Assembly (NCBI GenBank): GCA_000146465.1 | Contig: CP001946.1 | Direction: 5' to 3' (one strand) | Length of the DNA stretch: 64,000 nt | In this document: in pieces, positions 1 to 64,000 of the stretch | Position numbering within the stretch: position 1 is the stretch's first letter | Layout of the letters: the number at the start of each line of letters is the position of its first letter | The notes under the pieces: model-generated | Databases searched by the model: none | The model's input: the letters and a program-made list of their open reading frames with translations, nothing else | What the model was told of the DNA's origin: nothing | Made by a program: the position numbers and the translations under genes

Positions 1-83
1 ATATGTCCACCGGTTTCATAGGGACTATTACAGCTTCAAATATCTCCTTGCCGTCTTTTATACCCCTTTGTCCCCATCCCTAG

Positions 84-1610
84 ATGATTCCTATTCTCTA
101 TGGCTCCCAAACTGGAACTTCTATCTATGTCAGCAACCTCATAGAAAGAGCACTTTTGTACGGATACGACCCAAAAACAATTTACAACCTGGATTGCTTT
201 TTCAACTCCCGAGATCAGGAAAACCTATCGTCAGTAATGGAAATGGATCTCTTTGATATAGAAAAAATTCTTGACATAGACTTTATCATATTTGTTTGTT
301 CAACACATGGTGATGGAACAGAGCCATTTAACATGACTAAGTTCTGGTCTTTTCTGTCAAATAGTGATCTACCAGGCAATCTATTGTCGCATTTAAACTT
401 TGCAGTCTTTGGCCTTGGAGACTCTTCGTATGAAAAGTTCAACTACTGCTCCAAAAAACTCTTTAACAGACTCAGGATGCTGGGTGCAAAGCCTGTGGTA
501 AGAAGAGGAGATGGAAATGCCCAGGATAAAGAGGGATTTCTCTCTGATCTTCGCCCGTGGCTACTAGAACTCATGGCTCATTTTGATCCTCTCAAGATAA
601 AGCACATTGATATTCTCTCTCTTAAGCCTGAGAAATATACCTCGAGATTGGTTGGGAAGAGATTGCTGACACCCGAAGGGCATTTCCAAAAGATAATAGA
701 ATTGGTATTTGAAATTCCAGAATATAAAGAATTCTCGCCGGGAGATTGCCTGTCCTTTTGCCCAGAAAATTATAACTACAAAGAGTTTATGAAATACAAC
801 GGCATGGAAGAAGATGTAGATGGGATATCATCGTCCTTAATGATGAAGCATTCAATAGACTTTAACTCACAACCTCATCAGCCATTCTTTTTTGCACTGA
901 GGTATTTCTTGGATAGAAAAGGCGGTATCGAAGACGAAGTTCTTTTAAAGATAGAAGAGATTGCACAAGACTATGATTTATATTATGAATATATAGTTAA
1001 GCCCAAAAGAACAATATTCGAGGTTCTCCAGGAGTTAAGAGTGAAGGTTGATGCCAGGTTTCTCAAGAAATTTGTACCTACTATATACCCAAGGTTTTTC
1101 TCTGTAACAAAGAAGAAAGGTCTATATCATGTTACTGTTGCTGTTGTAAATTACAAGACTATCCTTTCTCAACCTCGAAGGGGAGTCTGCTCGGAATATT
1201 TGATGGGCCTCAGTCTAAACGATAAAGTCCCCATAGGAATTGGAAGAAGCAATCTATACTTTGGATCCAACAAGCTATTGTTTATATGCACGGGTACTGG
1301 GATAACTTTACCAAGAGCTTGTATCAACGAGTTTAAAGACAAAGAAATTGTTGTGTTTTACGGATTCCGATACAGAGATAGAGACTTCCTATATTCCGAC
1401 GAATGGAATTGCAAGAATGTGAGAATGCTTACTGCTGCATCCAGAGATGATAAGATGTATGTGCAGGATGTTTTCAATAGAAACCCCATTGAAGACATTG
1501 ACGAGTATTTAATATTTGTGAGTGGGAATTCAAGATTAAACAAGGAGGTGAGGAAATTGTTCCAGAAGTTGTATGGAAGAACAATTGCATTCCAGTCTGA
1601 AACATGGTGA
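84..1610 (+). CDS. TAH18: NADPH-dependent diflavin oxidoreductase (Tah18/NDOR1-like; flavodoxin + FAD/NADPH domains)
   Basis: ATG at 84 preceded by an in-frame TAG. The N-terminus has the flavodoxin signature ILYGSQTGTS ... FVCSTHGDGTEP ... FAVFGLGDSSYEKFN, followed by ferredoxin-reductase-like FAD/NAD motifs (...LFICTGTGITLPRA...). A CCC-rich stretch lies immediately upstream of the ATG. Confidence 0.7.
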   Translation: MIPILYGSQTGTSIYVSNLIERALLYGYDPKTIYNLDCFFNSRDQENLSSVMEMDLFDIEKILDIDFIIFVCSTHGDGTEPFNMTKFWSFLSNSDLPGNLLSHLNFAVFGLGDSSYEKFNYCSKKLFNRLRMLGAKPVVRRGDGNAQDKEGFLSDLRPWLLELMAHFDPLKIKHIDILSLKPEKYTSRLVGKRLLTPEGHFQKIIELVFEIPEYKEFSPGDCLSFCPENYNYKEFMKYNGMEEDVDGISSSLMMKHSIDFNSQPHQPFFFALRYFLDRKGGIEDEVLLKIEEIAQDYDLYYEYIVKPKRTIFEVLQELRVKVDARFLKKFVPTIYPRFFSVTKKKGLYHVTVAVVNYKTILSQPRRGVCSEYLMGLSLNDKVPIGIGRSNLYFGSNKLLFICTGTGITLPRACINEFKDKEIVVFYGFRYRDRDFLYSDEWNCKNVRMLTAASRDDKMYVQDVFNRNPIEDIDEYLIFVSGNSRLNKEVRKLFQKLYGRTIAFQSETW

Positions 1611-1650
1611 GTCTTTCCCTTGATTCTCCTGTAGGTTTAGTGTCGGTAGT

Positions 1651-1679
1651 AAAAGCAAAAATTTGCATCACCCCAAGAA
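1651..1679 (+). promoter_or_regulatory. AAATTT-like plus CCC-like proximal promoter motifs upstream of RPS3A
   Basis: aaaagcaaaaatttgcatcaccccaagaaa sits directly 5' of the ATG at 1680. The same pattern is seen upstream of RPS6 and RPL10A in this window. A signal of this kind has been described for microsporidian genes. Confidence 0.4.
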
Positions 1680-2435
1680 ATGGTAAGTGAACAATCATGG
1701 AATTGATCTAACTTTTAGGCAATACAACCACCAGGATCATATCCACAAGGGAACAAGAAGGGAAAAGCCAAAAAGAAGGCTGGGCAAAATACATTTGAAA
1801 GGAAGGAGTGGTATAACCTCCGATCTCCATCGATTTTTCCCTGCAATATCAGTGGAAAGACCTTTGTAGCAAAGTCCACGAGCAAGAATACCAATTTGAA
1901 GCTTATAGGAAGGAGGTATGACGTTAACCATGCAGACCTTACGAAAAACAATGATTTCACACATCGGAAATTCATATTCAAGGTAGGGGATGTCAAGGGG
2001 GCCGATTGCATTGGATTCTTTGATGGAATGGAGTTAACATCTGATAAGCACAAAGCAATGATCAAGAAATGGCATACTCTTATCGAAGCTCAAAAGGACA
2101 TTGTGGCAAAGGACCGGAGCGTTTTCAGAGTGTTTGTCATGGCAGTTACGAGGAGGCCGCAAGGGTATACCAAGAAGACATGTTATGTCAAGCATTCCGA
2201 AGAGAAAAAGATCAGAAAGATTATGTTTGATGTCATTGAGCAGGAGCTTGGAGGACGTAGTGTTGATGAAATCATGAACAAGCTTTCTAACGAGACAGTT
2301 GGAAAGAGGATTGAAGAGTTGGGGAGCGAGATATTCCCCTTGCAAAACTGCTGCGTTAGAAAGGTCAAGACAATCAAGAGCTATCAAGGAGTAAGTATTG
2401 GCCAAGAGGAGGAAGTTGGAGCCATAGCTAATTAA
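1680..2435 (+). CDS. RPS3A: 40S ribosomal protein eS1 (S3a), two exons: 1680..1682 and 1719..2435, with a 36-nt intron at 1683..1718
   Basis: The listed 179-aa ORF (1896..2435, TTG-initiated in the track) matches the S3a C-terminal region. The same frame stays open upstream to 1719 and encodes the S3a N-terminal consensus (GNKKGKAKKKAGQNTFERKEWYNLRSPSIF...GKTFVAKS), with no in-frame ATG. The ATG at 1680 is followed by GTAAGTGAACAATCATGGAATTGATCTAACTTTTAG (1683..1718), and splicing restores the frame to give MAIQPPGSY... Confidence 0.8.
1683..1718 (+). other. spliceosomal intron (36 nt) in RPS3A
   Basis: GTAAGT donor directly after the ATG. CTAAC branch motif 6 nt upstream of a TTTTAG acceptor. 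Removal joins ATG in frame to GCA at 1719. Confidence 0.75.
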
Positions 2436-2513
2436 AGCATTCTTTTTTCCTTTTCGGCCGATATTTCAGTGTGTCTAAATAGAAAGAAGCCTTGAAAATC
2501 ACCACCGTGTTGT

Positions 2514-3284
2514 TTAATCCTCGTCTATATCCCCAAGCCCCAGATCTTTCAGCTTCTGCCTCACCTTCTCATAGGTGTCGTCGGGGTTTTTGACGGTTAT
2601 TCCATGGACATCCTTATGGATGTAGATTTCGTAGTCGTTTCCTCCCTCTTGGGTCATATCCCCGAAGAAATACACATTCTCAATTCCCTCCTTCTTTATG
2701 TGCCTCAGACAGTATGTCTTGTCCCAGCCCTTTGGGAAGCAGTCAATTGATATCTGTCCTCCAATCGAGAACACCATACAGCTACCTTTGAATTTTTCCC
2801 TCATGGCTGCAACCATCTTTTCTCGGAATTTCTCCTTCTTATCAATCTCAAAAAACTCCTTGCGCTCCTCCCTACTGCAATTCCTTCCTATCGGGCTTAT
2901 GTTAATCATGGAGTTCCTATATTCAATGAAGTTACCCCTTTTTATGGGAATTTCCAGCTTGCTAAGATACTCTAGGACAAAGTTGACAAACTCTTTGTAA
3001 AATTTCTCCCCAAGGACATCGATTATCTTTTCCTGAGACTCCAGAGCCCCTTTCTTGTAGAAGCTGAGACCGTTTTCTGGAAATCCATAATCAAATAGCT
3101 CAAGAAGATCGTCTCCAATTTGCTCCTTTTGCTTTTCAAGGTCTGATCCCCCCACAAACCCCAGGCAAACCTTCTTCTTAAGTTTCCTTACCATCTTCTT
3201 CATTTTCTCAGTCATCTGAGCCCTTGATTCCGAAAGCGTTCCGTCCACATCAAACAAAAAGATTGTCTTCTCGTCTTTTGCCAT
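2514..3284 (-). CDS. SEC53: phosphomannomutase (HAD family)
   Basis: MAKDEKTIFLFDVDGTL... carries the DVDGT HAD motif and shows PMM-like conservation throughout. The start is taken at the cat at 3282-3284; an upstream in-frame ATG at 3302 (MQTKWT-) is less likely. Confidence 0.85.
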   Translation of the reverse strand: MAKDEKTIFLFDVDGTLSESRAQMTEKMKKMVRKLKKKVCLGFVGGSDLEKQKEQIGDDLLELFDYGFPENGLSFYKKGALESQEKIIDVLGEKFYKEFVNFVLEYLSKLEIPIKRGNFIEYRNSMINISPIGRNCSREERKEFFEIDKKEKFREKMVAAMREKFKGSCMVFSIGGQISIDCFPKGWDKTYCLRHIKKEGIENVYFFGDMTQEGGNDYEIYIHKDVHGITVKNPDDTYEKVRQKLKDLGLGDIDED

Positions 3285-3452
3285 GGTCCATTTCGTTTGC
3301 ATTCCTTTTATTACATTTTGTTTCAGATGTTTAATTCATTAATGGGTATGTCAATCAAAAATCATTGGAAATATTCCAATAGGTCCTGGTCTTCGAAGAA
3401 GGCACAAACACAACTCAAGATTGATTTCTATACTCTAAAGGAAGCTTTACTT

Positions 3453-4490
3453 TTATTGTTCAATAGACTCGGAAGAAATACACTCCAAAATGGAATCGTA
3501 TCCCTTATCTTCATAGCATATTCTGTACACAGTGCTTATGAGAGGAAACTCATCAGTTCTCTTTTGTCTTTTCAGGTAATTGTATACAATAAGAGCTGTG
3601 TTTGGCCCCTGGAGCTTTGTAAAACACATGGTGTCCTCGGCCTCTTTTAAGCTCATTCTTTTTTCTGCCATAAGCTTTGCACATTTGAAGTTTCTTCCCG
3701 AAATGCATGATACAAGAAGATCCCCCACTCCAGATGACTGAAACAGGGACTCTATTGTTGCCATCGGGTAGAAAAATTTGAAGAACTTTCTCATTTCGGC
3801 AAATCCGTTCCTGAATATGGCGACCTTTGTATTGCAGCAGTAACCTAGTCCTTCTGCAAAGCCATATCCCATGGAAACAATGTTTTTCAAGGCTCCAGAG
3901 ATTTCCACTCCATAGACATCCTTGATTTTTGTGATCCTGTATGTGTAACTATTAAAGAGTTTGTAAACTATGTCGGCTGCATCCTCATCTGTATACCCCA
4001 ATGTCCCTTCGCTTATCATGTCTCGTGCAACTTGGTCGGCGATATTTGCTCCCATCACCACGCTTACATTTATGTTTAGAATCCTGTGAATAGACCTACT
4101 CACCAGATCTATGTCTCCATCTTCTGCGCCAATAAATCCTTTTGTCAACGACACCCCAATGCAGTTGCTCTTCACCAATCCCTTTAAAGGTTCTATGGCC
4201 TTTATATATTGATGGGGAAGAGCAAAAACAAGCACATCCGAGTCAGAAAGGGTGCATATGTCTTCAACAGCCTTAAGGTTCTCGGGAAGATGGATTCCTG
4301 GCAAGTACTTCGGATTGTTTCTCTCGCTGTTTATAATGTCGCTTAGGATTCTCCCCTCAAATTCCTCTCTATATCCCCACATCCTGACGTCCTTTTCAAA
4401 TATGCTGCTTTCCATCGTGTTGCTTGCCAGAAGCCTGCCTATTGCAGTGCCCCAGTTTCCATTACCTATGATAGAAACCTTCTTGGACAT
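3453..4490 (-). CDS. GPD1: glycerol-3-phosphate dehydrogenase [NAD+]
   Basis: MSKKVSIIGNGNWGTAIG is the Rossmann GxGxxG motif, and GPD family similarity is strong throughout. The ORF track extends 49 codons further 5' (MLAIGEG...), but homology begins at the ATG at 4488-4490. Confidence 0.85.
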   Translation of the reverse strand: MSKKVSIIGNGNWGTAIGRLLASNTMESSIFEKDVRMWGYREEFEGRILSDIINSERNNPKYLPGIHLPENLKAVEDICTLSDSDVLVFALPHQYIKAIEPLKGLVKSNCIGVSLTKGFIGAEDGDIDLVSRSIHRILNINVSVVMGANIADQVARDMISEGTLGYTDEDAADIVYKLFNSYTYRITKIKDVYGVEISGALKNIVSMGYGFAEGLGYCCNTKVAIFRNGFAEMRKFFKFFYPMATIESLFQSSGVGDLLVSCISGRNFKCAKLMAEKRMSLKEAEDTMCFTKLQGPNTALIVYNYLKRQKRTDEFPLISTVYRICYEDKGYDSILECISSESIEQ

Positions 4491-4626
4491 TGTATTATTT
4501 GTTTTTGGGGTACAAGTTATTTTGTTAAATATCCTTCCATAGCTCTGTTTCACAGTCTTGGCAAGTTCGCAACTTTCATACACTTGAGCAGAGTCTTTCT
4601 TAAATTCCTTTAGAATACCCTCTCCA

Positions 4627-4917
4627 ATGGCAAGCACAAGGAAGGTGGAAGTAAACTATGTGGGAAACACTCGCAACACAATAGAATTGAAGATCGATGG
4701 AGAGACACACACACTAGGAAGTCTTCTTTCGGAGGAGCTTCTCGAAGACAAGAGATGCCTCTTCAGTGCATATAGGGTTGAGCATCCTACCGACAATCAT
4801 GTCTTCCTTCGCATTACAGCAGACAAGGATTGTCAAGTAAAAGACTTACTCCTGGAGACACTTAAGAGAATCGAGGAAGATACTGTATTATTGATAAGTC
4901 AACTCAAAGGATTCTAA
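4627..4917 (+). CDS. RPB11: DNA-directed RNA polymerase II subunit RPB11 (RPB11/AC19 family)
   Basis: ETHTLGSLLSEELLEDKRCLFSAYRVEHP matches the Rpb11 core EDHTLGN...LFAAYKVEHP. The product is 96 aa. Confidence 0.7.
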   Translation: MASTRKVEVNYVGNTRNTIELKIDGETHTLGSLLSEELLEDKRCLFSAYRVEHPTDNHVFLRITADKDCQVKDLLLETLKRIEEDTVLLISQLKGF

Positions 4918-4991
4918 AAAGACAGACCATCCTATTTATTCGATAATAAACCAGTAGATTTTGTCCAAGATACTTTATAACAAGTTTCAAG

Positions 4992-5357
4992 CTAAAGAGA
5001 AGGATCATAATCGCCTGCCTCCCTGATGTTTGGGGTTATGATTTCGCAAACAGCCATTTCCCCTATCTCGTCTCCTTTCTCATATACAAATTCCTCGTCC
5101 GAGTCATTGTAGACAATAACACATACCTCTCCTCTGTAATCGCTATCCACAACTCCTCCCAACTTCTTTATCCTTGTTGACTGGATTTTTCCAAAGTATC
5201 TCTTTGGGATCTTCATCATGAATCCAGCAGGAATCTTTGCTCCACATCGTGGGTCAACTTTACCCGAGCAATTCGAGTAAAGCTTGTAAACCCCATTTAT
5301 AAGCTCCGGTACCTTTGCTCCATCTAGAACTTTCACCGAGAAACCCTCTTCTTCCAT
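4992..5357 (-). CDS. DUT1: dUTP pyrophosphatase (short form, 121 aa)
   Basis: GGVVDSDYRGEVCVIVYN is dUTPase motif III (GVIDSDYRGE). IPAGF...IPKRYFGKIQSTR lies upstream. There is no recognisable glycine-rich C-terminal motif V. Confidence 0.6.
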   Translation of the reverse strand: MEEEGFSVKVLDGAKVPELINGVYKLYSNCSGKVDPRCGAKIPAGFMMKIPKRYFGKIQSTRIKKLGGVVDSDYRGEVCVIVYNDSDEEFVYEKGDEIGEMAVCEIITPNIREAGDYDPSL

Positions 5358-5427
5358 GTGGGATTAACGAGAAAAAGATATTTTATCCCGGAACATTTTT
5401 TTCTGGCTTTTGATAGAAAGAATTTGT

Positions 5428-6135
5428 TTATTCAATAACAATTTCATCCTCTCTTACTCCAACGTCCCAGTTGGTTTTGATTAGATATGGATCTGATATG
5501 TGAACTCCTTGGCTGTCGGCATATCCAATCTGCACCTCATTCGACGCATTACAGTCCCTATAACAAAGAATCTCCATGGCCTCCTCAACAAGACGGATTG
5601 CCTCCTCTCTTGTTATCTCTTGTTCTCTTCCTTCTACCTTACTCCTAAGAAACGGAAGAGCCAGATAGCTTCCTATTCCTGTACATATTACATCCGAAAA
5701 GTAGAAGTTCCCCAGACGATCTACACATCCAAGTGTCTTCTCATTGGTCTCAAATTCCTCCTCGGAGTTTCTTACTGTCTTCACTCCTCCCACACAGACA
5801 CTTAGATTTAACGGGCTGATCCTACTTCGGGCTGAATATAGTATTCTTTGAACCATTTTGTGATAACCCTTTGGATCTATTTCTCTGTTGTCCTCCTCTG
5901 TCAGGATATTTAATGTTTTTATCAAGTACTGCATATCACTCACCTCCCCGGAAATTCCCACGAGTGTCCTGCTTCCAAATTTAAACATCCTCTGAACCCC
6001 ATTGAACTTTGTTAGGCGCCCGTAAGATGCCTTGGCGTCTGCTCCCATTATGATTCCATCCTTATATCTGAATGAGACCACAGAGGTTCCTGTTACAAAA
6101 TCCCTCATTTCCGGGGCATTTCTAAGGAACTTCAT
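5428..6135 (-). CDS. PRE4: proteasome subunit beta type-4 (beta7, Pre4-like, non-catalytic)
   Basis: TGTSVVSFRYKDGIIMGADAKASYGRLTKFNGVQRMFKFG...YSARSRISPLNLSVCVGG aligns with PSMB4. Confidence 0.75.
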   Translation of the reverse strand: MKFLRNAPEMRDFVTGTSVVSFRYKDGIIMGADAKASYGRLTKFNGVQRMFKFGSRTLVGISGEVSDMQYLIKTLNILTEEDNREIDPKGYHKMVQRILYSARSRISPLNLSVCVGGVKTVRNSEEEFETNEKTLGCVDRLGNFYFSDVICTGIGSYLALPFLRSKVEGREQEITREEAIRLVEEAMEILCYRDCNASNEVQIGYADSQGVHISDPYLIKTNWDVGVREDEIVIE

Positions 6136-6229
6136 AACATTCCGATGTTTATGGTTTGGAATCAGGGACTAAACACCCTTCAAAGGGACCTGAACAAAGG
6201 AATCCTTCTCAATAAGACATCCCTTCTCG

Positions 6230-7924
6230 ATGGAAATAAAAAGATTGCCCAACGACGTGATTTCCAGGATTTCTGCAGGAGAAGTCATTACAAGACCCTA
6301 CAACATCCTAAAAGAAGTCATAGAAAATTCACTCGATGCAAACTCCACTCACATAGCAATTAAGATTGGGATAGATGGCCTTTCCCTTACAATCGAGGAC
6401 AATGGAGATGGAATACATGAAGAGGACTTTGAACTTCTTTGCAAGCAGTACTGCACCTCGAAGCTTACCAAAGAAGAAGATCTTTTTTCGCTGTCTTCCT
6501 ATGGGTTTCGTGGGGAGGCTCTTTCCTCCATAAGCCGATGTTCTAGGATCCGAGTCAGGAGCAAGAGAAGAGAAAATGAAATTGGACATGAAGCTGTGTA
6601 CCGGGACACAGAAATTGTAGCAATAAAAGGCATTGGAATGAAGGACGGGTCTGTTGTTGAAATCAAAGACATCTTCTACAATAATAAGGCAAGGGAAAAG
6701 CATTTTTCAAAGAAGAGAGATGAGATTCGAGAAATGATGTGGCTAGTTGGAATATATTCTGTATTCAACGAAGATGTTTCTTTTGATCTGTTTTATGGAG
6801 GAAAGCTACAGGAAATTCCAAAGTCCAAGATGTATTCTGGGAAGGACGGAAGTTCTAACGAAGATAGAGTAAAAATGAAGATCAAGATGTTGGATGAGCT
6901 TTATAAGGTAGATGGGGAGCTTCTCTTTTTGTTTGATGAAGGCCATCTTGCTATATTTTCAACTCCTCAATTCAGTCTAAAAAAAGGTGTGTTTATTCTT
7001 TTTGTGAATGGAAGATTGGTTGTAAGCCAAGAGATGAAAGAAGCTTTATTTAAGGTGTATAGGGGCCTAATTTCCGACGAAAGACAACCTTTTATATATC
7101 TAGAGCTGAATATAGAAAAGAGTATGGTCGATGTCAACATTCATCCGAGCAAAAGGGAAGTTCTCTTTACAAATGAGGAATCTGTAATTCAGAGGCTATA
7201 CGAATGCATTGAAAACAAACTGAACAAGATGAATTACGAGCAAAAGACATTGAGGCCGCTTCCAAGGGAAAGTAGCTTCCAAAGCCCAATTAAAGTGTAT
7301 TCAGACCCAGCATCCCAATCTATTGGCGAGTGTTTGGAGAAGGAGAAAACGGAAAGACGAGAGTTCAGTCTTTTTTCTCTTAAAAAGCTGAGGACAGAGA
7401 TAGTTGAGCTTGATTCCTCCTTTTTTAAGGCACTAAACTATGTTGGAGCGAAGGATAGAGATACTATTTTGGTTCAGCATGGCTCATCACTTTTAAACTG
7501 CAGGACTGCTCTGCTTCTCAAGGAATATCTTTACCAAACTCTGATAAGCGATTTCGGGAACTTCGAAAAAAAGAAGACGCTTATTCCAATTGAATCGGAT
7601 ATAGAAGATAATATGAGAGCGTTACTCAACGACTACTTCTCTATAGAGATAGTTGAAAGGAATATTGTCAGCGTTCCTATAATATCAACTATTTGTATAG
7701 ACCTCCCTACGTTATGGGCCGGATTGGATGTCAAAAAAGACTCTGAGTACGAGACATTGAAAAATATTATCAACACCATATCTACGCTTTACTCCTCGGC
7801 GGAAATGTCTCCAAAGCTTTTTAACGTCATTAAAAGAAAGATTGTTGGAACAGAAAAGGCATTGGAGTGTTTCGGACTTGTGGTGACACTCAAGGAACTC
7901 TACAAGAACTTCGAAAGATGCTGA
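6230..7924 (+). CDS. MLH1: DNA mismatch repair protein MutL homolog (MLH1-like, reduced length 564 aa)
   Basis: The N-terminal GHKL ATPase region IKRLPNDVISRISAGEVITRP...ENSLDANST...DNGDGI...CKQYCTSKL...SYGFRGEAL matches MLH1. Confidence 0.75.
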   Translation: MEIKRLPNDVISRISAGEVITRPYNILKEVIENSLDANSTHIAIKIGIDGLSLTIEDNGDGIHEEDFELLCKQYCTSKLTKEEDLFSLSSYGFRGEALSSISRCSRIRVRSKRRENEIGHEAVYRDTEIVAIKGIGMKDGSVVEIKDIFYNNKAREKHFSKKRDEIREMMWLVGIYSVFNEDVSFDLFYGGKLQEIPKSKMYSGKDGSSNEDRVKMKIKMLDELYKVDGELLFLFDEGHLAIFSTPQFSLKKGVFILFVNGRLVVSQEMKEALFKVYRGLISDERQPFIYLELNIEKSMVDVNIHPSKREVLFTNEESVIQRLYECIENKLNKMNYEQKTLRPLPRESSFQSPIKVYSDPASQSIGECLEKEKTERREFSLFSLKKLRTEIVELDSSFFKALNYVGAKDRDTILVQHGSSLLNCRTALLLKEYLYQTLISDFGNFEKKKTLIPIESDIEDNMRALLNDYFSIEIVERNIVSVPIISTICIDLPTLWAGLDVKKDSEYETLKNIINTISTLYSSAEMSPKLFNVIKRKIVGTEKALECFGLVVTLKELYKNFERC

Positions 7925-8029
7925 GTGTTGGATGGAAACAAAAGTTGGAAAACATTAAAAATTTTGGACCTTAATATGAATTAGCCAATCTAGGAAGGAT
8001 ATAACCTCGGAAGTGCGGTCCCCTTACAA

Positions 8030-9928
8030 ATGAACAAAGGAGAATATGAAGCATTATACAAGAGATCTATTGAAGACAAGGAAAGTTTTTGGGAAGAGCA
8101 GGCCAAGGCCTTCTTGAAATGGGACAAAATGTTTGATAAGGTTTATAACAATAATTTTGAGAGCTCCAGATGGTTTGAGGGAGGGATGCTAAATGCGTGC
8201 TATAATTGTGTGGATAGACACGCAGCTTGTAATCCCGACAAAGTTGCAATTATTTATGATAGGAATGACGGAGAGTCGATTTGCTATACATTTAAAGAGG
8301 TGCTTGACGAGGTCATAAGAATTTCGGCTGTGCTTAAAGCAGAAGGCCTTAAAAAAGGAGACACTGTTGCTTTGTATATGGCAATGTCTCCTTATGCTGT
8401 GTTTTCTGCACTTGCATGTGCAAGACTTGGCCTTGTTCATAATGCCATTTTTGGAGGCTTTAGTGCAAGTAGCGTGGCTCTGCGGCTTGACGACTCAAAC
8501 GCCAAGTTCTTGATGGTCCAGGATGTTGTTGAGAGACACAGCTCGACCATAAACTTCCTTGGGAATGTAAGGGAAGCCCTTAAGGGAAGATCCATTCCTG
8601 TTTTGGTTTTCAATACTCTTCAGGATGAAAAGAAGATACTGGACGAACTGAACGGAGTTGAAGGTAAGATTTTAATCTGGTCAAAGGTCATGAAGAGGGA
8701 AAACGAATTTATTCCCTGTGTGCCTGTCGGAGCCGAGGATAGTCTTTTCTATCTGTACACAAGTGGAAGTACAGGAATTCCAAAGGGGATTGTGCATACG
8801 GTAGGAGGATACCTAGTGTATGCAGCTCTTACTTCCAAGACATGTTTTGACCTTCGAAAAGAAGATGTTTTTGCTTGCACAGCAGACATAGGATGGATTA
8901 CAGGCCATACATATGTAATTTATGGCCCGCTGTTGAATGGGGTCACAACAGTTGTGTTTGGGGGGACGCCGTTCTATCCTTCGTACTTCAGACTTTTCAA
9001 AATGGTTGAAAAACACAAGATAACACAGCTGTATACAGCTCCAACTGTAATCAGGACATTAAGGAAGTATTTTTCGACGAATCCGCTGGATCATGGGTGC
9101 GATCTGTCTTCATTACGAATTCTTGGTTCTGTCGGAGAGCCTATAAACAAGAATGCTTACCTATGGTTTAAGGAAAACTTTAACAAGTGCTCCATTGTCG
9201 ATACTTATTGGCAAACTGAATCTGGAGGGATTCTGATTGCTCCTATTCCATATGTTGTTGACGGAAAGCCTGAATGTGCATGCCTTCCATTTTTGGGCCA
9301 GGAAGTTGTTATTGCAGGCAAGGATTCGAAAGAGGATCATGTTATTGAAGCAAAACCTTATGAGCTTGGGCGTGTTCTTTTAAGAAGATCTTGGCCAGGA
9401 ATCGCTAGAGGAATTCTAGGAGATCTAGAGAGGTTCAAAAGAGTATACTTCTTCTATAAGGGGTTTTACTTTACTGGAGATGAGGGATACAAAGATGCTG
9501 ATGGGCACGTATGGATAAGGGGAAGGGCAGACGATGTGATAAATGTCTCGGGACATCGGATCAGCACAGCAGAGGTTGAGAGTGCAGCATGCATGGATCC
9601 CTACATAGCCGAGGCAGCAGCTGTTGCCGAAAACGATGAAATCACCGGCCAGGCGCTTTGTTTTTTCGTAGTTTTGAAGGATAAGGAAACACCACAGGAT
9701 AAAGTAAAAGCGTCTCTGAAGGAAACTCTGCGAAACAAGGTCGGAAAGTTTGTTAATCCCAAGGACGTTTACTTCTGCGAGGGGATTCCTAAGACTGCGA
9801 CTGGAAAGATCATGAGAAGGGTTTTGAAAAATATCTTGGCTGGAGACTCACTTGGAGATATGTCGACCTGCACCAATGTAGATGTTATCGAGGGTTTGAA
9901 AGATCTCGTCTCTCCAAAGGCAAATTAA
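8030..9928 (+). CDS. ACS1: acetyl-coenzyme A synthetase
   Basis: AMP-binding signature YTSGSTGIPKGIVHT, and ACS family conservation over the whole length (WQTESGG, GRADDVINVSGHRISTAEVE). Confidence 0.9.
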   Translation: MNKGEYEALYKRSIEDKESFWEEQAKAFLKWDKMFDKVYNNNFESSRWFEGGMLNACYNCVDRHAACNPDKVAIIYDRNDGESICYTFKEVLDEVIRISAVLKAEGLKKGDTVALYMAMSPYAVFSALACARLGLVHNAIFGGFSASSVALRLDDSNAKFLMVQDVVERHSSTINFLGNVREALKGRSIPVLVFNTLQDEKKILDELNGVEGKILIWSKVMKRENEFIPCVPVGAEDSLFYLYTSGSTGIPKGIVHTVGGYLVYAALTSKTCFDLRKEDVFACTADIGWITGHTYVIYGPLLNGVTTVVFGGTPFYPSYFRLFKMVEKHKITQLYTAPTVIRTLRKYFSTNPLDHGCDLSSLRILGSVGEPINKNAYLWFKENFNKCSIVDTYWQTESGGILIAPIPYVVDGKPECACLPFLGQEVVIAGKDSKEDHVIEAKPYELGRVLLRRSWPGIARGILGDLERFKRVYFFYKGFYFTGDEGYKDADGHVWIRGRADDVINVSGHRISTAEVESAACMDPYIAEAAAVAENDEITGQALCFFVVLKDKETPQDKVKASLKETLRNKVGKFVNPKDVYFCEGIPKTATGKIMRRVLKNILAGDSLGDMSTCTNVDVIEGLKDLVSPKAN

Positions 9929-9991
9929 ACTTCCATCAACTATTTGGAAAAGTCTTGATTGATAGCTATAATACCTTGATTTGTTTAGGGC

Positions 9992-11158
9992 ATGAAGACA
10001 ATTAATGATGTAGACATCGAAGGAAAATCTGTATTTCTCCGAGCAGACCTCAATGTCCCCTTGTCCAACTCTACAGTTTTAAATAATTTTAAGATAGTTT
10101 CTGTGCTACCAACAATCCGTCTCCTTTACTCCAAAAACCCCAAAAGGGTGATCATTGGAAGCCATTTCGGAAGACCCCGGGGGAAATACTCCAGGGATCT
10201 TTCTCTCCAACCCGTGTACCGGGCACTAAAAGAACTTCTTAGTAAGGAGCTTGGAATAGACCTGATTTTCTGCGATCTATGGGATGTTGGAAGTATAGAA
10301 GATGCATGGGTATTGGTGGAGAACCTAAGGTTTTATTACGGCGAGGAAGAAAGTGATGACCAAAATACCGTCCGTTGCTACAGGAATGTTTTTGTGAACA
10401 ATATGGACATTGCAGTCATAGACGCATTTGGATGTCTTCATAGAAAGTGTGGATCTATACAAAGGACAGGATTGCCTTCGTACTCAGGGCTTTTAGTCCA
10501 GAAGGAGCTGGTCTCTGCAAGAGAAATAATGAGAGAAAATATAGATCTTATGATACTAGGAGGGAAAAAGGCGTCTGATAAGATCAAACTGCTCAAGTCT
10601 TTGGGAGAAAGGACTAGGAGCTTGTTTATTACTGGAGGATTGGCATTCCCATTTATTAAATATATATTTGGAAGGGAAGTTGGAAAGAGCATCTGCTCAG
10701 ACGTTTCCGAAGAAGAAGTAAAGAGTATATATGAGATCTGTAGAAAGTACGGAACAAATATAGTCCTTCCCATTGACTTTGTTGTTCTCTCTGGCGGAAA
10801 GATATGCATAACCAATGGCATACCTTCTGAGGGAAATGCAATGGACATAGGGCCTGGGACTGTGGAACTGTTGAGGAAGGAAGTATCTAAGGCTCGGGTA
10901 GTCTTTTGGAACGGACCTCCAGGAGTGTTTGAGGAAAAAGACTTTTCCGAAGGGACAAAAGCTCTAGTGAGCATTCTGGAGAGTCTAAAGAAAGAAGAGA
11001 AGAAATCCTTTTGTGGAGGAGGAGAGACTGTAGGTGCAATTAAGTTGTTTGGAAACTATGACAACTTTACTTATGTGTCTACAGGGGGAGGAGCACTGAT
11101 GAAGCTGCTGAGTGGGGAAAATCTTCCCGGCCTTGACTTCCTCTCAAACCAACCTTGA
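9992..11158 (+). CDS. PGK1: phosphoglycerate kinase
   Basis: VFLRADLNVP N-terminal motif, GGGA...hinge and the C-terminal ATP-binding region are all typical of PGK. Confidence 0.9.
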   Translation: MKTINDVDIEGKSVFLRADLNVPLSNSTVLNNFKIVSVLPTIRLLYSKNPKRVIIGSHFGRPRGKYSRDLSLQPVYRALKELLSKELGIDLIFCDLWDVGSIEDAWVLVENLRFYYGEEESDDQNTVRCYRNVFVNNMDIAVIDAFGCLHRKCGSIQRTGLPSYSGLLVQKELVSAREIMRENIDLMILGGKKASDKIKLLKSLGERTRSLFITGGLAFPFIKYIFGREVGKSICSDVSEEEVKSIYEICRKYGTNIVLPIDFVVLSGGKICITNGIPSEGNAMDIGPGTVELLRKEVSKARVVFWNGPPGVFEEKDFSEGTKALVSILESLKKEEKKSFCGGGETVGAIKLFGNYDNFTYVSTGGGALMKLLSGENLPGLDFLSNQP

Positions 11159-11180
11159 GTCTAAAATCAAACTAAGTAGG

Positions 11181-12371
11181 CTATCCCAAGACATTCTTGG
11201 AGTTAATGATCCAGGCATCGTTCTGAGAAAGATCATAGGATACGAAAGACATTTCGTCCCTAAAGCTAGGACAGGAAATGAATAATGTACCTTCTACTGG
11301 CACAACAAACGGATATAGATCCTGGCCTACAACAAACACATCAGGAATGGTATCAATGTCTAGATTCGAGATCCCAAATGGATTGAAGCTGTATTGCGAC
11401 AGAACAACTCTGGCAAAAGAATCTACATAATTCTTCCCAATAAAAGTTCCTTTTTCCTTGTATCTAAACAAATCATCTCTAATAACTCCGATTGAGAAAT
11501 TATCGGTCTCAAGTTTAAATGGGTTGCTTGCTGCCTTAATAATCTTACTGTATTCCTCCGGCACCTCTATCTCCTTTGGAAGAAAGGAAGGATAGACATC
11601 ATCGGCATCTGGGCACAGAATGATATCTGGAATGGATCCAAGTGCGTTGTTCGGCCTAAGTCCATTCATAAAGCTGGTGTAGGAAATACCAGATGATTTC
11701 CCAGAACAAAGCTTCCCCATTAGCACAACAACACCTGTTGGAATCTTGTTTAGAATCTTTCTCAAGGTTGTTCCGTTGGCTTCATTCATATGGAAGTCTG
11801 AAAAAAATAACACCTTAAGATCTCTCCTCTCCTCTTTAGCTTTCTTCGAGGTCTTCTCTATACTGGGGAGATGCACTCTAGACATTACAAATCTGTCTCC
11901 TGTTTTTCTTCCCTCCATAGCTACAAAGATGTTATCACATAGAAACACATCTTCATGACACTCGCTTGTATCGATAGGAATTATGTCCCCATCATCCTCC
12001 AAAACCTCTCTTCCGTTTCTGTCCTTGTAATAACATCCAAAGATAGTGGCATGGTCCTCGTCCAACAAATATATAGGCGTGACTACTCTTTCTATCTTCT
12101 GGAGAAGATGTCTATACTTCAATAGATCGTTCTTCTCCTTGAAATTCTGGCTTAAGACATTATAGACGTCCTTCCGGGTGTCCAGAGACTCGATAATCTC
12201 TCGGATTAGACCTAGGTCTGCAAGCTTCGGTCCGCTTCTCCTCTTGTACTCAATCGATATGTTTTCCAGCATTGAATCATTCTTGATATTGTGTTCCAAA
12301 TATTCCAACGTCTCAGAAGAAAGCATTATTCCTTTCTTGCAGGTAAATTCCTTGTAGATACTTTCTCTCAT
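11181..12371 (-). CDS. DPB2: DNA polymerase epsilon subunit B-like (Pol alpha/delta/epsilon B-subunit family)
   Basis: The C-terminal calcineurin-like domain resembles Dpb2/POLE2 (VLFFSDFH..., VLSQYSFNPF..., IDTIPDVFVVGQDLYPF, ISCPSF). Assignment to epsilon rather than alpha or delta is tentative. Confidence 0.45.
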   Translation of the reverse strand: MRESIYKEFTCKKGIMLSSETLEYLEHNIKNDSMLENISIEYKRRSGPKLADLGLIREIIESLDTRKDVYNVLSQNFKEKNDLLKYRHLLQKIERVVTPIYLLDEDHATIFGCYYKDRNGREVLEDDGDIIPIDTSECHEDVFLCDNIFVAMEGRKTGDRFVMSRVHLPSIEKTSKKAKEERRDLKVLFFSDFHMNEANGTTLRKILNKIPTGVVVLMGKLCSGKSSGISYTSFMNGLRPNNALGSIPDIILCPDADDVYPSFLPKEIEVPEEYSKIIKAASNPFKLETDNFSIGVIRDDLFRYKEKGTFIGKNYVDSFARVVLSQYSFNPFGISNLDIDTIPDVFVVGQDLYPFVVPVEGTLFISCPSFRDEMSFVSYDLSQNDAWIINSKNVLG

Positions 12372-12419
12372 TCCTCCAGGGGAAATTTTCTCAGTCCTTC
12401 ACAATCTTGCCAAATAGTT

Positions 12420-13097
12420 TTATTTAGATTTCTTAGACTCCATTTGCATCTGCTCCCTCAGTCCGTTGTATTTGTCTAGAAGGCTAAAATACTCGTTTTG
12501 GTTGTTCTTCAGCTGCTTTATCAAGATGTCTCCAGACAAAATCTTTTTCTTCAGATCTCCAATCTCTGCTTCCAATTCCTCTATCTTTTCGCTTTTCTTT
12601 GTATTTTCTTCCAAAATCTTCTCAACATATTTCTTCTGATTCATCGACTGCTTCCTGAGGAGATGTGCAGACTCCTCTTCTTTAAAGAGCAGGCACATCG
12701 TTCTAGTGAACATCCGAAATATAATTCCCAGAAACAAGGTAAATCCCGTCAGATACATGTTTCTCTCTGCCTGGTATAGTACGAAAGGATTGATGTGATC
12801 CTCTCCCGTATAGATCTTATATGCCGAGTCCACAAACATTATGAGTATCATTGCAAACAGAACATAGATTATATGAAGAAACCCTCTGTAAAGCTTCGAC
12901 GTTGGAAAAAGCCTTATCATTCTCTTTTTGAGGTTCTTTGATATCGGAAGCAGCATAAACGTGAACATGCACATTTCTCCAAAAAGAATACTTTGCACAA
13001 GTTGTGTGGTAATCCCCATGTTGTTTAAGTAATCTGGAAAAAATAAACCTGGACTATGAAACATCTCGGCAAACAAATAGTTTAATACTTCACTCAT
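12420..13097 (-). CDS. BAP31/Yet-family ER membrane protein (3 TM helices + C-terminal coiled coil)
   Basis: YLFAEMF...VLYQAERNMYLTGFTLFLG parallels BAP31 FLYAEVF...LFRAQRNLYIAGFSLLL. The C-terminal K/E-rich region is a coiled coil. Confidence 0.55.
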   Translation of the reverse strand: MSEVLNYLFAEMFHSPGLFFPDYLNNMGITTQLVQSILFGEMCMFTFMLLPISKNLKKRMIRLFPTSKLYRGFLHIIYVLFAMILIMFVDSAYKIYTGEDHINPFVLYQAERNMYLTGFTLFLGIIFRMFTRTMCLLFKEEESAHLLRKQSMNQKKYVEKILEENTKKSEKIEELEAEIGDLKKKILSGDILIKQLKNNQNEYFSLLDKYNGLREQMQMESKKSK

Positions 13098-14292
13098 CCC
13101 CCGTAAGGTTCATGTCTTCAATAAGACCTCTTCTTAATGCAATCAGTTCGTTCCTCACTCTTTGTGTAGATAAATACAAGTCCTTATAGGCTCCTATTTT
13201 CATTTTGATCTTATTCAGTAATGCCTCGCATATTACATTTCTCAACCTTTCTATTTTCTTTGTTTCCAAATCCTTCTGCTCTCTTGCCTTTTCCTTTCCT
13301 GCGTCTAATATACGCTGAACAACCACGTCTTGTGAGCATTGGCCGATATCCTTGATAGCAATCCGTGCACATTCAGATGCAACCTTTGGATGGACAATTC
13401 CACATATGAAGGCAATAATGCACATAATCGGATTCTCGGCCGTCTCAAATAGCCTTCCAACAGAAAGATCTGCCTTTGAAAATGTGTTCTCCAGTATTGG
13501 AAGCCGAAGGAAATGAAATATACATTGCTCTTTTGTCTTGGTTTCTACATGCTGACTTACCAAATTCCACTCATCTCCGAACTTATTGATTCCCTCCAAC
13601 AGAAGAAACTCCTCTTTTTTGGACCACATGTTTTTAACCAGAGATTCGGTAATGGGGAGAAAGTCCGATCTTAGAATAGTTGCTGGGTAGACTCCATTAT
13701 CAATGCATTCCGAGCATCTAAATACTAAAGACCTTGTGAAAAATGATGCCTTTTCCCCACAGTTACACATAGATCCTTCCAAATGTCTTTTTATATCCAC
13801 AATCTCTTCGGTGTCTCCTTCTTTAGAAGTCTCTTGCACAGAAATGCCATCCTCAATCTTGAAAGACTCAAGGTTTTTGATCTCCTTTACAATCATGCTT
13901 CTACAATTGATTAAACCCCACCTCTCTGAAAACGAAAAGATCTTAAGCATCCAGTACAGATCTATATCCACCAGTGTCAGGGCTTTCCCAACAGTCATCG
14001 GCCTGCACCCATTTTCATAACTATCGATTATTCTGTCTCTACTCTCCACATATTTTTCTTTCCCAACAGCCCGGATAACCTCATCCATGCTTGGAAGTTC
14101 TAATTGACTTACTTCGCCCTTCCTAAACCAGTCGGGGTGCTTCATCTGGTATGTTTCTGTGTCTACAAAGTCCAAAACCCCGCTTTTCATCCCAAATGCT
14201 TTGGATGTTTTCGGGGGATTTGCATTGGGTCTCTTCCTTCCATAGATCTCCTCGATCTCAACACTTTCTTGCAATGGGAAAATGTTTTCCAT
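13090..14292 (-). CDS. SWI/SNF-RSC complex subunit SWI3/RSC8-like (SWIRM + ZZ finger + SANT)
   Basis: SWIRM hallmark ...FSERWGLINC. A ZZ-type Cys cluster (CNCGEKASFFTRSLVFRCSEC). A SANT/Myb domain (WSKKEEFLLLEGINKFGDEWNLVSQHV). Confidence 0.6.
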   Translation of the reverse strand: MENIFPLQESVEIEEIYGRKRPNANPPKTSKAFGMKSGVLDFVDTETYQMKHPDWFRKGEVSQLELPSMDEVIRAVGKEKYVESRDRIIDSYENGCRPMTVGKALTLVDIDLYWMLKIFSFSERWGLINCRSMIVKEIKNLESFKIEDGISVQETSKEGDTEEIVDIKRHLEGSMCNCGEKASFFTRSLVFRCSECIDNGVYPATILRSDFLPITESLVKNMWSKKEEFLLLEGINKFGDEWNLVSQHVETKTKEQCIFHFLRLPILENTFSKADLSVGRLFETAENPIMCIIAFICGIVHPKVASECARIAIKDIGQCSQDVVVQRILDAGKEKAREQKDLETKKIERLRNVICEALLNKIKMKIGAYKDLYLSTQRVRNELIALRRGLIEDMNLTGDE

Positions 14293-14368
14293 CCAGGGCT
14301 ACACCCAAGGGAGTTAAAGAATAACAGAGTAATTTATTCTAGCTTGGCTATGGGAAGAAACATTCGCT

Positions 14369-15529
14369 TCAAAATATTTCCGAGTCGTCGACAGAGGAAT
14401 AGTCATCGTCCATATGATCTTCCATGTCAATTCTATATCTTAAGATCCCTCCAATCCCTCCAAATCCTTCGGCAAATTGCGTTCCCTCCGCGCTCTTGTC
14501 GCTTACAAACATCAAAGTGCATCCAAAGCTCTTGTAGTTTTCGGCAATCCAGTCCACAAACAGCTCTTCGTCCTTGACATTCGTTAGATTCTCATAGACT
14601 ATAAGCGTCTCCACAGCCCCCATCTCCAGGCATTGCATTGTTTCCTTCATCGTAAAACAAAACTTACCGCTCTCTGTGTTGATCTCATCAAAGAACTTCT
14701 GAAGCACCTTCTTTTCCTTGGACAGCTTTACGTCTTTAAGAATATCCTCGCATAGCTCGATGGCTTGATTCAGTCCTCCCTCTCCCCCATAGTTGGTATC
14801 AACCGTCTTTATCACCTTTATACGGTTGTCCAATGCCTGAGATAGCTCGTGCTTGAGATCAGACTGCCCTGCAAGTACAAGCCCCTCCACATTCATAATA
14901 CAGTTCGTCAGAAACAGATTCCCTGCTATCTCTGCAACCTTTTTGACATAGGCATTCCTCTTTTCAACTCTAAGACGTGCAAATCTTACTGACGATTGCC
15001 CTCCTCGTCCATGTTTTTTTGGAAGATCCACATGTATTTGCTGCAGAATCGTCTTCACATTCCCCTGAAGAGTTGCAAACACAGTAGAATGCCCATCCAT
15101 CACAATAAACCCGTACTTGGCCTCGTCTTCAAAAAGTGCCAAGAGATCGTCTACATGGAACTTCGAGTCACACATGTACAAGGATGTGTTCACAGGCTTG
15201 ATAGGCTCAATCCCAACACTGACCTTCTTCTCCTTGTTCTGATCCATAAGAACAGTTCCAACAAATATCCCAAGGCCGTTCGGAGGTGTCTTGTTATACT
15301 GCTTCAGCTTACTTTGAGCAGAGGTGATAGCCCCAAGAACGCTTAGCCTGTTTACTCTTGACTTGATATTCGATGCAGTTCCATACTCATCCGTAAGCAT
15401 CTTCGAAACCCTGGATATCTGATCCCTAGGAGGAATGATTATAGATATCATCGATGTCCCGTTTCCCCGACTGTCGCGAAGGTTCTTCAATAGCTTCTTC
15501 ATCCTCCACATCTCCACTTCATCCAGCAT
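14369..15529 (-). CDS. SUP45: eukaryotic peptide chain release factor subunit 1 (eRF1)
   Basis: NIKS codon-recognition motif ([11 protein letters not shown]). GGQ motif ([11 protein letters not shown]). The N-terminus ([28 protein letters not shown]) matches eRF1. Confidence 0.9.
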
Positions 15530-15592
15530 CTCATGGGCAGCTGCAAATATTTTTATGCTTGGAAAATACTGCTACAGAATAATGAAAACACA

Positions 15593-16336
15593 CTATTTTT
15601 TATTACGTTTACAAGCATTTATATCGATGAATACATCATCCGATTCTGGCTCGTCGGGAAGGTCCACATTCTCAAGCTTTTCCTTCTTATACTTCAATTC
15701 AGTTGCCTTTTGCAAAAGCCCTGTTATGACATCGCTGATTTCATTTTTCTCCTCCTCAGACTCCTTTTGCTCTTGCTCAGCCCTGTATATCCCTATTGTC
15801 TTGTCATAGTACTCTTTGCTTCTTTCAAAGTCCTGCAGAAACTCATAACAGTTTGCGAGGGACAAGTACACATCAGCATACTTGAAGCAGTCTTTTTCAT
15901 ATATCTTGTCCATAACTGCAACACACTCAACCAACTCGTGAAGTGCATCCCGAAACTCATTGTTTAGAAGGCAGATCTCTCCTTGAAGAAACCTTGTCCG
16001 TGCCAGCATCGAGTAGTCTTTCAATATATTGAAGGCATTCTTGCATATCTCCAGAAGATTCCATGCAATCTCCAGATCATCTTCTGCTCCCTTTCTCTCT
16101 TCTAGATTCAGCCCCTTCCTTCCACTGATCTTGGATATCTCCTCAATAAAAAACATATCCGAACTCTTGATAAGAGCATCCGCATACTCGATATAAAGAT
16201 AAGGAACCTTCTCATCATCAGGATTCACTCCTTCAAGGATCTCACTGTATATTCCAATTCCATGCTCAAACTCGCCCTGGGCTATAGATGCTCGAGCCTC
16301 CGAAAGCAATGGAAAGGCTTCAGCAAGATCTTCCAT
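15593..16336 (-). CDS. TPR-like acidic protein, possibly a NASP/Hif1 (SHNi-TPR) histone chaperone
   Basis: Repeated TPR-like helices (YLYIEYADALIK, LEIAWNLLEICKNAF, YLSLANCYEFLQDFERSKEYYDKTI) with an acidic C-terminus. The start is chosen at the MEDLAEAF ATG (16334-16336); the track's longer ORF (to 16399) would overlap the upstream gene. Confidence 0.3.
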   Translation of the reverse strand: MEDLAEAFPLLSEARASIAQGEFEHGIGIYSEILEGVNPDDEKVPYLYIEYADALIKSSDMFFIEEISKISGRKGLNLEERKGAEDDLEIAWNLLEICKNAFNILKDYSMLARTRFLQGEICLLNNEFRDALHELVECVAVMDKIYEKDCFKYADVYLSLANCYEFLQDFERSKEYYDKTIGIYRAEQEQKESEEEKNEISDVITGLLQKATELKYKKEKLENVDLPDEPESDDVFIDINACKRNKK

Positions 16337-16361
16337 ACAAGGGAGAAAAAATTTCTTTATA

Positions 16362-16940
16362 TCAATAGCTATTGTTCCGGAAGTATTCTTTTGGATCAAA
16401 TCGGTGGAAGTCGCAATAGTATCTCCATCCTAGGGTAATGACAAGTCTTTCCTCGTCTCGGACTGCAAAGAGATACCCTTGGCCCTTTGCCCATCTCAGA
16501 AACTCGGAAAAGTCATCTTCGCTCTCAAAAACTTCTGTCTTTTGCAGAAGAAACCATAGTCTAGATATCTCGACTGACTTCTGTTCTAGTACAACAAAAG
16601 TTAGCACTAGAATTAGTCTTCGAAATTCCTCGGTCGGATGTGGATCTACATCATTTGAAGGCTCCAGTCTTCTAATGAAATACTTCTCTGCATCCATAGG
16701 ATCAACAATCTCTACTTTGCTAATCCCAACGAGCTCAAGACCCAACTTTCTCAAATATTCTTTGGAGGCCTCTATGAGGACTATCACCTCCTTTATTCCA
16801 ACTTTAAGCTGTGCTCGAACACTCTGCTTCCTTGTTGGAACAGACTTCCTATGATTTTCTATCAACATCCTTACAAACTCTCCAACCAAGGCTTCATTGT
16901 TGTTCATAAGAAAGGACGAAGCGGTTATTTTCCTAGCCAT
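16362..16940 (-). CDS. NSE3: MAGE-domain protein, Nse3-like (Smc5/6 complex non-SMC element 3)
   Basis: ALVGEFVRMLIENHRKSVPTRKQSV, LGLELVGISKVEIVDP and LILVLTFVVLEQKSVEISRLW...VFESEDD parallel the MAGE homology domain (LVHFLLLKY...FGIELMEVDP...LLIIVLAII...VFEGRED). Confidence 0.5.
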   Translation of the reverse strand: MARKITASSFLMNNNEALVGEFVRMLIENHRKSVPTRKQSVRAQLKVGIKEVIVLIEASKEYLRKLGLELVGISKVEIVDPMDAEKYFIRRLEPSNDVDPHPTEEFRRLILVLTFVVLEQKSVEISRLWFLLQKTEVFESEDDFSEFLRWAKGQGYLFAVRDEERLVITLGWRYYCDFHRFDPKEYFRNNSY

Positions 16941-16955
16941 TTTTACCCACCGAAA

Positions 16956-18875
16956 ATGCCTTCCAGCTTTGTGAGCCTAACTCCGCTCATAAGAACAGAA
17001 ACTGGGATATACTGCCATCTTCTGGAAGTAGATAATGTAAAGATTCTGATAAATTGTGGAGCATCTTACACAATGGACATGTCTATCTATGCCCCTATCC
17101 TTCCCCAGATACTTTCCTGTGATGCCATCCTCTTGACAAGCTTCGGCATCAATTGTATCGGAGGCCTACCCTATATCCTGCAGAACAACTATTATAACAA
17201 AGTCTTTTCTTCGGTACCGGTTAAGGTTCTTGGGAAGATATGCCTGGACGAGCATCTAAGAGGAATGGGGTTGGAGGCAGAAGTAGACATTGGATGCTTT
17301 GAAAGGATATCGGAGATAAAGTATTCGCAACCAACGATGGTAAACGATGTCGAGATATGTGCATACAACTCTGGAAATTCCATTGGAGGATGCTTGTACA
17401 AGATAAGCAAAGGCGCAGAGAAAATTGTTGTTGGGTTCAATGCAAACCATCGAAAGGAGAACCATCTTGATGGGATGGGATTTGCTGGAGTGGGAGATTG
17501 CAGTCTGTGTGTGTTTAATGGAAATCACGTTCTGGCCGAGAACATCTCGATTGCGAAGAGAGACAATATGTTCAGAGAAGCGATTGGAAGCGCCCTTGAT
17601 TTGGGAAGAAAAGTGATTTTGCCAGTGAAGTATTCACGATTTCTTGAGGTTGCTTTGATACTCAACAGTTTTATGGGGCAAAGAAGTGAAAAGATTGCAT
17701 GCCTGTCATACTTTGGGCAGAGATTTGTAGAAAGAGCAAAGTCGATGATAGAGTGGGCTGGAGAGAAGGTCTCCTCCATGTTTTCTGAAGAGAAGATCAA
17801 CCCATTTGAATTTGAAAAAATCGAGTTTATAGGACATTATCGGGATGTTTCTGAATTTGATGTTATAATTGTGATTGATGAGTATGTGCATGGAGGAATA
17901 CTCACGACGGTTCTTCACAAGTTTAATGATGAGAACAATGTTGTTTTTCTCACAGATCCCAGGATGGAAGCCATTATCAAAAAAGAGTCGTTGGGGATGA
18001 AGTGGTATGACTTCAGGCTTGTGGAAAGGGTAAATGAGAAGAAAAGGGGGAATGGAGACATTGAGGCCTCTGTCATTATAGACGATGCACCTGATGCAAA
18101 TGGAGCCGAGACACATTGGTCTGAAACGAGATATGAAGTATGGTGTGAAGGAGGAGATGAAGTCTTCCCGGCGGTATCAAGAAGGAGGGCATATGATGAC
18201 TATGGGGAGTACATGGACAGATCATTGTTCGTAAGTGAGATTCTCTCTGCAGAAGAAATATCTGAGGAAAAGATGGAGAAGGAGGTGGTAGTAGAAGAAA
18301 GAGAGGTTGCAGGGGAAGGAATTGTTTTGAAATACAGAGTTGAAAAGATGGACTTGATGGGAATCTCGGATTTGAACTCTTGCAAGATGATAATAGAAAC
18401 CATCTCTCCAAAGAAACTTGTATGCATTGGAGAGGATGAGGATACAGAGTGCTTCTTCTACCATACGTTCAAGTATATGCCGTGCTTTGAGGATGTATAC
18501 ATGTGTAGGAGCAAGATAATTCTGTCCTCCGATGTTTCTATGGGAATGGTGAAGCTAGATGAAGGATTCGACAGTCTGAACTACCAGATGATAGGGAATG
18601 ACACGGTGGGGAGTTTCCGAGGAGTCAGGGATGGAGATGTGGTGAGATGCATTGGAAACGGCCCCGGGGTGATGATAGGGCATGTAGACATTAATGAGCT
18701 AAGAAGAATGATCATCGAAAGGAACATGAGGGTGGAGCAGGAGGAAAACGGGCTACTGGTTGAAGATTGTGTGTGGATTAGGATAAATGCAGACGGGCTA
18801 ACGATAGATGGAAAAGACTCGGGAGTGTTTTATGCTGTTCGTGATGTTGTGTACATGAACTCGGCCTTCATATGA
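16956..18875 (+). CDS. CFT2: cleavage and polyadenylation specificity factor subunit 2 (CPSF100/Cft2-like; MBL + beta-CASP fold, inactive His motif)
   Basis: MPSSFVSLTPLIRTETGIYCHLLEVDNVKILINCG...DAILLTSFGINCIGGLPYIL parallels CPSF100 MTSIIKLTTLSG...CYLLQVDEFRFLLDCG...[20 protein letters not shown]. The start is at the ATG at 16956; the track ORF from 16851 would run through the divergent Nse3 CDS. Confidence 0.65.
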   Translation: MPSSFVSLTPLIRTETGIYCHLLEVDNVKILINCGASYTMDMSIYAPILPQILSCDAILLTSFGINCIGGLPYILQNNYYNKVFSSVPVKVLGKICLDEHLRGMGLEAEVDIGCFERISEIKYSQPTMVNDVEICAYNSGNSIGGCLYKISKGAEKIVVGFNANHRKENHLDGMGFAGVGDCSLCVFNGNHVLAENISIAKRDNMFREAIGSALDLGRKVILPVKYSRFLEVALILNSFMGQRSEKIACLSYFGQRFVERAKSMIEWAGEKVSSMFSEEKINPFEFEKIEFIGHYRDVSEFDVIIVIDEYVHGGILTTVLHKFNDENNVVFLTDPRMEAIIKKESLGMKWYDFRLVERVNEKKRGNGDIEASVIIDDAPDANGAETHWSETRYEVWCEGGDEVFPAVSRRRAYDDYGEYMDRSLFVSEILSAEEISEEKMEKEVVVEEREVAGEGIVLKYRVEKMDLMGISDLNSCKMIIETISPKKLVCIGEDEDTECFFYHTFKYMPCFEDVYMCRSKIILSSDVSMGMVKLDEGFDSLNYQMIGNDTVGSFRGVRDGDVVRCIGNGPGVMIGHVDINELRRMIIERNMRVEQEENGLLVEDCVWIRINADGLTIDGKDSGVFYAVRDVVYMNSAFI

Positions 18876-18932
18876 AGAGGCTTTTGAACATTAAATCCTG
18901 TGAATTTAGAGACTTACTTCTGTTGGCCCCAG

Positions 18933-20597
18933 ATGTATCTTGAACTCCAGAACCTCTCAAGCAAGAACAGATACGAGAGGTATAGAAAGAGCGACACCAT
19001 AGTGATTGACAACGGAACATACGAATGCAAGGCCGGATATTCTGGAGATGGACCGCAGATGGTCTTCAAAAACATTCTGTATCGCCACAAGACTGTGTCA
19101 TCGATAGAAAGCTTCCAAGGGGCATCTCCTAAGACAATGTTTGATGGCGACGTTGTGACCAACTTTGAAGTTTTGGAGAATGTCATTGACGAAATTCTTG
19201 AGTATTTGAAGCCGGAGAAGCTGAAGAACCTGATATTTACAGAAAAGATATTTAATCCGACACACGAGGACCTTGTGAAATTCTTGTTCGATGTCTATGG
19301 ATTCGAGAAGATACAGATTGGGGTGGATAGCTACTATTCGTATCTTTGGAATATGAGTGGGGAAGACTGCATGGTTGTGGACATGGCACATTCTGCAACC
19401 ACATGCCTTGTCATCTGCGGAGGGCGGATCATGGACGTCTACAAGATCAACTTTGGAGGAAAGGCTGCAGGAGATTATCTCTCGGCACTGATGTTTAACA
19501 AATTTTTCAATGGGAAGAAGAACTATAAGGGTCTAATTCCATATTTGAGATGCTCTTTGGACTATAGGAGAGAGACAGTTCAGATCCTTGAGGAAATGAA
19601 GGTGGGAAACTATTCAAGAAATTACTTTCTGGATGAGGAGCTCGAGATGGTGAAGGAAAAGCCTGTAGATAAGAAACAGAAGATGTGTGCTGCACCTATG
19701 GTCTCTACCTCCATGCCTGAGATCGATATGTGTCTTCTTAACACTGCAGATGTTGATCTGGATCCGGAAGAGATTAAGGAGAAGAAGAAACAGAAAATCT
19801 TGTACCACTCCACTCTCCATAGACTCAAGACCCGGGTCGAGAAGTGCTTAGAGAAACTATCCTCTCATATTTTGTACATGGAAGACGAGAGAGAGAAACT
19901 AGAGGATCTTGAGGGATTCATTAGCAAGAAAAAAACGGAGCTTCAGGCACTCAAGAGGGAGCTGGAGATAAGGAGTAGGTTAAGAAGAGATGTTAAGAAC
20001 AGAAAGACATATGAGTTTCAGGTTAGGTTTAAGGAGGGGGAATTGACTGCCGACGAGAAGACATTGGTTGAAAAAATAAGAGATGCCGAGGACTTAGACA
20101 AGGAAAATAAGATTCTGGAATCTTTGAAGAGCCTCATCCACCAGATAAAAGAACTAGATCCCTACTTTGAACCATATACAGCCGACACAGTTGACCTTCT
20201 TAGCGGCCATTTCATCGGAAGAATGAACGCAAACGTGGATCTCCTGAAGATTCCAGAGATAGTTTTTTCTCCTTCGATCATAGGACTAGACCAGATGGGG
20301 TTAACAGAGATAATGGAAGATGTTAGCAAAAAATATAGAGTGAAGAAGGTGCTATTAACAGGAGGTTTCTCTCAGATAAAGGATATCGATGTCCGCATAA
20401 GAAATGAAATGACAAGCATGTCGTTTGTGGGGGAGATCGAGGTTATAAAGGCCAAAGATCCTATAGGTGATTCGTTCCGAGGAGCAAGGATCTGCGAAGC
20501 ATTCCCCACATATACTCTGGAGGAATACAACCGTTCAGGGATTGTCGGAGTATGTAGGATTCCTGGGGAAAAATCGACTCTGAATCCCAAGTCTTGA
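18933..20597 (+). CDS. actin-related protein with a large coiled-coil insertion (Arp5/Arp8-like, INO80-type)
   Basis: IVIDNGTYECKAGYSGDGPQ is the actin-fold phosphate-1 motif, and the C-terminus ends VLLTGGFSQIKDI. An insertion of about 200 aa is rich in E/K. The first ATG is at 18933; the track starts at a GTG at 18900. Confidence 0.55.
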   Translation: MYLELQNLSSKNRYERYRKSDTIVIDNGTYECKAGYSGDGPQMVFKNILYRHKTVSSIESFQGASPKTMFDGDVVTNFEVLENVIDEILEYLKPEKLKNLIFTEKIFNPTHEDLVKFLFDVYGFEKIQIGVDSYYSYLWNMSGEDCMVVDMAHSATTCLVICGGRIMDVYKINFGGKAAGDYLSALMFNKFFNGKKNYKGLIPYLRCSLDYRRETVQILEEMKVGNYSRNYFLDEELEMVKEKPVDKKQKMCAAPMVSTSMPEIDMCLLNTADVDLDPEEIKEKKKQKILYHSTLHRLKTRVEKCLEKLSSHILYMEDEREKLEDLEGFISKKKTELQALKRELEIRSRLRRDVKNRKTYEFQVRFKEGELTADEKTLVEKIRDAEDLDKENKILESLKSLIHQIKELDPYFEPYTADTVDLLSGHFIGRMNANVDLLKIPEIVFSPSIIGLDQMGLTEIMEDVSKKYRVKKVLLTGGFSQIKDIDVRIRNEMTSMSFVGEIEVIKAKDPIGDSFRGARICEAFPTYTLEEYNRSGIVGVCRIPGEKSTLNPKS

Positions 20598-20615
20598 AAT
20601 AAAACACATCTTGAA

Positions 20616-21182
20616 CTACCTGAAGATAATTTTATTAACTTCTGCCTCAAACTCGTCCCTTATTGTTTGAAGCCTTGATGCAAAGCTATTATCTACAATT
20701 GTGGTATAGTCCTTTGAGCACAGAAGAACTCCCCCCACACCCTCTGGAACCATTTCCCTGATCTCCGAGTTTTTACACTCCTTTTCCACCACCTTCCTGT
20801 CCTTCTTGTTGCAATATACAATGAACTCCCCATCTATTTTCCTAGCACATTCAGCTATCAGAGAAGGATTAAGGGGTCTTGAGGAGCATATCTTCAGTGT
20901 CTCCCCATAGATTTCATCTAGAATTTTAACTTTTTCTTCAAGATACTTCTGATTGTACATGTTTATCAGCGAATTCTCTGCCATTACTTTTTTCTTCTCA
21001 ATTTCTTTCTGTTTCAACAAAAATTCATTCTCTATTCGAGTTGTTTCCTCTTTAATTATTCTGGCCTTCTCGGCATTGTACTCCTGTGTAGCCTTTATCT
21101 TCATTTCCCTGATCTTCTCGTCTGCCTCATGGTTGATGAATGTCATCATCCTCTCTATGTCCTTACTCGGAACCCTGTCCAT
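20616..21182 (-). CDS. VMA4: V-type proton ATPase subunit E
   Basis: DIERMMTFINHEADEKIREMKIKATQEYNAEKARIIKEE aligns with subunit E [39 protein letters not shown], and the C-terminal region is also similar. Confidence 0.8.
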   Translation of the reverse strand: MDRVPSKDIERMMTFINHEADEKIREMKIKATQEYNAEKARIIKEETTRIENEFLLKQKEIEKKKVMAENSLINMYNQKYLEEKVKILDEIYGETLKICSSRPLNPSLIAECARKIDGEFIVYCNKKDRKVVEKECKNSEIREMVPEGVGGVLLCSKDYTTIVDNSFASRLQTIRDEFEAEVNKIIFR

Positions 21183-21317
21183 CTCCTCTGTTAAAGGGTA
21201 TTGTTTTCACCCTATTTCAGGGACAGAACAGGAGTTCTATCACTCATCATCCCTAAAATTGATAGCGGTACTCCAAAAGAACTGCTTAATTAGATTTAAA
21301 CATTTATTCTACTATCC

Positions 21318-22406
21318 TCAGACACCCTTGACAATCTGGACCACATCACTATCGTTTAGGATGTGCTCCTTCCCAACCTTTTGTGGATTGTGTTTGACCG
21401 AGGTCCCCCATACCAATGCATGTTTAAATTTGGCAAGAATCCCTCTATGTATTGCATTGCAGAAGTCCGCCACACTCCTCTTGCTACTCTTAAGAATAAC
21501 AGGCTCTTCGTAGTCGATAGGCTCCCCTTTTGGCTTTGGGTATATCCTTACAAGATCAAGATAGTCCCACATCTTGGATAGAAGTGAGTCGAAGTTCCAC
21601 CCCAAGTTTGCACACACTGGGACAGAATGGGGGATCTTATAAAGTAGATCCAATTCCTCTACACTGATCGAGTCAATCTTGTTCAGTACATATATGCAAG
21701 GAACATACTTCCTATTTCCTTCAATCACATCAATGAGATCATCGATTGTGCACGGCCCATTTGTTATAACTTCTGCATTTGACATTCTGAACTCCCCAAG
21801 AACAGCTTTTACCGTAGCAGCATCCAGGCTGTCTCCAATTAATGAAACTCCTCCCTTTTCTTTCTTTGTTATCTTAATTTTTGGAGGCTGCCTATTGAGT
21901 CTGATTCCAACTCCTTCAAGCTCCCTCTCAATCACCGCCTTATGGGACACAGGCTTAAGAACATCCAGGCATACTATAATCAACGAACATGTTCTTGCAA
22001 CAGCCAAAACTTGCTTTCCCCTACCTTTTCCGTCCTTTGCCCCCTCAATTATTCCCGGAAGATCGAGGATCTGTATCTTTGCTCCGTTGTAGCTCAGCAC
22101 TCCAGGAACTGTTGTTAGTGTAGTGAATTCGTATGCAGCAACCGCACTGAAGGTCCCTGTTAGCCTAGACATAAGAGTGCTCTTTCCAACACTCGGAAAT
22201 CCCACAAAACCGACTCTTGCTATCCCTGTCTTTCCAACGTCAAACCCTCCTTCTCCTGACGATCCAGACTTCGGTGCAGATATTAGCTCTCTTCTCAGCT
22301 TGGCCAGCTTTGCCTTCAGAATCCCTAAATGATTGCTTGTGGCCTTGTTCTTCTGGGTTCTTGCCATCTCAGCCTCTATTTCCCTAATCTTGTCCAAGAC
22401 GTTCAT
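21318..22406 (-). CDS. RBG1: developmentally regulated GTP-binding protein (DRG/Rbg1, Obg-like GTPase with TGS domain)
   Basis: G1 [11 protein letters not shown]3 DLPGIIEGA and G4 NKID, with DRG-specific flanks and a C-terminal TGS-like region. Confidence 0.85.
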
Positions 22407-22467
22407 TAAGGGCCATAAGCTTTCTGTATATATCCAGAGATTTATAATTGTCCGTTAGATCCTTCGA

Positions 22468-23682
22468 ATGAAGATAGTTGCCGAGTACGACATAAGACTG
22501 TCGAAAGAGACAGAGCCTATAGCATTTTACAAACTACCATGTACAGAAAGAAATCTTCGGATCCAAACAGTGCGCTGGAAGCGCCAATTCAAGTACTTGG
22601 AGATGGATATGAAGTTACCGAAGCCGGGACGAAGAATGCGAAGGACAGAAGAGAGGAAGACAAATATTATTACCTACGAAAGCTATGGATTCACACCATC
22701 CTCTATTCAATGGTATGGGAAGATAGACCACCTCAAGAAAACCATCATTCTGCGGCAAATAGAATGTATCCACCTATTCAATCCGAAGTTTGGGAGTTCC
22801 GAAATAGAGAAAGACCGCCAGGAGGCCGATGGATATCAGTTCAAGAGGGCAGAGACACGCGAAGAAAAGGAGCACAGAAGAAAGAACATAAACTTCTACA
22901 TTAAGAAGATGAATCTCGAGGAGTTTGTTACAATGGAATACAGCAGGAAGGAGATGTCCCAGGAGTGCAGCAATTCCCACGACCTATCTGCGGTTGAAGA
23001 CGATGTGAAGCCTGGAATGAAAATAAGGAGCTCTATAATTAATGCTAAAGTTGTCAATTTTTCTGAGCTTGCTCTACTTTACAAGGACCAGAACGCAATC
23101 AAGGCAGCATTATCGAGATACACCAACTTTATTAATGGAAGATACATACTTTCCAACATGTTTTATGAAAAGAGTCTGCACTGTATTCGAGATGGGATTC
23201 TGGAACTTTTCAAGGGTAGGGAAAGAGTCCTGTGTAAAGATGTGTATCTACTTGCAGGAGAGGAGAAGTTCTTGGTTGAAGAGCTCTGCAGAAGGGATGG
23301 GAAATATTTCCTACTCAGAGGTTTTAGCGAGGACACAAATAAGTGTGATGATGGCAGCATAGGGCAAGAAATACGCTTTATAGTGGAAAAGCACAAGCCT
23401 TGTTCGATCGAGGTTATCCAAGAGGAGATGCTGCTGGACCCTGATGCTATAAAGAGGAATCTGCCGGGAGATGTGGCGGTTCTGGCAAATGGAATGCTTG
23501 CGGTCTGCAAGGGAGATGATAAAAGAAAAAGAATAATAGAAATGCTGGTGGAAAAGAAAAGCTGGAAGAAGAGCGAAGTGTTAAGGATTGCACAAAACGA
23601 GTCTGGGGGGATTGAAGATTTCTTCTCTGTGTTCGGTGAGTACTGTGAGCTGAGGGGGAATGTGTGGAGCATCAAAGAATAA
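22468..23682 (+). CDS. putative RNA polymerase III subunit Rpc5 (C37)-like protein
   Basis: Weak but collinear resemblance to POLR3E/Rpc37. N-terminal EYDIRLSKE...IAFYKLP parallels EIDVYLAK...LYLFQYP, and VNFSELALL...FINGRYILSNMFY parallels MPFANLMSLL...VQGNWVVKSDILY. Low confidence. Confidence 0.35.
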   Translation: MKIVAEYDIRLSKETEPIAFYKLPCTERNLRIQTVRWKRQFKYLEMDMKLPKPGRRMRRTEERKTNIITYESYGFTPSSIQWYGKIDHLKKTIILRQIECIHLFNPKFGSSEIEKDRQEADGYQFKRAETREEKEHRRKNINFYIKKMNLEEFVTMEYSRKEMSQECSNSHDLSAVEDDVKPGMKIRSSIINAKVVNFSELALLYKDQNAIKAALSRYTNFINGRYILSNMFYEKSLHCIRDGILELFKGRERVLCKDVYLLAGEEKFLVEELCRRDGKYFLLRGFSEDTNKCDDGSIGQEIRFIVEKHKPCSIEVIQEEMLLDPDAIKRNLPGDVAVLANGMLAVCKGDDKRKRIIEMLVEKKSWKKSEVLRIAQNESGGIEDFFSVFGEYCELRGNVWSIKE

Positions 23683-23749
23683 TGTTCTGGGCCCTTGGCA
23701 AACTATTCGGGACTTGAAAACAAAAATTTGATCCCTGCCTGGATAGATT

Positions 23750-25048
23750 ATGATGGAGTTTTGTAGGATTAATGAATTGAACAAAAGGATCCAAGAGCTT
23801 TATCATGCTATGCTTGCAGTGGTTCCGCTTGAAGGGATTGGAGAGCATCCGTTTGATTACTTCAAGGGAGAGGTTGGGCGGATAATTGATTCTGTAGATG
23901 TGGTTCTTAAGGAGATGGTCAATAAAAAGTTAGAATTGCAAAAAGAAATTGATGGAATGGTGAAGGAGATGATGAGGGACTGTACAGACATTGAGGTGTC
24001 TGTTCCCTCTATCCCTAATCTATGCAACCTGTATGTTCTCAAAGAATATGTGAGGAATGAAGCAGAGGGTATAATGATACTAAAGAAGGCAGTGGAGGGA
24101 CGGATGGCAGCGATTATAGAAGAGATGGAGCTGGAGGCCTCCAATGTTGGGATGAAAAAAATTGACTGGATGGATATGGAGTGTGCTGGAGATAAGAAGG
24201 GTGTCTCACTAATGAATCTTCGGGAGCTTGAAATGCATCGGGATGTTTTGAGGAACAAAAGAGAGAGCATGGAGAGAAATAGGGATAGGTTGTACAGAGA
24301 GCTTTGCGTGTTTCTATCACAGTTGTCCAGAAGTGATCCCGAAGTGACTATAGATCAGAAGATCTTTATTCTTGAAAGACTTCATAGAAGATACAAGGAA
24401 GAAGTTGAAAAAAGGGACAAAGAGTTTAGAGGACTTGAGATGGAGATAAGAAGAAGAGAAGGGTATCTCGGGATCGCATGCAAGGATATTGAAATGGATT
24501 TGAGCGAGGCAAATTTAGAGATGATGAGGGACTACGAAAGGTATCTTCTGGAAGAACAGGAAAGACAACTTGATGAGATATACGAGAAGAAAAAAGGCTT
24601 GCTCAAGGAGCTTCTGGAAGTTTTTGGAGAAGATATGGAGGATTACAAGAGGACTGAAAAGGACATTGAAGAGATGTCAAAGATGATTGAAAAGCTAGAA
24701 TCCAAGAAGGATCTCTTCCTGTCGATAAGCTCACTGATGGAGAAAAGGTCTGAGCTTATTAGCAAGATGAATGAATTTGAGAAGATAGCGTCGGATCCAA
24801 AGAGGTTGTTTAGGTCGTCTTTGCAGCTCTTGAGTGAGGAGAAGTTCAGGAACAGCGCATATCCAAATCTAATAAGGATTGAGGAGACGATGTTCAAGCT
24901 TCTGGACGAATATGAAAATAGGTTTGGAAAGTTGTTTAAGGATGGAGTAGACTTCAAGGGATCGCTAAGAGAAGAGATAGAAAATAGAATTGTAAACAAA
25001 ACCGTGTTTATCAACAGGTTGGATTCGCCTTCCAGAAAGAGGAGATAG
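23750..25048 (+). CDS. microtubule-bundling protein of the Ase1/PRC1/MAP65 family
   Basis: A long coiled coil followed by DPKRLFRSSLQLLSEEKFRNSAYPNLIRIEETMFKLLDEYENRFGKLF, which matches the PRC1 spectrin-fold motif DPSRLF..RG.LLKEEK.R..L.KLE..L...WE.E....F. Confidence 0.5.
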   Translation: MMEFCRINELNKRIQELYHAMLAVVPLEGIGEHPFDYFKGEVGRIIDSVDVVLKEMVNKKLELQKEIDGMVKEMMRDCTDIEVSVPSIPNLCNLYVLKEYVRNEAEGIMILKKAVEGRMAAIIEEMELEASNVGMKKIDWMDMECAGDKKGVSLMNLRELEMHRDVLRNKRESMERNRDRLYRELCVFLSQLSRSDPEVTIDQKIFILERLHRRYKEEVEKRDKEFRGLEMEIRRREGYLGIACKDIEMDLSEANLEMMRDYERYLLEEQERQLDEIYEKKKGLLKELLEVFGEDMEDYKRTEKDIEEMSKMIEKLESKKDLFLSISSLMEKRSELISKMNEFEKIASDPKRLFRSSLQLLSEEKFRNSAYPNLIRIEETMFKLLDEYENRFGKLFKDGVDFKGSLREEIENRIVNKTVFINRLDSPSRKRR

Positions 25049-25105
25049 TGTTTTCAGAGTAAGGCCCATTCCTTTTCCCTGGACAATAGGTTCTTGGCCC
25101 CAATC

Positions 25106-25852
25106 TCAAATGGTGGAATATATCGACGAGTATTGGCGAAGAACATATGGCTCTACCTTGAGGCGTGTACAAAAAACCACCAGGAGTACATAAGTGATTA
25201 TACTACAGCTAGGTCCCTGGATTCCCCACTGTGTATAGACAGGAGCAGTTATCTTAAGATTAAGAAGACTCTGTCTTATGGGAATGGTCCCTACAAGAGA
25301 TACTATTTCGTTGTATTTATCTGTCTTGTGGAGGGCCATAAAGCCCGGGATGTTGTCTCCTCCTAGGATGCATCTTCCAACTTCCTTTGAAATTAATTCC
25401 ATAAAGTCCTCCTGAGACTCCAAGACATCATTTAGATTCCAGCCGATTACTTCGGAAAGCCCCCTTGGGCTTTCGAAAAGAAGGCTTTTTGAGAAGCGAA
25501 GAATCTCCTTCATGGTTTGAAAGATTCTGCTTTCGATCTCTGCCAACCTCTTGGCCTCGTCCTGTGACTGGGCTGCATTGCGTTTTCCAGATGCAAGATC
25601 TCTTATGGTTGTCTTTAGATACTCTTCATTGTCTATAAGGATCTCGAAAACTGTGTTAACTGCGGAAAAGTACATTTCTCCGGTGACAGGCTTGTCTTCT
25701 CCAGAAACTATGTTTCCAAGTCTGCAGTTTTGAAATGCAACACCGGCAACTTGTCTATCCATTTGTCCTATTTCATACATTCCGTGATTTATCTTTCCAA
25801 AATAAAAAATATCTATGTTTCTCATTATAGCATACAGAGGGATCAATCTCAT
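25106..25852 (-). CDS. hypothetical protein (248 aa), no confident homology
   Basis: An intact ORF occupying an otherwise gene-free interval. Flanking spacers are the usual 60-75 bp. The C-terminus is hydrophobic (IITYVLLVVFC). A weak 14-3-3-like resemblance was considered and not accepted. Confidence 0.4.
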   Translation of the reverse strand: MRLIPLYAIMRNIDIFYFGKINHGMYEIGQMDRQVAGVAFQNCRLGNIVSGEDKPVTGEMYFSAVNTVFEILIDNEEYLKTTIRDLASGKRNAAQSQDEAKRLAEIESRIFQTMKEILRFSKSLLFESPRGLSEVIGWNLNDVLESQEDFMELISKEVGRCILGGDNIPGFMALHKTDKYNEIVSLVGTIPIRQSLLNLKITAPVYTQWGIQGPSCSIITYVLLVVFCTRLKVEPYVLRQYSSIYSTI

Positions 25853-25926
25853 GGATCTGTCTATTTGTCCAGTAATGTTTATTTACTTTCTCAGGATGGA
25901 TGATGCGATGTCATTTAAGATGACGG

Positions 25927-27375
25927 ATGAAGGGATTCAGGGCACATCTTTCTGTTTGGCAATGGAGAGCAGTGAATAAACAGAGAAAAGGGATCCCTCT
26001 GATGGACATCAGGCAAATAGAGCTCCGGAGACAGCAGGCAAATATTTTGTTCAAGGAACAACGGATCGGCGAGGCACTGGACATTTACCAGAAGTCTCTT
26101 GCAGAAGCTATGAAATGTGTAGTGCCAGGCACTAGGAACTATCCCCTTGAGGAACAATTGTCTCTACTGACGTATAATATCTGCATAGTTTATTACAGGC
26201 AAAAGAACTTTCCCAAATCGCTTGTATTTGGACTTGAATCACTAAAGTATCTTGAAAACGACAAGACTCGAAACAAGATATGTGCAGTATACCTTCGGCT
26301 TGGGATGATACGGGAATACAAGGAAGTCTATGAAAGGATAATGGATAAGAGTTCTAGTCCTGAGATTTCCTCCCTGCTGAGCAGAATGAAGCTGGACAAG
26401 CAGACTGTTGAGAAGTATCTAGAAAGGTGCATAACACTGAAAAGACTACAGGAGCTATCTAAGGAAATATCTGAGGGGAAGGTCATACCGACGGACATAT
26501 TGGAATCTATACTTGAGCAAGGAGAAAGTGTTTTTTTAGGTTGCGAAAATGTTGTATATGTTGAAAGCGATAAGGAGGTTTTGGTTTTTGGAGACACACA
26601 TGGACAGTATTTTGACATTGTGGGAATCCTGAACAAGGTATTTGATGGAGACAGGGTGTTCATATTTAACGGAGACTACGTAGATAGAGGAGCACATTCG
26701 GTGGAGAATTTTGTTCTCCTGCTCTCGTTAAAGATCCTCTTTCCAAAGCGTTTTTACCTAACAAGAGGAAACCATGAACTTTTGGATATAAACAAGGTCT
26801 ATGGCTTTTACGACGAAGTAAGAAGGAAATATCCGTTCAGCAGCAGTTCTATATACCAAAAGTTTCAGAATGTGTTCAAAGCACTGCCCATTTCGGTAAT
26901 TGTTAATGAAAAGGTCTTCATAACACACGGGGGACTGCCAGGAGTGCCGACCAGGGTGGAAGATCTGCAGAAAGCCTACAGAATGACCGATTCACATGCA
27001 GATGAGCTGTTGAAAGGGTTTTTGTGGTCGGATCCAGAGGAAATAGAAGGAATAGAAGAGAGCAAAAGAAGAGCCGGTGTGGTTTTCGGGGCGGATGTGA
27101 CAGAGCGCTTTTTGGAGATGAACAGATTGGATTTGTTGATTCGAAGCCACCAAGCTGTCGAAAATGGATACAAGGCACACCACGGAGGAAGACTTGTAAC
27201 TGTATTTTCGGCACCTTACTATGAAGGCAGTGAGGAATTAGGTTCCTATCTTATTCTGAATCCTTCGGAAAGAGAAGGAGACCAAACTATCAGTGTGTCT
27301 GGTTTCACAAGATACAGAGTGGAAAGATTCGGAAGATCCAGCCACAAAGAAGTATTAAAGCTTCTGTGCGATTAA
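25927..27375 (+). CDS. PPT1: serine/threonine protein phosphatase 5 (TPR + PPP catalytic domain)
   Basis: The N-terminal TPR region is followed by PPP motifs GDTHGQ, GDYVDRG, RGNHE and HGG. The start could be the ATG at 25927 or the ATG at 26002 (MDIRQIELRRQQANILF), which aligns better with the PP5 N-terminus. Confidence 0.85.
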   Translation: MKGFRAHLSVWQWRAVNKQRKGIPLMDIRQIELRRQQANILFKEQRIGEALDIYQKSLAEAMKCVVPGTRNYPLEEQLSLLTYNICIVYYRQKNFPKSLVFGLESLKYLENDKTRNKICAVYLRLGMIREYKEVYERIMDKSSSPEISSLLSRMKLDKQTVEKYLERCITLKRLQELSKEISEGKVIPTDILESILEQGESVFLGCENVVYVESDKEVLVFGDTHGQYFDIVGILNKVFDGDRVFIFNGDYVDRGAHSVENFVLLLSLKILFPKRFYLTRGNHELLDINKVYGFYDEVRRKYPFSSSSIYQKFQNVFKALPISVIVNEKVFITHGGLPGVPTRVEDLQKAYRMTDSHADELLKGFLWSDPEEIEGIEESKRRAGVVFGADVTERFLEMNRLDLLIRSHQAVENGYKAHHGGRLVTVFSAPYYEGSEELGSYLILNPSEREGDQTISVSGFTRYRVERFGRSSHKEVLKLLCD

Positions 27376-27516
27376 AGTTCTTTATTTCGAAGGCATATCT
27401 CAGACAAAGAAAAAAAGACAACCAGTGATTTGGGATTGGCAAGGCTCCTCTTGTGTGCTCTTGAATAATCCGAAACGTGTTTTGTATTAGAAAATGTATT
27501 TAATTTAGGGAAACAG

Positions 27517-28167
27517 ATGATTGGGAGGATGAGGAATGAGTATGACTTATTGGACGAAAGAATCAGCAGATTCTGGCACCAAGCCTTCAAGGGAGCAGTG
27601 GAAGAGAGAATACTCCTGAAGGACCTGAATCTACCCCTTGCACGGATAAAACGGCTGATGAAGATTGAGGAGGGGGTCAGGATGGTTGCTTCAGAGGTCC
27701 CTGTCTTGTTTTCGATGATAACAGAAAAGTTCATTGAGGAGCTCACTCTTCGGGCCTGGATAAACACCGAGGAAAACAAGAGAAGGATACTACAGAAGTC
27801 TGATCTAACAGCTGCTGTGAAGACGTCCGAGATGTTTGACTTTCTTGTATATATTGTCCCAAGGAATGATCTTTTGCATCCTTTCAATCATCTAGTGCCC
27901 AACAAGGTGCATCATGGTGGAGAAGACTTTTCCGCCAGAGGAGATGCATATGTGAAGCAGCATGTGCTTGGAGAAAGGCAGATGATGGAAGACATGGCCG
28001 AGAAGATGGGGAATCCGCACCAGGGCTTTTATCCCCAGGAGCATCGGGTAGGGGATGAGGTTGCTAAATCCATGGCCAACTCTCATGCGGATGACTATAG
28101 AAGAGGGTTTGATATTCCCTTTGGTAGAGACATGTCTGCAGATATAGCACCAAGTTCCTTCAGATGA
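27517..28167 (+). CDS. HAP5: CCAAT-binding factor subunit HAP5/NF-YC (histone fold)
   Basis: FW...LPLARIKRLMKIEEGVRMVASEVPVLFSMITEKFIEELTLRAW...EENKRRILQKSDLTAAV...FDFLVYIVPR is the NF-YC histone-fold core. Confidence 0.75.
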   Translation: MIGRMRNEYDLLDERISRFWHQAFKGAVEERILLKDLNLPLARIKRLMKIEEGVRMVASEVPVLFSMITEKFIEELTLRAWINTEENKRRILQKSDLTAAVKTSEMFDFLVYIVPRNDLLHPFNHLVPNKVHHGGEDFSARGDAYVKQHVLGERQMMEDMAEKMGNPHQGFYPQEHRVGDEVAKSMANSHADDYRRGFDIPFGRDMSADIAPSSFR

Positions 28168-28222
28168 TTTTTTATTAGAAAGTTTGTAATAAACTTAGTT
28201 ATAGTTCTTTCCAGGAGCATCA

Positions 28223-29425
28223 TTATTGCGAACTCTTATCTTTCTTCGAGTCACCTATGTGCTTGTCAATTATCTTAATTATCTCGGGAACAAGAATCTT
28301 CCTTGTCAGTTTCTTGCTTGCAGAATAGTATTCCAGGCCTTTGTACTCGATGCTCTTCATTTTGTTCCTTCCGACAATATCCTTCAGAAAAGGAAAGCTT
28401 GAAAAGATTATGTTCCTAACACCTTTGATCTTGGTTGCCACAAAGAAGAAGTCCAGGCCCATTGCCTTTCGGAAGCTTTCTATTTGAAGTTGCAAGGCCA
28501 TCCCTGTCTTTCCCTCGGGGAGTCCCCTAATGTTCTTTCCTTCTCTATCTGCCCAATCCTCAAATGGGTACTTTACTGTCGATCCCCCGAAAAAGAACTT
28601 CTTGTGATGGAAGGCCTTAAAGTCCTTCTGAAGAATAAGATCTGTTCCATGTTCGCTATCATTTCTCCTGGCAAGCCTTAAAGCCCGTATCGTCTTCTTC
28701 AGCTCCTTCTTCTTCACGCCAGCCATTCTTTTCAGCTTTTTATATTCGGCTATATCGAAGATACTTGTGCGCCTTTTTAAGAATCCTGTATCCATCAGAA
28801 TCGGAATAAGTAAGAGCTTAGCAAAAGCCGAGCAAAGCGCCTCTTTCTCCTCACCTTTCCGGCGCTTGTTCACCAGCTCTGCACAGTGGTTCTTTTTTGT
28901 CAGGTCCTCTCCAAGATATTTGGAAACCAATGTTGTTGCAGACCCGACGTCCAGATCGATATACATTCTTTTCGCAGGAGGAACATGCCCCGAAAGCATG
29001 TGGTGATCAATAACCAGCTCGACTTCACTATCATCAAACACCTCGGCAGGTTTGTTATGATCCGTGAGGAGAAGCTTGATCTTCTTCCCAGATATCGGAT
29101 ACTGCTTTCCCTCTAAGTCGAAATACGCTCCTACTTTTCTTGCCTTTGGTGAGAAATGTAGTGTTGGTTTAACAAGGAATATCAGATCGTCTACATCTAT
29201 TCCAAATTCCCTACACACACACATAATTTCTCCTTTTGCCATGAAGACCTCCTTTCTCATATTGACAACATGAATAGCGTCTTCAGCATACGCCACCACC
29301 AATGAACTTATAAACGAGTCAAGATCACACGCCTCGTTTCCCATGGCAATCCTAAGTTCTCCGTGGAGAATTCGTTCTTTGTTGGTTGCAAAAAATGATT
29401 TCAGCCTTTCTTCCAGTAAGGTCAT
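28223..29425 (-). CDS. DHH-family phosphoesterase (exopolyphosphatase PPX1/prune-like)
   Basis: DHH motifs: GNEACDLDS (motif I), the DHH triad in ELVIDHHMLSG, and a DHHA2-like C-terminal half. Confidence 0.6.
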   Translation of the reverse strand: MTLLEERLKSFFATNKERILHGELRIAMGNEACDLDSFISSLVVAYAEDAIHVVNMRKEVFMAKGEIMCVCREFGIDVDDLIFLVKPTLHFSPKARKVGAYFDLEGKQYPISGKKIKLLLTDHNKPAEVFDDSEVELVIDHHMLSGHVPPAKRMYIDLDVGSATTLVSKYLGEDLTKKNHCAELVNKRRKGEEKEALCSAFAKLLLIPILMDTGFLKRRTSIFDIAEYKKLKRMAGVKKKELKKTIRALRLARRNDSEHGTDLILQKDFKAFHHKKFFFGGSTVKYPFEDWADREGKNIRGLPEGKTGMALQLQIESFRKAMGLDFFFVATKIKGVRNIIFSSFPFLKDIVGRNKMKSIEYKGLEYYSASKKLTRKILVPEIIKIIDKHIGDSKKDKSSQ

Positions 29426-29598
29426 TGTTACTTCTTCTCAAGGACCTAATAAAAATAAATCTGAAACAAGAAGCAGCTCTCGAAAAATGCAGGTTTGTAG
29501 GATTCCTTTCTCCTTAATCCTTCGATTTCTCCTTTATGGGGTGACAGACTCCTTTATTCTCCTTACATCGATAAAAGATCTCAAGGCTGAAGAGACTC

Positions 29599-29859
29599 AT
29601 GAGTTTTCTCACAGAGGAAGAGAAAAGAAGAATGTTGATTATGCAGATAGAGAAAACAGCTGAAGAAATCAGAAAGGGACAAAAACTTGGCATTTCACCA
29701 AACTACACACATTTTTTTGGCTTGAGATCATCAGGGATGTACTCGAAAATCTCGGTAAAATCCAAGGAAGGAATTGTGTGGGCTTGGTTTTTAATTGTAA
29801 TGTTTTTGGTGTGCTCCACAGCCATACTGATTTTCATGAAAAAGTTTGATATCATCTAG
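29599..29859 (+). CDS. small tail-anchored membrane protein (Sec61-beta or SNARE-like; single C-terminal TM)
   Basis: 86 aa. The N-terminus is a charged helix and there is a C-terminal hydrophobic segment IVWAWFLIVMFLVCSTAILIF. Family assignment is uncertain. Confidence 0.35.
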   Translation: MSFLTEEEKRRMLIMQIEKTAEEIRKGQKLGISPNYTHFFGLRSSGMYSKISVKSKEGIVWAWFLIVMFLVCSTAILIFMKKFDII

Positions 29860-29896
29860 TGGAAAGCTGTTTATGAAAATTTTGCTATCCCTGAGA

Positions 29897-30460
29897 ATGG
29901 GAGCTGTTACAAAGAAGAGTAAGGAAAAGAAGCATGCAGAGCTTGAAAAGGTTGGAAAGTATGCAGAGGAATACCCCCTTGTTGCAGTGATTGAAAACCC
30001 AAGCATATCTAACGTCATACTCAAAAAGATTAGAGAGGACTTCAGTGGTGTATCCAGGATTCTGTTTGTGAGAAAGAAGATGGCAAGAGCGGTGTACAAC
30101 ATGCCTTCTATGCCAAAAGACTCCTTCTTCTTGATGTTTGGGGACACAGAAGCCATCGAAAGAGCCAAGACATACCAGTACGAGGATTTCCTCGAGAAAG
30201 GCGATGTTTGCCCTGCTCGGGTTGTCATAGAAAAGCAAGTGATAAGAAACAAAGAGATGATTGAGATTCTTCCTGTATCCATGAAGGACGAGCAAATGCA
30301 GTTGAAAGAGGACTATGTTGCTTGCGAGGCTGGAGAGGAGGTTGATGAGGTGAAGGCAAAGATCTTAAGGTTCTTTGGGAAGAGATTGAAAAAAAAGAAC
30401 CTGGTTGTATTCGATGTAACCCCATCCTCCAGTCTTCTAAAAAAAACCACAAACGATTAA
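29897..30460 (+). CDS. MRT4: mRNA turnover protein 4 homolog (Mrt4; uL10/P0-like ribosome assembly factor)
   Basis: MGAVTKKSKEKKHAELEK...EYPLVAVIENPSISNVILKKIR...SRILFVRKKMARAV matches Mrt4/P0 N-terminal domain conservation. The start is at the ATG at 29897. Confidence 0.65.
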   Translation: MGAVTKKSKEKKHAELEKVGKYAEEYPLVAVIENPSISNVILKKIREDFSGVSRILFVRKKMARAVYNMPSMPKDSFFLMFGDTEAIERAKTYQYEDFLEKGDVCPARVVIEKQVIRNKEMIEILPVSMKDEQMQLKEDYVACEAGEEVDEVKAKILRFFGKRLKKKNLVVFDVTPSSSLLKKTTND

Positions 30461-30465
30461 AAGAT

Positions 30466-32673
30466 TTATTGCATTCCATCTCCAAAGAAGGATCTTTCAA
30501 TTTCAAGCTCGACTTCCTTTTTTGGGATTTTTCCAAGGAGGTTCTGTCCTTTGACCTTGAAGTCACTTGCATAAAGAGAATTAAGAGGCTTTCCCTTGTA
30601 TCCCTGAAGAAAGGCCCGGACCAGACTTTGAGCTCTTCTTGTCTGCGACTTCAGTACGTCCTCCTTTAGGTTTATGCATGTCGATTGATCTATTCCCAAG
30701 GTCTCGCTGAAGGCTTTTGGCCCGTCCTCCTGCTTTATGCATAAAGTAAGAGATGACACAATCGAGGAGTGTGCATTCTCGAGGGCTCCTGAGTTGTATG
30801 ATACCATAAATAGATAAACAGCCCTGTATGTGTCAAATGGCCCGGTATGGATGTTGAATGTTTCAGACACCTTCTTTACGACTGTCGGATCATCTATTTG
30901 GAGAATTTCAACCAACTCGTTGATGTAAGGGCACAGTTTGTGCTCCCGGGAGGGGCCCGATGCGTGGGCAATCACATGGACCAAGGACTTCACACAGACA
31001 ATAAGATCTCCCGGATCCTCCGAGACCCCCCATTCATTTACAAGTCGGCCAATCTCCTTCTGAATAAATGGGCCTTGGTTTTCCAAATAGCCCAGGAGAT
31101 CTCTGTTAAAGCAAGAAGTATCTATAAGCGAATAGGTGTCCAAGTCAGAATAGATTCTTTGAAGTATCTCCTCAGGAACATCTCCCAACATCCTAAGGAT
31201 GGCAAAACATCTATCAAACGGGCCTTTCTCCAAAAACGTTCTGTAGTAGGAGCTTGAAAGCCCTCGGAACTTCTCAGGACTTCTTTTGAGATAGAAGAAA
31301 AATCTCATAAGCTCGTCATATGACCAGTTTCCTGTAAATTTCTCCTCCCGCCCAAGTCTTATAAAACATTCTACAATAACCTCGTTGGTGTAGGTCTTGT
31401 CAGATACATTGCATCTGCTCAGTATATGTTCAAGCTGCGGAGCAGAGAGAGGGAACAGCTCCAGAATCCTAATGACCAGTTTGCAAGGCTCTTTTTCGCT
31501 AAGGTCAAAATATTGGATATAGTCGACAGCAGAAAAGTCTTTTCTATAGATCGCCAGTGAGCAGCACAGAACAGGGTCACTGAATGTTAGATCTTGGGGA
31601 ACATTTGATGAATGCGAAGCCCCAAAAAGCTTCTTCAGGAAGTAAAGAGCCAGCTTTCTTCCAATGCAATCTCCATTGACACCTATAAAGCTTATCACAG
31701 ACCTTGGATAATTCCTGCAGATGGCGTTGAACAACCCAAACACTTCTCCTTCAATCTCTGTCCTTTGTCTTTCGTCGATGCTAATGTAGATCGAAACAAC
31801 CTCCGCTAGAACATCTCCAACTATTTCCTCCGATCCGTCCCGCCCAAAAAGCTTTGTCCAGAACTCAACAGATGCAGAAAAGGTGATCAAATCCTTCCGA
31901 AGGCCCTTAAAAACATACTCGTACATCTTCTTGACATTGCTTACTCGAGGCGCCTTGTCCTTCAGATTATTAAAACATATTATCATTCCATAGGAGATGT
32001 CCATCCTCGACGCAAGATCAATGACACTTTCTATATCAAGCATTTCCATCCCGTCATTGAGAAACTCGATAGTCTTTTCGGGAAATCCAGCCCCTCTTCT
32101 CAGTATTATGCTGCAGTCAAAGGTCCGAGGCATCATCTTAAGGGACTCCGTCAAAATCGGAATGATGTGCTCTGCCATCGAGTCATCAAACAAGGGCATG
32201 TATGCATTTGACATAACGCCACATCCTCTTTTCAGCTCGTCTTTTCTTTCTTCGTTAATCTCCTGGCTGTAGTTGCACAGGTAGAGAAAGTTTTCCAGAA
32301 TCTTATATCCCATTTCCTTCTTGTGGGAGAGAAGATCAATAATGATCGAGAAAAACTGGGGAAAAGTAGAAGGCCACTCATAAATCCCAAGAAGGGCAAA
32401 TACCTGTGCCGCCTTATCAGACTCGTTGCTTTGGACAAGGCCGGCCATAAAGCCCATCTCCTCTTCTAGAGAAATCCCTGCCATCTTCTTGCTTCTAACT
32501 CGCTGCTCAATAACCTTCAGAGCATAAAACTTGACCTCTGGAATTGCAGAGGCCATCAGCTCCTTGGCTGGAGCGAGATCTTCCGAGCTCACACATCTCT
32601 GTATTTCCCTTTCTATCTCTGGCATTGCCGATGGATCGTCTTTTAGCCTAACAAACAGGTCTTCTAGCCTCAT
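30466..32673 (-). CDS. karyopherin-beta family exportin (reduced, 735 aa; exportin-T/Los1-type candidate)
   Basis: The N-terminus has an importin-beta N-terminal-like region (EIQRCVSSEDLAPAKELMASAIPEVKFYALKVIEQRV), and the rest is a HEAT-like helical repeat protein. Subfamily not resolved. Confidence 0.4.
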   Translation of the reverse strand: MRLEDLFVRLKDDPSAMPEIEREIQRCVSSEDLAPAKELMASAIPEVKFYALKVIEQRVRSKKMAGISLEEEMGFMAGLVQSNESDKAAQVFALLGIYEWPSTFPQFFSIIIDLLSHKKEMGYKILENFLYLCNYSQEINEERKDELKRGCGVMSNAYMPLFDDSMAEHIIPILTESLKMMPRTFDCSIILRRGAGFPEKTIEFLNDGMEMLDIESVIDLASRMDISYGMIICFNNLKDKAPRVSNVKKMYEYVFKGLRKDLITFSASVEFWTKLFGRDGSEEIVGDVLAEVVSIYISIDERQRTEIEGEVFGLFNAICRNYPRSVISFIGVNGDCIGRKLALYFLKKLFGASHSSNVPQDLTFSDPVLCCSLAIYRKDFSAVDYIQYFDLSEKEPCKLVIRILELFPLSAPQLEHILSRCNVSDKTYTNEVIVECFIRLGREEKFTGNWSYDELMRFFFYLKRSPEKFRGLSSSYYRTFLEKGPFDRCFAILRMLGDVPEEILQRIYSDLDTYSLIDTSCFNRDLLGYLENQGPFIQKEIGRLVNEWGVSEDPGDLIVCVKSLVHVIAHASGPSREHKLCPYINELVEILQIDDPTVVKKVSETFNIHTGPFDTYRAVYLFMVSYNSGALENAHSSIVSSLTLCIKQEDGPKAFSETLGIDQSTCINLKEDVLKSQTRRAQSLVRAFLQGYKGKPLNSLYASDFKVKGQNLLGKIPKKEVELEIERSFFGDGMQ

Positions 32674-32893
32674 TTCTTGAGGAGGGCGACGGAATAGTAA
32701 ATTTTATCAATCACGGACAATCATTCCTCCAAAAGAGTTCTGTGCACCTTTCAGAGCCGTCATCCCTAATTGGAAAGTGCCGGGCGCCAAATGGACCTTC
32801 TCCGACAAAAACGTCATAGCTTCCAAATCCAGCTCACAAATCTATTGGACCATCTGAACAGAATGGTTTTAAGTGTTTTAGAGTGCTTCGCAA

Positions 32894-33253
32894 ATGAACA
32901 ACGACGTCCTATACGAGGTCATCAAGTATCTAGACTTTCCTGTGAGAGACAGAAAGGTGCAGGAAGCACAATTCAGCAGGATTAATTCCAGAAGAATGAT
33001 GAGATTTAATAGAAACCTAGTTGAGAAAAAGCTATCAGACCGCCCCCATATTAACGATTTAAAAACATCCAACATATATAAGGAGAGTGGAGTAAACTTC
33101 GCAAAAATACACAGGGTGCTGTCGGATGTCTTCGGCCGAAGAGGATCTCCTCCATTTCAGAACATATCTTCCACCTTGGCAGGACTTGTAAAGGTAATGG
33201 ACTTCAAGTTGAAGAAGATAATGCTGGCATCAAGAATAGGAGGGAAAAGGTAG
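32894..33253 (+). CDS. hypothetical protein (119 aa)
   Basis: A clean ATG-initiated ORF in a gap between divergent and convergent neighbours. Basic C-terminus. No recognisable motif. Confidence 0.3.
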   Translation: MNNDVLYEVIKYLDFPVRDRKVQEAQFSRINSRRMMRFNRNLVEKKLSDRPHINDLKTSNIYKESGVNFAKIHRVLSDVFGRRGSPPFQNISSTLAGLVKVMDFKLKKIMLASRIGGKR

Positions 33254-33301
33254 AGTTCCAAAGATTTATTAAAAGCTTTTATGTAAGCTAGCCACTGTCG
33301 G

Positions 33302-33586
33302 TTATTTTGTGAAAATGTTTCCAAAAAGCCCAAACAAGATTAACATTACCACCACGGCTGCAATAAGAAAGTATTTGAAGTTCTTCCAGAACAGCTTCTT
33401 TTTGGCTTCCTCTGCTGCAGCCTTATGCTCCTCGGTAGTCTTTTCCAGTGTGAAGGTTTCCGATCTTAAGTTTGTTTCGAGGTCTCCGAGATCTCTTTGG
33501 GCCTTTAACTGCTCCTTGAGAGCTCCCTGAAGGTCTTCTACTTCCTTTTCTATTTTTTGAGTAACTTCGTCCCCCATTCCAAACAA
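33302..33586 (-). CDS. synaptobrevin/VAMP-like R-SNARE (Snc-type)
   Basis: A coiled-coil SNARE-like helix followed by KKKLFWKNFKYFLIAAVVVMLILFGLF, which parallels VAMP [26 protein letters not shown]. Confidence 0.55.
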   Translation of the reverse strand: MFGMGDEVTQKIEKEVEDLQGALKEQLKAQRDLGDLETNLRSETFTLEKTTEEHKAAAEEAKKKLFWKNFKYFLIAAVVVMLILFGLFGNIFTK

Positions 33587-33702
33587 TCCTGTTGTTTAGT
33601 ATATTTTTCCTTAAAGCCCCTTTTGCTTCAATATAAATAAACCTGCGGCAAGACAAGAGCCTGGGCCTTCAAAGCACTCAATTAGTTAGTCTCCTTAACT
33701 CC

Positions 33703-34890
33703 TTACAGCTTATCAAAAATGCTTTCGATTGCTTGGTAGTTCAACTTTCCGGAAATCCTTTTGTCCAAACTTCTGAACGCCTCAACAATAGATCCAAACT
33801 CCTCGTTTTTTCTTCTTCTCTTCCCCTTTTTGACACTACTTTTCGTCCTCTTCTCTCGCTCTCTCATGAACTCTCCATACATCTCTTCCCAGACAATCTC
33901 CCTTCTCTTGGTCTCCTCAGGCGAAAGGATGTTCCTCTCGATCTCCTCGGAGTCAGAGAGAATTTCGCTGTCCACACTGCTCTGTGGTGTCGAATAAGGA
34001 ATCACCTCGCTACTTCCCGACTCACACTCCTGCTTCTTTGCCATCTCCATTCTCTTCATCTTAACTGCAGGCGGATCCTCCTCCTTCTCAATCCATGTTG
34101 CATTGAACTCCTCGATACTAAGGTTGGCACTCTCTGTATCTCCTATCTCCTTCAGCCTCTTGTTGATTGTACTCACAGAGACATGGACTATCTTTGCTAT
34201 CTCGTATATACTTCTCTCCTCTCCCACTATCCGAGATGCAATCAGGAGTGCTGCTCCGCACAAGTTGTTTGGCCTTCTTCCAACAACAATCCAGTCCCTC
34301 TTCATCCTGCTTATCAGCCTTAGGGAAAGCCCCAGCACCTCGGTGCTTTCAAACCGCAGCCGAGACACAAACCGTGGCATATACAGAGATGGATCGATCA
34401 ACGGAATGTCAATTCCAAGCATGTTTGTTATCTTCAGAAAACTCTTTCCTATCTTAAACACATCGATATGCAGTGCATTCGAAAAATCCATCAGCATGTG
34501 TGGTGTCCTCTCCTGTCTGCAGACAATGTATATGCAGGCACTCAGAGTGTACAAAATCGATTTCCCCTTGCTTAGATTGTACTGGAGAAGAAGCTTGTAC
34601 CACCTGAACGAGCATTCCACGTGGTCAACCCCAAGCCCCAGAGATGCACATATACCGCTTATTGTGTTTTTGATGTAGTAACTGGAATCAACAAATCCGG
34701 TCCCCACATTTCGGGAATCCATCCCGACAATCTGCCCGTTCAATGTGGCTTTCGGTCCCTCTGTGTTGAAGTTCAGAGATGCAACAATTGCGTTCTCCTC
34801 CTGAACCATACCACACACTGTGCAGTAGACAGCTCCTTGTGCTGTGTCTTCCGCAAAATCCCCAGAGGAACAATTAGAACATATACCCAT
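33703..34890 (-). CDS. BRF1: TFIIIB subunit Brf1 (TFIIB-related factor; Zn ribbon + cyclin repeats + C-terminal extension)
   Basis: N-terminal zinc ribbon CSNCSSGDFAED...CTVCGMV, TFIIB-like cyclin-fold repeats, and an acidic/basic C-terminal tail as in Brf1. Confidence 0.65.
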   Translation of the reverse strand: MGICSNCSSGDFAEDTAQGAVYCTVCGMVQEENAIVASLNFNTEGPKATLNGQIVGMDSRNVGTGFVDSSYYIKNTISGICASLGLGVDHVECSFRWYKLLLQYNLSKGKSILYTLSACIYIVCRQERTPHMLMDFSNALHIDVFKIGKSFLKITNMLGIDIPLIDPSLYMPRFVSRLRFESTEVLGLSLRLISRMKRDWIVVGRRPNNLCGAALLIASRIVGEERSIYEIAKIVHVSVSTINKRLKEIGDTESANLSIEEFNATWIEKEEDPPAVKMKRMEMAKKQECESGSSEVIPYSTPQSSVDSEILSDSEEIERNILSPEETKRREIVWEEMYGEFMREREKRTKSSVKKGKRRRKNEEFGSIVEAFRSLDKRISGKLNYQAIESIFDKL

Positions 34891-34973
34891 GGGCTACTCG
34901 AAAGAGAAGAACTAAAAATCTTGTCTTGCCCATATCAATTAAGAAGTACATTTAATACCGAAGATACAGTCTG

Positions 34974-35654
34974 TCACTCGTATTCTTTAAAGACATATAA
35001 GTTGCTCCACACACAGAAGTCCTTTACAAGTGCCCTGGGCTCCTTTAGAAACTCAACCTCTCTATGCTTCTTCTCCAAGATCTCGTTCAACTCCCCATCT
35101 CCAATCCTTATTCCCTTCCGAGCCTCTCCTCCAACAAGATCCACAGATTCAAGCTTATACTCTACCTCTCCCTTCTTGCTTTCCTTCTCCAAGCTCGACT
35201 TAACAAATTCTTTCGTAAACTCATCGAACATCACATCGTCCTCCACCACCTCCTTCTCAACCTCGTTCATATCGCTCAGGTTGCTTCCGTTTCTCATCAC
35301 CATCCTCAGCTGTGCATTCTTCGGAAGGACTCGAAGGATGTGAAGAATAGACTCTTCGCTTCCCATGCTGTATCTATCGTTCAAGTAGTTTTTCATCGTG
35401 ACCTGATACCTCAGAAACGACAAAAGCTCAGGAATTTGATACTCATACTCCTCATAAACCTCCTCCACAAGAATTCTGCACACTAGCTCGGGAACAATCT
35501 CTCTTCCATGTCTCTTTTTTATTCGACATCCCAGTTGCTCAATATAGTATCTCAAGATGTCTGTCAGAACATTTAGTGCTTGGTCTGCCGTCTTATCAAA
35601 TCCACTCTGTGACAGCACCTCCACAACTGCAAGCTTCAGTATCTTAGTACTCAT
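34974..35654 (-). CDS. TAF8: TFIID subunit TAF8-like (bromodomain-associated/BTP histone-fold domain)
   Basis: KILKLAVVEVLSQSGFDKTADQALNVLTDILRYYIEQLG matches the BTP/histone-fold domain of TAF8. The start is at the cat at 35652-35654 (MSTKIL); the track extends 17 codons further. Confidence 0.5.
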   Translation of the reverse strand: MSTKILKLAVVEVLSQSGFDKTADQALNVLTDILRYYIEQLGCRIKKRHGREIVPELVCRILVEEVYEEYEYQIPELLSFLRYQVTMKNYLNDRYSMGSEESILHILRVLPKNAQLRMVMRNGSNLSDMNEVEKEVVEDDVMFDEFTKEFVKSSLEKESKKGEVEYKLESVDLVGGEARKGIRIGDGELNEILEKKHREVEFLKEPRALVKDFCVWSNLYVFKEYE

Positions 35655-35780
35655 GTTTGATTTCATCTGAAATCCGAAGGAGTAATTTTTTATCCGACAA
35701 ATCATGTGTCTATTTACCCATCAATTAACCAAAACCTTGGCCATGGAAATCCAGTCATTTGCCCAACTATTTCTCTCCCC

Positions 35781-36503
35781 TTACTCTTCTCCCAGGCTCT
35801 TCTTCATGGCCTCAAGCTCTTTAAGTAGGACTTCAAGTTGTAACTCAAATCTCTTTTGAAGAATCGGATTCAATGCACTTTCCATCTGCTTTCTCTTCTC
35901 CTCAACACTTTTCTCTAGACGTTCAAGCTCCTGGTTCTTTGGCTTCTCTTCCTTTTCATGCTTGGTCTCGGCAAAGGGGATTTTGGACTCTTCCGAACGT
36001 GCTTCAGAATAATCCACCAGCTTTTTCTCGATCTCTGCAGCCAGCATGTCCAGGTCATCAGACGTCTCTTTCTCCTCCTTTGTGATGACCTCAACCAGCC
36101 GGGCCCTCATGTCCTTTTCTAGAAGCTCCCCAACTTTCTTTTCAATCTCCTCAACATACTCGATCTTGCTATTTTTCTTCCGGAATCTTCTTGCCTTCGC
36201 ATACTTCAGCGGTGGGCACAACCCACTCAGCTCATGAATCTCCCGCTCCCTCTCAAAGTCAAAATCTCCATGCGGGTATACAACCACAAGAGTGGATATG
36301 TCTGCCACCTTGTAGTGTTGTCTATTATCCATTGTCTTTTGTGATTCGACTATACATGGGAGTCTTACAATTATCCCCGGATACTTCTGTCCACCATACG
36401 ACAAGACAACAGACTTTTCATTGCAAACCTCCAGTGTCGAGTTCTTGAGATCAACCTCATTCTTTATCGATTCATGAAGTCGGAGAATAAACTGCTGCTC
36501 CAT
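35781..36503 (-). CDS. TAF7: TFIID subunit TAF7
   Basis: EQQFILRLHESI...GIIVRLPCIVESQKTMDNRQHYKVADISTLVV...KARRFRKK parallels TAF7 ENQFILRLP...[43 protein letters not shown]...RKRRFRK. The C-terminus is a coiled coil. Confidence 0.65.
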   Translation of the reverse strand: MEQQFILRLHESIKNEVDLKNSTLEVCNEKSVVLSYGGQKYPGIIVRLPCIVESQKTMDNRQHYKVADISTLVVVYPHGDFDFEREREIHELSGLCPPLKYAKARRFRKKNSKIEYVEEIEKKVGELLEKDMRARLVEVITKEEKETSDDLDMLAAEIEKKLVDYSEARSEESKIPFAETKHEKEEKPKNQELERLEKSVEEKRKQMESALNPILQKRFELQLEVLLKELEAMKKSLGEE

Positions 36504-36561
36504 CTTCCAGGGCCTTTATTTATGCCATTCGAAGAAGTTCCCACATCCATTGGGAGCCCCG

Positions 36562-36936
36562 ATGAGGTCTTATATGAAGGACGGCCTGAGAATAGGATTC
36601 ACCAAGGAGACTTCTACAGATCATATCGAGGCTCTACCTCTGGAGATAGCTAGGAAGTTTGAACTACTATCGGGAATCTGCGACAACAGGTCCATACAAG
36701 AGTTTCCTGCTGCGATAATTAAAGAGATAGTCGAAATGTGCAATGATTTAAGAGACCTCGCTCCTCACTATAACATGCCTGAGGAATATGTTGAGTATGT
36801 TAGAGAGAACAAGGATGTCCTGGGATACTTTGAGGAATCCGAGAACAATCTTAAAGGAGAGGAAATGAGGATAATCAACAAGAGAAGGATATTCGATGTC
36901 TTTAGGAGTATGATGGAGAAAATGGAGGAGATGTAG
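36562..36936 (+). CDS. hypothetical protein (124 aa) between TAF7 and the Tra1-like gene
   Basis: The first ATG is at 36562; the track starts at an upstream TTG. Acidic and helical. No recognised motif. Confidence 0.3.
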   Translation: MRSYMKDGLRIGFTKETSTDHIEALPLEIARKFELLSGICDNRSIQEFPAAIIKEIVEMCNDLRDLAPHYNMPEEYVEYVRENKDVLGYFEESENNLKGEEMRIINKRRIFDVFRSMMEKMEEM

Positions 36937-37072
36937 AGTGTTTGATTCTGATGAAAGGCTTCCCGAGGTTATGGTTACAAATAAATCTTTTTATTACATG
37001 ATAACTGGGAGGAATTCTGTGTTTCCTCTGTAGACAATTTTTTCAGAGAAGAAAGAAAAAAAGGAAAAACCC

Positions 37073-40000
37073 ATGATGAAGGACCTTTTTGTAGGTAGTG
37101 AACCAAGCGAGGTGAAGGCCAACCGGCTCAAGAAGTACATGGAAAGCGGAAGATTCCTTGAAACTCTTTTTTTCCCACATGAGTTTTTGGAGTCACTAGT
37201 TTTATTTGCTATTCAGATACTCAACAGTACGGAACCTGAGAAAAAATCGTCATTTGTGTCTGGAGGGAATGAATCTCGCTACATTGTCCTCAGGCTTTTG
37301 AACAAGTTTTCGCTGAAAAGGATTAGGAATACAGGATTAGTGCATGCACTCCATTGTGTGCTTAGAAATGACAATCTCCCAAACGTGATTTTGTCACTGA
37401 AGGCATTAGGTTCTCTGAGCAGATCGGGGGTCATTGCAGGAGATCTGGTGGAGGTGCATGTTGGAGTCCTTCTTGGGATGGTTCACAACCTCTTTACAAA
37501 CCTGGAAAGTGGAGAAGAAGGGCTCATTGAGATATCGCTATTTACTCTTACAGAGATGCTGACCCATGCCAGGGTTTTTTTCCGTGGGTTGGAGTACCAT
37601 GCTGTGAAGATTGATCAATTTTTGGCCTGTGTGTATGGAAACATCAGAAGAGCTTTTGAAAACCGGAGATTCATGGATGGGATGATGCATAAAAGGACGT
37701 CTTCAATAAGCATGTGTTCTGGAATCTGTAGTCTCCTCAAGCTGACATATGAGCAGCTTCCTATTGTGTCGAAGTCAGGGCCTTATCATGTGTTTGCTTG
37801 TGAGGCAGCATTTGTTGGGATGTATTACTGTCCCTCCGATCTCCTGGACCTTAGGAAGGAGATCTACATGCTGTTTAGCAAGATGTGTATAGGAGACAAA
37901 GAGATGGTTCTTCCTATGATGGACAAAGTGTATATGGTTCCATTTCTTTTTTCTCCAGATGCACAGCCAATGAGCGTCAAGGGGATTGGAATGCTCTCTG
38001 AAATGCTCGTGCATGTTAAGGAGAACCTTAGCAAGGCAGCATACATGGAGTTTGGGTCGAAGGTATTCAATGTGCTTTTTTCAACCTGTTCTTCAATAAG
38101 GAGGCTATGCAAGGAAGTTCATGAGGGAGGAGAAGAAAGACAGAAATATCGGAGGAATGCAAGCGATATAATTAGCCAGGATATTGAAAGTCTCATAGTA
38201 TGTCTAGGGGCGGTAGAGAACACATGCAAATGCTTTGGAGGCAGGACAGGAGATTCCGAAGAACTCAGCCACATTTATCTCAAGAGCTTTTACGATATAA
38301 GGAATGGATTTGAAGGAATCCAGGGATTAGTAAGACTGGGATGCGCAGGCAAGGAGGAGGAGTTGAAGAAGGTTGTAAAGAAATTTGTCTCTGGATTTCG
38401 AGAAGTGATTGGAAGAGCGGGAATCCTTGAAAAGTCTGGAAATGGGATTGTCTTTTCTGTACCCGAGATCAATATCCTGTATGAGATATTTGAGAGGTCT
38501 TTTGATGTATTTTTGCATGAGTGCCTGTGCCAAGAGCAGGACATTGAAGAGTTTTTCTCTGTGCTGTCTCTTGTTAGAGAGCACATTGGAAGCGATATAG
38601 TCAAATGCCTTTCAGAAAGAATTGTGGAGTACAGCAAGAAAAACGGGGAGTTCTTTGGGATATGGAGATTGATGAGCAGCTCTGTAATTTTGGGAAACAC
38701 ATTCTGTGGATATGTACTTCCACGAATGATCGAGGAGCTCGATAGAGAGGGATTTGAATTTGTCAAGAGGGCAATGAGATATATTGTTCCGTTTTTTGGA
38801 AACGATATAAAGAAGATAAAGCGAGTCAATACATTCTTCATGCACAGGATAATATCAACTCTGTTGGCAGCCAAGAGGATGGAAAACTTCGAAATTTTGC
38901 TGGAGATCTTCAACATGTTTGGATCGATGCCTGAGAAGAGCAGCTTTTTCCAGAAATACATCTTCGACAACTTCTCAAGGATAGTTTCTCATCTTATGAA
39001 TCTTTATGAAGTTGAGGGAAAGAGCATATTTATAGAAATGATATTTTCCTTGCCAATAAGTATCAACCTACTTGAATCAGATATCCAATTTCTCATGAGA
39101 CCTATTGAAGAGGCCTTAATGCTTCATGGGCCAGTAAGAACCAAGGCGCTGTCTATTCTTGTGTATGTTCTTGACTTTTCAACACCAGATAAGATTTCGG
39201 GTCTTGAGAAGACATGGCAAAACATTTTAAATAACGTAGCAGAGGGCTTGAAGGATAGCACAATGCTGTCGTTGTGTTCGAGAATACTGGGGAAGCTCAA
39301 GAGCTATCACAAGACGTTTGTAGTAGATGGGAAGATGTTTGAAGAGACAAACGAAGATTTAAAACTTATTAGGATAGTGGTGGATGGAAAGCATGCAGTT
39401 CCTGGGCATCTCTTGTTTTTCGATGCAGTGCAGAAGATAAGGGGGGCCTTTGAGCTGTCTGAAAAGAGCTTTGGGCCTTCTGGTGTTCTCACCAGGTTCA
39501 GGAGTCTAGGGCCCCGATGTGGAGATGGAGAAGCCAAAGGCGCAGCATTCAGACTAGTGGAGAAGGTGGTGTGCCATCTGATGGGATGGAACTCCTCTGG
39601 AAAGAACTTGATTCAGAATTATTACGAGTCTCTTCTGGAGGAGATGGAAGAGATAGGAAGCATTCCAGACACATTGGATTACATACACTCGGTTCATGGG
39701 GTTATCTCTTCGTTAGGCGGGAGGAAATGCTCGGACAGTCGGCATTTGGCCCAGTATGTCTACGATGCAATCCTCACGCTCTTCAGTTGCCATGGAACCC
39801 CTTTTGAAAAGAAAGCTCTGGAACTCCTTCATTCTATTTTTGGAGTCGTGATACTCCACAAGATATCTACTCTTCACAGGCCCAAGGGGAAGAGATACAC
39901 GATTCTTCTTGACACAGACACATTCCTTGATGCACTTGTAGAGTCGTTTTGCGATACCGAGAACTCGATGCCTTTCAAGGTACTCTCTGTAATGTTTGTC

Positions 40001-43000
40001 CAGATGTACGAGATGTTTGGAAGGAAATGCGAATACTTCTGTGTTGAGATGTATAGGGCTGTTTTCTCCAAGCTCAAGGCCATGTGCAAGTCTTCGAACA
40101 AGAGATGTAGAGACGCTGGAATCAATGGAATCATATGTCTTGCAGCAACAATGCCTATTCGAGAGCTTGTGATGCTCCGAGTCCCGGAAGATTCGTTTTC
40201 ATGTACATACCTTTATCTTCTTCCTCGGGGATCCGAAGATTTCTCTCTTCCCCTCCGGCTGGTTGTCTTTATCTTGAGATTCAGATACAAGGGAATTAGG
40301 AATTATTTGCTCTCCTCTGGAATGGAGAGGCACTTCATGATGTCGCATTTCAGACCGTTTGTTGCAGGCCTCTTTGATGGGAGAAAGGATGTTATGGACT
40401 TTTCCCAAGCTGTGTTGAGAGAAGTGTTCCAGAGCTATGGGCCTCGCCTACTGGAAAGACACAAGGACATGGTTTTTGGGTTTTTCAAGAAGGAATATGT
40501 AATAGGAAGCAGGGAAACAATGATAATGCACTTGAAAGTGTTTATTTTCTGCGTTCGAGAGGGCAAGTGTCCGTTTGACGATTGCGAGATGAAGTATCTT
40601 ATCGAGAAGTTTCTGGATGGGATTGCAAGCAACGAGGAGTGGAGAGGAACTGGAGGGGTTTATATGGGCTTTGACCACTGTGAAAGAGACGAAAGCACAA
40701 ACAACGAGGACTTTTGCAAGTGCAACAGATGCGGGAAGGGCGAAGAAGACACAGAGATTGTTCTAGGAGGGATCCATAAGAAGTTATCTTCGCTATCTAT
40801 GAGGGATTTGATGGAAATTGCGCTTAAAAACAAAATGGATGTGGTTTGCGGAGATTGCAAGAAAAAGATCTACAGACATAAGGAGGAGTGGTCTCCTAGA
40901 TTCAGTAACGAGGGGGAGGAGTTGATTTACTGGATAAGAGAGTTTTATTTGCTTGTCATTGAGTACAGGAAGTCCTTTGAGGAGATAAGAACAGCGGTTT
41001 TGTATTTATTGAGATATGTTTCGGACGATTCCTCGGATTACCTGCAGAAGGCACACAATATACGGCCGCAAGAGACAGAAGAGGTAATATCAGAGGAAGT
41101 GGAGAAGTGTCTGTCTGAGAAGGTCGACTACAAGATCCTCAACATGTTACTGTGTGCACATTCGATATCGGGGATTCGGGAGAATCCAAGGGTAGGGATG
41201 CTTGTTCTGAAGATTCTGAAAGAATTCAGGATTCCGAAAGAGTTTGCAATAATAGCACAGAATGACAGATACTCGATGCTGGCAAAGGCGTATGAAATAG
41301 GAATTAGACTGAAAAACCAGGAGGGGCTGTGCAACGAGATTCTGGAAACATACTTTGTACTTGACGGATATGCCAAGAGTTACACTTCCAGGATGTATCC
41401 TCGAATGATTAAGTATGTAGAGGATCTTGGATCACAGTTTGTAAGTTGTATGTTCCGAAGAATTCAAGACCCATCGGCTTACGAGTTGTGTTCACAGCTC
41501 TGCAAGGACTCGGCCAAGCTAAGAGAAATGGTGTTTGGAATGAAGGACAGACTTGCGGAGAGAATATCGCAAATATATTGCAGACTGGAAGGAAATGACT
41601 CCATAGAAAAGGATGTGTTTGTGTATTCGTATCGGTTTCTTGATCTTGCAGGGTATGAGATGAAGCCTGTCGACATTCAGGTTATTCTTGGGATTTATGC
41701 TGATGTGAAGACAAAGCCCAGACATGCTGTTGAAATGAGGGGGCTGATAAATAGATGCATCGACAGGTTTTCTCCAGAGAACCTCGAGACACTGTTCAAC
41801 ATAGACCCATGGTTTATGTCTGTGGATGGGATAGACCCGGGATATCTTACAGAGGGGCTTTCACCCTTGACTCTTAGGGGGATTATCCGGAGTATTGATA
41901 AGAGAAACAGACCCATGATTGAGAATTTGAGCCTATCTCTTGGAGAAAACAGACACATGCTGATTGAGATGTTTGTGGAGATGGGGATCAGGTCTGAGAA
42001 GCTTATTGGATACTGCAAGGAGAATCTACACATCACGAACCTTAGAGGGCTCCTGCTCTACTATCTATGCACATTCGAGCCCTTGCATGTCTATTTTGAA
42101 CTCCTGTTCAAGCTCCCTTACGAAGACAGGAAGTACACGCTATACTGTCTAGAAAGGATTGTCGATGTTTTTGATCCTCTTCTCTTTGAAGAGATAATTC
42201 TGATTGTGCTGCGCTCTGAAGTAAGGTTCAAGACAAGTCTCTGTATTCTGTTTCCTCTACTTCTATCGAGGCCCAGTCTTATCAGCAAGAAGATTGTGCT
42301 TGAGCTTACAGGGTCGATCTATAAGCTTCTTGATTCAGAGAACTTCCCCCAGCAGAGAATGGGGTTTAAGCTGTTTGAAGTTCTATACAACAGGTGTCTA
42401 TTAGGAGATGGATCGGGGAATATATGCAGAGAGTATGATTGGATCATAAGGAACATATACACTCTCATGTTTGTGAGGTTTATTCATATGGATCAGGACT
42501 TGGATGGAGATCTTCTTGAAAAGTACAATCTGGAGCTTGTTTTTGAGTTGGTGGAGTACTCTCCCAAGGAGCTAAATCTTAACAACATGTTCAGCTTTCT
42601 CGAAGCGGAGATTCTGAGCAAGAAGAATGAGGAGTACAAGATATGGTTTTTGAAAAGCATTGGAATGGCCATAGCGCCGTATTTCCGATCAAGGGCTTTG
42701 GGAATCAAGGTTATTGAGTATCTGGTGCGCATTGGGATGTGGAATTACAAGCTTCTTCGGGAGGAGCTGGGGGTTGTTGTGTACGACCCGAGCCTACTGT
42801 ACAATCTCCTTTGCATGCTTTGTAGCAAAGCTGGTGAAAGAGCTGGTTTGGGATGCAAGGCTCATAGGGATGATGTAGAAAACATGGAGATATGCTTGAT
42901 AGTGATAAGACATTTATTTGCAGAGTACAATAGAGAGAGAGGAGAAGCCAACCAGAAATATGTGGAGGAAGGACTTGAGAAGCTGTTCTATGTTTTATCT

Positions 43001-46000
43001 CTATACTCTGAAATGAAGAATATTGTGTGCTCGGTAACTAGGCTGTTCGTGGAAGCATTCAAGGACAATTCCTCTCGGATAGATCCATTAGTAAGCAAGA
43101 TAAGTTTCTTGATGTCTGATTTCAGAACGTCGCTTGCAGACAAGATTGAAATGGCTTGTCTCTTGAGCAATCGAGGGCATGACAATGAGTTTCTTAGTGA
43201 GATGCTGCTTCCGGCCTTCAACAATTATCTCTACTCTGGAGTTACCTTTCCGTCAGGCCTGCAGAAGTTCTTTATGAAAGGAGTCAGTTCGAAAAACAGC
43301 ATCTTGAGGAATGGATATCTAGATCTGATGAACCGCATTGTTCCTGTAAGCAAGTGGATGAGACTTAAGTATCTGCTGGAAATGGAATGGAAGCACAACG
43401 CAAAGATAGGATACACAATGACGGCGATGATGATCCTTTCTTGCCACACAGCAGAACTGGAGGCAGAAAAGTACTCGGAAATAAGACCGAGCAAGGATAT
43501 TGAATATCCTTGGTCACGGGAGGGGATGAGATGCAAGGGAAATGTGAGCAGATGCAGTGGACTTGTTGCGAATCTTCTTGAAGATGTTGGCCTATACAGG
43601 TCCAAGGCGTCGAAGCCAGACCTCCTGGAAATTCTGTACCACTTCGACGATTCCCTACTTCCGGTGCTATCTGGAGTCTTAAGAACTACTGTATGTGGAT
43701 TGGATTCCGAGAAATGTAAAAGCATATTCGAAGGCTTTGTGAAGTTCTGCTCGGAGGTTACAGGAGAAGGGAAACTTCTTGGAGCCCTTGTTAGGGGTCT
43801 TGGGCCTATATATAGACATGCAGATCTATATGAGCTTATTAAGGTATTCCGAGGAGGAGAGGGATGGTACACGCTACTGGAGTATGCAGATGATAGGCAG
43901 AAGACAGAGATATACAGGAGATTGATGAACTTGGATGAATACTTTGGAATGTCGCGGTCGGTGTGTATTTTTCCTGAGACGATGCAGGCATATTTCCTTC
44001 AGCAAGTGGGAAAGACCAAGGAAGCACAGGATCTCTATGAGGAGATCCAAGCCAGAGCAGGAAAGCACAAGATATCTTTTGACGAAAGGGAGTACAAGCT
44101 GTGGCAAGATGAGTGGGTGGCATGTGCAAAAGAACTGCAGCAATGGGATGTATGCTACGATGCAGGAGTGGAGATCGGGGATGGCTTGCTAAGTGGAGAA
44201 TCGTTGTGGCATCTTTCGAACTTCACAAGCCAGAAGGCAGTGGAGAAACTCAAAAGCGTGATTGGCAAGGGAGTAGGATTTGAAAGAGAATTCCTCGATG
44301 TATTTGCAGATATATTTATGAAGTATTCGGCAGAGAGGATCAAGGGAATCCTAACAAAGAACATTGCAGAGCTCAGGAGTTACCCCGTAGGAAGTGGAGC
44401 AAACCTAAGAAATCTTATGTATCTGCAGATCATCATAGAAATGGTTGAGGCAGAGCCTATTTTTAACGACAAGATAGACTCGATAGAAGCATTGACATCG
44501 ATATCCTTCCGATGGAAGGACAAGGAGCCGTCCATCTACAGCTCTTTTGCAGAATGGAGCCTCTTCAAGACATGGAGAAAACATGTATATTCGAGATTGG
44601 GAATGGGAGAGAAGATGTGTGGCAGAGAGATGGGATACAAGCAGCCAGAAAGAGGTTACACAGAGGAGATGGGAAATTCCTTGGGTAGAAAGCCTATAGC
44701 ATCGCATTTGTTTTCTCCAAAAGAGATGAATGAGAACTATGCAAAGATAAAAAAGGAACTGGTGGCCCGAGGAACAAACGAATTGGCAAAGACTCTGAAC
44801 ATGTTTTCCAAGGCAGCCATCGACCATGGATACTATGATGTGGCTCTATTCCATCTTAAAGAAGTCTTTGACCTAAGCAGTGTAAAGGTAGGGGATGCCT
44901 TCCAGAAGGTTGTTTATGAGCTACTTTGCTTTCTCGGCAAGAAAGAGTACAAGATAGGAGCCGAGCAGTGCATGTCGGCAAACATACAACATTTCAGTGA
45001 TACACAGAATTCGGTACTATTCAACATCAAGGGGCTGTTCAATGAGAAGCTTGGAAAGGCTTCGGATGCCGAAAAATTCTATTTGCAGTCTGCACAGATA
45101 TGCAACACAGTTGGAGAAAACTGGCTCACATGGGCGAGTTTCTTGTTTGGTAGGATCGATGGAGATGCTCCAGAAGTAAAGGAAGACGTCTTTGTTGCTC
45201 TTCTACAAGCCATTACCTACTGCAACGGCCCAAATGCAAGGAAAGGAATTCTTAAGATGATTCTACTTATGGGAGAGCATTCCTCGCTCTGTGATGTGGA
45301 GTTGTTCCACAAGGTTCTTCAAGAGATTGACATCTCTCGATTTATATACTTTATTCCGCAACTGATTGGGCTACTGGAAAAGGAAGACTCAAGGTTGGTG
45401 CAAGCCATACTTGGCAAGATCTCGGAAGAGTATCCGCAAGCAGTGATAGGGCCCCTTAAGGCAGCTAAGGAAAGAATAAGAAGAAGCTTGGGGCTTGGAA
45501 AGGAAGATATAGAATGCAAGGTGGGGGAACACAAGGTAGAAGGTAGAAGTAGCGAAGATTCAAAGAGTCTTGGGACTGGACTGGTGACTGGAGAGAAGAA
45601 CATGTTTTTGGAGAATGTTATGTGTATATACAACCGGATAAAAAACGCCCAACCAGGGAAAGAGTTCTGGAAGATCCTTCACTATCTTCACAATTCGCTG
45701 AACTCCTTCGCCTTTAAGGAGGAGGAGCTTGTGTATCTGGAGATCGAGAAGATCTTCAACAGTGCTGTGTCGCATGTTGTGCATGGGGCTGTTCCATCGG
45801 GCCTTGGCCATGCTAAGATTCTGAACGAGCTTATTTTCCAGGTTTCTGTTTCTTCCCTAAGCCGGAAACTCAAGGAAGAGCTTACATCTTCCATTCTCAA
45901 GATGAGGTGCATCTGCCCTCTTGAGAACATCGATGAAATGGTACGGTTCAAAAGTAAGGTGCAGAAGATTGTAGAAGAATCCTTCCATAGGATGGACAAG

Positions 46001-47380
46001 TCCGAGGAGTCTGAGGTGAATCTACTGCTATACAGATCCGACTACAAGCATCGAGTATTTGGACAATACTCGGAAATAAGAAGAAGTTACAAGAGCCTTG
46101 CGAGCATAGAGATGTTTGAGCCTCGGCAGCCCTACATGTACAGAAAAAGAATGGGATGCAATAGAATTCACCTGAGAGGAAGCGATGGGAAGATGTACAG
46201 ATACGAGATGAAAGAGTTAAGGAAGATGAGGTTCTCTGAGTTTGTCCTTCCACAGATATCTTTGATGATTAACGAGGCGATGGGCGAGGACACCAACTTG
46301 CGAAGGAGAGGTGCGGAGTTGAGGTTGTTTGTTCCCTTTATTGCTAGTGAAGTTCTTGCATTGAAATGGATCAAGGAGCCTGTCTATTACATGGATAGTA
46401 TATTGGAAGAGGGGCTAAGTAGATACAAGATGAACATTGATCAATGTGTGCTTCTTTATCTTGATCACTTTGCAACTATCTACGATGGGTTAGACTCAAG
46501 TCCAGGGCATTTCGAGAACAGATATCAGCTGGAGAAGGGACTCACTGCAAGCCTAAAGCCGAGGATTCAAGGAGACGAATGCCCCAATATAAGGAAGAAA
46601 AAAGGCTTTCTTGAAAGCAAGGAGTCGCAGGAGAACCTCATAAACAATGTTAGAATGGTTATTGAGAGGCAGAGGGAGAAGTACACAAGTGGTTTGAGAC
46701 AGAACGAAGTCGAGTGTCTTGGATGCAATGAAAGAGGAGAGGGGATTTCTCCATGTACCTATAGATATGAAACCTCAAAGCGGCAAAGATACATGGCTTA
46801 CGAGAAGGTATACAACACCTTCAAGAAAACTAGCTTTGTGGATGATTACTTCAAGCTTATTTATGGAAACCTGGGAGGATACTTCCGATTTAAAAACAAA
46901 CTTCTTTCCAGTTATTCAGCCAACAGTGTCTTTTTGTACACGTTCTCTGTTGTAGACAGGAGGCCAAGAAACCTTGCCATCACCAAGACTACCGGCTGTT
47001 TTATGAATAGAGACGTCTGTTGCGAGGAAGCTGAGATATCGAGCAAAGGAAAGGGAATGGGGGCCATAGGACCAGGATACCAGAAGCTCTTTGGGAAAGA
47101 AGGGATAGAAGGCACAATGGTGTCTATTATGTATCATTATGCCGGGATGGTAAACAAGGGAGATTGGAGTAAGGATCTGGTGAAAGCTCTACTTGAAGGC
47201 AGGTTTATAGACATGACGGGAAAAGGACTCAAGGGAGCTCACAAGGAAATGCTAAGTAGAGTCTCTGAGATGATTGGAAAAGGCGAGGATGGGACCCATA
47301 ATGTGATTCCGATGGTTAGTGAGTGGATGGACATGTTCAAGCTAGCACAGATTGATCCAAGACATATGTGCTGGATGTGA
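37073..47380 (+). CDS. TRA1: PIKK-family giant protein, Tra1/TRRAP-like pseudokinase (HEAT/FAT repeats + PI3K-like domain + FATC), 3435 aa
   Basis: A single 10.3-kb ORF. The C-terminal region aligns with the PIKK kinase domain: IHLRGSDGKMYRYEMKELRKMRF...NLRRRGAELRLFVPFIASEVLALKWI parallels mTOR [26 protein letters not shown]...SLRKNLSIQRYAVIPLSTNSGLIGWV. The catalytic loop reads VVDRRPRNLAI (mTOR DRHPSNLML) and the activation-loop DFG is replaced by NRD. Degenerate catalytic residues and this size fit Tra1 rather than TOR or ATR. FATC-like end ...IDPRHMCWM. Confidence 0.6.
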   Translation: MMKDLFVGSEPSEVKANRLKKYMESGRFLETLFFPHEFLESLVLFAIQILNSTEPEKKSSFVSGGNESRYIVLRLLNKFSLKRIRNTGLVHALHCVLRNDNLPNVILSLKALGSLSRSGVIAGDLVEVHVGVLLGMVHNLFTNLESGEEGLIEISLFTLTEMLTHARVFFRGLEYHAVKIDQFLACVYGNIRRAFENRRFMDGMMHKRTSSISMCSGICSLLKLTYEQLPIVSKSGPYHVFACEAAFVGMYYCPSDLLDLRKEIYMLFSKMCIGDKEMVLPMMDKVYMVPFLFSPDAQPMSVKGIGMLSEMLVHVKENLSKAAYMEFGSKVFNVLFSTCSSIRRLCKEVHEGGEERQKYRRNASDIISQDIESLIVCLGAVENTCKCFGGRTGDSEELSHIYLKSFYDIRNGFEGIQGLVRLGCAGKEEELKKVVKKFVSGFREVIGRAGILEKSGNGIVFSVPEINILYEIFERSFDVFLHECLCQEQDIEEFFSVLSLVREHIGSDIVKCLSERIVEYSKKNGEFFGIWRLMSSSVILGNTFCGYVLPRMIEELDREGFEFVKRAMRYIVPFFGNDIKKIKRVNTFFMHRIISTLLAAKRMENFEILLEIFNMFGSMPEKSSFFQKYIFDNFSRIVSHLMNLYEVEGKSIFIEMIFSLPISINLLESDIQFLMRPIEEALMLHGPVRTKALSILVYVLDFSTPDKISGLEKTWQNILNNVAEGLKDSTMLSLCSRILGKLKSYHKTFVVDGKMFEETNEDLKLIRIVVDGKHAVPGHLLFFDAVQKIRGAFELSEKSFGPSGVLTRFRSLGPRCGDGEAKGAAFRLVEKVVCHLMGWNSSGKNLIQNYYESLLEEMEEIGSIPDTLDYIHSVHGVISSLGGRKCSDSRHLAQYVYDAILTLFSCHGTPFEKKALELLHSIFGVVILHKISTLHRPKGKRYTILLDTDTFLDALVESFCDTENSMPFKVLSVMFVQMYEMFGRKCEYFCVEMYRAVFSKLKAMCKSSNKRCRDAGINGIICLAATMPIRELVMLRVPEDSFSCTYLYLLPRGSEDFSLPLRLVVFILRFRYKGIRNYLLSSGMERHFMMSHFRPFVAGLFDGRKDVMDFSQAVLREVFQSYGPRLLERHKDMVFGFFKKEYVIGSRETMIMHLKVFIFCVREGKCPFDDCEMKYLIEKFLDGIASNEEWRGTGGVYMGFDHCERDESTNNEDFCKCNRCGKGEEDTEIVLGGIHKKLSSLSMRDLMEIALKNKMDVVCGDCKKKIYRHKEEWSPRFSNEGEELIYWIREFYLLVIEYRKSFEEIRTAVLYLLRYVSDDSSDYLQKAHNIRPQETEEVISEEVEKCLSEKVDYKILNMLLCAHSISGIRENPRVGMLVLKILKEFRIPKEFAIIAQNDRYSMLAKAYEIGIRLKNQEGLCNEILETYFVLDGYAKSYTSRMYPRMIKYVEDLGSQFVSCMFRRIQDPSAYELCSQLCKDSAKLREMVFGMKDRLAERISQIYCRLEGNDSIEKDVFVYSYRFLDLAGYEMKPVDIQVILGIYADVKTKPRHAVEMRGLINRCIDRFSPENLETLFNIDPWFMSVDGIDPGYLTEGLSPLTLRGIIRSIDKRNRPMIENLSLSLGENRHMLIEMFVEMGIRSEKLIGYCKENLHITNLRGLLLYYLCTFEPLHVYFELLFKLPYEDRKYTLYCLERIVDVFDPLLFEEIILIVLRSEVRFKTSLCILFPLLLSRPSLISKKIVLELTGSIYKLLDSENFPQQRMGFKLFEVLYNRCLLGDGSGNICREYDWIIRNIYTLMFVRFIHMDQDLDGDLLEKYNLELVFELVEYSPKELNLNNMFSFLEAEILSKKNEEYKIWFLKSIGMAIAPYFRSRALGIKVIEYLVRIGMWNYKLLREELGVVVYDPSLLYNLLCMLCSKAGERAGLGCKAHRDDVENMEICLIVIRHLFAEYNRERGEANQKYVEEGLEKLFYVLSLYSEMKNIVCSVTRLFVEAFKDNSSRIDPLVSKISFLMSDFRTSLADKIEMACLLSNRGHDNEFLSEMLLPAFNNYLYSGVTFPSGLQKFFMKGVSSKNSILRNGYLDLMNRIVPVSKWMRLKYLLEMEWKHNAKIGYTMTAMMILSCHTAELEAEKYSEIRPSKDIEYPWSREGMRCKGNVSRCSGLVANLLEDVGLYRSKASKPDLLEILYHFDDSLLPVLSGVLRTTVCGLDSEKCKSIFEGFVKFCSEVTGEGKLLGALVRGLGPIYRHADLYELIKVFRGGEGWYTLLEYADDRQKTEIYRRLMNLDEYFGMSRSVCIFPETMQAYFLQQVGKTKEAQDLYEEIQARAGKHKISFDEREYKLWQDEWVACAKELQQWDVCYDAGVEIGDGLLSGESLWHLSNFTSQKAVEKLKSVIGKGVGFEREFLDVFADIFMKYSAERIKGILTKNIAELRSYPVGSGANLRNLMYLQIIIEMVEAEPIFNDKIDSIEALTSISFRWKDKEPSIYSSFAEWSLFKTWRKHVYSRLGMGEKMCGREMGYKQPERGYTEEMGNSLGRKPIASHLFSPKEMNENYAKIKKELVARGTNELAKTLNMFSKAAIDHGYYDVALFHLKEVFDLSSVKVGDAFQKVVYELLCFLGKKEYKIGAEQCMSANIQHFSDTQNSVLFNIKGLFNEKLGKASDAEKFYLQSAQICNTVGENWLTWASFLFGRIDGDAPEVKEDVFVALLQAITYCNGPNARKGILKMILLMGEHSSLCDVELFHKVLQEIDISRFIYFIPQLIGLLEKEDSRLVQAILGKISEEYPQAVIGPLKAAKERIRRSLGLGKEDIECKVGEHKVEGRSSEDSKSLGTGLVTGEKNMFLENVMCIYNRIKNAQPGKEFWKILHYLHNSLNSFAFKEEELVYLEIEKIFNSAVSHVVHGAVPSGLGHAKILNELIFQVSVSSLSRKLKEELTSSILKMRCICPLENIDEMVRFKSKVQKIVEESFHRMDKSEESEVNLLLYRSDYKHRVFGQYSEIRRSYKSLASIEMFEPRQPYMYRKRMGCNRIHLRGSDGKMYRYEMKELRKMRFSEFVLPQISLMINEAMGEDTNLRRRGAELRLFVPFIASEVLALKWIKEPVYYMDSILEEGLSRYKMNIDQCVLLYLDHFATIYDGLDSSPGHFENRYQLEKGLTASLKPRIQGDECPNIRKKKGFLESKESQENLINNVRMVIERQREKYTSGLRQNEVECLGCNERGEGISPCTYRYETSKRQRYMAYEKVYNTFKKTSFVDDYFKLIYGNLGGYFRFKNKLLSSYSANSVFLYTFSVVDRRPRNLAITKTTGCFMNRDVCCEEAEISSKGKGMGAIGPGYQKLFGKEGIEGTMVSIMYHYAGMVNKGDWSKDLVKALLEGRFIDMTGKGLKGAHKEMLSRVSEMIGKGEDGTHNVIPMVSEWMDMFKLAQIDPRHMCWM

Positions 47381-47447
47381 TGACCAATTAAAGTCGATTT
47401 TTGTTTTCTAGGATTCTTCATCCAAAAGAATGGGTGGGTGATGACCC

Positions 47448-48500
47448 ATGGATACTGTTCTGGTGAAGCTTGTGGATAGAAACCATGATGGGGCTGAACA
47501 CAATCCCTTGCATGTGAGTACATCCTTTACCACCGAGGATCTTGAGCGCTATCTAAGATCTGTGCTTGGTGGAGATGGAGGCTATCGATTCTATATAGCA
47601 GGGCGGGGATTTGAAGGAAGTCTCCTGAAGGAAATCAGCTCAAGGGCTCTAGAGGTCGAAGAAGGACTGACTATTGAGTACGAGCTTGATCGGAATTATA
47701 CACCTGATGTTTTAATAGAACTTGAGGATCTGGTGTCGTGTCTAACTGTGGTGAAAAGCAGGCAGCCGGAAGTATGGTGTGGGACCCATGGGGGGAGGCT
47801 GAAGATATATGCTTATCAGGATGGAGTAATCAACCTGATGAAAACAACAGACTACAGTAGAGTTCGGGGTGTTTCCCGTGAAGATGGTCTATATATCTAC
47901 AATTCTGCAGGAGAGGTAGTGGAGTTTGAATCGGGAGATGTTCTGTTCAAGGTGGATGGAGATATAACCTGCATAGCCTCTTCTTCCAATGTGGTTTCTG
48001 TTGGAACACACGAGGGAGAGTGCTATGTGTTCAAAGAAGGACTTATGAAGGTACATAAGTTTAAGGCATACATATCGTCTACGGCTATGAATAAAGATGA
48101 GGCGATGTTTGTGTGTGCAGATGGAAATATAGGGGTCTTTGGAATCTCTACCAACACGTTCAAAACAAAGGACCTTGGGTATGGCGTAACTTCTTCGGAT
48201 ATGGGAGATGGCAAATATGTCTTTGGAACGTCATGCTCCGGTCTGGTTGTGGAAAATAAAGAAGAATCCACGTTTGTGAGTACAGGCATTAGATTTAGTA
48301 ACAGGATAGCAATGTATAACGGTTGCATAGTTGCTCAGGCCTCCCAATATACAATATCTGTGGTAGATATTGGAGACCACCGAGAACTTCGGAGAATCAC
48401 TGTGGATGAGTGTATCTCGGACATTGGATGGATAGAGAATCTTCTGATTGCCGGTGTCGGGTCCAGAATCCATGGATATATTATACACAACTTGGAATAG
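47448..48500 (+). CDS. NLE-domain WD40 ribosome biogenesis factor (Ytm1/WDR12- or Rsa4/NLE1-like)
   Basis: N-terminal ubiquitin-like NLE region VLVKLVDRNHDGAEHNPLHVSTSFTTEDLERYLRSVL...YRFYIAGRGFEGSL, followed by WD40-like beta-strand repeats. Confidence 0.55.
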   Translation: MDTVLVKLVDRNHDGAEHNPLHVSTSFTTEDLERYLRSVLGGDGGYRFYIAGRGFEGSLLKEISSRALEVEEGLTIEYELDRNYTPDVLIELEDLVSCLTVVKSRQPEVWCGTHGGRLKIYAYQDGVINLMKTTDYSRVRGVSREDGLYIYNSAGEVVEFESGDVLFKVDGDITCIASSSNVVSVGTHEGECYVFKEGLMKVHKFKAYISSTAMNKDEAMFVCADGNIGVFGISTNTFKTKDLGYGVTSSDMGDGKYVFGTSCSGLVVENKEESTFVSTGIRFSNRIAMYNGCIVAQASQYTISVVDIGDHRELRRITVDECISDIGWIENLLIAGVGSRIHGYIIHNLE

Positions 48501-48523
48501 AAATTCTAGTTTATTTTGAATTC

Positions 48524-49063
48524 CTAGAGAGCAGCTGGAACAAACCTCTCAATAAAGCATCTTTGGCCTCTATATGTTATCAATGGGACTCCTGGAATTG
48601 TCTTTATTCTCTGCCTCAGAGCCGTATCCGAAGTTGCTACAATATAGCATCGATGTGCAGAAACTCTGTTGAAGATGCAGTCGTCTGCGTAAGTCCCCTT
48701 ATGGTCGCATTCGAGCCTTTGGACATCGTCCCCTCTGATCAGTGCGAGTGCAACACGGAAGGGCCTCCCAAGCTTCTCCAGTTCTCCAACCACACATTCT
48801 GGAACACATATTTTGATGCTTGCATTCACTGTCTTCATTAGCTGTTCCCTGATGTTGTACTTCTTTCTTACACAGTCGTTGATGAAGTTTGTATCGAGAA
48901 TGATATTATAAGGAGGCCTGAGCCTGTGGTTCAGTAGAAATCCTTCTGTGTTTCTTGGATTTTCACCGCCATCGTGAAGATTCTCAACAGGCCTTGTCTT
49001 TGCCTTCTTTCTATCCAAAATGTTAGCAACTCTCTTGCTTTTTATTGCATGCTTCACCCCCAT
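48524..49063 (-). CDS. FCF1: rRNA-processing protein Fcf1/Utp24 (PIN-domain nuclease)
   Basis: PPYNIILDTNFIN...CVPECVVGELEKLGRPFRVAL...LECDHKGTYADDCIFNRV...CYIVATSDTALRQRIKTIPGVPLI is a near-canonical Fcf1 sequence. Confidence 0.8.
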   Translation of the reverse strand: MGVKHAIKSKRVANILDRKKAKTRPVENLHDGGENPRNTEGFLLNHRLRPPYNIILDTNFINDCVRKKYNIREQLMKTVNASIKICVPECVVGELEKLGRPFRVALALIRGDDVQRLECDHKGTYADDCIFNRVSAHRCYIVATSDTALRQRIKTIPGVPLITYRGQRCFIERFVPAAL

Positions 49064-49793
49064 CGGTCTCGAGAATACTAAGTTTTTTATCTAAATCGGA
49101 TTCCCCTTCCTCCTCCGCTCTGCATCTGTCCTGATATATAGGCTCAAAATGCCCATGGGTGTAGAAAATGGAGATCTCGTGAGGATGGTCTCCATAAACA
49201 TCCTCATTGTCTTTTGTGATATCTACAACATGAATTCGAACAGGTATACTTCCAGAAAGGGCACATATCTCCACACATCCGGCCTGCTGGTAGAAGGGAT
49301 CTACAAATCTTGTGCAGTACTTACCCACGTCCATCTCCGGGATGTAGGGCTGATACTTGTCCGGATTCGACTTTATTTCTGTTGAAACAATAAGCCTTAG
49401 GTATGCAACACAATCATATAGTGAGTAAAGAGGAACATCTTCGATCTTTTTTGTCCCATTGGCTATGTCCACCAAGATTTCGACAAACGAATCATAAAAC
49501 CCTTTGTATCCCAGCTCGTCTATATTATACAGGCAGAGGGCTTCATTCGTCTTATCAAATGCATCAATCAAAGTTCTTAATAGAACATCCTTTTCAGCAG
49601 CCAGGAGGTCTGCAAGCGCAACTGCATAGGAGATGTACAGGCAATTCCCATCCCGGATACATTCTCGGAACATTGTGTATGACTCCATGATTCTCTGAAT
49701 CCGAGCTGTGTACAAGGGATCGTGGAAGTACTTATGTTCTATAAGGTTCTTCTTGGCGCTGGTGGATGCCTCCGTATTTGTTTTCTCGGCCAT
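49023..49793 (-). CDS. otubain-like OTU deubiquitinase
   Basis: IRDGNCLYISY is the catalytic Cys motif (DGNCFYRA in OTUB1). VAYLRLIVSTEIK parallels VVYLRLLTSGYLQ. The His motif HGHFEPIY parallels PGHYDILY. The 3' end overlaps the FCF1 start by 41 bp. Confidence 0.65.
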   Translation of the reverse strand: MAEKTNTEASTSAKKNLIEHKYFHDPLYTARIQRIMESYTMFRECIRDGNCLYISYAVALADLLAAEKDVLLRTLIDAFDKTNEALCLYNIDELGYKGFYDSFVEILVDIANGTKKIEDVPLYSLYDCVAYLRLIVSTEIKSNPDKYQPYIPEMDVGKYCTRFVDPFYQQAGCVEICALSGSIPVRIHVVDITKDNEDVYGDHPHEISIFYTHGHFEPIYQDRCRAEEEGESDLDKKLSILETDGGEACNKKQESC

Positions 49794-49922
49794 TGGAAAG
49801 GGGTAGAGGAAAGAAGGAAAATTGTTGATGATCTCGGCATAGGGAGCATCTCCAAGACTCCAACCAGCAGAATACTTCTAGGAGTTTTCGTTTTATCGGA
49901 AATATATGAAAACCCTTGAGGC

Positions 49923-51080
49923 ATGAAAGGAAACAAACTGAAGAAGGAGTGCATTTCCATCTTCATGAATCTGGCAAAGACAACCCTTGGATCTGGGATA
50001 CTAAGATATCCGTTTCTCTTCAAGACATATGGAGTTTGGTACACCATTCTTCTAACGTCTGTGTCTGCTCTGGCATCGCTTTTTGGGCTGTGGCTGTACA
50101 TCGACTTGAACGACTTCTATGGCCTGGACAACTCGATGTCGACAATAGCAAGATACATATATCCTCCATTGCAGCCGATTGTGAATATAACTGTATGTCT
50201 CAAGTGCTTCTTGGTATGCACGGCATACCTTGTTCTACTCAAAAATAATCTTCCAGGAACAGTAAAAAGCATTTTTGGGCTGCAGAGCAGCTACCAGACC
50301 TTGTGCATGCTCGGGGTGGTTCTATGTGTGTTTCCATTTGTGTCCATGCACAAGATCGATAAGCTGAGGTATACTTCTTCGTTTGGGCTCTGTGCTGTCA
50401 TAGGTCTTATGCTGTTGTCGGTATATAGATATGCAACAGCCGAGGATGTTCCTGTCTTTGAAGAGACAAAGGGAGGAAACTATCTGGGAGAGCTGGGGAG
50501 CTTTGTGTTTGGGTTTACTTGCCATCAGAACATATTTTCTGTGCAGAACGAAATGAAGGTGAACAACAAGACTGCGTTGAAGATGACTGTGTTTCTTATG
50601 CTAGTGGCGGCGTCCTCTGTATACATAACTTTTGGACTCACCAATTATCTTGTTCTTGGTAACGGGATGAAGGAGAACTTTTTCGAAAATATACCCGAGG
50701 GCATGAAGAGCATAATCTCTATGTTTTATTTTCTTGTTGTGATGATGTCCATTCCGCTGCAGACACACCCGTGCAGGAAGTACTTCCTCGATCTCTTTGA
50801 CACAAGATACTCTACAGATGGAAAATACTGGCACTTAAGGTTTGTAACCAGCCTATTCATAATACTACTATCGTTTATAATTGCCATGAATGTGTCGAAG
50901 ATGGAAAAACTATGCGAGATTGTGGGAGGAACCTTCTCGGCTCTCATGTGCTTTATATTTGGATCGCTGTACTACTTTATTGCCTTCTGGAACAGAGGAT
51001 TTGAGGTGAAGAAAATACTGGCGTTCTTTGTCCTGGCATATGGTGTTGCGGCATTTGTCTCTCTGTTCCTTGCGCCATGA
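49923..51080 (+). CDS. amino acid transporter (AAAP/Aa_trans family, ~10-11 TM helices)
   Basis: The N-terminal FMNLAKTTLGSGILRYPF motif is typical of the Aa_trans family, and the protein is polytopic and hydrophobic throughout. Confidence 0.7.
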   Translation: MKGNKLKKECISIFMNLAKTTLGSGILRYPFLFKTYGVWYTILLTSVSALASLFGLWLYIDLNDFYGLDNSMSTIARYIYPPLQPIVNITVCLKCFLVCTAYLVLLKNNLPGTVKSIFGLQSSYQTLCMLGVVLCVFPFVSMHKIDKLRYTSSFGLCAVIGLMLLSVYRYATAEDVPVFEETKGGNYLGELGSFVFGFTCHQNIFSVQNEMKVNNKTALKMTVFLMLVAASSVYITFGLTNYLVLGNGMKENFFENIPEGMKSIISMFYFLVVMMSIPLQTHPCRKYFLDLFDTRYSTDGKYWHLRFVTSLFIILLSFIIAMNVSKMEKLCEIVGGTFSALMCFIFGSLYYFIAFWNRGFEVKKILAFFVLAYGVAAFVSLFLAP

Positions 51081-51304
51081 TATGTCCAAAGCATTTACCA
51101 GAGGCCGGTTGGTAGGGGAGGCCCTTCCTTTTGATTTGTCTCCAGAGAGGTCCAAAGCCAATTCAACTATCAATAAACTAGTACCAGGTTTTTTCTGATA
51201 ATACAATATGCCAATCCTAAAAGTACTTCTTCCTCGAATTCTAAAACACTCTGTTTCAGAACAAGGCCTGAAAATATAAATTCGCCAAGAACACTACTGC
51301 AGAC

Positions 51305-51988
51305 ATGAATGGCATCTTAAGCTTAGTTCTATTTGAATGGGCCATGTGCTTAGAAAAGGCTTTTAACCCTGTTCTCCCATCGACCGACTTTTATAAACCA
51401 AGCACAACATCTTCTGATAATGGACTTCTTGGGCCGAAGATTGAGGGATCGGCTGGTATTCATGATCCAGTGGCTTTTGGAGAAGGAAACTTCTACAAAC
51501 TTCTGCATCCATCGATGACTCGACTAACCAGCTATCTGAACGACCACAGCTCGGAGTTCAGCGAATGGTATCGCTCTCCTAGCTTGATCATGGGCGAGGA
51601 CCTTAAGGAAAAGATCATCTCTGGTCTGTACAAGGCCCAACCCAAGGATGACAAGGAGCTCAAGGAGTTCTGGGGTCTGATAATGGGAGAGCTTCTTATC
51701 AGAGACCTTCCGGAACTGAAGTCGGACCTTTCGAGCCTGAAGGAAATCCAGAACGAAGAGGATAAGAAGAAGAGCATAGCCGAGTTCAAGGGGATCAATG
51801 AGAAGAGGATCAACGAAGAAAACAACTTCTTTGGAACAGCATTGTTTATTCTAGATTGTCTTTCTCTCGGAGTAACCAACCGAAATGCAGAAATCTATCC
51901 CGATGTTATTGGGCCGTTCGTGGATGCAGCAATTGCCTTCAAGACTCTTGAGCATAGCTTTTCAAACATAATTGGATCTTCTAAATAG
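51305..51988 (+). CDS. hypothetical protein (227 aa), no recognisable homology
   Basis: A clean ORF with a 224-bp upstream spacer. Moderately hydrophobic N-terminus, E/K-rich middle. Confidence 0.35.
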   Translation: MNGILSLVLFEWAMCLEKAFNPVLPSTDFYKPSTTSSDNGLLGPKIEGSAGIHDPVAFGEGNFYKLLHPSMTRLTSYLNDHSSEFSEWYRSPSLIMGEDLKEKIISGLYKAQPKDDKELKEFWGLIMGELLIRDLPELKSDLSSLKEIQNEEDKKKSIAEFKGINEKRINEENNFFGTALFILDCLSLGVTNRNAEIYPDVIGPFVDAAIAFKTLEHSFSNIIGSSK

Positions 51989-52082
51989 CTTAATTTGTGG
52001 GAAGCAAATAGGCTCTAATGAAGAATAAAATGTATATATGTGGTTTCGTGATATTAGTGGGTCCCTGCGGCCGGCCCGTCGA

Positions 52083-52165
52083 GGTGGCGTGGCCGAGCGG
52101 TCTAAGGCGGCAGACTTAAGATCTGCTATCGGAAGATGTCGTGGGTTCGAACCCCACCGCCACCA
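52083..52165 (+). tRNA. tRNA-Leu (anticodon UAA), class II with long variable arm
   Basis: Acceptor GGTGGCG/CGCCACC and a 3-bp D-stem (GCC/GGC) with an 11-nt D-loop. Anticodon stem GCAGA/TCTGC with loop CTTAAGA, so anticodon TAA. A 14-nt variable arm. T-arm GTGGG-TTCGAAC-CCCAC. Discriminator A. No encoded CCA. The A-box TGGCCGAGCGG and B-box GGTTCGAACC are internal. Confidence 0.8.
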
Positions 52166-52180
52166 TTCTTTTGTGTTTTT
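52166..52180 (+). terminator. RNA polymerase III oligo-T terminator downstream of tRNA-Leu
   Basis: TTCTTTTGTGTTTTT lies directly 3' of the discriminator base (T4 and T5 runs). Confidence 0.55.
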
Positions 52181-52246
52181 CCTCTCCTCAGAGTCCTGTC
52201 TCTGGACAATCTGCCAAAGACTTCCAAGTCTAAAAAACGAAAAGAT

Positions 52247-52900
52247 TTAATAGAGAGTTATTGGTGATGTTTGATTGGTCTTGATCATCACTCCCTTCAA
52301 GCTTTGCGAGCCCTTCTTCAGGTATGAGATGAGCAGCCCCATCCCTGTCTTGATGTTTTCATATATGTGGTCTGTTTCCATTCCAGTATGGCCCACAGGA
52401 AACGAGGTAACTGCAAAGTCCTTGATACGGAGCTTGTAAGACCTTTTTGCCGTCTCAAATACCGTCTTGATATCGTCGTCGTTCTTAAGAATATAGGGTG
52501 TCTTTCCACACCGAAGAATGTTCTTGAGCTGGAAGACCTTGTTATATCCTGGGCAGAGGATAAAATACTTGTTCCTCTTCAGCACCTCGTCTCTCTTGGC
52601 TTTCTTGTTGTCTCCGCTGATCTCTTCAATAGACACATACGGTACCTCTGCATCAACACATGTCTGAACATGTGCCTCATCGGCAATCACAATTGTCTTG
52701 TCGAGTCTTCGCACCTTGTAGGGAAAGGCCATGTCCTTCGACAGTTTATTATCTTTCCTGGCATCATATCCCTTGAGATTCACTTGGATCTGGATCGTAG
52801 CTGTCTTCTCTGCATCCTCGTTTTCCTTCAGACGGTTGATAACCGAGATAATTCTCTTGGCCTCAAGAAATGCAAGTTGCTCCTCGCCTTGCTTGCTCAT
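52247..52900 (-). CDS. RPL10A: 60S ribosomal protein uL1 (L10a)
   Basis: MSKQ...VNLKGYDARKD...FAVTSFPVGHTGMETDHIYENIKTGMGLLISYLKKGSQSLKGVMIKTNQTSPITLY is collinear with L10a (VQLKGYDPQKD...AVAVGHVKMTDDEL...LY). AAATTTTT and GGGG motifs are found upstream. Confidence 0.85.
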   Translation of the reverse strand: MSKQGEEQLAFLEAKRIISVINRLKENEDAEKTATIQIQVNLKGYDARKDNKLSKDMAFPYKVRRLDKTIVIADEAHVQTCVDAEVPYVSIEEISGDNKKAKRDEVLKRNKYFILCPGYNKVFQLKNILRCGKTPYILKNDDDIKTVFETAKRSYKLRIKDFAVTSFPVGHTGMETDHIYENIKTGMGLLISYLKKGSQSLKGVMIKTNQTSPITLY

Positions 52901-52931
52901 CTTACCCCTTGTAAAGGCAAAAATTTTTAAA
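52901..52931 (-). promoter_or_regulatory. AAATTT-like plus CCC-like proximal promoter motifs upstream of RPL10A
   Basis: On the gene's sense strand: ttaaaaatttttgcctttacaaggggtaag, then ATG. Confidence 0.4.
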
Positions 52932-53040
52932 TCTTCTTCAGGATCCGAGAAAGATCCTTCTATTTAAACAGCTCTATGGCATTCTATTTTATTATGTCTG
53001 TGTTCTTGGAAATGAACATAGCCCATGGCATAGGCCCTGG

Positions 53041-53871
53041 TCACTTGTAATTACTGTAGCTACAGTGGATCTTGTAGTGTTGTAGCATATTGTCTTTTCT
53101 AGAGAACCTCTTGTTGCAGTCCTTGTTCAAGCACTTGAACGGCCTCAATCTGGTATGAACTATGTAGTGCCTTTTAATTCTACTCAAGGTAGGCAACTCC
53201 ATAGTGCATCCCTCGTACGGGCAGACGTAGGACTTTACCCCATTCTTGGATTTATAAGGGAACATCGATGTTTCAAAGTCTGCAAAGCTTTCTATTCCTG
53301 CTTTCCTTGTATCGGAATCCTCCTGAGATACCGACAGCGACTCAGAATCCCTGGACTTCCTGCCCGCCTCAGGCTCCACTTTATTTACCTCTTCCAGCAC
53401 TTCTCTCTTTCTTCTTTTTATCTCCCTTTTCTTCTCGTTGGCCTCTCTGTTCATCTCCAGGTGTCTGTTGATCCTTCCCCTGACAATCCTCCTCATCTCT
53501 TCCTCGGCCTCAAGAATAAGAAACCTTAAGGACATTAGCTTCTCGTCAAACTCCTCCGAATCTTCACTATGAACTGACCATTGGCTCTCAACCGACATAG
53601 GCGTGTTCAATCCGTCGCTGTTGTCGTTTCCATGGTATTGGGTGCGGCACTTCTTTTTGTCTCTAGGGTCTATGTCTTTATTATAAACACTTCCCCATGG
53701 GTAGCCTAGAGAAGAAAAGTCTCTGTTCCGCTTTCTCTTTTCTCCTCGATATCTGTTCCCTCCTCGTCCCAGCTCATAGAACCCTAGATAATTGCTATCG
53801 TTTTCATCTCTGCTTGATTCCTCGCTGAAGTCGAGCCTTCTTCGATTCATCTCCACTCTGTTCTTCAACAT
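53041..53871 (-). CDS. C2H2 zinc-finger protein (two or three C-terminal fingers; basic/acidic N-terminal region)
   Basis: [55 protein letters not shown] gives consecutive C2H2 fingers. Confidence 0.6.
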
Positions 53872-54039
53872 TTCTTCCTTTTCCCTCTATCGATTATATT
53901 TCCGTTCCATGATTAAGGAGTTGTACTCCTTATCTGCTATTGCCAATGGCAGGGCTCGGAACAACCATATTTCCACCCATCCTCCAAAGACTCGTAAAGA
54001 GTGCAGCCGTAAAAATTTGTAGAAACAAAGGCCTCACTC

Positions 54040-55107
54040 ATGATATTTTCAATAGGAGACCAGAAAAAGAAATACGAGACAAGGGAGGATGTCTCAGGGG
54101 TGGTACAAGAAATAAAAAAGTCTCTGGACGAGCTTGTGGAGGTTGATCTGTCTGGAAACCATTTTTCCGAAGAGGCAATGGAAGAAATATGCCATGTCCT
54201 CAGGGATGCCAAGAACCTCCACGTGATCAATCTTTCCAGTGCGTTTCTGGGCCTTGACAAGGAGAAGCTGTACTCTAATCTCGCCATGCTTTCAAAAATG
54301 CTTGCCAATCACAAGATACAGAAGATTGACCTGAGCGACAATGCCATAAGCTCGGAGTTTCCCCCTGAGCTCGGGGAGTTTATTTCCTCGTCCACTGATT
54401 TGGTCCACTTGAAAATGAACAACTGTGGGCTTGGGAAGATCGGAGGGGGTAGGCTGGGAGAGTATCTTCTCAAGATAGCAGACAAGACCAAGCTGGAGGT
54501 GGTGGATATTGCCCAGAACAGGTTTTTCTCTTTTCCAAAGGAGCTTTCCGACGCACTGCTAGGATTCAAGAATATCAAGGAGCTTCGAATCCAGTACAAT
54601 ACAATCGAGGAAGAGACAATGCTTGAGTTCCTAAGGGCATTCCAGAGCCATTCTCTTGAGGTGCTTGACATAAGAGATAACTTCCTGTCTCTAGAAGGGT
54701 CCAGATACCTGGGGAGTCTTTATTGTGAATGGAATCTGAGGGAACTCAGGGTTGGAGACTGTATGATGGGAAACGAAGGAGTGAAGGATTTCCTCGAAAG
54801 AGCAAACAAGAAATTTGTGCCAATGGCCCTTCCTGGGGATTACGACGGCAAGAGGGAAAGAATTGCCCTCGATATATCGTACAATGAGTTTGAGCAAGAT
54901 GCTGTTGAAATTCTCAAGGACTTCTGCAGTCGGAATATCATCAAGGAGCTCGTTGTGTTTGGAAACTACTACGACGACATAAGCGATATCATCGATATTG
55001 TTGAAAAGCAAGGAGGAGTTGTTATAACTGAGGAGCATACAGATCTGTCCAGCGACTCTGGGATGGAGATAGATGAGTCTGTGATTGAAGGGATTGCAGA
55101 GATGTAG
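54040..55107 (+). CDS. RNA1: Ran GTPase-activating protein (RanGAP1/Rna1; leucine-rich repeats)
   Basis: LSGNHFSEEAMEEICHVL...IDLSDNAIS...LKMNNCGLGKIGGGRLGEYL parallels RanGAP1 LEGNTVGVEAARVIAKAL...LDLSDNAFG...[20 protein letters not shown]. Acidic C-terminus. Confidence 0.75.
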   Translation: MIFSIGDQKKKYETREDVSGVVQEIKKSLDELVEVDLSGNHFSEEAMEEICHVLRDAKNLHVINLSSAFLGLDKEKLYSNLAMLSKMLANHKIQKIDLSDNAISSEFPPELGEFISSSTDLVHLKMNNCGLGKIGGGRLGEYLLKIADKTKLEVVDIAQNRFFSFPKELSDALLGFKNIKELRIQYNTIEEETMLEFLRAFQSHSLEVLDIRDNFLSLEGSRYLGSLYCEWNLRELRVGDCMMGNEGVKDFLERANKKFVPMALPGDYDGKRERIALDISYNEFEQDAVEILKDFCSRNIIKELVVFGNYYDDISDIIDIVEKQGGVVITEEHTDLSSDSGMEIDESVIEGIAEM

Positions 55108-55283
55108 GCGGCAGGGATTTGGCTGATCCTCTACAGGAATTCCTTAGTCTACGGTGTTGGAATAAATGGTTGTTCTGCCTAAGCGCTTCTTGTGTTGACT
55201 GGGAGTAATATCTGGAAATGTTTGGAAAATTGGACGATGAATAAAATGAAAACCCGTCTTTGGGGTAAGAAGAAGATTTCTGG

Positions 55284-57362
55284 ATGATCAAAAAAGACGC
55301 AGAAGAGATTCTTATGGATCCTCTTGCAGGAAACATCATTGATGCAGAGGAAATAGTTGCAAGGAGCGAGATAAGGGATGAGCAAGCAAGAGTTTTGGAA
55401 GAGGAAAAGGAAGATGGAAGAAAAGGATCCAGATATAAAAGGCTGCAGACTGTCTTGGGAGAAGGGACATTCAAGAAGGTTTACAAAGCAGTTGACCAGG
55501 AGGAGGGGAAGGAGGTTGCATGGAATGAGATCAAAATCAACGAGAAGGGGCAGGACAGCAAAGAGAGGGCATTATTTGCCAATGAAATAGCACTCCTGAA
55601 GTCTATTTCACATCCTAACATCCTTCGGATCCTCGACTATTGGTTTACGGCTGACAGCTTTATATTTATCACGGAGCTGATGAGTGGAGGAACACTCCGG
55701 GAGTACATAGCAGAGATAGGGGATCTGAACGTCAAGCTTATAAAGAAGTGGGGAAGGAACATTCTTGAGGGACTTGTGTATCTTCACAGCCAGGATCCTC
55801 CGATTATCCACCGGGATATTAAGTGCGAAAACATCTTTGTGAATGCAGCTCTTGGAGAGGTGAAGATAGGAGATCTTGGGGTTGCCAAGGAAAGAAGGAT
55901 GAAAAGATATACTGTTGTTGGAACTCCGCAGTTTATGGCAAGAGAAATGTTTGAGGGAGAAGGATATGGGGAGAAGATAGATGTGTATGCATTTGGGATG
56001 TGTTTGATTGAGATGGCAACGGGGGCGTATCCATATAGGGAATGCACTACGGCTGCAGAGGTCTACAAGGCAATTATACAAGGGGTTCCTCCTGTTGTCT
56101 TGAACTCTATCAAGGACGTATGTCTTAGGAATCTGATTATGAACTGCTTAGTCTCTGAAAAAGACAGGCTAAGGAGTGTGGATTGCTTGAAGCACCATTT
56201 CTTTGACAGTAGTAGCACATGCAATGGAGAATGCATTCCTGCTGAGTGCATGTCTGGAGTTCCTCTGACAGCACCTGCAAATGACATGGAAATAAGTTTT
56301 CTGTCATTCAAGGATAATGTAATTACATTTCAATTGTTTTTCATGAGCATGGCAAGGTTCATCAAGTTTGACTACGACCTCCAGTCAGACACTGTTGAGG
56401 ATGTTGCAAATGAGATGCTGGAGGAGGAGGTAGTATCTGAGGATCAGAGAGACACGCTTCTTGGGCTTCTATCACGGGGAATTGAAAAGGCAAAGCAGCG
56501 GATTGAAGAGATGGAGTGTAAGAATACAGAAGAAGAGATGAAGAAGTTGAGCATAGATACAGAGAAGGAAAAGAGCAAGGCAGAAGGGCCGAAGAATGAT
56601 TTCAACAAAATAACGGACAGAAATCTGAGTATAGAGGAGGTTGAATCGATGCTGGAGATAGATGTGAAGTTTTGCCAGGATGAGACCAGCCGTCTGTATA
56701 CCTGGTCCAGAACGGTAAGAAATGGGGATTCGAAAGTGGGGGTGGAAATTGGATCTTCTCCAGACCATTCGCCAGAACTATTACCCAGCGAAGGAATAAT
56801 GGAGGAACAGAAAAAGACTGGGGGAGGAAAGTGCTTCGACGAACTGGAGTGTCCCAATAGAAAATACGATGAAGATGTCTCTATTGAAGAGTTTGCAGCA
56901 GATGTTTCGGTTGCGACAAAGAGATCATCTGAAACAGTTACCAATTGGATAAAGGCATTCAAGTCGAATGATATCGACAGTGTGTTTGAACTAAAGATTC
57001 TTGTGGACGAGGACTGGGACAAGCTTGGGCTCACTGTTTTTTCGAGCCGAGCCATGAAGAACATGCTCTATGGAGTTGGCAAGATTCCTCTGAAGGAGAA
57101 GCAGCTTCCTACCAACACCTCGATCAAGGACTATGGAGGAGGGGTTGAGATCAAAGAGTTTCTCCATGAGATCGGGGCTATAGTTGGTAAGGACAAGTGT
57201 GTGTCTATCTGGGAAAGCAAACTTCTTGCACAGGATATTAGGACTGTCGAGGAGCTCCGATCGCTGCACCAGGACGACTGGGATAGACTGGGTCTATCTG
57301 TGTACTCGTGCAGGGTGATCAAGAATGTTATTTACAAAAAAGGAAGAGTAGTGCTTTGCTGA
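55284..57362 (+). CDS. WNK-family serine/threonine kinase with PF2/CCT-like autoinhibitory domain and two C-terminal SAM-like domains
   Basis: Gly-loop lysine with no beta3 lysine ([13 protein letters not shown]...VAWNEI versus WNK1 GRGSFKTVYKGLD...VAWCEL). Catalytic loop [15 protein letters not shown] matches WNK1 [27 protein letters not shown]...[30 protein letters not shown] parallels GTPEFMAPEMYE...[29 protein letters not shown]. The PF2-like region [25 protein letters not shown] parallels AIEFSFDLERDVPEDVAQEMVES. Two tandem SAM-like repeats (WIKAFK...[24 protein letters not shown] and [23 protein letters not shown]). Confidence 0.7.
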   Translation: [692 protein letters not shown]

Positions 57363-57497
57363 GCGACTAGCTGGCTCTTTACGATATTAAAGAACGGGTT
57401 TCTCCATAATCTATCTTGGGATTTTCGCAGTCTGTTATGTGGGAGGGATTTTGGAACTTTCTGGAGCAGGGAAGTTAAAAGAAAAGAAGGGTAGCCC

Positions 57498-57722
57498 ATG
57501 AGAAGGATGAGCAAGAGCTATGATGTTATTCAGATTCCAGGAAGTATCAAGCACTCAGACCTTCCCGAGAGAATGGAGATTGGAAAGCCCTTTGAGATTA
57601 ACGGAGACTTGTATATATGTGAGAAGAGGGGCGAAGGAATGATGAAGGTATGCTCTGAGAGCGAGGGAAGGACAAGCACGCCTGTCTTGAGTCGGGGGTT
57701 TTATGTAGTCCGGAGGATGTGA
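57498..57722 (+). CDS. small hypothetical ORF (74 aa)
   Basis: ATG-initiated, fills the 420-bp gap between the WNK kinase and PGI. No homology recognised, so it may not be a real gene. Confidence 0.2.
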   Translation: MRRMSKSYDVIQIPGSIKHSDLPERMEIGKPFEINGDLYICEKRGEGMMKVCSESEGRTSTPVLSRGFYVVRRM

Positions 57723-57786
57723 ATATGTCAAACATATTTCATAAATGATTGAAGTCTATATAAGAAAGCTAAAAGAATAAACAACA

Positions 57787-59310
57787 ATGAAGACAGAAAT
57801 TAAAGACTTGTTTGAGAAGGACAAGAACAGAGCCAAGAAGCTGGCCAGAAAAGTTGATGTGGGAAAGGAGTTTATATACTATGACTTCTCGAAGACTCAT
57901 ATCACGGAGGAAATCATTGACAGATACTTGGAAAAGATGGATGGATTTGGAGAAAAAATAGAGGGAATGTTTAATGGAGAAAAGATAAACTATACCGAGG
58001 ACCGGAAGGTTCTGCATGTGGCACTGAGGGATAAGGAAGTGCTGAGGGGGATTTCTGGAGAAGATGTGAAGCTGGACTCGGATCGTAAGATGGTTTATGA
58101 CGAGTTGATGAAGATCAAAGGATTTGTAAAGGATTTCGATGAAGGAAAGATATGTGGAGTAACTGGGAAGAGGTTAGAAATGATTGTCAACATAGGAATT
58201 GGAGGAAGTGATCTTGGGCCCAGGATGGTGTGCGATGCACTTGAGTACTATGGAAGGAAGGGGATAAAGACTTACTTTATCTCAAACATCGATGCAACGA
58301 ACACAATCAAGGTTTTTGAGAAGATTGACCCTGAAAGAGCTTTATTTATTGTGGTAAGTAAAACATTCACGACGCTTGAGACCATCAAGAATGCCGAGCT
58401 TTCAATGAGGTTTCTGGAGAAGAGGCTTGGTAAAGACAGAGCTGAGATTGCAAGTAAACATTTTGTTGCAGTGAGCTCGAATGTAGACGAAGTCAGGAAA
58501 CACAACATTTCCCGTGTGTTTTCGATGTGGGACTTTGTTGGAGGAAGATTCTCCCTGTGGTCTGCAGTTGGGCTGTCAATAGTTCTCTACATTGGATTTG
58601 ATAACTTCATATGTCTACTTAGAGGAGCTTCTGTTGTTGACGAATATTTCCGAAAGAGCCGGGGAAGGTCAAATGCTGAGATGATGCATGCGATTGTGGA
58701 GCTGTTCTATTCGGAGAGGGGATACAACAACAAGTGCCTTGTCTCCTATGACGAATACATGAGGAAATTCTATCTGTATCTCCAGCAAGCGGAGATGGAA
58801 AGTAATGGGAAACCATCGCAAAAAACAGACACAGGCTATATTATATGGGGAGGAAAAGGGACGGATGTTCAGCATTCGTTCTTCCAGTTGCTGCACCAAG
58901 GTACCAGGAAGATCTTGACGGAGCTTCTGATGCCTCTCAAACCTTTACATTCGGAGGAGGAGTACCATAGGATGGTTGTTGCAAATTGCTTGGCACAAAG
59001 CAGAGGCCTGATGATTGGAAAGGAAGATCCAAATCCAGAGAAGTCATTTGAAGGAGACAAACCAACCGTTACAGTCTGCTACTCTAAGCTCACGCCGGAG
59101 ACACTTGGCGCCATGATAGCGCATTATGAGCATAAGATATTCATTCTGGGGCTATACTGGGGCATAAACTCCTTTGATCAGCCTGGAGTTACTCTGGGAA
59201 AGAAGATAGCCATTGAAGTGCTTGAGTCCTTTGATGAGAAGAAAGAGTCGGAGAAGTTTGATGAGTCGACAAACGAGATGTTATGCCTGATGAGGAGCTG
59301 CAAGAGGTGA
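57787..59310 (+). CDS. PGI1: glucose-6-phosphate isomerase
   Basis: [11 protein letters not shown]..., GIGGSDLGP, the SIS domains and VVSKTFTT are the PGI signature regions. Confidence 0.9.
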
Positions 59311-59412
59311 TCTAAGATGGGCTCACGAGGGTACTACCTTAATAAAATCCTCTCTTTGGTTTGTGTTCTTTGAGATTTGGTGAACGTTTTTTGGAGGAGA
59401 GGAAAACCCTTA

Positions 59413-60108
59413 ATGTTTTCATTCAAGGAAAGGATGAAGACATTTGCTTCATGGCCTGAGAACTACGGTGTTGCAACGCCGGAGGGTCTTTCCATTGCAG
59501 GATTTATCTGCCTATCTACGGAAGAGAACAATCTGACGGTGGAGTGTGTGTATTGCAATAAGACACTGGAATGCTGGGAAAGGACAGACATGCCGGCAAA
59601 GGAGCACTACCTCCACATGAACAGCTGTCCACTTTTCAATGTGAACAGATTGGAGAGCAGGGTAAAGATGTTCAATGGATGGAGTCTCAAGGAGGCGAAG
59701 GCACTTGCAAGAATGGGGTTTGTTAAGTACAACCTTGGAGAGTCGGACTTTATCTTTTGCTATAAATGCGGATCGATCAACAGAAGCCATTTGTGTGAAA
59801 GAAAGAGAGGGCATCCATACAGCTTGGAGAAGCGTGGGAGTGTATTTTTTTACGACTTAATCGAAGGCATTTACAACAAAGAGCTGGTGAAGCTTACAGA
59901 GTACAATGTATATATTCCACAGCACACCAAAGAGTTTCTGAAAGAAGTTACCGGTGGTTGTTTGGGGTCGGTTTTTCGAAGTGTCGAGGATGTGATAGAA
60001 GAATACATGGGAAACAAGCTGTTTGAAATAGACAAGGCTATGAGCCATGATATCGAGAGAGCTCTTGATGAGGTGGTGGCGGGAATTGGAAAAAAAAGCC
60101 TGGGATGA
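59413..60108 (+). CDS. BIR-domain protein with two BIR repeats (survivin/Bir1-like)
   Basis: BIR1: RMKTFASWPENYGVATPEGLSIAGFICLSTEENNLTVECVYCNKTLECWERTDMPAKEHYLHMNSCPLF. BIR2: RVKMFNGWSLKEAKALARMGFVKYNLGESDFIFCYKCGSINRSHL.ERKRGHPYS. Both show the C..C...H......C pattern. The first ATG is at 59413; the track starts at a TTG. Confidence 0.65.
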   Translation: MFSFKERMKTFASWPENYGVATPEGLSIAGFICLSTEENNLTVECVYCNKTLECWERTDMPAKEHYLHMNSCPLFNVNRLESRVKMFNGWSLKEAKALARMGFVKYNLGESDFIFCYKCGSINRSHLCERKRGHPYSLEKRGSVFFYDLIEGIYNKELVKLTEYNVYIPQHTKEFLKEVTGGCLGSVFRSVEDVIEEYMGNKLFEIDKAMSHDIERALDEVVAGIGKKSLG

Positions 60109-60150
60109 GGATGTAGGCAATGATACGATCTTGGCCTGGGAAATTAGAGG

Positions 60151-60179
60151 TAAATTTTTTTTCGAGTCTACCCTTGTGA
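60151..60179 (+). promoter_or_regulatory. AAATTT-like plus CCC-like proximal promoter motifs upstream of RPS6
   Basis: taaattttttttcgagtctacccttgtga sits immediately 5' of the ATG at 60180. Confidence 0.4.
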
Positions 60180-60862
60180 ATGAAGGTAAGTGGACTTTGA
60201 AAGACTAATTTCAGTTAAACATAGCATATCCAACGAATGGTACACAGAAGATGTTTGAGATTGAAAGAAAGGTGGAATCAAGGCTTTACGACAAGAAGAT
60301 AGGAGATCAGTTTGATGGGGGAATTCTCGGAGAAGAGTTTGAAGGAACAATTATGGAGATCACAGGAGGAGACGACTATCAGGGCTTTCCCATGGTAGGG
60401 GGGCACTTGACGAAGAAGAGAGTAAGGCCTCTTCTATCGAAGGGGGATACAGGATACCGATGCAGACGCAAGGGAGAGAGGCGGCGCAAAAGCGTCCGTG
60501 GATCGATTGTTTCTGAGCAGACCTGTGTACTGAGCCTGATAATTCTGCGAGCCGGGGAGAAGGAGATAGATGGGCTTACAAATGTTGTCAATGACGTTTC
60601 CCATCTTCCCAGGAAGGAGAAGAAGCTTAGGAAGATGTTTGGGATTCCTGCAGAGGAAGAAAACGTTGTGGGATACATCAGGAACATATTTAAGTCTGAA
60701 TGTGAAGATCCAAAGAAGATACCCAAGATTCGGTGCAATGGAAAGAAAATAAGGAAGGAAAAAGAAAGAAGAGAGGAGGCTAGGAAGATCAGAGGAGAAA
60801 GAAGAAGAATATTGGAGGAGGAAAGGAAAGCATATCTTGAGAAGTACTTCAATAAAGCCTGA
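60180..60862 (+). CDS. RPS6: 40S ribosomal protein eS6, two exons: 60180..60185 and 60215..60862, with a 29-nt intron at 60186..60214
   Basis: The track ORF (60251..60862) lacks the S6 N-terminus. ATG AAG at 60180-60185 is followed by GTAAGTGGACTTTGAAAGACTAATTTCAG. The spliced product [30 protein letters not shown]... matches eS6 [31 protein letters not shown].... Downstream: ISGGNDKQGFPM-like ITGGDDYQGFPM, and RKGERRRKSVRG. Confidence 0.85.
60186..60214 (+). other. spliceosomal intron (29 nt) in RPS6
   Basis: GTAAGT donor after the second codon. ACTAAT branch motif 5 nt upstream of a TTCAG acceptor. Exon 2 is in frame with the downstream S6 ORF. Confidence 0.8.
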
Positions 60863-60883
60863 TTTATTTTCTAGCAATTCTGT

Positions 60884-61837
60884 CTATGGTTCCAGGCCCC
60901 AGTCCTTGCACCATTCTGGGAGGTTGGCTACATACTCTATTCCATTATATGTGTATTTCCAAGCATGAAGGCAGATATAGTAGTCCTTAGTGACGAAAGA
61001 CCTATTGTTTCTTCCTTTACAACTCCTTACCACATATTCGTATTTTCTTTTATCCTCAAAGCCACTTATCTCTGCATTGCAGGTGCTATCCCAAAGTGGC
61101 TGTGGCAACTCCCCATCCCCATACATGATGTCGTTTACAATTGGAAATCCTATACTTTGGAGATGAATTCTAATCTGGTGTGTGCGCCCGGTAATAGGCC
61201 TACATTCCACAAGCGAATGCCCATCTTTGTATGCTAGTCTTCTGAACAGTGTCAAGCATGCCTTTCCCTCGTCGCTAACATATCTGTGCTTTCCTTCGGC
61301 ACATGAGATCTTCTTATCTACATCTATGCTGTCAGGAAATAGTCCTTGTACCTTTGCGAGGTAGATCTTTCTGGCTTCTCTGATTGCTTCCAAGCATTTA
61401 GAATGGTTTTTCACTGCAACAATCAAGACCCCGGACACAGGCATGTCCAGTCTGTTGATGCAGGCCACCTTCTTGTCCCCAAAGAGTGCTCTTGTGACCG
61501 AGTATTCTCTATAACCTCCGGTGGGGTGGCATGGCATCCCCGGAGGCTTGTTCACGACAACATAGTCTTGCTCCTCCCTTATTATATCTATTTCCGGATG
61601 TGCCGGCTCATGAATGTGGACTGTATGCCTTATGACATCTCCGATTCGGAGTATTCTTCCGGGTTCCACAATCTCTTCGTTAACTGTTACTGCCCCGCAT
61701 TCCAACGCAGACAGAAAATAGTCCTTGGTTCTTGTTCTAAATTCCGAAGCAAGGACATCTATCACCGGTTTCTCACACCACCGTCCCTTAACGTTGGTTC
61801 TGAATGTGAAGAAGTATTCAGCCTCCCCTTTTGCCAT
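60884..61837 (-). CDS. RluA-family pseudouridine synthase (Pus/RPUSD-like) with N-terminal S4-like region
   Basis: YVVVNKPPGMPCHP, RLDMPVSGVLIVA and the catalytic HQIRIHLQSIGFPIVNDIMYG are RluA family motifs. Confidence 0.75.
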   Translation of the reverse strand: MAKGEAEYFFTFRTNVKGRWCEKPVIDVLASEFRTRTKDYFLSALECGAVTVNEEIVEPGRILRIGDVIRHTVHIHEPAHPEIDIIREEQDYVVVNKPPGMPCHPTGGYREYSVTRALFGDKKVACINRLDMPVSGVLIVAVKNHSKCLEAIREARKIYLAKVQGLFPDSIDVDKKISCAEGKHRYVSDEGKACLTLFRRLAYKDGHSLVECRPITGRTHQIRIHLQSIGFPIVNDIMYGDGELPQPLWDSTCNAEISGFEDKRKYEYVVRSCKGRNNRSFVTKDYYICLHAWKYTYNGIEYVANLPEWCKDWGLEP

Positions 61838-61916
61838 CCCAGGGCTGTATTTTCGGCTTCAAGTCCTTGGCCTTGCCCACATGTCTATTTAATTCTTGGA
61901 GAAAAAAGCCTTTCCC

Positions 61917-63113
61917 ATGAGGAACACAAACGAACTGGAGCTCTTGCAAATAACAAGTATAACCGCTCTGTCTCTGGTTGTCTATTCGTCTGGATACAGA
62001 AAAAGCATACTCAACGACTTTTTGTTCTACATAGTTCCCCAGTACTGTGCCGTGATGTTCCCAGACAGAATCTGGAGCACGTATCTTTGTTTAGCCATGC
62101 TCTTCAGATACTCACAAATCCAGAAATCTACAAACAGCAGTGAAAAAACTACGGTAATCGGATATTTAAGATTCACAATATCTCTTATAGTTGTGATTGC
62201 AATATACGGAGTGGACTTCTCGATATTTGACAGAAGACTTGGGAAGTCGGATTTTTTTGGAATCCAAATGATGGACATAGGTGTTGGAAGCTTCATTTAT
62301 AATAGCGGGGTTGTGGGCTGGAAAGGAAGGCCTTTAAGAAGGTGCATAAGGTCCTACCTAGTTCTTGTTATCCTTGGGTTTGTAAGGTACTTTGTTGTTA
62401 AGTGGTTTAATATCCACGTAAATCCAAGAGAGTACGGAATCCACTTAAACTTTTACTTTATACTTGCAGCTGTGAGACTCATATGTTCACTGATAGGGTC
62501 CAGATACAACTTTCTTCTGGGACTCTTTTTAATAACAATCTACGAAGTCGTTCTCAAGTTCTCTGGGTTGGTGGGCTTTATCTTTTCTGATCAGAGGAAA
62601 ACATTCCTGGAGATGAACAAGGAAGGACTAGTGGCGGTTATTCCATACACATCGATATTTTTGATGGCATCGGAGATTGGAAGAATATGCTCCTCCAAGG
62701 ACAAGGTAAGAAGCAAGGGATTTCAAGTCCTGAGGATGTCGGGTATATTTGGATGTCTCTATGCAGTGTCGCAGCTCTCCAACGAAGGATCTAGAAGATT
62801 GGGAAATGCGGGGTTTGTGTTCTGGATACTTACCCTTCACACCTTGCATATGGGGATATACATGCTTTTTGAAAGTGTGATTGTCCTACACAATCCATTG
62901 ACATCTATGTTCTGTAGTTCCAACATGATGTTTGTATTTTTGTTTTCAAACCTGATTGTCCTACTTGGAAACTTCTTTTATGATCTTGGGAGCTTTTCAC
63001 CTCTAGTTGCACATCTGAACATTCTTTCCTATCTGGTGCTTGTGTTTTCGATTCCAGCTCTGTTGGCGAGTAGGTTTGACCTGCGCTGTGTGGGGCTGGG
63101 ATACCGGTCCTGA
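61917..63113 (+). CDS. GWT1: GPI-anchored wall transfer protein 1 (GWT1/PIG-W inositol acyltransferase), polytopic membrane protein
   Basis: YGVDFSIFDRRLGK...MMDIGVGSFIYNSGVV and EYGIHLNFYFILA match GWT1/PIG-W signatures (YGVDFP.F.R..AK..T.G.SLMDLGVGSFVF; EYGVHWNFFFTLA). The first ATG is at 61917; the track starts at a TTG. Confidence 0.65.
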   Translation: MRNTNELELLQITSITALSLVVYSSGYRKSILNDFLFYIVPQYCAVMFPDRIWSTYLCLAMLFRYSQIQKSTNSSEKTTVIGYLRFTISLIVVIAIYGVDFSIFDRRLGKSDFFGIQMMDIGVGSFIYNSGVVGWKGRPLRRCIRSYLVLVILGFVRYFVVKWFNIHVNPREYGIHLNFYFILAAVRLICSLIGSRYNFLLGLFLITIYEVVLKFSGLVGFIFSDQRKTFLEMNKEGLVAVIPYTSIFLMASEIGRICSSKDKVRSKGFQVLRMSGIFGCLYAVSQLSNEGSRRLGNAGFVFWILTLHTLHMGIYMLFESVIVLHNPLTSMFCSSNMMFVFLFSNLIVLLGNFFYDLGSFSPLVAHLNILSYLVLVFSIPALLASRFDLRCVGLGYRS

Positions 63114-63148
63114 AAAGAAATAAAAGCTTATTGGACCCTTTTGTTGGT

Positions 63149-64000
63149 ATGAATAAAGAAGGCCATCGAATGGAACTGGAGGATGAAAGACATGCCATAA
63201 TATTGGAGAATGTCTTCTATCTTCTTTGTGGGGTTGACACCACCCACTTAAGGATAGGAGTGAAGGACAAGAGGTATGCATTGATAGGAGACCCGACATA
63301 TCCTCCTCAGCTTATTCTTCCGTTTGAATCGCTAGCAATCAATGTAAGAGTTCTCAACAAGTTTATATTGAAGTCACAGTATTCATCCGATACAATTCGA
63401 GAAATGGTAGGAGACTACTTTGAGGCTAAGATCGGCAAGTACTTGAAGGATCTTATGGGCCTTCGATGCCAAACACGGAGTATTGAGATGCTTATAGTGA
63501 GCCTTGGAAGCCGAGTCGAGGAGTTTGATGAGATGAAGGAAATTGTAGACGACATTAGGGACATGTCGGGAGTTCGGATACTGAACCATCTTAAGAAAAG
63601 AAGGGATAGAACTGTACATTTTCTAGGTCTTTATGATGATCTCATTAATCCTTGCATTCACCGAATAAGAGAAGAGGTGCAAGGTTGGGTTACAGAAGGG
63701 CTGATGCCGAGCAGTGAGTTTATGGTGAAGAAAAACGAGTGCTTGAATGAATTTACGGATTGTGTGTGGACACATTGGTATAGGATTGCCCAGGATAACG
63801 TGCCATACTTTTTGGAAGATCACAAGAACCTTATCTACAATTGTGGAAGGATAGTCAATCTCGGACGGATGATCCATGGGAAAAACATATTCCACAACTT
63901 GGCAGAGGAGTATGGGAATCTTGGGCTTACAGGGTTAAATTCATATCTGAACACACAGTTTTTAGAGTCACTTCGAAGTAGCCTTGAAAGGGAATTGGAT
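63149..64000 (+). CDS. hypothetical protein, 5' part only (ORF continues past the window end)
   Basis: An open frame from the ATG at 63149 to position 64000 (284 codons, no stop), in MNKEGHRMELEDERHAIILENVFYLLCG.... No homology recognised. The minus-strand ORFs in this interval are antisense to it. Confidence 0.4.
   Translation, partial: MNKEGHRMELEDERHAIILENVFYLLCGVDTTHLRIGVKDKRYALIGDPTYPPQLILPFESLAINVRVLNKFILKSQYSSDTIREMVGDYFEAKIGKYLKDLMGLRCQTRSIEMLIVSLGSRVEEFDEMKEIVDDIRDMSGVRILNHLKKRRDRTVHFLGLYDDLINPCIHRIREEVQGWVTEGLMPSSEFMVKKNECLNEFTDCVWTHWYRIAQDNVPYFLEDHKNLIYNCGRIVNLGRMIHGKNIFHNLAEEYGNLGLTGLNSYLNTQFLESLRSSLERELD

Follow-up and report, generated by a model that had tools for sequence, protein, structure and literature searches.

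The gene for ribosomal protein S3A (RPS3A, eS1 family) of Encephalitozoon intestinalis raises the question of where its coding sequence begins. In the 64-kb stretch of DNA analyzed here (the window), the S3A frame opens at 1719 and offers no in-frame ATG until 2028, its codon 104. Because that ATG comes so late, the mechanical list of open reading frames holds a single entry at this locus, a TTG-started ORF of 179 aa (1896 to 2435). An ATG further upstream, at 1680 to 1682, is followed directly by the 36 nt GTAAGTGAACAATCATGGAATTGATCTAACTTTTAG, which fills 1683 to 1718 and ends in a TAG (1716 to 1718) that doubles as the stop codon closing the S3A frame upstream. The original prediction, made from the sequence of the window, read this arrangement as a spliceosomal intron that an intronless ORF caller misses, and the features it named (the ATG followed by a 36-nt GTAAGT...TTTTAG string, the frame open back to 1719 with no in-frame ATG ahead of the listed ORF, and the truncated entry in the ORF list) are all present. 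Based on the analysis described below, RPS3A almost certainly carries a predicted 36-nt U2-type GT-AG spliceosomal intron directly after its start codon, of the 5′-biased microsporidian type (Table 1).

Table 1. Predicted features of the RPS3A locus of E. intestinalis, in window coordinates
Feature	Position	Strand	Basis
Upstream signal AAATTTGCATCACCCCAAGAA, an AAATTT-like then a CCC-like motif, abutting the start codon	1659..1679	+	sequence, pattern match, ortholog alignment
Exon 1, coding part (start codon ATG only)	1680..1682	+	invariant in 9/9 aligned loci
Spliceosomal intron, 36 nt, phase 0, GT-AG	1683..1718	+	sequence; public gene span of 756 nt for a 239-aa product
5′ splice site GTAAGTG	1683..1689	+	GTARGTG kept in 7/7 intron-bearing orthologs
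Branch-point motif CTAAC, predicted branch adenosine 1711	1708..1712	+	CTAAY kept in 7/7 intron-bearing orthologs
3′ splice site TTTTAG	1713..1718	+	sequence and ortholog alignment
Exon 2, eS1/S3A codons 2-239 and TAA stop (2433-2435)	1719..2435	+	PF01015 match, identity to ADM11471.1

The intron begins at the base after the initiator ATG, with GT at 1683-1684, AG at 1717-1718 and the strict donor GTAAGT at 1683-1688. Four bases (TTTT) separate the CTAAC motif from the AG, and counted from the predicted branch adenosine, A1711, the A of AG is 6 nt away and the final base of the intron 7 nt; this short distance to the intron 3′ end, 7 nt in E. intestinalis, is 6 to 7 nt across the orthologs. 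The original prediction had placed CTAAC 6 nt before the AG, a figure that is right for the distance from A1711 to the A of AG but not for the gap between motif and AG. The length of 36 nt falls inside the ranges reported for E. intestinalis (23-47 bp; PMC4355639, Table 1) and E. cuniculi (22-76 nt; PMC3629993). When ATG is joined to 1719-2435, the frame is restored, ATG being fused to GCA as had been proposed, and the product has 239 aa, where 252 aa had been predicted, with the N-terminus MAIQPPGSYPQGNKKGKAKKK. The protein begins MAIQPPGSY, and its predicted N-terminal peptide is (M)AIQPPGSYPQGNK. With the intron retained, the reading is MVSEQSWN followed by a stop, a peptide of 8 aa.

The spliced product matches the Pfam family PF01015 (Ribosomal_S3Ae) with E = 4.6e-57 and 193 bits (cutoff 29.3), residues 19-221 corresponding to profile positions 2-189 of 191, that is, to the full length of the family. 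The best match in the PDB is chain 7qep_S1 of the E. cuniculi ribosome (239 aa, E = 1.1e-129), which has an identical N-terminus, MAIQPPGSYPQGNKKGKAKKK, and further matches are eS1 chains from the ribosomes of microsporidia, yeast and mammals. In a large protein collection, the entry ADM11471.1 ([quoted passage not shown]) equals the spliced product with 100% identity over 239/239 aa, and three KAL entries hold the same protein. This identifies the window as E. intestinalis DNA.

These records bear on the novelty of the intron, which had been put forward as unannotated. In CP075162.1, the S3A gene spans 756 nt, made up of 720 nt of coding sequence (239 codons and stop) and 36 nt more, and its DNA is identical to window positions 1680-2435. 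Because the gene span exceeds the coding sequence by 36 nt and ADM11471.1 equals the spliced model, the intron is present in the public annotation, and the feature described here and the annotated intron of E. intestinalis ATCC 50506 are one and the same; the label “unannotated” fits only the output of an intronless ORF caller. The introns of the E. intestinalis genome were detected and annotated manually (PMC4355639), and a 2009 paper reported the corresponding intron of E. cuniculi (see below). The intron is therefore already known. Over positions 1-5435, the window differs from CP075162.1 (GCA_024399295.1; L001 1322-6756) at 4 of 5435 bases (99.93% identity), and the S3A gene is free of differences; the window therefore probably derives from another E. 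intestinalis assembly or isolate.

The sequence ahead of the start codon points to the same start site. Microsporidian ribosomal protein genes carry an AAATTT-like and a CCC-like motif just 5′ of the true start codon and have 5′ UTRs of only a few bases (Peyretaillade et al. 2009, PMC2803860). The E. intestinalis gene has AAAAATTTGCATCACCCCAAGAA directly before ATG 1680, and its upstream signal, which is kept in the aligned orthologs, is nearly identical to that of E. cuniculi S3A, AAAAATTTGCGCCACCCCAGGAA. The latter is entered in Additional file 3 of the same paper as “AAAAATTTGCGCCACCCCAGGAA”, with a star denoting a mispredicted start and the addition “(intron)”. The AAATTT..CCC..ATG pattern is weak by itself, since the 64-kb window contains six matches where 2.55 are expected, and it carries weight only in combination with the near-identical signal published for E. 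cuniculi. On this comparison, the signal is a putative mark of a ribosomal-protein-gene promoter and transcription-start region, which would imply a very short 5′ UTR. For E. cuniculi, the reference entry NP_597364.2 now has 239 aa, and a shortened 189-aa S3A model with an internal Met start is still public in a strain record (AGE95466.1).

We aligned nine S3A loci, seven with the intron (the E. intestinalis window included) and two without. The loci share a gene order, with a flavodoxin/FAD reductase upstream and phosphomannomutase and glycerol-3-phosphate dehydrogenase downstream. Six orthologous loci have an intron at the site found in E. intestinalis (phase 0, after codon 1), all of 33-36 nt: E. 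cuniculi (L011) and E. hellem (L013), 36 nt each; E. romaleae (L002), 35 nt; Ordospora colligata (L003), 34 nt; and two relatives from public run assemblies, of 36 nt (L006) and 33 nt (L007), both with a GTAGGT donor. For the four named species, intron length was obtained as gene span minus CDS length. Conserved throughout are the ATG, GTARGTG, CTAAY-TTNYAG and the start of exon 2, GCN ATA CAA CCA CC. Between these signals, the interior differs between species about as much as random sequence does, and lengths differ by 1-3 nt. Since the interior is unrelated and lengths differ by non-multiples of three, this is what would be expected of a non-coding stretch in which only the splice signals are under constraint. 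Every version of the intron in the seven loci gives an in-frame stop or a frameshift if retained (for L007, by reading of the sequence). The E. cuniculi intron (chromosome V, AL590445.1; NP_597364.2 / CAD26541.2) is the closest point of reference: it is likewise in phase 0 after the ATG, 36 nt long, with a GTAAGTG donor, 7 nt between branch A and 3′ end, and a near-identical AAATTT/CCC signal, but it has a CTAAT branch motif and a TTCTAG acceptor in place of CTAAC and TTTTAG, and its interior is unrelated.

The intronless loci are a relative represented by two Logan contigs (L004 1501-2220, from SRR21023573, and L005 349-1068, from SRR21023580) and an AT-rich, Nosema-like contig (L008). In all of them, ATG GCG/GCA ATA/ATT CAA CC runs on without interruption, and because these orthologs join ATG directly to GCN ATH CAA CC, they give an independent fix on the ATG-GCA exon junction. 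The L004 contig (45.7 kb) is syntenic with Encephalitozoon, and its eS1 is 72-79% identical to the Encephalitozoon proteins; in a single-protein neighbor-joining tree without support values, it falls beside the intron-bearing L007, inside the Encephalitozoon/Ordospora clade. This grouping of an intronless locus next to one with a 33-nt intron suggests a recent, precise loss of the intron in the L004 lineage. With the same-site introns, the intronless orthologs and the upstream ribosomal-protein signal, the microsporidian layout named in the original prediction is found as described, and the comparison with other loci and with the eS1 family profile that it had proposed comes out in its favor.

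On every feature that sequence can test, the RPS3A intron is a textbook member of the short, 5′-biased introns of microsporidian ribosomal protein genes. That class comprises GT-AG introns of about 25 nt, usually placed directly after the initiator ATG (PMC6349667). The RPS3A intron shares its size, GT-AG ends, strict GTAAGT donor, branch motif adjoining the 3′ splice site, start after the ATG, ribosomal-protein host gene and stop on retention, and we found no differences. The “long” introns of the same organisms (in Poly-A binding protein and S23) use the same spliceosome and GT-AG ends, but they are about 76 nt long and highly spliced, their interior is conserved, and their branch-point/U2 pairing is hyper-extended (Whelan et al. 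2019, PMC6349667). The RPS3A intron has none of these long-intron features. Ribosomal-protein-gene introns of Saccharomyces cerevisiae are 5′-proximal, with strict donors and UACUAAC-type branch sites; they typically measure hundreds of nucleotides, and some carry structures for autoregulation. The RPS3A intron resembles them in ribosomal-protein enrichment, 5′ location, strict donor and UACUAAC-type branch, and differs in its 36 nt and in the lack of a conserved interior.

As to how the transcript would be processed, we infer the transcription start, the branch adenosine, the snRNA pairing and the splicing event in E. intestinalis RNA as follows. Transcription would start a few bases upstream of ATG 1680, behind the AAATTT/CCC signal, and the first exon would then measure under about 10 nt. 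The reduced microsporidian spliceosome would recognize the GTAAGT donor and the CTAAC branch motif near the 3′ end; as in pre-mRNA splicing generally, U1 would pair with G-GUAAGU and U2 with the CUAAC region, bulging A1711. A lariat would form and AUG would be ligated to GCA, giving the 239-aa protein MAIQPPGSY..., while an unspliced S3A RNA would yield only the 8-aa peptide. Evidence on RNA comes from the related species. In E. cuniculi, which has the same intron complement as E. intestinalis (PMC4355639), RNA-seq confirmed splicing of all previously annotated introns, the genes of the junctions being named in a figure (PMC3629993). A search of the literature for E. intestinalis splice-junction data returned no paper, and in the protein collection, searched for RNA evidence, all records of the exact spliced S3A protein come from contigs of 50 kb or more, taken as genomic. 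A Logan contig of 1707 nt (L015) has genes on either strand and is therefore uninformative on splicing. The introns of E. cuniculi are reportedly listed by Lee et al. (2010, Mol Biol Evol).

In E. cuniculi, splicing is often incomplete: the spliced fraction is below 50% at 30 of 37 junctions and shifts between time points at 11 of 37 (PMC3629993); short introns are on average less than 20% spliced (PMC3629993, PMC6349667), compared with about 80% for yeast introns (PMC3629993). Since the short introns of E. cuniculi are spliced at such low levels, much of the S3A transcript pool in E. intestinalis may stay unspliced. A refinement compatible with a genuine intron takes this further: inefficient splicing would leave most transcripts encoding only MVSEQSWN, and retention would limit or regulate eS1, perhaps in response to life-cycle stage or, as in the autoregulation of yeast ribosomal proteins, to eS1 itself. 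The time-dependent junctions and the early stop on retention are in keeping with this idea, as is the report that conservation between E. cuniculi and E. intestinalis is higher in introns than at synonymous sites (PMC4355639). However, interior positions 8-24 of the S3A intron match between these two species at only about 6 of 17 (alignment, by eye), and because the interior is unconserved it gives no hint of a structured element or of a site for protein binding. An Rfam scan of the whole window returned no RNA family in or near the intron. The intron also appears dispensable, because it was cleanly lost in the close relative L004 and is absent from the Nosema-like L008, and the authors of the E. 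cuniculi study ascribe the low splicing to an inefficient, reduced spliceosome (PMC3629993). We regard regulation by retention as unlikely. The still more specific proposal, that the intron is kept as a throttle by which inefficient or stage-dependent splicing sets the productive share of eS1 mRNA, and is a regulatory device more than a relic that is hard to lose, strikes us as decidedly doubtful; if it were true, that share would be set at the splicing step.

A rival reading does without splicing: eS1 would be translated from unspliced mRNA, from a non-AUG codon within 1719-1895 (TTG 1896 being the example considered) or from the internal ATG 2028, and the intron-like string would be 5′ UTR. 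The ORF caller's TTG-started ORF, the internal Met start of the E. cuniculi record AGE95466.1 and the poor splicing of E. cuniculi short introns could all be taken that way. Yet residues 2-59 (AIQPPGSYPQGNKKGK...KEWYNLRSPSIF), upstream of the listed ORF, are conserved across microsporidia, as the original prediction had it for the N-terminal residues, and in the intronless orthologs they directly follow the ATG. The Pfam eS1 domain begins at residue 19, and a start at ATG 2028 would drop 103 conserved residues. Moreover, the promoter signal stands before ATG 1680, and neither 1896 nor 2028 is preceded by it; between the conserved splice signals the intron interior drifts; and the start of the shortened E. 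cuniculi model was marked as mispredicted. We consider translation without splicing highly improbable, and an intron directly after ATG 1680 remains the preferred reading.

Could the GTAAGT...CTAAC...AG string be a functionless coincidence upstream of the ORF? The pattern alone is not rare, since GTAAGT-N(4-34)-CTAAY-N(0-8)-AG has three matches in the 64-kb window against 0.64 expected from shuffles, it matches by chance at 2391-2437, and looser variants match at 24031-24085 and 18917-18881 (minus strand), but the RPS3A match fills precisely the gap between the ATG and the opening of the conserved frame (about 1e-7 per site, by our own rough estimate from the 0.64), recurs at the same site with conserved ends in seven orthologous loci, is absent without other change from two intronless orthologs and is used as an intron in the public annotation, so that coincidence is effectively refuted by the comparative data.

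With the strict pattern, and with the loose pattern combined with an ORF test, only two convincing intron candidates emerged from the window, RPS3A and RPS6. The four other matches were judged to be chance. The GTAAGT...CTAAT...AG match at 2391-2437 (+), at the S3A 3′ end, spans the conserved C-terminus and the stop codon, and was rejected because the C-terminal residues are matched in all full-length Encephalitozoon/Ordospora orthologs. The match at 24031-24085, a looser variant, lies inside a continuous 432-aa ORF; removal of 18642-18698 shortens its ORF; and 18917-18881 (minus strand) appeared in the looser scan only and is missing from the candidates left after the ORF test. The second intron of the RPS3A type is in RPS6 (eS6), where an AAATTT...CCC signal at 60152-60179 precedes exon 1, ATGAAG, at 60180-60185 (+). 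The 29-nt intron GTAAGTGGACTTTGAAAGACTAATTTCAG, with a GTAAGTG donor, occupies 60186-60214, and exon 2 runs to a stop at 60862. Spliced RPS6 has 217 aa and is identical to ADM11517.2, so this intron, too, is part of the existing annotation. The RPS6 start, like that of RPS3A, would escape an intronless ORF caller.

The import of the RPS3A intron beyond annotation quality is small, tiny 5′-biased introns in ribosomal protein genes and a reduced spliceosome being established biology. For annotation, the case is instructive: an intronless ORF caller shortens microsporidian ribosomal protein genes, here by 60 of 239 residues, the start codon included. The first annotation of E. cuniculi had the same start error, and at least one strain record (AGE95466.1) still has it. 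Pipelines for microsporidian genomes need an explicit search for ATG-GTAAGT...CTAAY...AG behind AAATTT/CCC signals.

Two minor observations were made along the way. A metatranscriptome sequence from a related microsporidian (L016 1-957; JGI 3300030565) runs from the 3′ end of the upstream reductase gene across the intergenic region into ATG GCA ATA CAA, with no intron. It is poly(A)-tailed, with about 25 A's followed by sequence that does not look genomic, and is probably cDNA; it is either a read-through transcript that was spliced or the product of a further lineage without the intron. Finally, a tRNA-Leu (anticodon TAA) of 83 nt at 52083-52165 (+) is the sole Rfam match and the sole ARAGORN match in the window.

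Follow-up and report, generated by a model that had tools for sequence, protein, structure and literature searches.

Tra1/TRRAP is the one member of the PIKK family without kinase activity, a scaffold of about 400 kDa which binds transcription activators. In Microsporidia, the loss of TOR is documented (PMC2078597, PMC2997006), as had been stated in an earlier note on the DNA studied here. The E. cuniculi kinome of 2007 described a Tra1 homologue as 'not evident' and raised the question of how such a parasite manages without Tra1 (PMC2078597), and a survey of four microsporidian kinomes from 2014 omitted the Tra1 gene (PMC4280135). From its supposed absence, a genome paper of 2024, which recovered GCN5 from each of the 36 microsporidia it surveyed and ESA1 from each except one, argued that microsporidian GCN5 acts outside SAGA, or even on the host (PMC10989860). 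The Tra1 gene is, however, present and under constraint in Encephalitozoon and across Microsporidia (Nematocida, Vairimorpha, Spraguea and others), including V. bombi. As orthologues occur throughout the phylum and some of their records are already labelled TRRAP, this finding corrects the literature rather than introducing a protein of a new kind; for the same reason the retention of the gene in a minimal genome, previously thought notable, is not special to E. intestinalis.

In the window, by which we mean the whole analysed stretch of 64,000 nucleotides of E. intestinalis DNA, the gene is one uninterrupted, intronless open reading frame (ORF) on the plus strand (37073-47380) which encodes 3435 amino acids plus stop. 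Re-calling this ORF yielded 3435 codons without a stop and 16.1% of the window, in agreement with the 16% stated before. At a GC content of about 43%, such a stop-free run is impossible by chance, thus the ORF is real. Its product matches E. intestinalis ADM11504.1 at 100% identity; this entry is named 'PI3/PI4 protein kinase' in GenBank, where a length of 3434 aa indicates that the second Met was taken as the start. The E. cuniculi orthologue is ECU05_0540, and the close orthologues from Encephalitozoon species, Ordospora and relatives have 3213-3462 aa, with the ORF intact and full-length in all examined.

For the orthologue profile, 10 Encephalitozoon/Ordospora sequences were used. A word-indexed homologue search returned the same 19 proteins when it was repeated with this profile, and other microsporidia were reached only by an exhaustive profile search. 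A search of NCBIfam gave no matches, and our literature search found no paper mentioning ECU05_0540. P0019 was rejected, as it proved to be part of a Tra1 gene that has introns and belongs to an unrelated eukaryote.

The protein displays the full Tra1 architecture of HEAT solenoid, FAT domain, PI3K-like domain and FATC tail, all encoded on the plus strand. The N-terminal HEAT solenoid (aa 1-2270; 37073..43882) is collinear with the Finger, Ring and Clasp of fungal Tra1, and its N-terminal part aligns with Nematocida TRRAP in BLASTP. It contains a Pfam Tra1_ring match (aa 737-1027; 39281-40153) which, with 28.9 bits, exceeds the cut-off of 27; Pfam Tra1_central did not reach its threshold in the E. 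intestinalis protein. The FAT domain (aa ~2271-2800; 43883..45472), identified by Pfam FAT (aa 2376-2730, E 1e-24) and by alignments to Tra1 structures, is the best-conserved region, with a pLDDT of mostly 85-94 in the AlphaFold model. It is followed by a region (aa 2801-2990; 45473..46042) which corresponds to the FRB of PIKKs in position only and is helical in the model, with low confidence at aa 2809-2837. The kinase-like N-lobe (aa 2991-3139; 46043..46489) has K3047 (nt 46211-46213) at the position of the ATP-binding Lys. The C-lobe (aa 3236-3400; 46778..47272) holds the catalytic-loop remnant VDRRPRNL (aa 3294-3301; nt 46952-46975) and, at the position of the DFG Asp, D3314 (nt 47012-47014). 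The FATC-like tail (aa 3401-3435; 47273..47377), ending LAQIDPRHMCWM and hence in CWM, aligns with Tra1/TRRAP tails (...LAQMD..W.PWL/F). Among the three Pfam profiles which the earlier note had proposed as a check, only FAT was matched: PI3_PI4_kinase scored 12.1 bits, below its cut-off of 27.1, and FATC was not detected in the E. intestinalis protein.

The protein resembles Tra1/TRRAP far more than it does any of the catalytic PIKKs. A single-sequence search of solved structures retrieved Tra1/TRRAP only (E 3e-39). With the full-length orthologue profile, Tra1/TRRAP structures were matched at E 2e-68 to 2e-45 and the next match was TOR2 at 0.016; ATM, ATR, DNA-PKcs and SMG1 were not among the matches of this search. 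With the profile of the last 476 aa, solved Tra1 structures were matched in the two lobes of their kinase domains (E 6e-14 to 2e-9), in line with the previously noted likeness of the C-terminal ~450 aa to the PIKK kinase domain. The kinase-like profile scored 45-456 bits on Tra1 C-termini versus 0.7 bits on the kinase domain of the E. cuniculi ATR-like kinase. When the microsporidian profile was compared with one of 10 fungal Tra1/Tra2 sequences, hhalign gave a probability of 100%, an E-value of 5e-65 and 3034 aligned columns, collinear from one end to the other, with columns 50-3454 of the former set against columns 52-3634 of the latter.

AlphaFold modelling of the C-terminal 1200 residues (aa 2236-3435; pLDDT 78.8, pTM 0.82) led to the same family in Foldseek, where ranks 1-17 were all Tra1/TRRAP chains (E 2e-32 to 2e-18; query-normalised TM-score, TMq, 0.68-0.74) and chains of mTOR, DNA-PKcs, ATM and ATR followed below them, from E 5e-17 with TMq 0.50-0.60; as the input alignment included Tra1 sequences, this structural ranking partly depends on the sequence result. 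A model of the last 476 aa built from the 10 close orthologues alone had a pLDDT of 37 and was set aside. The subfamily placement is based on profile and fold rankings, together with the E. cuniculi ATR-like kinase domain (PMC4280135 Table S1). Profile searches, hhalign, Foldseek, Tra1_ring and the score of the ATR-like domain all agree with the initial reading of a Tra1/TRRAP-like protein instead of TOR or ATR, and it is highly probable that the gene codes for Tra1/TRRAP of Encephalitozoon, an inactive-kinase scaffold.

With respect to the catalytic residues, the claim that the catalytic loop has lost its His was confirmed, Arg taking its place in VDRRPRNL, and His is found in none of the 10 orthologues (R in six, D in two, K and Q in one each). 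The DFG position had been read as NRD and the Mg-binding Asp as lost; this register is two residues off. In mTOR, as in the E. cuniculi ATR-like kinase, loop Asp and DFG Asp are 19 residues apart, and the residue at +19 from the loop Asp of E. intestinalis is D3314, so that this species does have the Asp, in a column which varies across the orthologues (D3/R3/M2/V1/T1). The E. cuniculi ATR-like kinase domain, which carries LCK, GDRHAEN and DLN, likewise has 19 residues from loop Asp to DFG Asp (GDRHAEN...DLN; PMC4280135 Table S1). E. intestinalis retains four of the five canonical positions (K3047, D3295, N3300 and D3314); at the DFG site it reads DVC, i.e. the Asp is kept and F and G are absent. 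The ATP-site motif, described as partly kept, does have K3047 (EMK) at the Lys position, but the clade is divided there between five K and five R. The loop Asp and Asn positions read D8/N1/E1 and N8/K2, and both residues, missing from fungal Tra1, are present in eight of the 10 orthologues.

The invariant Lys, the DRHxxN and the DFG-type motif of catalytic PIKKs are thus not conserved in this group. Because the catalytic positions are not fixed within the clade, a pseudokinase is the best reading, its putative inactivity being deduced from the lack of the His and of both F and G in DFG, and from the differences between orthologues; judged from the sequences, this pattern fits relaxed constraint. 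The kinase-like lobes are conserved as much as the HEAT and FAT regions, which together with the intact ORFs indicates selection for a structural role. The most likely reason why kinase surveys missed the gene is that kinase-domain models fail on such a diverged pseudokinase, as illustrated by the 12 bits of PI3_PI4_kinase.

The sole unusual feature of the protein is a pair of clade-specific inserts of 85-95 aa with four invariant Cys each. Insert 1 (aa ~1189-1275; 40637..40897) is located in the HEAT ring and has C1215, C1217, C1259 and C1262 (CxC...CxxC) as a candidate zinc site; in alignments it is absent from fungal, Nematocida, Vairimorpha and Spraguea Tra1. Insert 2 (aa ~3140-3235; 46490..46777) lies inside the pseudokinase domain, after the N-lobe and ahead of those C-lobe helices which precede the catalytic loop, approximately where mTOR carries its LST8-binding element. 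Its invariant residues C3170 (ECPN), C3215/C3218 (CLGC) and C3228 form another candidate zinc site, in a region of low model confidence. Both inserts probably form small zinc-stabilised surface modules. A more far-reaching suggestion, which we regard as unlikely, is that the Encephalitozoon/Ordospora Tra1 has been remodelled by these two predicted zinc modules into a protein with new docking sites in place of adaptors lost from strongly reduced SAGA/NuA4-type complexes, and that DRRPxN with the Lys and Asp, as a loop in part restored to an active-site-like state, might bind a ligand.

The retained residues could also be taken to indicate a catalytically active PIKK, i.e. a divergent TOR, ATR/Mec1, ATM/Tel1, DNA-PKcs or SMG1. 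The PIKK architecture, a catalytic loop (DRRPRN) near the DRHxxN consensus, the Lys, Asp, Asn and DFG-position Asp of E. intestinalis and weak matches of the kinase-like profile to TOR2 N-lobes (E 4e-4) point in this direction. Such an enzyme is nevertheless extremely improbable, and this explanation is already largely refuted by the profile and Foldseek rankings, the score of only 0.7 bits on the ATR-like domain, the Tra1_ring match above its cut-off, the His missing throughout and the variable Lys and DFG-Asp positions; in addition, partners of the TOR pathway are missing from microsporidia (PMC2997006). Alternatively, the kinase-like cleft of a genuine Tra1 orthologue might in Encephalitozoon still, or once more, bind nucleotides or metals, which would make the domain a ligand-regulated switch and not an inert plug. 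Encephalitozoon and close relatives do carry DR[RK]PxN, whose loop Asp and Asn are missing from the Tra1 proteins of fungi and of other microsporidia (SNRTPSR, GSRMPSR, VHFVPDK), and K, D, N and D occur together in three of the five closest orthologues (four Encephalitozoon species and one relative). However, the DFG-Asp position is occupied by Val in E. cuniculi and by Arg or Met in more distant relatives, which also carry Arg in place of the Lys, both Ordospora species have exchanged the loop Asn for Lys and O. pajunii the loop Asp for Glu, and His is present in none. As the FRB occludes the cleft in yeast Tra1 (PMC5576489) and the resemblance of a short motif to the active consensus may be due to chance, we consider this switch very unlikely.

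A different question is whether the Tra1 orthologue belongs to one reduced complex only, most likely an Esa1-based, NuA4-like one, comparable to S. pombe Tra2, with Gcn5 outside of a SAGA-type assembly. This is possible, albeit the less probable case. For E. cuniculi, acetyltransferases of the Esa1 class have been reported, two of them in one survey (PMC4174833), and a survey with HMMs, the dbHiMo table, lists no Gcn5 for this species, in conflict with PMC10989860. PMC6868236 describes yeast Tra1 as required for the integrity of NuA4 and as peripheral in SAGA, and S. pombe Tra2, not S. pombe Tra1, is among the 116 matches of the kinase-like profile, a very weak hint. On the other hand, GCN5 is reported in 36 of 36 microsporidian genomes, and V. 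bombi, reported to lack ESA1, possesses the Tra1 orthologue KAK6089847.1, which speaks against Tra1 being tied to Esa1 alone.

By analogy with yeast and human, the Tra1 orthologue of E. intestinalis would serve acetyltransferase complexes as their large docking module, be they NuA4/TIP60-like on Esa1, SAGA-like on Gcn5, or both, and such a complex may be recruited to promoters via contacts of Tra1 with DNA-bound activators. A search for SAGA/NuA4 subunits found none within the 64-kb window. The actin-related protein encoded there was identified as Arp5 of INO80, and the SWIRM-SANT protein is of the Rsc8/Swi3 type and not Ada2.

Upstream of the gene, all on the minus strand, are located TAF7 (TAFII55_N; 35781-36503), a histone-fold protein (34974-35705) and BRF1 (33703-34890). 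The naming of TAF7 and BRF1 in the earlier note was correct; the middle gene, called TAF8 there, can be assigned only to the Bromo_TP type of histone fold and may be TAF8 or TAF3. The gene order Tra1-like/TAF7/histone-fold/BRF1 is conserved in Ordospora. Microsporidia are not known to have operons, and we therefore give no functional weight to the adjacency of the Tra1-like gene to the other three.

With a Tra1 gene in place, a supposed exception to the construction of eukaryotic co-activators is removed, and Tra1-containing acetyltransferase complexes are now to be expected by default in eukaryotic genomes that are among the smallest. Database names of the orthologues such as 'PI3/PI4 protein kinase' or 'focal adhesion kinase' are misleading. 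As a naturally reduced system, the microsporidian Tra1 also lends itself to the question of which contacts Tra1 cannot do without.

Among the known systems, S. cerevisiae Tra1 (3744 aa; 5ojs, 6t9i, 8esc) shares its domain order with the E. intestinalis protein, is collinear with it from end to end, provides the best structural match to the AlphaFold model (8esc, TMq 0.74) and likewise lacks the catalytic His and the DFG motif. In contrast, the identity is just ~15-17%, the E. intestinalis protein is about 300 aa shorter, the two four-Cys inserts are absent from yeast, the catalytic loop reads DRRPRN with Asp and Asn kept versus NRTPHK, and the Arg-rich cleft motif SRREER of fungal Tra1 is replaced by RFSEF. 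The NuA4-specific paralogue S. pombe Tra2 (Q10064) is alike in architecture (56.7 bits with the kinase-like profile). Human TRRAP (7ktr, 8xvg, 9cad) belongs to the same family (profile E ~1e-45, Foldseek E 4e-31) and has a similar FATC tail of the MDPxWHPWL type, seen directly in Nematocida, but its kinase-like domain is farther away (E 5e-5 to 3e-4) than that of fungal Tra1. The orthologue EHY66067.1 from Nematocida ausubeli (3234 aa, 'atypical/PIKK/TRRAP protein kinase') is much less diverged (Tra1_ring 256 bits, Tra1_central 117 bits, PI3_PI4_kinase 74 bits, FAT present, FATC sub-threshold with 19.9 bits against 25.3); it is collinear in BLASTP, with 25% identity over FAT, and links the E. 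intestinalis protein to canonical Tra1. Further orthologues are V. bombi KAK6089847.1, Spraguea lophii EPR79717.1, Gurleya vavrai KAM0674978.1 and fragments from Hamiltosporidium and Edhazardia; these and the Nematocida protein lack both Cys inserts as well as the Asp and Asn of the catalytic loop. Finally, mTOR and the ATR-like ECU02_1130 of E. cuniculi share the superfamily fold (Foldseek E ~1e-16), and their catalytic loops are in register with that of E. intestinalis, the Asp-to-Asp spacing being kept; both, however, have the invariant Lys, DRH..N and DFG/DLN of the catalytic PIKKs.

The window comes from Encephalitozoon intestinalis ATCC 50506. The gene at 37073-47380 (+) is a single uninterrupted frame of 3435 codons, a length which at a GC content of ~43% excludes a chance origin. 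Its product is 100% identical to ADM11504.1, deposited in GenBank as 'PI3/PI4 protein kinase'; as the deposited protein has 3434 aa, its start has been placed at the second Met. Full-length orthologues of 3213-3462 aa, with 41-69% identity to the E. intestinalis protein, can be found in relatives, among them two Ordospora species and several more. The E. cuniculi orthologue (ECU05_0540 / CAD26573.1) was deposited in 2001 with 'similarity to hypothetical protein of the PI3/PI4 kinase family'. One E. hellem assembly calls its orthologue (WEL38607.1, sequence P0004) 'focal adhesion kinase', presumably an annotation error caused by a mix-up of the FAT acronym; the names in other records are 'FAT domain-containing protein' and 'PI3/PI4 protein kinase'.

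The earlier note had proposed a Tra1/TRRAP-like protein rather than a TOR or ATR, and this assignment is borne out by Pfam, phmmer, profile, profile-profile and Foldseek rankings alike. Pfam detected FAT (E = 1e-24), one of the three domains which the note had suggested searching for, as well as Tra1_ring (28.9 bits, cut-off 27), whereas another suggested domain, PI3_PI4_kinase, stayed under threshold in this protein (12.1 bits). A phmmer search of all solved-structure sequences gave ten distinct matches, every one of them Tra1 or TRRAP (best 3e-39). With a profile of ten orthologues from the Encephalitozoon/Ordospora clade, the Tra1/TRRAP structures scored 2e-68 to 2e-45 and the next match was TOR2 at 0.016; ATM, ATR, DNA-PKcs and SMG1 were not matched among the solved structures. 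When the profile was confined to the last 476 residues (the kinase-like profile), the values were 6e-14 to 2e-9 for fungal Tra1, 5e-5 to 3e-4 for TRRAP and 4e-4 to 2e-3 for TOR2. With this profile, Tra1 C-termini of fungi and other microsporidia scored 45-456 bits, and the ECU02_1130 kinase domain, from the E. cuniculi ATR-like PIKK (sequence taken from Table S1 of PMC4280135), scored 0.7 bits. That microsporidia have lost the TOR pathway, as the earlier note had mentioned, is documented in the literature (PMC2078597, PMC2997006).

A profile-profile alignment with ten fungal Tra1/Tra2 sequences began at position 50, ran to the C-terminus and took in 3034 columns (probability 100%, E = 5e-65), so that homology to Tra1 extends beyond the C-terminal region to the entire HEAT solenoid. 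An AlphaFold model of residues 2236-3435 (21 input sequences; pLDDT 78.8, pTM 0.82) was compared to the PDB with Foldseek: ranks 1-17 were Tra1/TRRAP chains of solved NuA4, TIP60 and SAGA complexes (E = 2e-32 to 2e-18, query-normalised TM-score 0.68-0.74), followed by mTOR, DNA-PKcs, ATM and ATR from 5e-17 (0.50-0.60). Because the input alignment held Tra1 sequences, this ranking is supportive with incomplete independence. The E. intestinalis protein is a diverged member of the well-known Tra1/TRRAP family.

The interest lies in the correction of a repeated claim that Tra1 is absent, and in lineage-specific cysteine inserts. The 2007 kinome of E. cuniculi listed two PIKKs and said of a Tra1p homologue that it 'was also not evident' (PMC2078597), the 2014 kinome of four species listed four E. 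cuniculi PIKKs with ECU05_0540 not among them (PMC4280135), and the 2024 Vairimorpha bombi genome paper, which reports loss of ESA1, repeats the absence of Tra1 and builds on it (PMC10989860). ECU05_0540 is mentioned in no indexed paper. The V. bombi genome itself encodes a Tra1 orthologue despite this citation (KAK6089847.1, in the P0025 cluster; 3538 aa, 'hypothetical protein').

When 1.84 billion representative proteins were searched exhaustively with the kinase-like profile (HMMER), 116 of them matched, and those whose scores fell between the close-family and the fungal ones came from other microsporidia. They include KAK6089847.1 of V. bombi, EHY66067.1 of Nematocida ausubeli ('atypical/PIKK/TRRAP protein kinase'), EPR79717.1 of Spraguea lophii, a Gurleya vavrai protein named 'transcription-associated protein 1' and fragments from Hamiltosporidium and Edhazardia. 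EHY66067.1 is collinear with the E. intestinalis protein and passes the Pfam thresholds for Tra1_ring (256 bits), Tra1_central (117 bits), PI3_PI4_kinase (74 bits) and FAT, with FATC sub-threshold. Orthologues in Nematocida, Vairimorpha, Spraguea, Gurleya and others indicate that Tra1/TRRAP is phylum-wide in microsporidia, and some records are already so named.

By orthology, the protein would serve as a large activator-binding scaffold for Esa1- and/or Gcn5-containing acetyltransferase complexes, these partners being suggested by the family. Each of the 36 microsporidia analysed was reported to have GCN5, and each except V. bombi to have ESA1 (PMC10989860); one HMM survey of E. cuniculi listed two Esa1-class enzymes and no Gcn5 (PMC4174833).

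Ordospora colligata has kept the gene order: BRF1, a histone-fold gene, TAF7, a small ORF, the Tra1-like gene, a 346-aa gene, Fcf1 and otubain. The histone-fold gene (34974-35705 (-)), called TAF8 in the earlier note, has a full-length Bromo_TP_like match (157 bits) and a weak one to Bromo_TP, with no match in solved structures or NCBIfam; its product has a histone fold of the TAF8/TAF3 type and may be either of the two. The small ORF (36562-36936 (+), ~124 aa), within the 570 bp that separate TAF7 from the Tra1-like gene, has no Pfam match, and is probably a real, uncharacterised gene since O. colligata has a 123-aa gene at the same position and strand (locus L002, 5379-5750).

Elsewhere in the window, the 565-aa actin-related protein at 18900-20597 (+) matches Arp5 of INO80 best among solved structures (E = 6e-24) and is not Arp4. 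The 400-aa protein at 13090-14292 (-), with SWIRM followed by SANT/Myb, matches RSC8, SMARCC2 and SWI3 best and so belongs to the core of an RSC or SWI/SNF remodeller; it is not Ada2. The 216-aa product of 27517-28167 (+) has a histone fold of the NF-YB/Dr1/archaeal-histone type (CBFD_NFYB_HMF, E = 3.5e-14). The acetyl-CoA synthetase at 8030-9928 (+), with ACAS_N and AMP-binding domains, supplies the acetyltransferase cofactor acetyl-CoA in this metabolically very reduced parasite. The 692-aa kinase with an OSR1/WNK-type C-terminal domain (55284-57362 (+)) is presumably the single WNK-family kinase of microsporidian kinome surveys. The 735-aa ORF at 30466-32673 (-) has a weak Xpo1-like match (E = 0.019), no significant Pfam family and a syntenic 743-aa Ordospora gene; tRNA-Leu (anticodon TAA, 52083-52165 (+)) is the sole tRNA gene that ARAGORN predicted in the window.

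The Encephalitozoon/Ordospora clade and sequence P0020 share two inserts which are missing from the Tra1 of fungi, Nematocida, Vairimorpha and Spraguea. In insert 1 (aa ~1189-1275) there are four cysteines, C1215, C1217, C1259 and C1262; insert 2 (aa ~3140-3235), within the kinase-like domain, has C3170 (ECPN), C3215/C3218 (CLGC) and C3228. None of the eight varies (10/10 sequences) in what are otherwise the least conserved segments (21-60% identity), suggesting putative structural zinc sites. Insert 2, modelled by AlphaFold with low confidence, corresponds roughly in position to the LST8-binding element of mTOR.

HMMER alignments with Tra1 and with the ATR-like kinase fix the catalytic register, and VDRRPRNL (aa 3294-3301) stands opposite GDRHAENI of the latter; the mTOR counterpart is GDRHPSNL. 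The loss of the catalytic His proposed in the earlier note holds throughout the ten orthologues (R 6, K 1, Q 1, D 2; H 0). The ATP-binding Lys position has K 5 and R 5, the loop Asp D 8, N 1 and E 1, and the loop Asn N 8 and K 2. With the DFG Asp column placed 19 residues past the loop Asp, the spacing of the ATR-like kinase, this position has D 3, V 1, T 1, R 3 and M 2; the NRD register of the earlier note was off by two, E. intestinalis having D3314 (DVC) and E. cuniculi Val. Such variation among close relatives argues against any maintained catalytic function in the Encephalitozoon-clade protein. The loops of other Tra1 proteins read SNRTPSR and GGRSPQK, GSRMPSR in Nematocida and VHFVPDK in Vairimorpha, so that the Encephalitozoon loop resembles an active one more closely than Tra1 loops normally do, which we take as a curiosity. 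The kinase-like lobes are conserved to the same degree as the HEAT and FAT regions among the ten orthologues, in agreement with the structural role described for this domain in yeast Tra1, where together with FATC it forms the Head core and lacks conserved catalytic residues (PMC5576489, PMC5982823).

Follow-up and report, generated by a model that had tools for sequence, protein, structure and literature searches.

A WNK-type kinase of Encephalitozoon intestinalis ending in a predicted pair of SAM-like domains, and its single-unit relatives in early-diverging fungi

Introduction

WNK (with-no-lysine) kinases are the best-understood intracellular sensors of chloride and osmotic pressure, and almost everything known about them comes, to our knowledge, from animals and plants. 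Animal WNKs signal to OSR1/SPAK through RFx[V/I] motifs, which is a feature of their pathway and not a criterion of the kinase family. Kinases that carry a fused SAM domain, such as Ste11/Byr2, ZAK/MAP3K20, the Eph receptors and TNK1, use it for dimerisation, polymerisation or adaptor binding. In animal WNKs, coiled-coil and disordered C-terminal regions cluster the kinase under hyperosmotic stress. In vitro, chloride inhibits the autophosphorylation of WNK1 and WNK3, and crowding agents stimulate it (PMC8684725).

In fungi, the WNK named PkpA dates from 1995 (cited in PMC10301571). A kinome survey of 2014 reported that four microsporidia have one WNK each, with the lysine of subdomain II missing; it left the C-terminal domains unmentioned and speculated on a role in spore adhesion (PMC4280135). 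The kinome table of that survey lists neither a FRAY (OSR1/SPAK) sub-family nor any MAPK-pathway kinases for the four microsporidia, and the kinases that these parasites have kept are mostly related to the cell cycle (PMC4280135).

The gene studied here and its WNK nature are already known, and several database entries carry the title 'WNK lysine deficient protein kinase'. Precomputed Pfam annotation across the homologues gives kinase and CCT-type families only, and full-text searches of the searchable literature library, with fungal and microsporidian terms included, returned no description of a SAM-bearing WNK. A preliminary description of this DNA knew of no described WNK with a kinase-PF2-SAM-SAM architecture; we likewise found none in that library, but the microsporidian WNK itself had been catalogued (PMC4280135). 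Within the library, the SAM-like module appears to be undescribed, as do its confinement to the fungal lineage and its doubling in Microsporidia.

Results

The gene and its WNK kinase domain

The window analysed, a stretch of 64,000 nucleotides from contig CP001946.1 (assembly GCA_000146465.1), was checked for open reading frames, and a complete ORF encoding 692 amino acids plus a stop codon was found on the plus strand at 55284-57362; all features located below lie on this strand. From end to end, the product shows 100% identity to the protein annotated as 'Ser/Thr protein kinase' in E. intestinalis ATCC 50506 (P0001), and the ORF is the sole WNK orthologue of Encephalitozoon intestinalis. 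The window is accordingly a piece of a microsporidian chromosome, with a GC content of about 43%. The neighbouring genes are unrelated, ordinary eukaryotic ones (for a C2H2 zinc-finger protein, an LRR protein, phosphoglucose isomerase and a BIR protein), with a 3435-aa Tra1/FAT protein encoded farther upstream.

After an N-terminal extension (aa 1-50, 55284..55433), which was modelled with low confidence and contains one predicted helix at aa 21-40, the WNK-type kinase domain covers aa ~51-307 (55434..56204). The Pfam Pkinase profile matched aa 55-307 with an E-value of 6e-51. When all PDB sequences were searched, the best 15 matches were WNK3 and WNK1 (E 2e-70 to 2e-67), and the next family followed at 2e-33. 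The Foldseek comparison of the full-length AlphaFold model with the PDB gave the same picture, with WNK1 and WNK3 filling ranks 1-29. Identity between the kinase domain and those of WNK1/WNK3 is ~40-43%.

Within the kinase domain, the Gly-loop motif starting at aa 59 pairs with GRGSFKTVYK, with K64 (55473..55475) as the equivalent of the catalytic lysine K233 of WNK1. VAWNEI, starting at aa 78, pairs with VAWCEL and sets N81 (55524..55526), at the beta3 position of the usual catalytic lysine, opposite WNK1 C250, so that beta3 has no lysine. Conservation was counted in an alignment of 73 microsporidian and early-fungal orthologues, in which K64, N81, the alphaC Glu E101, HRD (176-178), D197, G199 and T210 are all invariant. 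The DLG motif (D197-L198-G199, 55872..55880), which replaces DFG and aligns with D368-L369-G370 in the chloride-site backbone of WNK1, has either L or M as its middle residue among the 73 orthologues, with D and G fixed. The residues equivalent to the chloride-pocket residues F283, L299, L369 and L371 of WNK1 are I116, F128, L198 and V200, which are hydrophobic but not identical. T210 (55911..55913), an invariant Thr in the activation loop, aligns with the autophosphorylation site S382 of WNK1, and its phosphorylation is predicted from this alignment.

Given that the relocated lysine is invariant in all 73 orthologues, the claim of the preliminary description that the enzyme is a WNK, with its catalytic lysine in the Gly loop and none in beta3, is upheld; all the motifs that it had named are present in the 692-aa protein. 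Judged by sequence and fold similarity, we consider the assignment to the WNK family secure. Moreover, the invariance of the catalytic residues, of D and G of DLG and of the activation-loop Thr over a very deep phylogeny argues for conserved enzymology.

The CCT-like domain and the linker

Directly after the kinase domain, a CCT-like/PF2-like domain (CCTL1) was located at aa ~335-385 (56286..56438). Pfam OSR1_C (PF12202) matched aa 360-387 with 24.6 bits against a cutoff of 22.4, covering only profile positions 22-49 of 63, and the segment that the preliminary description had quoted as PF2/CCT falls within this match. CCTL2_WNK stayed below threshold when the full protein was scanned with Pfam (19.4 bits against a cutoff of 27). 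The phmmer alignment to the WNK3 kinase-CCT1 didomain 5o2c extends to aa 386, and 5o2c is also the top Foldseek match of the full-length model (365 of 368 columns aligned, E 1e-26), ahead of every kinase-only WNK chain; the high rmsd of this superposition merely reflects a different relative orientation of the domains. In the model, three strands (335-343, 346-353 and 358-365) are followed by helices at 371-380 and 386-422, with pLDDT of 83-96, and the published fold of WNK CCT1 is a three-stranded sheet with two helices. The PF2/CCT-like nature of this domain, as first described, thus agrees with the OSR1_C match above cutoff and the 5o2c fold, but the label 'autoinhibitory' attached to it is less certain, since a purely autoinhibitory role of WNK CCT1 is now questioned in the recent literature.

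The long helix at aa 386-422 (56439..56549) is the second CCT helix and possibly forms a coiled coil. It is followed by a linker at aa ~423-520 (56550..56843), which is predicted to be disordered and is poorly conserved: pLDDT is below 50 over aa 421-520 of the full-length model, and the homologue alignment (A3) has no consensus there.

Two SAM-like units at the C-terminus

The protein ends in two repeats, aa ~528-600 and ~617-692, which share 36% identity over 76 residues (BLASTP E=8e-17). An origin of the repeats by chance or artefact was ruled out by this E-value together with the conservation of each class across units. Unit 1 (aa 528-600, 56865..57083) has predicted helices at 534-544, 549-561, 567-572, 575-578 and 585-596, and unit 2 (aa 617-692, 57132..57359) at 623-634, 637-649, 655-659, 663-666 and 673-683. 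In an AlphaFold model of the tandem (pLDDT 93.3, pTM 0.87), each unit is a compact five-helix bundle of ~70 aa, and the same fold recurs for both units in the full-length model. The best fold matches of the tandem in the PDB are SAM tandems and pairs (AIDA-1, EphA2/SHIP2, Odin and Caskin1) as well as single SAMs, with SAM domains of Ste11, ZAK, Eph and a TNK fusion also among the matches, and the superposition on the 2kiv tandem takes in 121 residues at 3.2 A. The pTM of 0.87 implies, in silico, that the two SAM-like units are packed into one rigid pair through a short linker.

At the level of sequence, the assignment of a SAM family at Pfam thresholds was rejected, because no SAM family matched the full protein even at E<=10. 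When 36 units were scanned singly, the best Pfam matches were SAM_EPH at E 0.0044 (11/36) and SAM_TNK at 0.015 (7/36), all of them sub-threshold; these weak matches are consistent with a SAM fold. A unit profile run against PDB sequences placed the SAMs of ANKS3 and BICC1 in register at E~1, which is not significant, and its top match, USP/RXR at E 0.27, was judged spurious. Comparison of the unit alignment by hhalign with approximate sequences of EphA2-SAM, p73-SAM and the E. coli alpha-CTD was non-discriminating, with 1-4% probability for each. Residues W28, D50-W51, R62 and N66 (unit numbering) are invariant in all units. Given that no sequence-level SAM match reached threshold, we use the term 'SAM-like' for what would be a divergent family of its own.

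Two tandem C-terminal repeats of SAM character had been proposed beforehand, together with profile searches and structure prediction of this region. The repeat identity, the confident model and the solved SAMs as its best matches bear the proposal out, and the structure prediction gave a five-helix SAM-like bundle for each repeat (pLDDT 93); the profile searches found Pkinase and OSR1_C, but no SAM family at threshold. Together these results support the reading of the tail as two divergent SAM-like five-helix domains, as modelled, that Pfam misses at threshold.

Distribution and duplication of the module

To count units, the tail was compared by BLAST with each of the 120 best homologues. A two-unit tandem lies at the extreme C-terminus of all 58 microsporidian orthologues (58/58), which answers with full conservation the question raised in the preliminary description of whether the SAM pair is kept across Microsporidia. 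Exactly one unit is present in each of the 62 other WNK homologues (62/62), which come from chytrids, Mucoromycota, Zoopagomycota, Glomeromycota and an aphelid, and this single fungal unit is extremely well conserved (...QDIMTVGDLRDLHDEDW..LGLTVFA.RALKN...). The earlier view of WNKs as sporadic outside animals and plants does not hold for this lineage: they are general in early-diverging fungi, and each of the sampled microsporidian genera has them.

Only 190 carriers of the module emerged when 1.84 billion cluster representatives were scanned exhaustively with HMMER. Among the two-unit carriers are Nematocida (five species or strains), Vavraia, Trachipleistophora, Dictyocoela, Gurleya, Binucleata and Conglomerata, alongside Encephalitozoon, Ordospora, Nosema, Enterocytozoon, Enterospora, Ecytonucleospora, Pancytospora, Enteropsectra and Glugoides. 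The module is also present in proteins other than WNKs: LIM-domain proteins of Synchytrium endobioticum and Polychytrium aggregatum carry it at their C-terminus. In a bee genome assembly, one protein has a divergent form with several copies. A word-indexed search with the unit alignment, superseded by the exhaustive scan, returned only short fragments resembling terminal exons of WNK genes. Two proteins that inflate weak Pfam matches, P0218 with eight module-like repeats and P0283 with low-complexity repeats, were excluded as evidence.

When 224 units were placed in a distance tree, the first and the second repeats fell into two groups (75/77 each), both apart from the single fungal units, and unit identity is ~50% within a repeat class and 32% between the classes. 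The separate groups and the class identities indicate, at the level of sequence, a single ancient duplication before the sampled Microsporidia radiated, with both copies constrained since. The kinase-CCTL-SAM layout is ancestral to fungi, and the microsporidian novelty is the duplication only.

Discussion

The explanation that we favour, and that we think probably right as a whole, is that the E. intestinalis protein is a conserved WNK with a CCT-like domain, in which a SAM-like tail serves self-association or docking and so promotes trans-autophosphorylation, with an output that is probably not OSR1/SPAK. By analogy with WNK1/3, Lys64 would carry out catalysis, the kinase would be activated by autophosphorylation of Thr210, and the hydrophobic pocket centred on DLG could bind chloride or sense osmotic pressure, chloride possibly inhibiting and osmotic pressure activating the kinase. 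The CCT-like domain may dock short linear motifs. From what SAM domains do elsewhere, we infer that the tail would self-associate or dock a partner and thereby raise the local concentration of the kinase, leading to trans-autophosphorylation, and it could be a functional analogue of the clustering regions of animal WNKs. As modelled, the microsporidian units would pack together like the AIDA-1, Odin and Caskin tandems, leaving their outer surfaces for more contacts, and such a tight SAM-SAM pair may cap, nucleate or replace an interaction in trans.

A motif search found no RFx[V/I] in the E. intestinalis WNK and found it in only 1 of the 73 fungal and microsporidian WNKs. Given this, and given the kinome table without FRAY/OSR1 or MAPK-pathway kinases, the downstream route should differ from the WNK-OSR1/SPAK-cotransporter cascade, and the signalling has probably been rewired to another output. 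A role of the E. intestinalis WNK in spore osmosensing or germination, as suggested in the preliminary description, is purely a hypothesis.

Two other readings concern what the tail does. The tandem might be closed within the molecule, drive no self-association and offer a docking site to a different protein, a substrate or localisation factor, the single fungal unit pairing in trans (e.g. with LIM proteins) and Microsporidia having internalised the partner by duplication. We regard this as possible but rather doubtful. The structures that match best are indeed hetero-SAM pairs and intramolecular SAM tandems, those of AIDA-1 and Odin are binders of other SAMs, the pTM implies a fixed pair, the same module ends the LIM-domain proteins of Synchytrium and Polychytrium, and the two repeats are two conserved classes (32% between versus ~50% within). 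However, such LIM proteins were found in these two chytrids only, and tandems of the Caskin1 type still polymerise, so that a packed pair is also compatible with self-assembly. That the units instead bind nucleic acid, as helix-hairpin-helix/alpha-CTD-like domains or as RNA-binding SAMs of the Smaug/Vts1 type, and tether the kinase to DNA or RNA, seems to us very improbable.

A further reading concerns the kinase itself, which may have kept the WNK fold in Microsporidia with no ion or osmotic sensing, its hallmarks being inherited baggage and its essential role lying in the cell cycle, polarity or scaffolding. The missing RFx[V/I] docking motifs, the gaps in the kinome table of the four microsporidia, the chloride-pocket residues that differ from those of WNK1 and the mostly cell-cycle nature of the retained kinases (PMC4280135) fit such a loss. 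We nevertheless hold it unlikely, given the invariance, across so deep a phylogeny, of the catalytic residues, of D and G in DLG and of Thr in the activation loop; moreover, it bears on the output pathway and not on the architecture, and is compatible with the structural part of the favoured explanation.

In its boldest form, the favoured explanation would make the private SAM-like module the clustering or activation device of fungal-lineage WNKs, with the microsporidian pair having replaced a partner in trans, such as the chytrid LIM proteins, and having made the only WNK of these parasites an osmotic or ionic switch complete in itself, which could serve, without OSR1/SPAK, during the large osmotic events of spore germination. 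We count this full version a long shot. If true, the module would do in the fungal lineage what condensate-forming C-termini do in animal WNKs. Early-fungal and microsporidian WNKs have a compact SAM-like module where animals use long disordered and coiled-coil regions, and parasites with kinomes of ~30 kinases have retained the WNK gene and doubled the module. The module would form a small new domain family of ~190 clusters worldwide, none of which reaches a Pfam threshold. With its 170 residues and confident model, the tail is a tractable construct for studying how clustering controls WNK activation, in a conserved kinase of a human opportunistic pathogen that apparently signals without OSR1/SPAK.

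Comparison with known systems

A SAM-type module fused to a kinase is common to the E. intestinalis WNK and to Ste11/Byr2, ZAK/MAP3K20, Eph and TNK1. These belong to other kinase families and carry the SAM elsewhere in the protein; there is no WNK among them, and no module of this sequence family. The solved tandems of AIDA-1/ANKS1B (2kiv), Odin/ANKS1A (5zry) and Caskin1 (3sen/3sei) share only 11-15% sequence identity with the tail, and they sit on ankyrin, SH3 or PTB scaffolds, whereas the microsporidian pair sits on a WNK kinase. Unlike them, the microsporidian tail matches neither Pfam SAM_1 nor SAM_2 and has the private invariant signature W28, D50-W51, R62, N66.

With mammalian WNK1/WNK3 (5o2c, 6cn9, 4q2a), the E. 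intestinalis WNK has in common the Gly-loop lysine, the lack of a lysine in beta3, the DLG motif, the activation-loop site (T210 for S382) and a CCT-like domain directly after the kinase. The mammalian enzymes have Cys at the beta3 position where E. intestinalis has Asn, and, unlike them, the E. intestinalis WNK lacks RFx[V/I] and has no CCTL2_WNK at threshold. Instead of the long prion-like C-terminus of WNK1/WNK3, it has a short disordered linker and then the SAM-like domains. The PkpA/WNKs of early fungi (Phycomyces, Mucor, Batrachochytrium, Spizellomyces, Rhizophagus, Basidiobolus and Amoeboaphelidium) have the orthologous kinase-CCTL-linker-SAM-like layout, with ~36-40% identity to the E. 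intestinalis WNK over ~80-85% of the protein and with W, DW, R and N of the unit invariant. They carry exactly one SAM-like unit, and Microsporidia carry two (62/62 versus 58/58).

The SAM-like module outside the WNKs and in long WNK gene models

The SAM-like module that forms the tail of the WNK was also found at the C-terminus of LIM-domain proteins of two chytrids, namely P0306 from Synchytrium endobioticum (aa 866-936 of 941) and P0316 from Polychytrium aggregatum (aa 811-881 of 894), and we therefore consider the module to be mobile. Both LIM proteins are candidate hetero-SAM partners for the fungal WNK.

Multiple copies of the module, or repeats resembling it, were present in further proteins recovered by the database searches. 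One such protein, with the entries P0324 and P0325 (XP_053992348 and XP_053992347; 589 and 614 aa), is labelled Hylaeus volcanicus and comes from a bee genome assembly; it carries two to four divergent copies with the pattern ..DW..L.LP..L..A.. and lacks any Pfam domain. Its presence there could be due to contamination or to transfer, or the protein could belong to a remote branch of the module family. P0218, a JGI metagenome protein of 624 aa, consists of eight module-like repeats in succession and gathers weak Pfam scores for SAM_EPH, HhH and alpha-CTD.

Among the microsporidian WNKs, the gene models from Daphnia-infecting species are much longer and still have the SAM-like tandem at the end: P0220 of Conglomerata obtusa (2832 aa, partial), P0204 of Gurleya vavrai (1208 aa) and P0215 of Binucleata daphniae (1119 aa). 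Their extra length may come from genuine expansion at the N-terminus or from the fusion of separate genes in the models.

Genomic neighborhood of the kinase gene

The intergenic spacers flanking the kinase gene (55284-57362, +) measure 176 bp on the upstream side and 424 bp on the downstream side. The gene has no functional linkage with its immediate neighbors, which encode a C2H2 zinc-finger protein (53041-53871, -), an LRR protein (54040-55107, +), phosphoglucose isomerase (57787-59310, +) and a BIR-domain protein (59377-60108, +). Elsewhere in the window, a 3435-aa ORF (37073-47380, +) encodes a giant protein that resembles Tra1/TRRAP, as it contains a FAT domain together with the HEAT-ring region of Tra1; it has no connection with the WNK/SAM-like finding.

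OSR1/SPAK docking and the beta3 position

In alignment A3, which comprises the kinase and 72 fungal and microsporidian orthologues, 72 of the 73 sequences contain no RFx[V/I] motif for OSR1/SPAK docking. The published microsporidian kinome table lists a single STE20 kinase, of sub-family "MKC", and has no entry for FRAY/OSR1 (PMC4280135).

The beta3 site of the "missing lysine" (N81, window 55524-55526) is Asn in all 73 sequences of the same alignment. In mammalian WNK1 the corresponding residue is Cys250. Judged from these sequences, the fungal and microsporidian WNKs share the invariant Asn as a lineage signature.

Follow-up and report, generated by a model that had tools for sequence, protein, structure and literature searches.

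Microsporidia of the genus Encephalitozoon carry a class of short introns, a catalogue of which was reportedly provided by Lee et al. 2010 (Mol Biol Evol 27:1979). These introns lie towards the 5' end of ribosomal-protein genes, measure about 25-35 nt, run from GT to AG and open with GTAAGT (Katinka 2001; Irimia & Roy 2008; Lee 2010; Grisdale 2013; Whelan 2019). Whelan et al. 2019 described the class as GT-AG introns of about 25 nt that occur chiefly in ribosomal-protein genes and as a rule begin in the codon after the ATG (PMC6349667). The branch consensus reported for E. cuniculi is CTAAYTT (Irimia & Roy 2008; PMC2483917). Published intron lengths range from 23 to 47 bp in E. intestinalis (PMC4355639) and from 22 to 76 nt in E. 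cuniculi (PMC3629993), and a reduced intron complement is common to the two species (Corradi et al. 2010; PMC4355639).

The introns of the ribosomal-protein genes S6 and S3A of E. cuniculi were listed by Peyretaillade et al. 2009, who also placed the S6 intron in the orthologue of A. locustae (PMC2803860). The same study corrected the start of E. cuniculi S6 to 95401-95403 of AL590445 (PMC2803860), which is the same base as the start of the public gene that we retrieved. All annotated introns of E. cuniculi were later found to be spliced by RNA-seq, in an organism with a reduced spliceosome and inefficient splicing (Grisdale et al. 2013; PMC3629993). For instance, 30 of the 37 introns are removed in less than 50% of transcripts, and 11 junctions shift between time points (PMC3629993). 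Expression of the E. cuniculi S6 gene, ECU05_0670, is high, at about 1000-1640 FPKM (PMC3629993). The U1 snRNA of Encephalitozoon, that of E. intestinalis among them, has also been found and has the 5' motif ACUUACC (Belkorchia et al. 2017; PMC5499648).

Yeast-type introns, with a TACTAAC branch and a GTATGT donor, resemble this class in the strict donor and branch consensus of intron-poor genomes and in their enrichment in ribosomal-protein genes (PMC2483917). The eS6 intron examined here differs from them in being an order of magnitude shorter and in having its branch A only 6 nt from the acceptor. In Saccharomyces cerevisiae, RPS6A and RPS6B also have an intron after ATG AAG, with a first exon of 6 nt. 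The spliceosome of Encephalitozoon has far fewer proteins than the one that serves yeast-type introns (PMC3629993, PMC5499648). It is already used as a model of minimal splicing, a picture that the eS6 intron leaves unchanged.

The eS6 gene of E. intestinalis

The window, that is, the whole 64-kb stretch of E. intestinalis DNA that was analysed, almost certainly holds the 5' end of the eS6 (RPS6) gene, orthologous to ECU05_0670 and interrupted by a canonical spliceosomal intron at 60186-60214. Exon 1 and the two splice sites were assigned by sequence reading, and the parts of the gene are as follows.

60180-60185, + strand: coding part of eS6 exon 1, ATG AAG (Met-Lys); every orthologue has ATGAAG, whether or not the intron is present
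60186-60214, + strand: eS6 intron, 29 nt, phase 0, GT-AG spliceosomal, GTAAGT...ACTAATTTCAG
60186-60191, + strand: 5' splice site of the eS6 intron, GTAAGT
60205-60211, + strand: branch motif of the eS6 intron, CTAATTT, with the predicted branch A at 60208
60213-60214, + strand: 3' AG of the eS6 intron
60215-60862, + strand: eS6 exon 2, Leu3 to Ala217 and the TGA stop, supported by Pfam coverage, by the substitution pattern and by an exact match to ADM11517.2

The full intron reads GTAAGTGGACTTTGAAAGACTAATTTCAG. Joining 60185 to 60215 creates the junction ATGAAG|TTAAACATAGC (ATGAAG|TTAAAC) and yields an eS6 of 217 aa. Exon 2 opens with TTA AAC ATA GCA TAT CCA ACG AAT GGT ACA CAG AAG ATG, in the same frame as the mechanically listed open reading frame (ORF), which runs from an ATG at 60251 to a stop at 60860-60862 and so omits the exon-2 stretch 60215-60250. 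Left unspliced, the frame opened by the ATG at 60180 reads MKVSGL*, an ORF of six codons, while the exon-2 frame is shut just upstream by a TAA at 60206-60208, inside the branch motif. The length of the intron, 29 nt, is 2 mod 3. Because both relevant frames carry stops, unspliced RNA is unable to encode full-length eS6.

The restored N-terminus completes the family domain. Against Pfam PF01092 (Ribosomal_S6e; curated cut-off 26 bits), the spliced product covers profile positions 1-125 of 125 with residues 1-125 and scores 163.8 bits, while the bare ORF covers positions 16-125 only and scores 140.2 bits. The bare ORF, an internal-start form that begins MFEIERK at Met15, is short of 14 residues (profile positions 1-15), fewer than the approximately 25 given in the initial annotation. 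That annotation had otherwise placed a 29-nt intron after the second codon, with boundaries that were recovered on recomputation, and its spliced N-terminus is exactly the one obtained here. The best solved relatives of the spliced product are the eS6 chains of the microsporidian ribosomes 7QEP, 6RM3 and 6ZU5. In 7QEP, the ribosome of E. cuniculi, the eS6 chain, as deposited sequence, is the 217-aa form beginning MKLNIAYP.

The description of the intron as unannotated did not hold. An exact-sequence look-up matched the spliced 217-aa protein letter for letter to ADM11517.2, "40S ribosomal protein S6 [E. intestinalis ATCC 50506]", and three newer assemblies also carry it. Positions 57180-63862 of the window are identical to the corresponding locus of a newer E. 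intestinalis assembly (6683/6683 nt), where the eS6 gene model has a span of 683 nt and a coding sequence of 654 nt; the public model therefore contains the 29-nt intron. Public models in E. intestinalis, E. hellem, E. romaleae and E. cuniculi span 683-685 nt and encode a 217-aa product. A protein search additionally returned the S6e of E. hellem (217 aa, 87% identity), together with an ORF call of 203 aa, 100% identical, in a raw assembly. The 'unannotated' label is an artefact, since the earlier reading worked from the ORF list. The eS6 intron is already annotated in E. intestinalis, its class is already published, and it is an ordinary, typical member of that class.

A GTAAGT donor, an adjoining CTAAYTT branch motif, a length of 29 nt (inside the published ranges for E. 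intestinalis and E. cuniculi), disruption of the frame and conservation in orthologues mark the eS6 intron as a U2-type intron of the Encephalitozoon class. As in other short introns of the genus, CTAAYTT lies directly against the 3' AG, the 5' splice site falls in or just past the codon after the ATG, and a retained intron disrupts the frame; there is no notable difference between them. The donor and the base before it (60185-60191, G|GTAAGT) complement the U1 motif ACUUACC exactly (PMC5499648).

The closest described relative is the intron of ECU05_0670 (NP_597409.2). The gene is orthologous and lies in the same synteny block, and its intron also falls in phase 0 after Met-Lys, starts with GTAAGTGG, ends with CTAATTTYAG and is preceded by AAATTT...CCC signals. 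It differs from that of E. intestinalis in length (31 vs 29 nt), in its interior bases and in its end (TTTTAG vs TTTCAG).

A second intron and the expectation by chance

Another member of the class lies near the start of the window, in the gene for eS1/S3A.

1683-1718, + strand: eS1/S3A intron, 36 nt, directly after the ATG at 1680-1682, GTAAGT...GATCTAACTTTTAG (CTAACTTTTAG end)
1719-2435, + strand: eS1/S3A exon 2; the spliced 239-aa product is exactly ADM11471.1, the E. intestinalis 40S ribosomal protein S3A

The protein that follows this intron belongs to the Ribosomal_S3Ae family. The initial annotation had drawn attention to the resemblance between the 3' ends of the two introns, and this is borne out. 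Both have the donor GTAAGTG and the 3' end CTAAYTTYAG, both lie close to the start codon, and both are already annotated; the S3A intron differs in measuring 36 nt, in its place behind codon 1 instead of codon 2, and in having CTAAC in place of CTAAT. The further suggestion that both belong to a single constrained class, which a reduced spliceosome recognises, is correct as an idea and is not new, having been described in print (PMC2483917, PMC2803860, PMC3629993, PMC6349667).

The motif was also compared with chance, using 300 first-order Markov simulations of 64 kb on both strands. When linked to a start codon (ATG-N0-6-GTAAGT...YTAAY...YAG), its expected number per 64 kb is 0.14 and it was seen twice, counting both strands, and both occurrences head ribosomal-protein ORFs. 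When the ATG requirement is dropped (GTAAGT, YTAAY and YAG within 60 nt), 1.1 are expected and two were seen, which is not unusual. The case for the intron thus rests on the restored protein N-terminus and on the orthologues, because the bare motif is unremarkable by chance.

A looser scan of the whole window (GT[AG][AT]G[TA]...YTAAY...AG, with rescue of an ORF required) returned the S6 and S3A introns as the sole credible finds. A 74-nt GT...AG candidate at 59793-59866 (+), inside the coding region of the neighbouring BIR-domain gene, was rejected as spurious: its donor, GTGTGA, is poor, and its frame differs from that of the BIR ORF.

Conservation among orthologues

An intron directly behind ATGAAG also occurs in E. 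hellem, E. romaleae, E. cuniculi, an Encephalitozoon-like contig (SRR21633403), Ordospora and Astathelohania. The intron measures 29 nt in E. intestinalis, E. hellem, E. romaleae and Ordospora, 30 nt in the Encephalitozoon-like contig and 31 nt in E. cuniculi. An alignment of the 5' ends of six orthologues (the four named Encephalitozoon species, the Encephalitozoon-like contig and Ordospora) shows ATGAAG|GTA.GTG and CTAA.TT.AG| to be invariant. Between these blocks the interior varies in both sequence and length; the lengths are not multiples of 3 and the changes ignore the reading frame. Downstream of the intron, codons 3-14 hold 12 variable columns, 10 of them at third positions and 11 of them synonymous. 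This pattern is the signature of translated sequence.

Intronless orthologues are also informative. The eS6 genes of Vairimorpha necatrix and Vittaforma corneae run from ATGAAG straight into CTC AAC ATT and ATA AAC ATT, respectively, and the exact splice junction is thereby confirmed. In two other fungi that were checked, Monosporascus and Tulasnella, S6 lacks an intron after codon 2; ATGAAG runs into codon 3, and the introns lie elsewhere. Two metagenome scans gave no matches to the spliced junction or to the intron-bearing 5' end, in a collection that evidently does not include the known-positive JGI Ordospora contig. These negatives carry no weight, because that contig was also unmatched by the intron-bearing pattern.

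The orthologues bear directly on whether there is a functional intron at all. If translation began at the ATG at 60251, the product would have 203 aa and the GTAAGT...CTAAT..AG signals would be coincidental. Such a reading could draw on the chance expectation of the bare splice motif, about one per 64 kb without the ATG, and on the existence of deposited proteins of exactly this truncated form (AGE95461.1, KAM0672426.1, XP_060277746.1 and the S6-A of A. contejeani). We nevertheless regard it as highly improbable. The 36 nt upstream of the ATG at 60251 evolve as coding sequence (11/12 synonymous) and encode the conserved N-terminus of eS6, and intronless orthologues begin MKLNIA or MKINIA. In addition, codon 15 of the E. 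romaleae gene (CP003522.1, extracted locus 3001-3090) is ATA (Ile), where the other species have ATG, so the start of the short ORF is not conserved. The E. romaleae ORF lacks any internal start close by, and a near-full-length protein is possible there from the spliced form only.

Truncated eS6 records

S6 records without the first exon persist in public databases. Examples include those of E. cuniculi (AGE95461.1, 203 aa), O. colligata (KAM0672426.1, 204 aa) and O. pajunii (XP_060277746.1, 204 aa), while the form of 217/218 aa stands in the reference records for these species or for sister species. The truncated records stem from annotation without intron calling, and the genomic DNA behind them carries the same ATGAAG-intron arrangement, which argues further against a start at 60251.

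A similar case is found in a distant microsporidian, Astathelohania contejeani, whose deposited '40S ribosomal protein S6-A' (207 aa) begins MFTLD at an internal Met and is N-terminally truncated. The corresponding DNA (SBIQ01000090.1, extracted locus 737-800) reads ...ACCCCCAAAGCC ATGAAG GTAAGTGAAATTATTAATTTAG TTAAATTTAGCATATCCG... and contains a 22-nt intron that is absent from the public annotation. This intron, GTAAGT...TTAATTTAG, occupies the same position as that of E. intestinalis eS6.

The practical value of these observations is small: a mechanical ORF list shortens eS6 by 14 residues. The same error is still present in the deposited annotations of A. contejeani and O. pajunii, in one O. 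colligata record and in the record of one E. cuniculi strain.

Start codon and gene neighbourhood

Three features precede the eS6 start codon.

59377-60108, + strand: gene with a BIR (inhibitor-of-apoptosis/survivin-like) domain; the mechanical ORF starts at a TTG at 59377, and public models of 231 aa start at the ATG at 59413
60152-60162, + strand: AAATTT-like signal AAATTTTTTTT, typical of microsporidian ribosomal-protein genes and kept in all six aligned orthologues
60171-60173, + strand: CCC-like signal, 6 nt 5' of the eS6 start codon; the CCC columns are invariant in the six-orthologue alignment, and the signal is described in PMC2803860

The E. intestinalis sequence before the start codon, AAATTTTTTTTCGAGTCTACCCTTGTGA-ATG, is the orthologous AAATTT/CCC signal. 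The supplement of Peyretaillade et al. 2009 lists E. cuniculi S6 as 'AAATTTTTTTCCAGGGCCACCCTTGCAA* (intron)' (PMC2803860), an entry matched by AAATTTTTTTT. The position of the CCC-like signal marks the ATG at 60180 as the true start.

An N-terminus supplied by an alternative upstream exon, which the initial annotation had named as one finding that would count against its intron, was weighed together with translation from the non-ATG codon at 60215. On the Ordospora contig, a gene call in prokaryotic style did begin at TTG, the equivalent of 60215. However, E. intestinalis has TTA at this position and E. hellem has CTG, and a non-ATG start fails because of this. As for an upstream exon, the BIR gene ends at 60108, leaving just 71 nt between its stop and the eS6 start codon, and it is the ATG at 60180 that the AAATTT and CCC signals directly precede. 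Met-Lys is, moreover, the universal start of eS6, which speaks against both variants. Either variant is scarcely credible on this evidence.

The gene order around the locus (window positions 57787-63113) is PGI, BIR, S6, a pseudouridine synthase on the opposite strand, GWT1 and a gamma-tubulin complex protein. The order from PGI to the gamma-tubulin gene is common to E. hellem, E. romaleae, E. cuniculi, the SRR21633403 Encephalitozoon-like contig and the Ordospora contig. It is partly kept in Vittaforma, and Vairimorpha has the same neighbours in a rearranged order.

Proposed splicing and possible function of the intron

On the preferred reading, that of a spliced eS6 gene starting at the ATG at 60180, a short pre-mRNA would begin a few bases upstream of this ATG, behind the AAATTT-like and CCC-like signals. 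The reduced microsporidian spliceosome would then remove 60186-60214 by canonical U2-type splicing. U1 snRNA (ACUUACC) is predicted to pair with the donor G|GUAAGU, and U2 with the branch motif ACUAAU, bulging A60208; both pairings are proposed from established knowledge of the spliceosome and, for U1, from the cited sequence. The lariat would form 22 nt from the donor, and the acceptor would be the first AG, 6 nt downstream of A60208. Met-Lys would thereby be joined to Leu-Asn-Ile-Ala, giving the full 217-aa eS6. Excision in E. intestinalis itself is expected by analogy with E. cuniculi. By the same analogy, splicing of eS6 is probably inefficient in E. intestinalis, as measured in its relative, and much eS6 RNA may stay unspliced because most short introns of E. 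cuniculi are removed in less than half of transcripts (PMC3629993).

Poor splicing raises the question of whether a real intron could also act as a throttle, with inefficient or regulated splicing, and retention leading to the six-codon dead-end ORF, setting the output of eS6. Yeast ribosomal proteins, which can autoregulate by splicing, provide a parallel. The E. cuniculi data are compatible with such control, given the low splicing of 30/37 introns and the 11 junctions that vary over time, and autoregulation was raised there as a possibility (PMC3629993). An intron at the eS6 position is also retained in distant microsporidia and lost in others. However, the same study regards a reduced, inefficient spliceosome together with weak decay as the likelier cause of the low splicing (PMC3629993), and binding of eS6 to its own pre-mRNA has no support. 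The interior of the intron is not conserved, and no regulatory element is therefore visible beyond the splice signals. We consider a throttle unlikely.

A broader version of this idea is that the Met-Lys intron of eS6 is ancient and microsporidia-wide, persists because it serves a function, for instance to limit or time the output of eS6 by deliberately poor splicing, and is missing from several annotations. This view builds on the presence of the intron in Encephalitozoon, Ordospora and Astathelohania and, according to the literature, in Antonospora. Taken as a whole, it appears doubtful. Alternatively, the intron may survive only through failure of loss.

With regard to RNA genes in the window, an Rfam scan of the 64 kb for snRNA genes found none. 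The sole Rfam or ARAGORN match in the window is a tRNA-Leu (anticodon TAA) of 83 nt at 52083-52165 (+).
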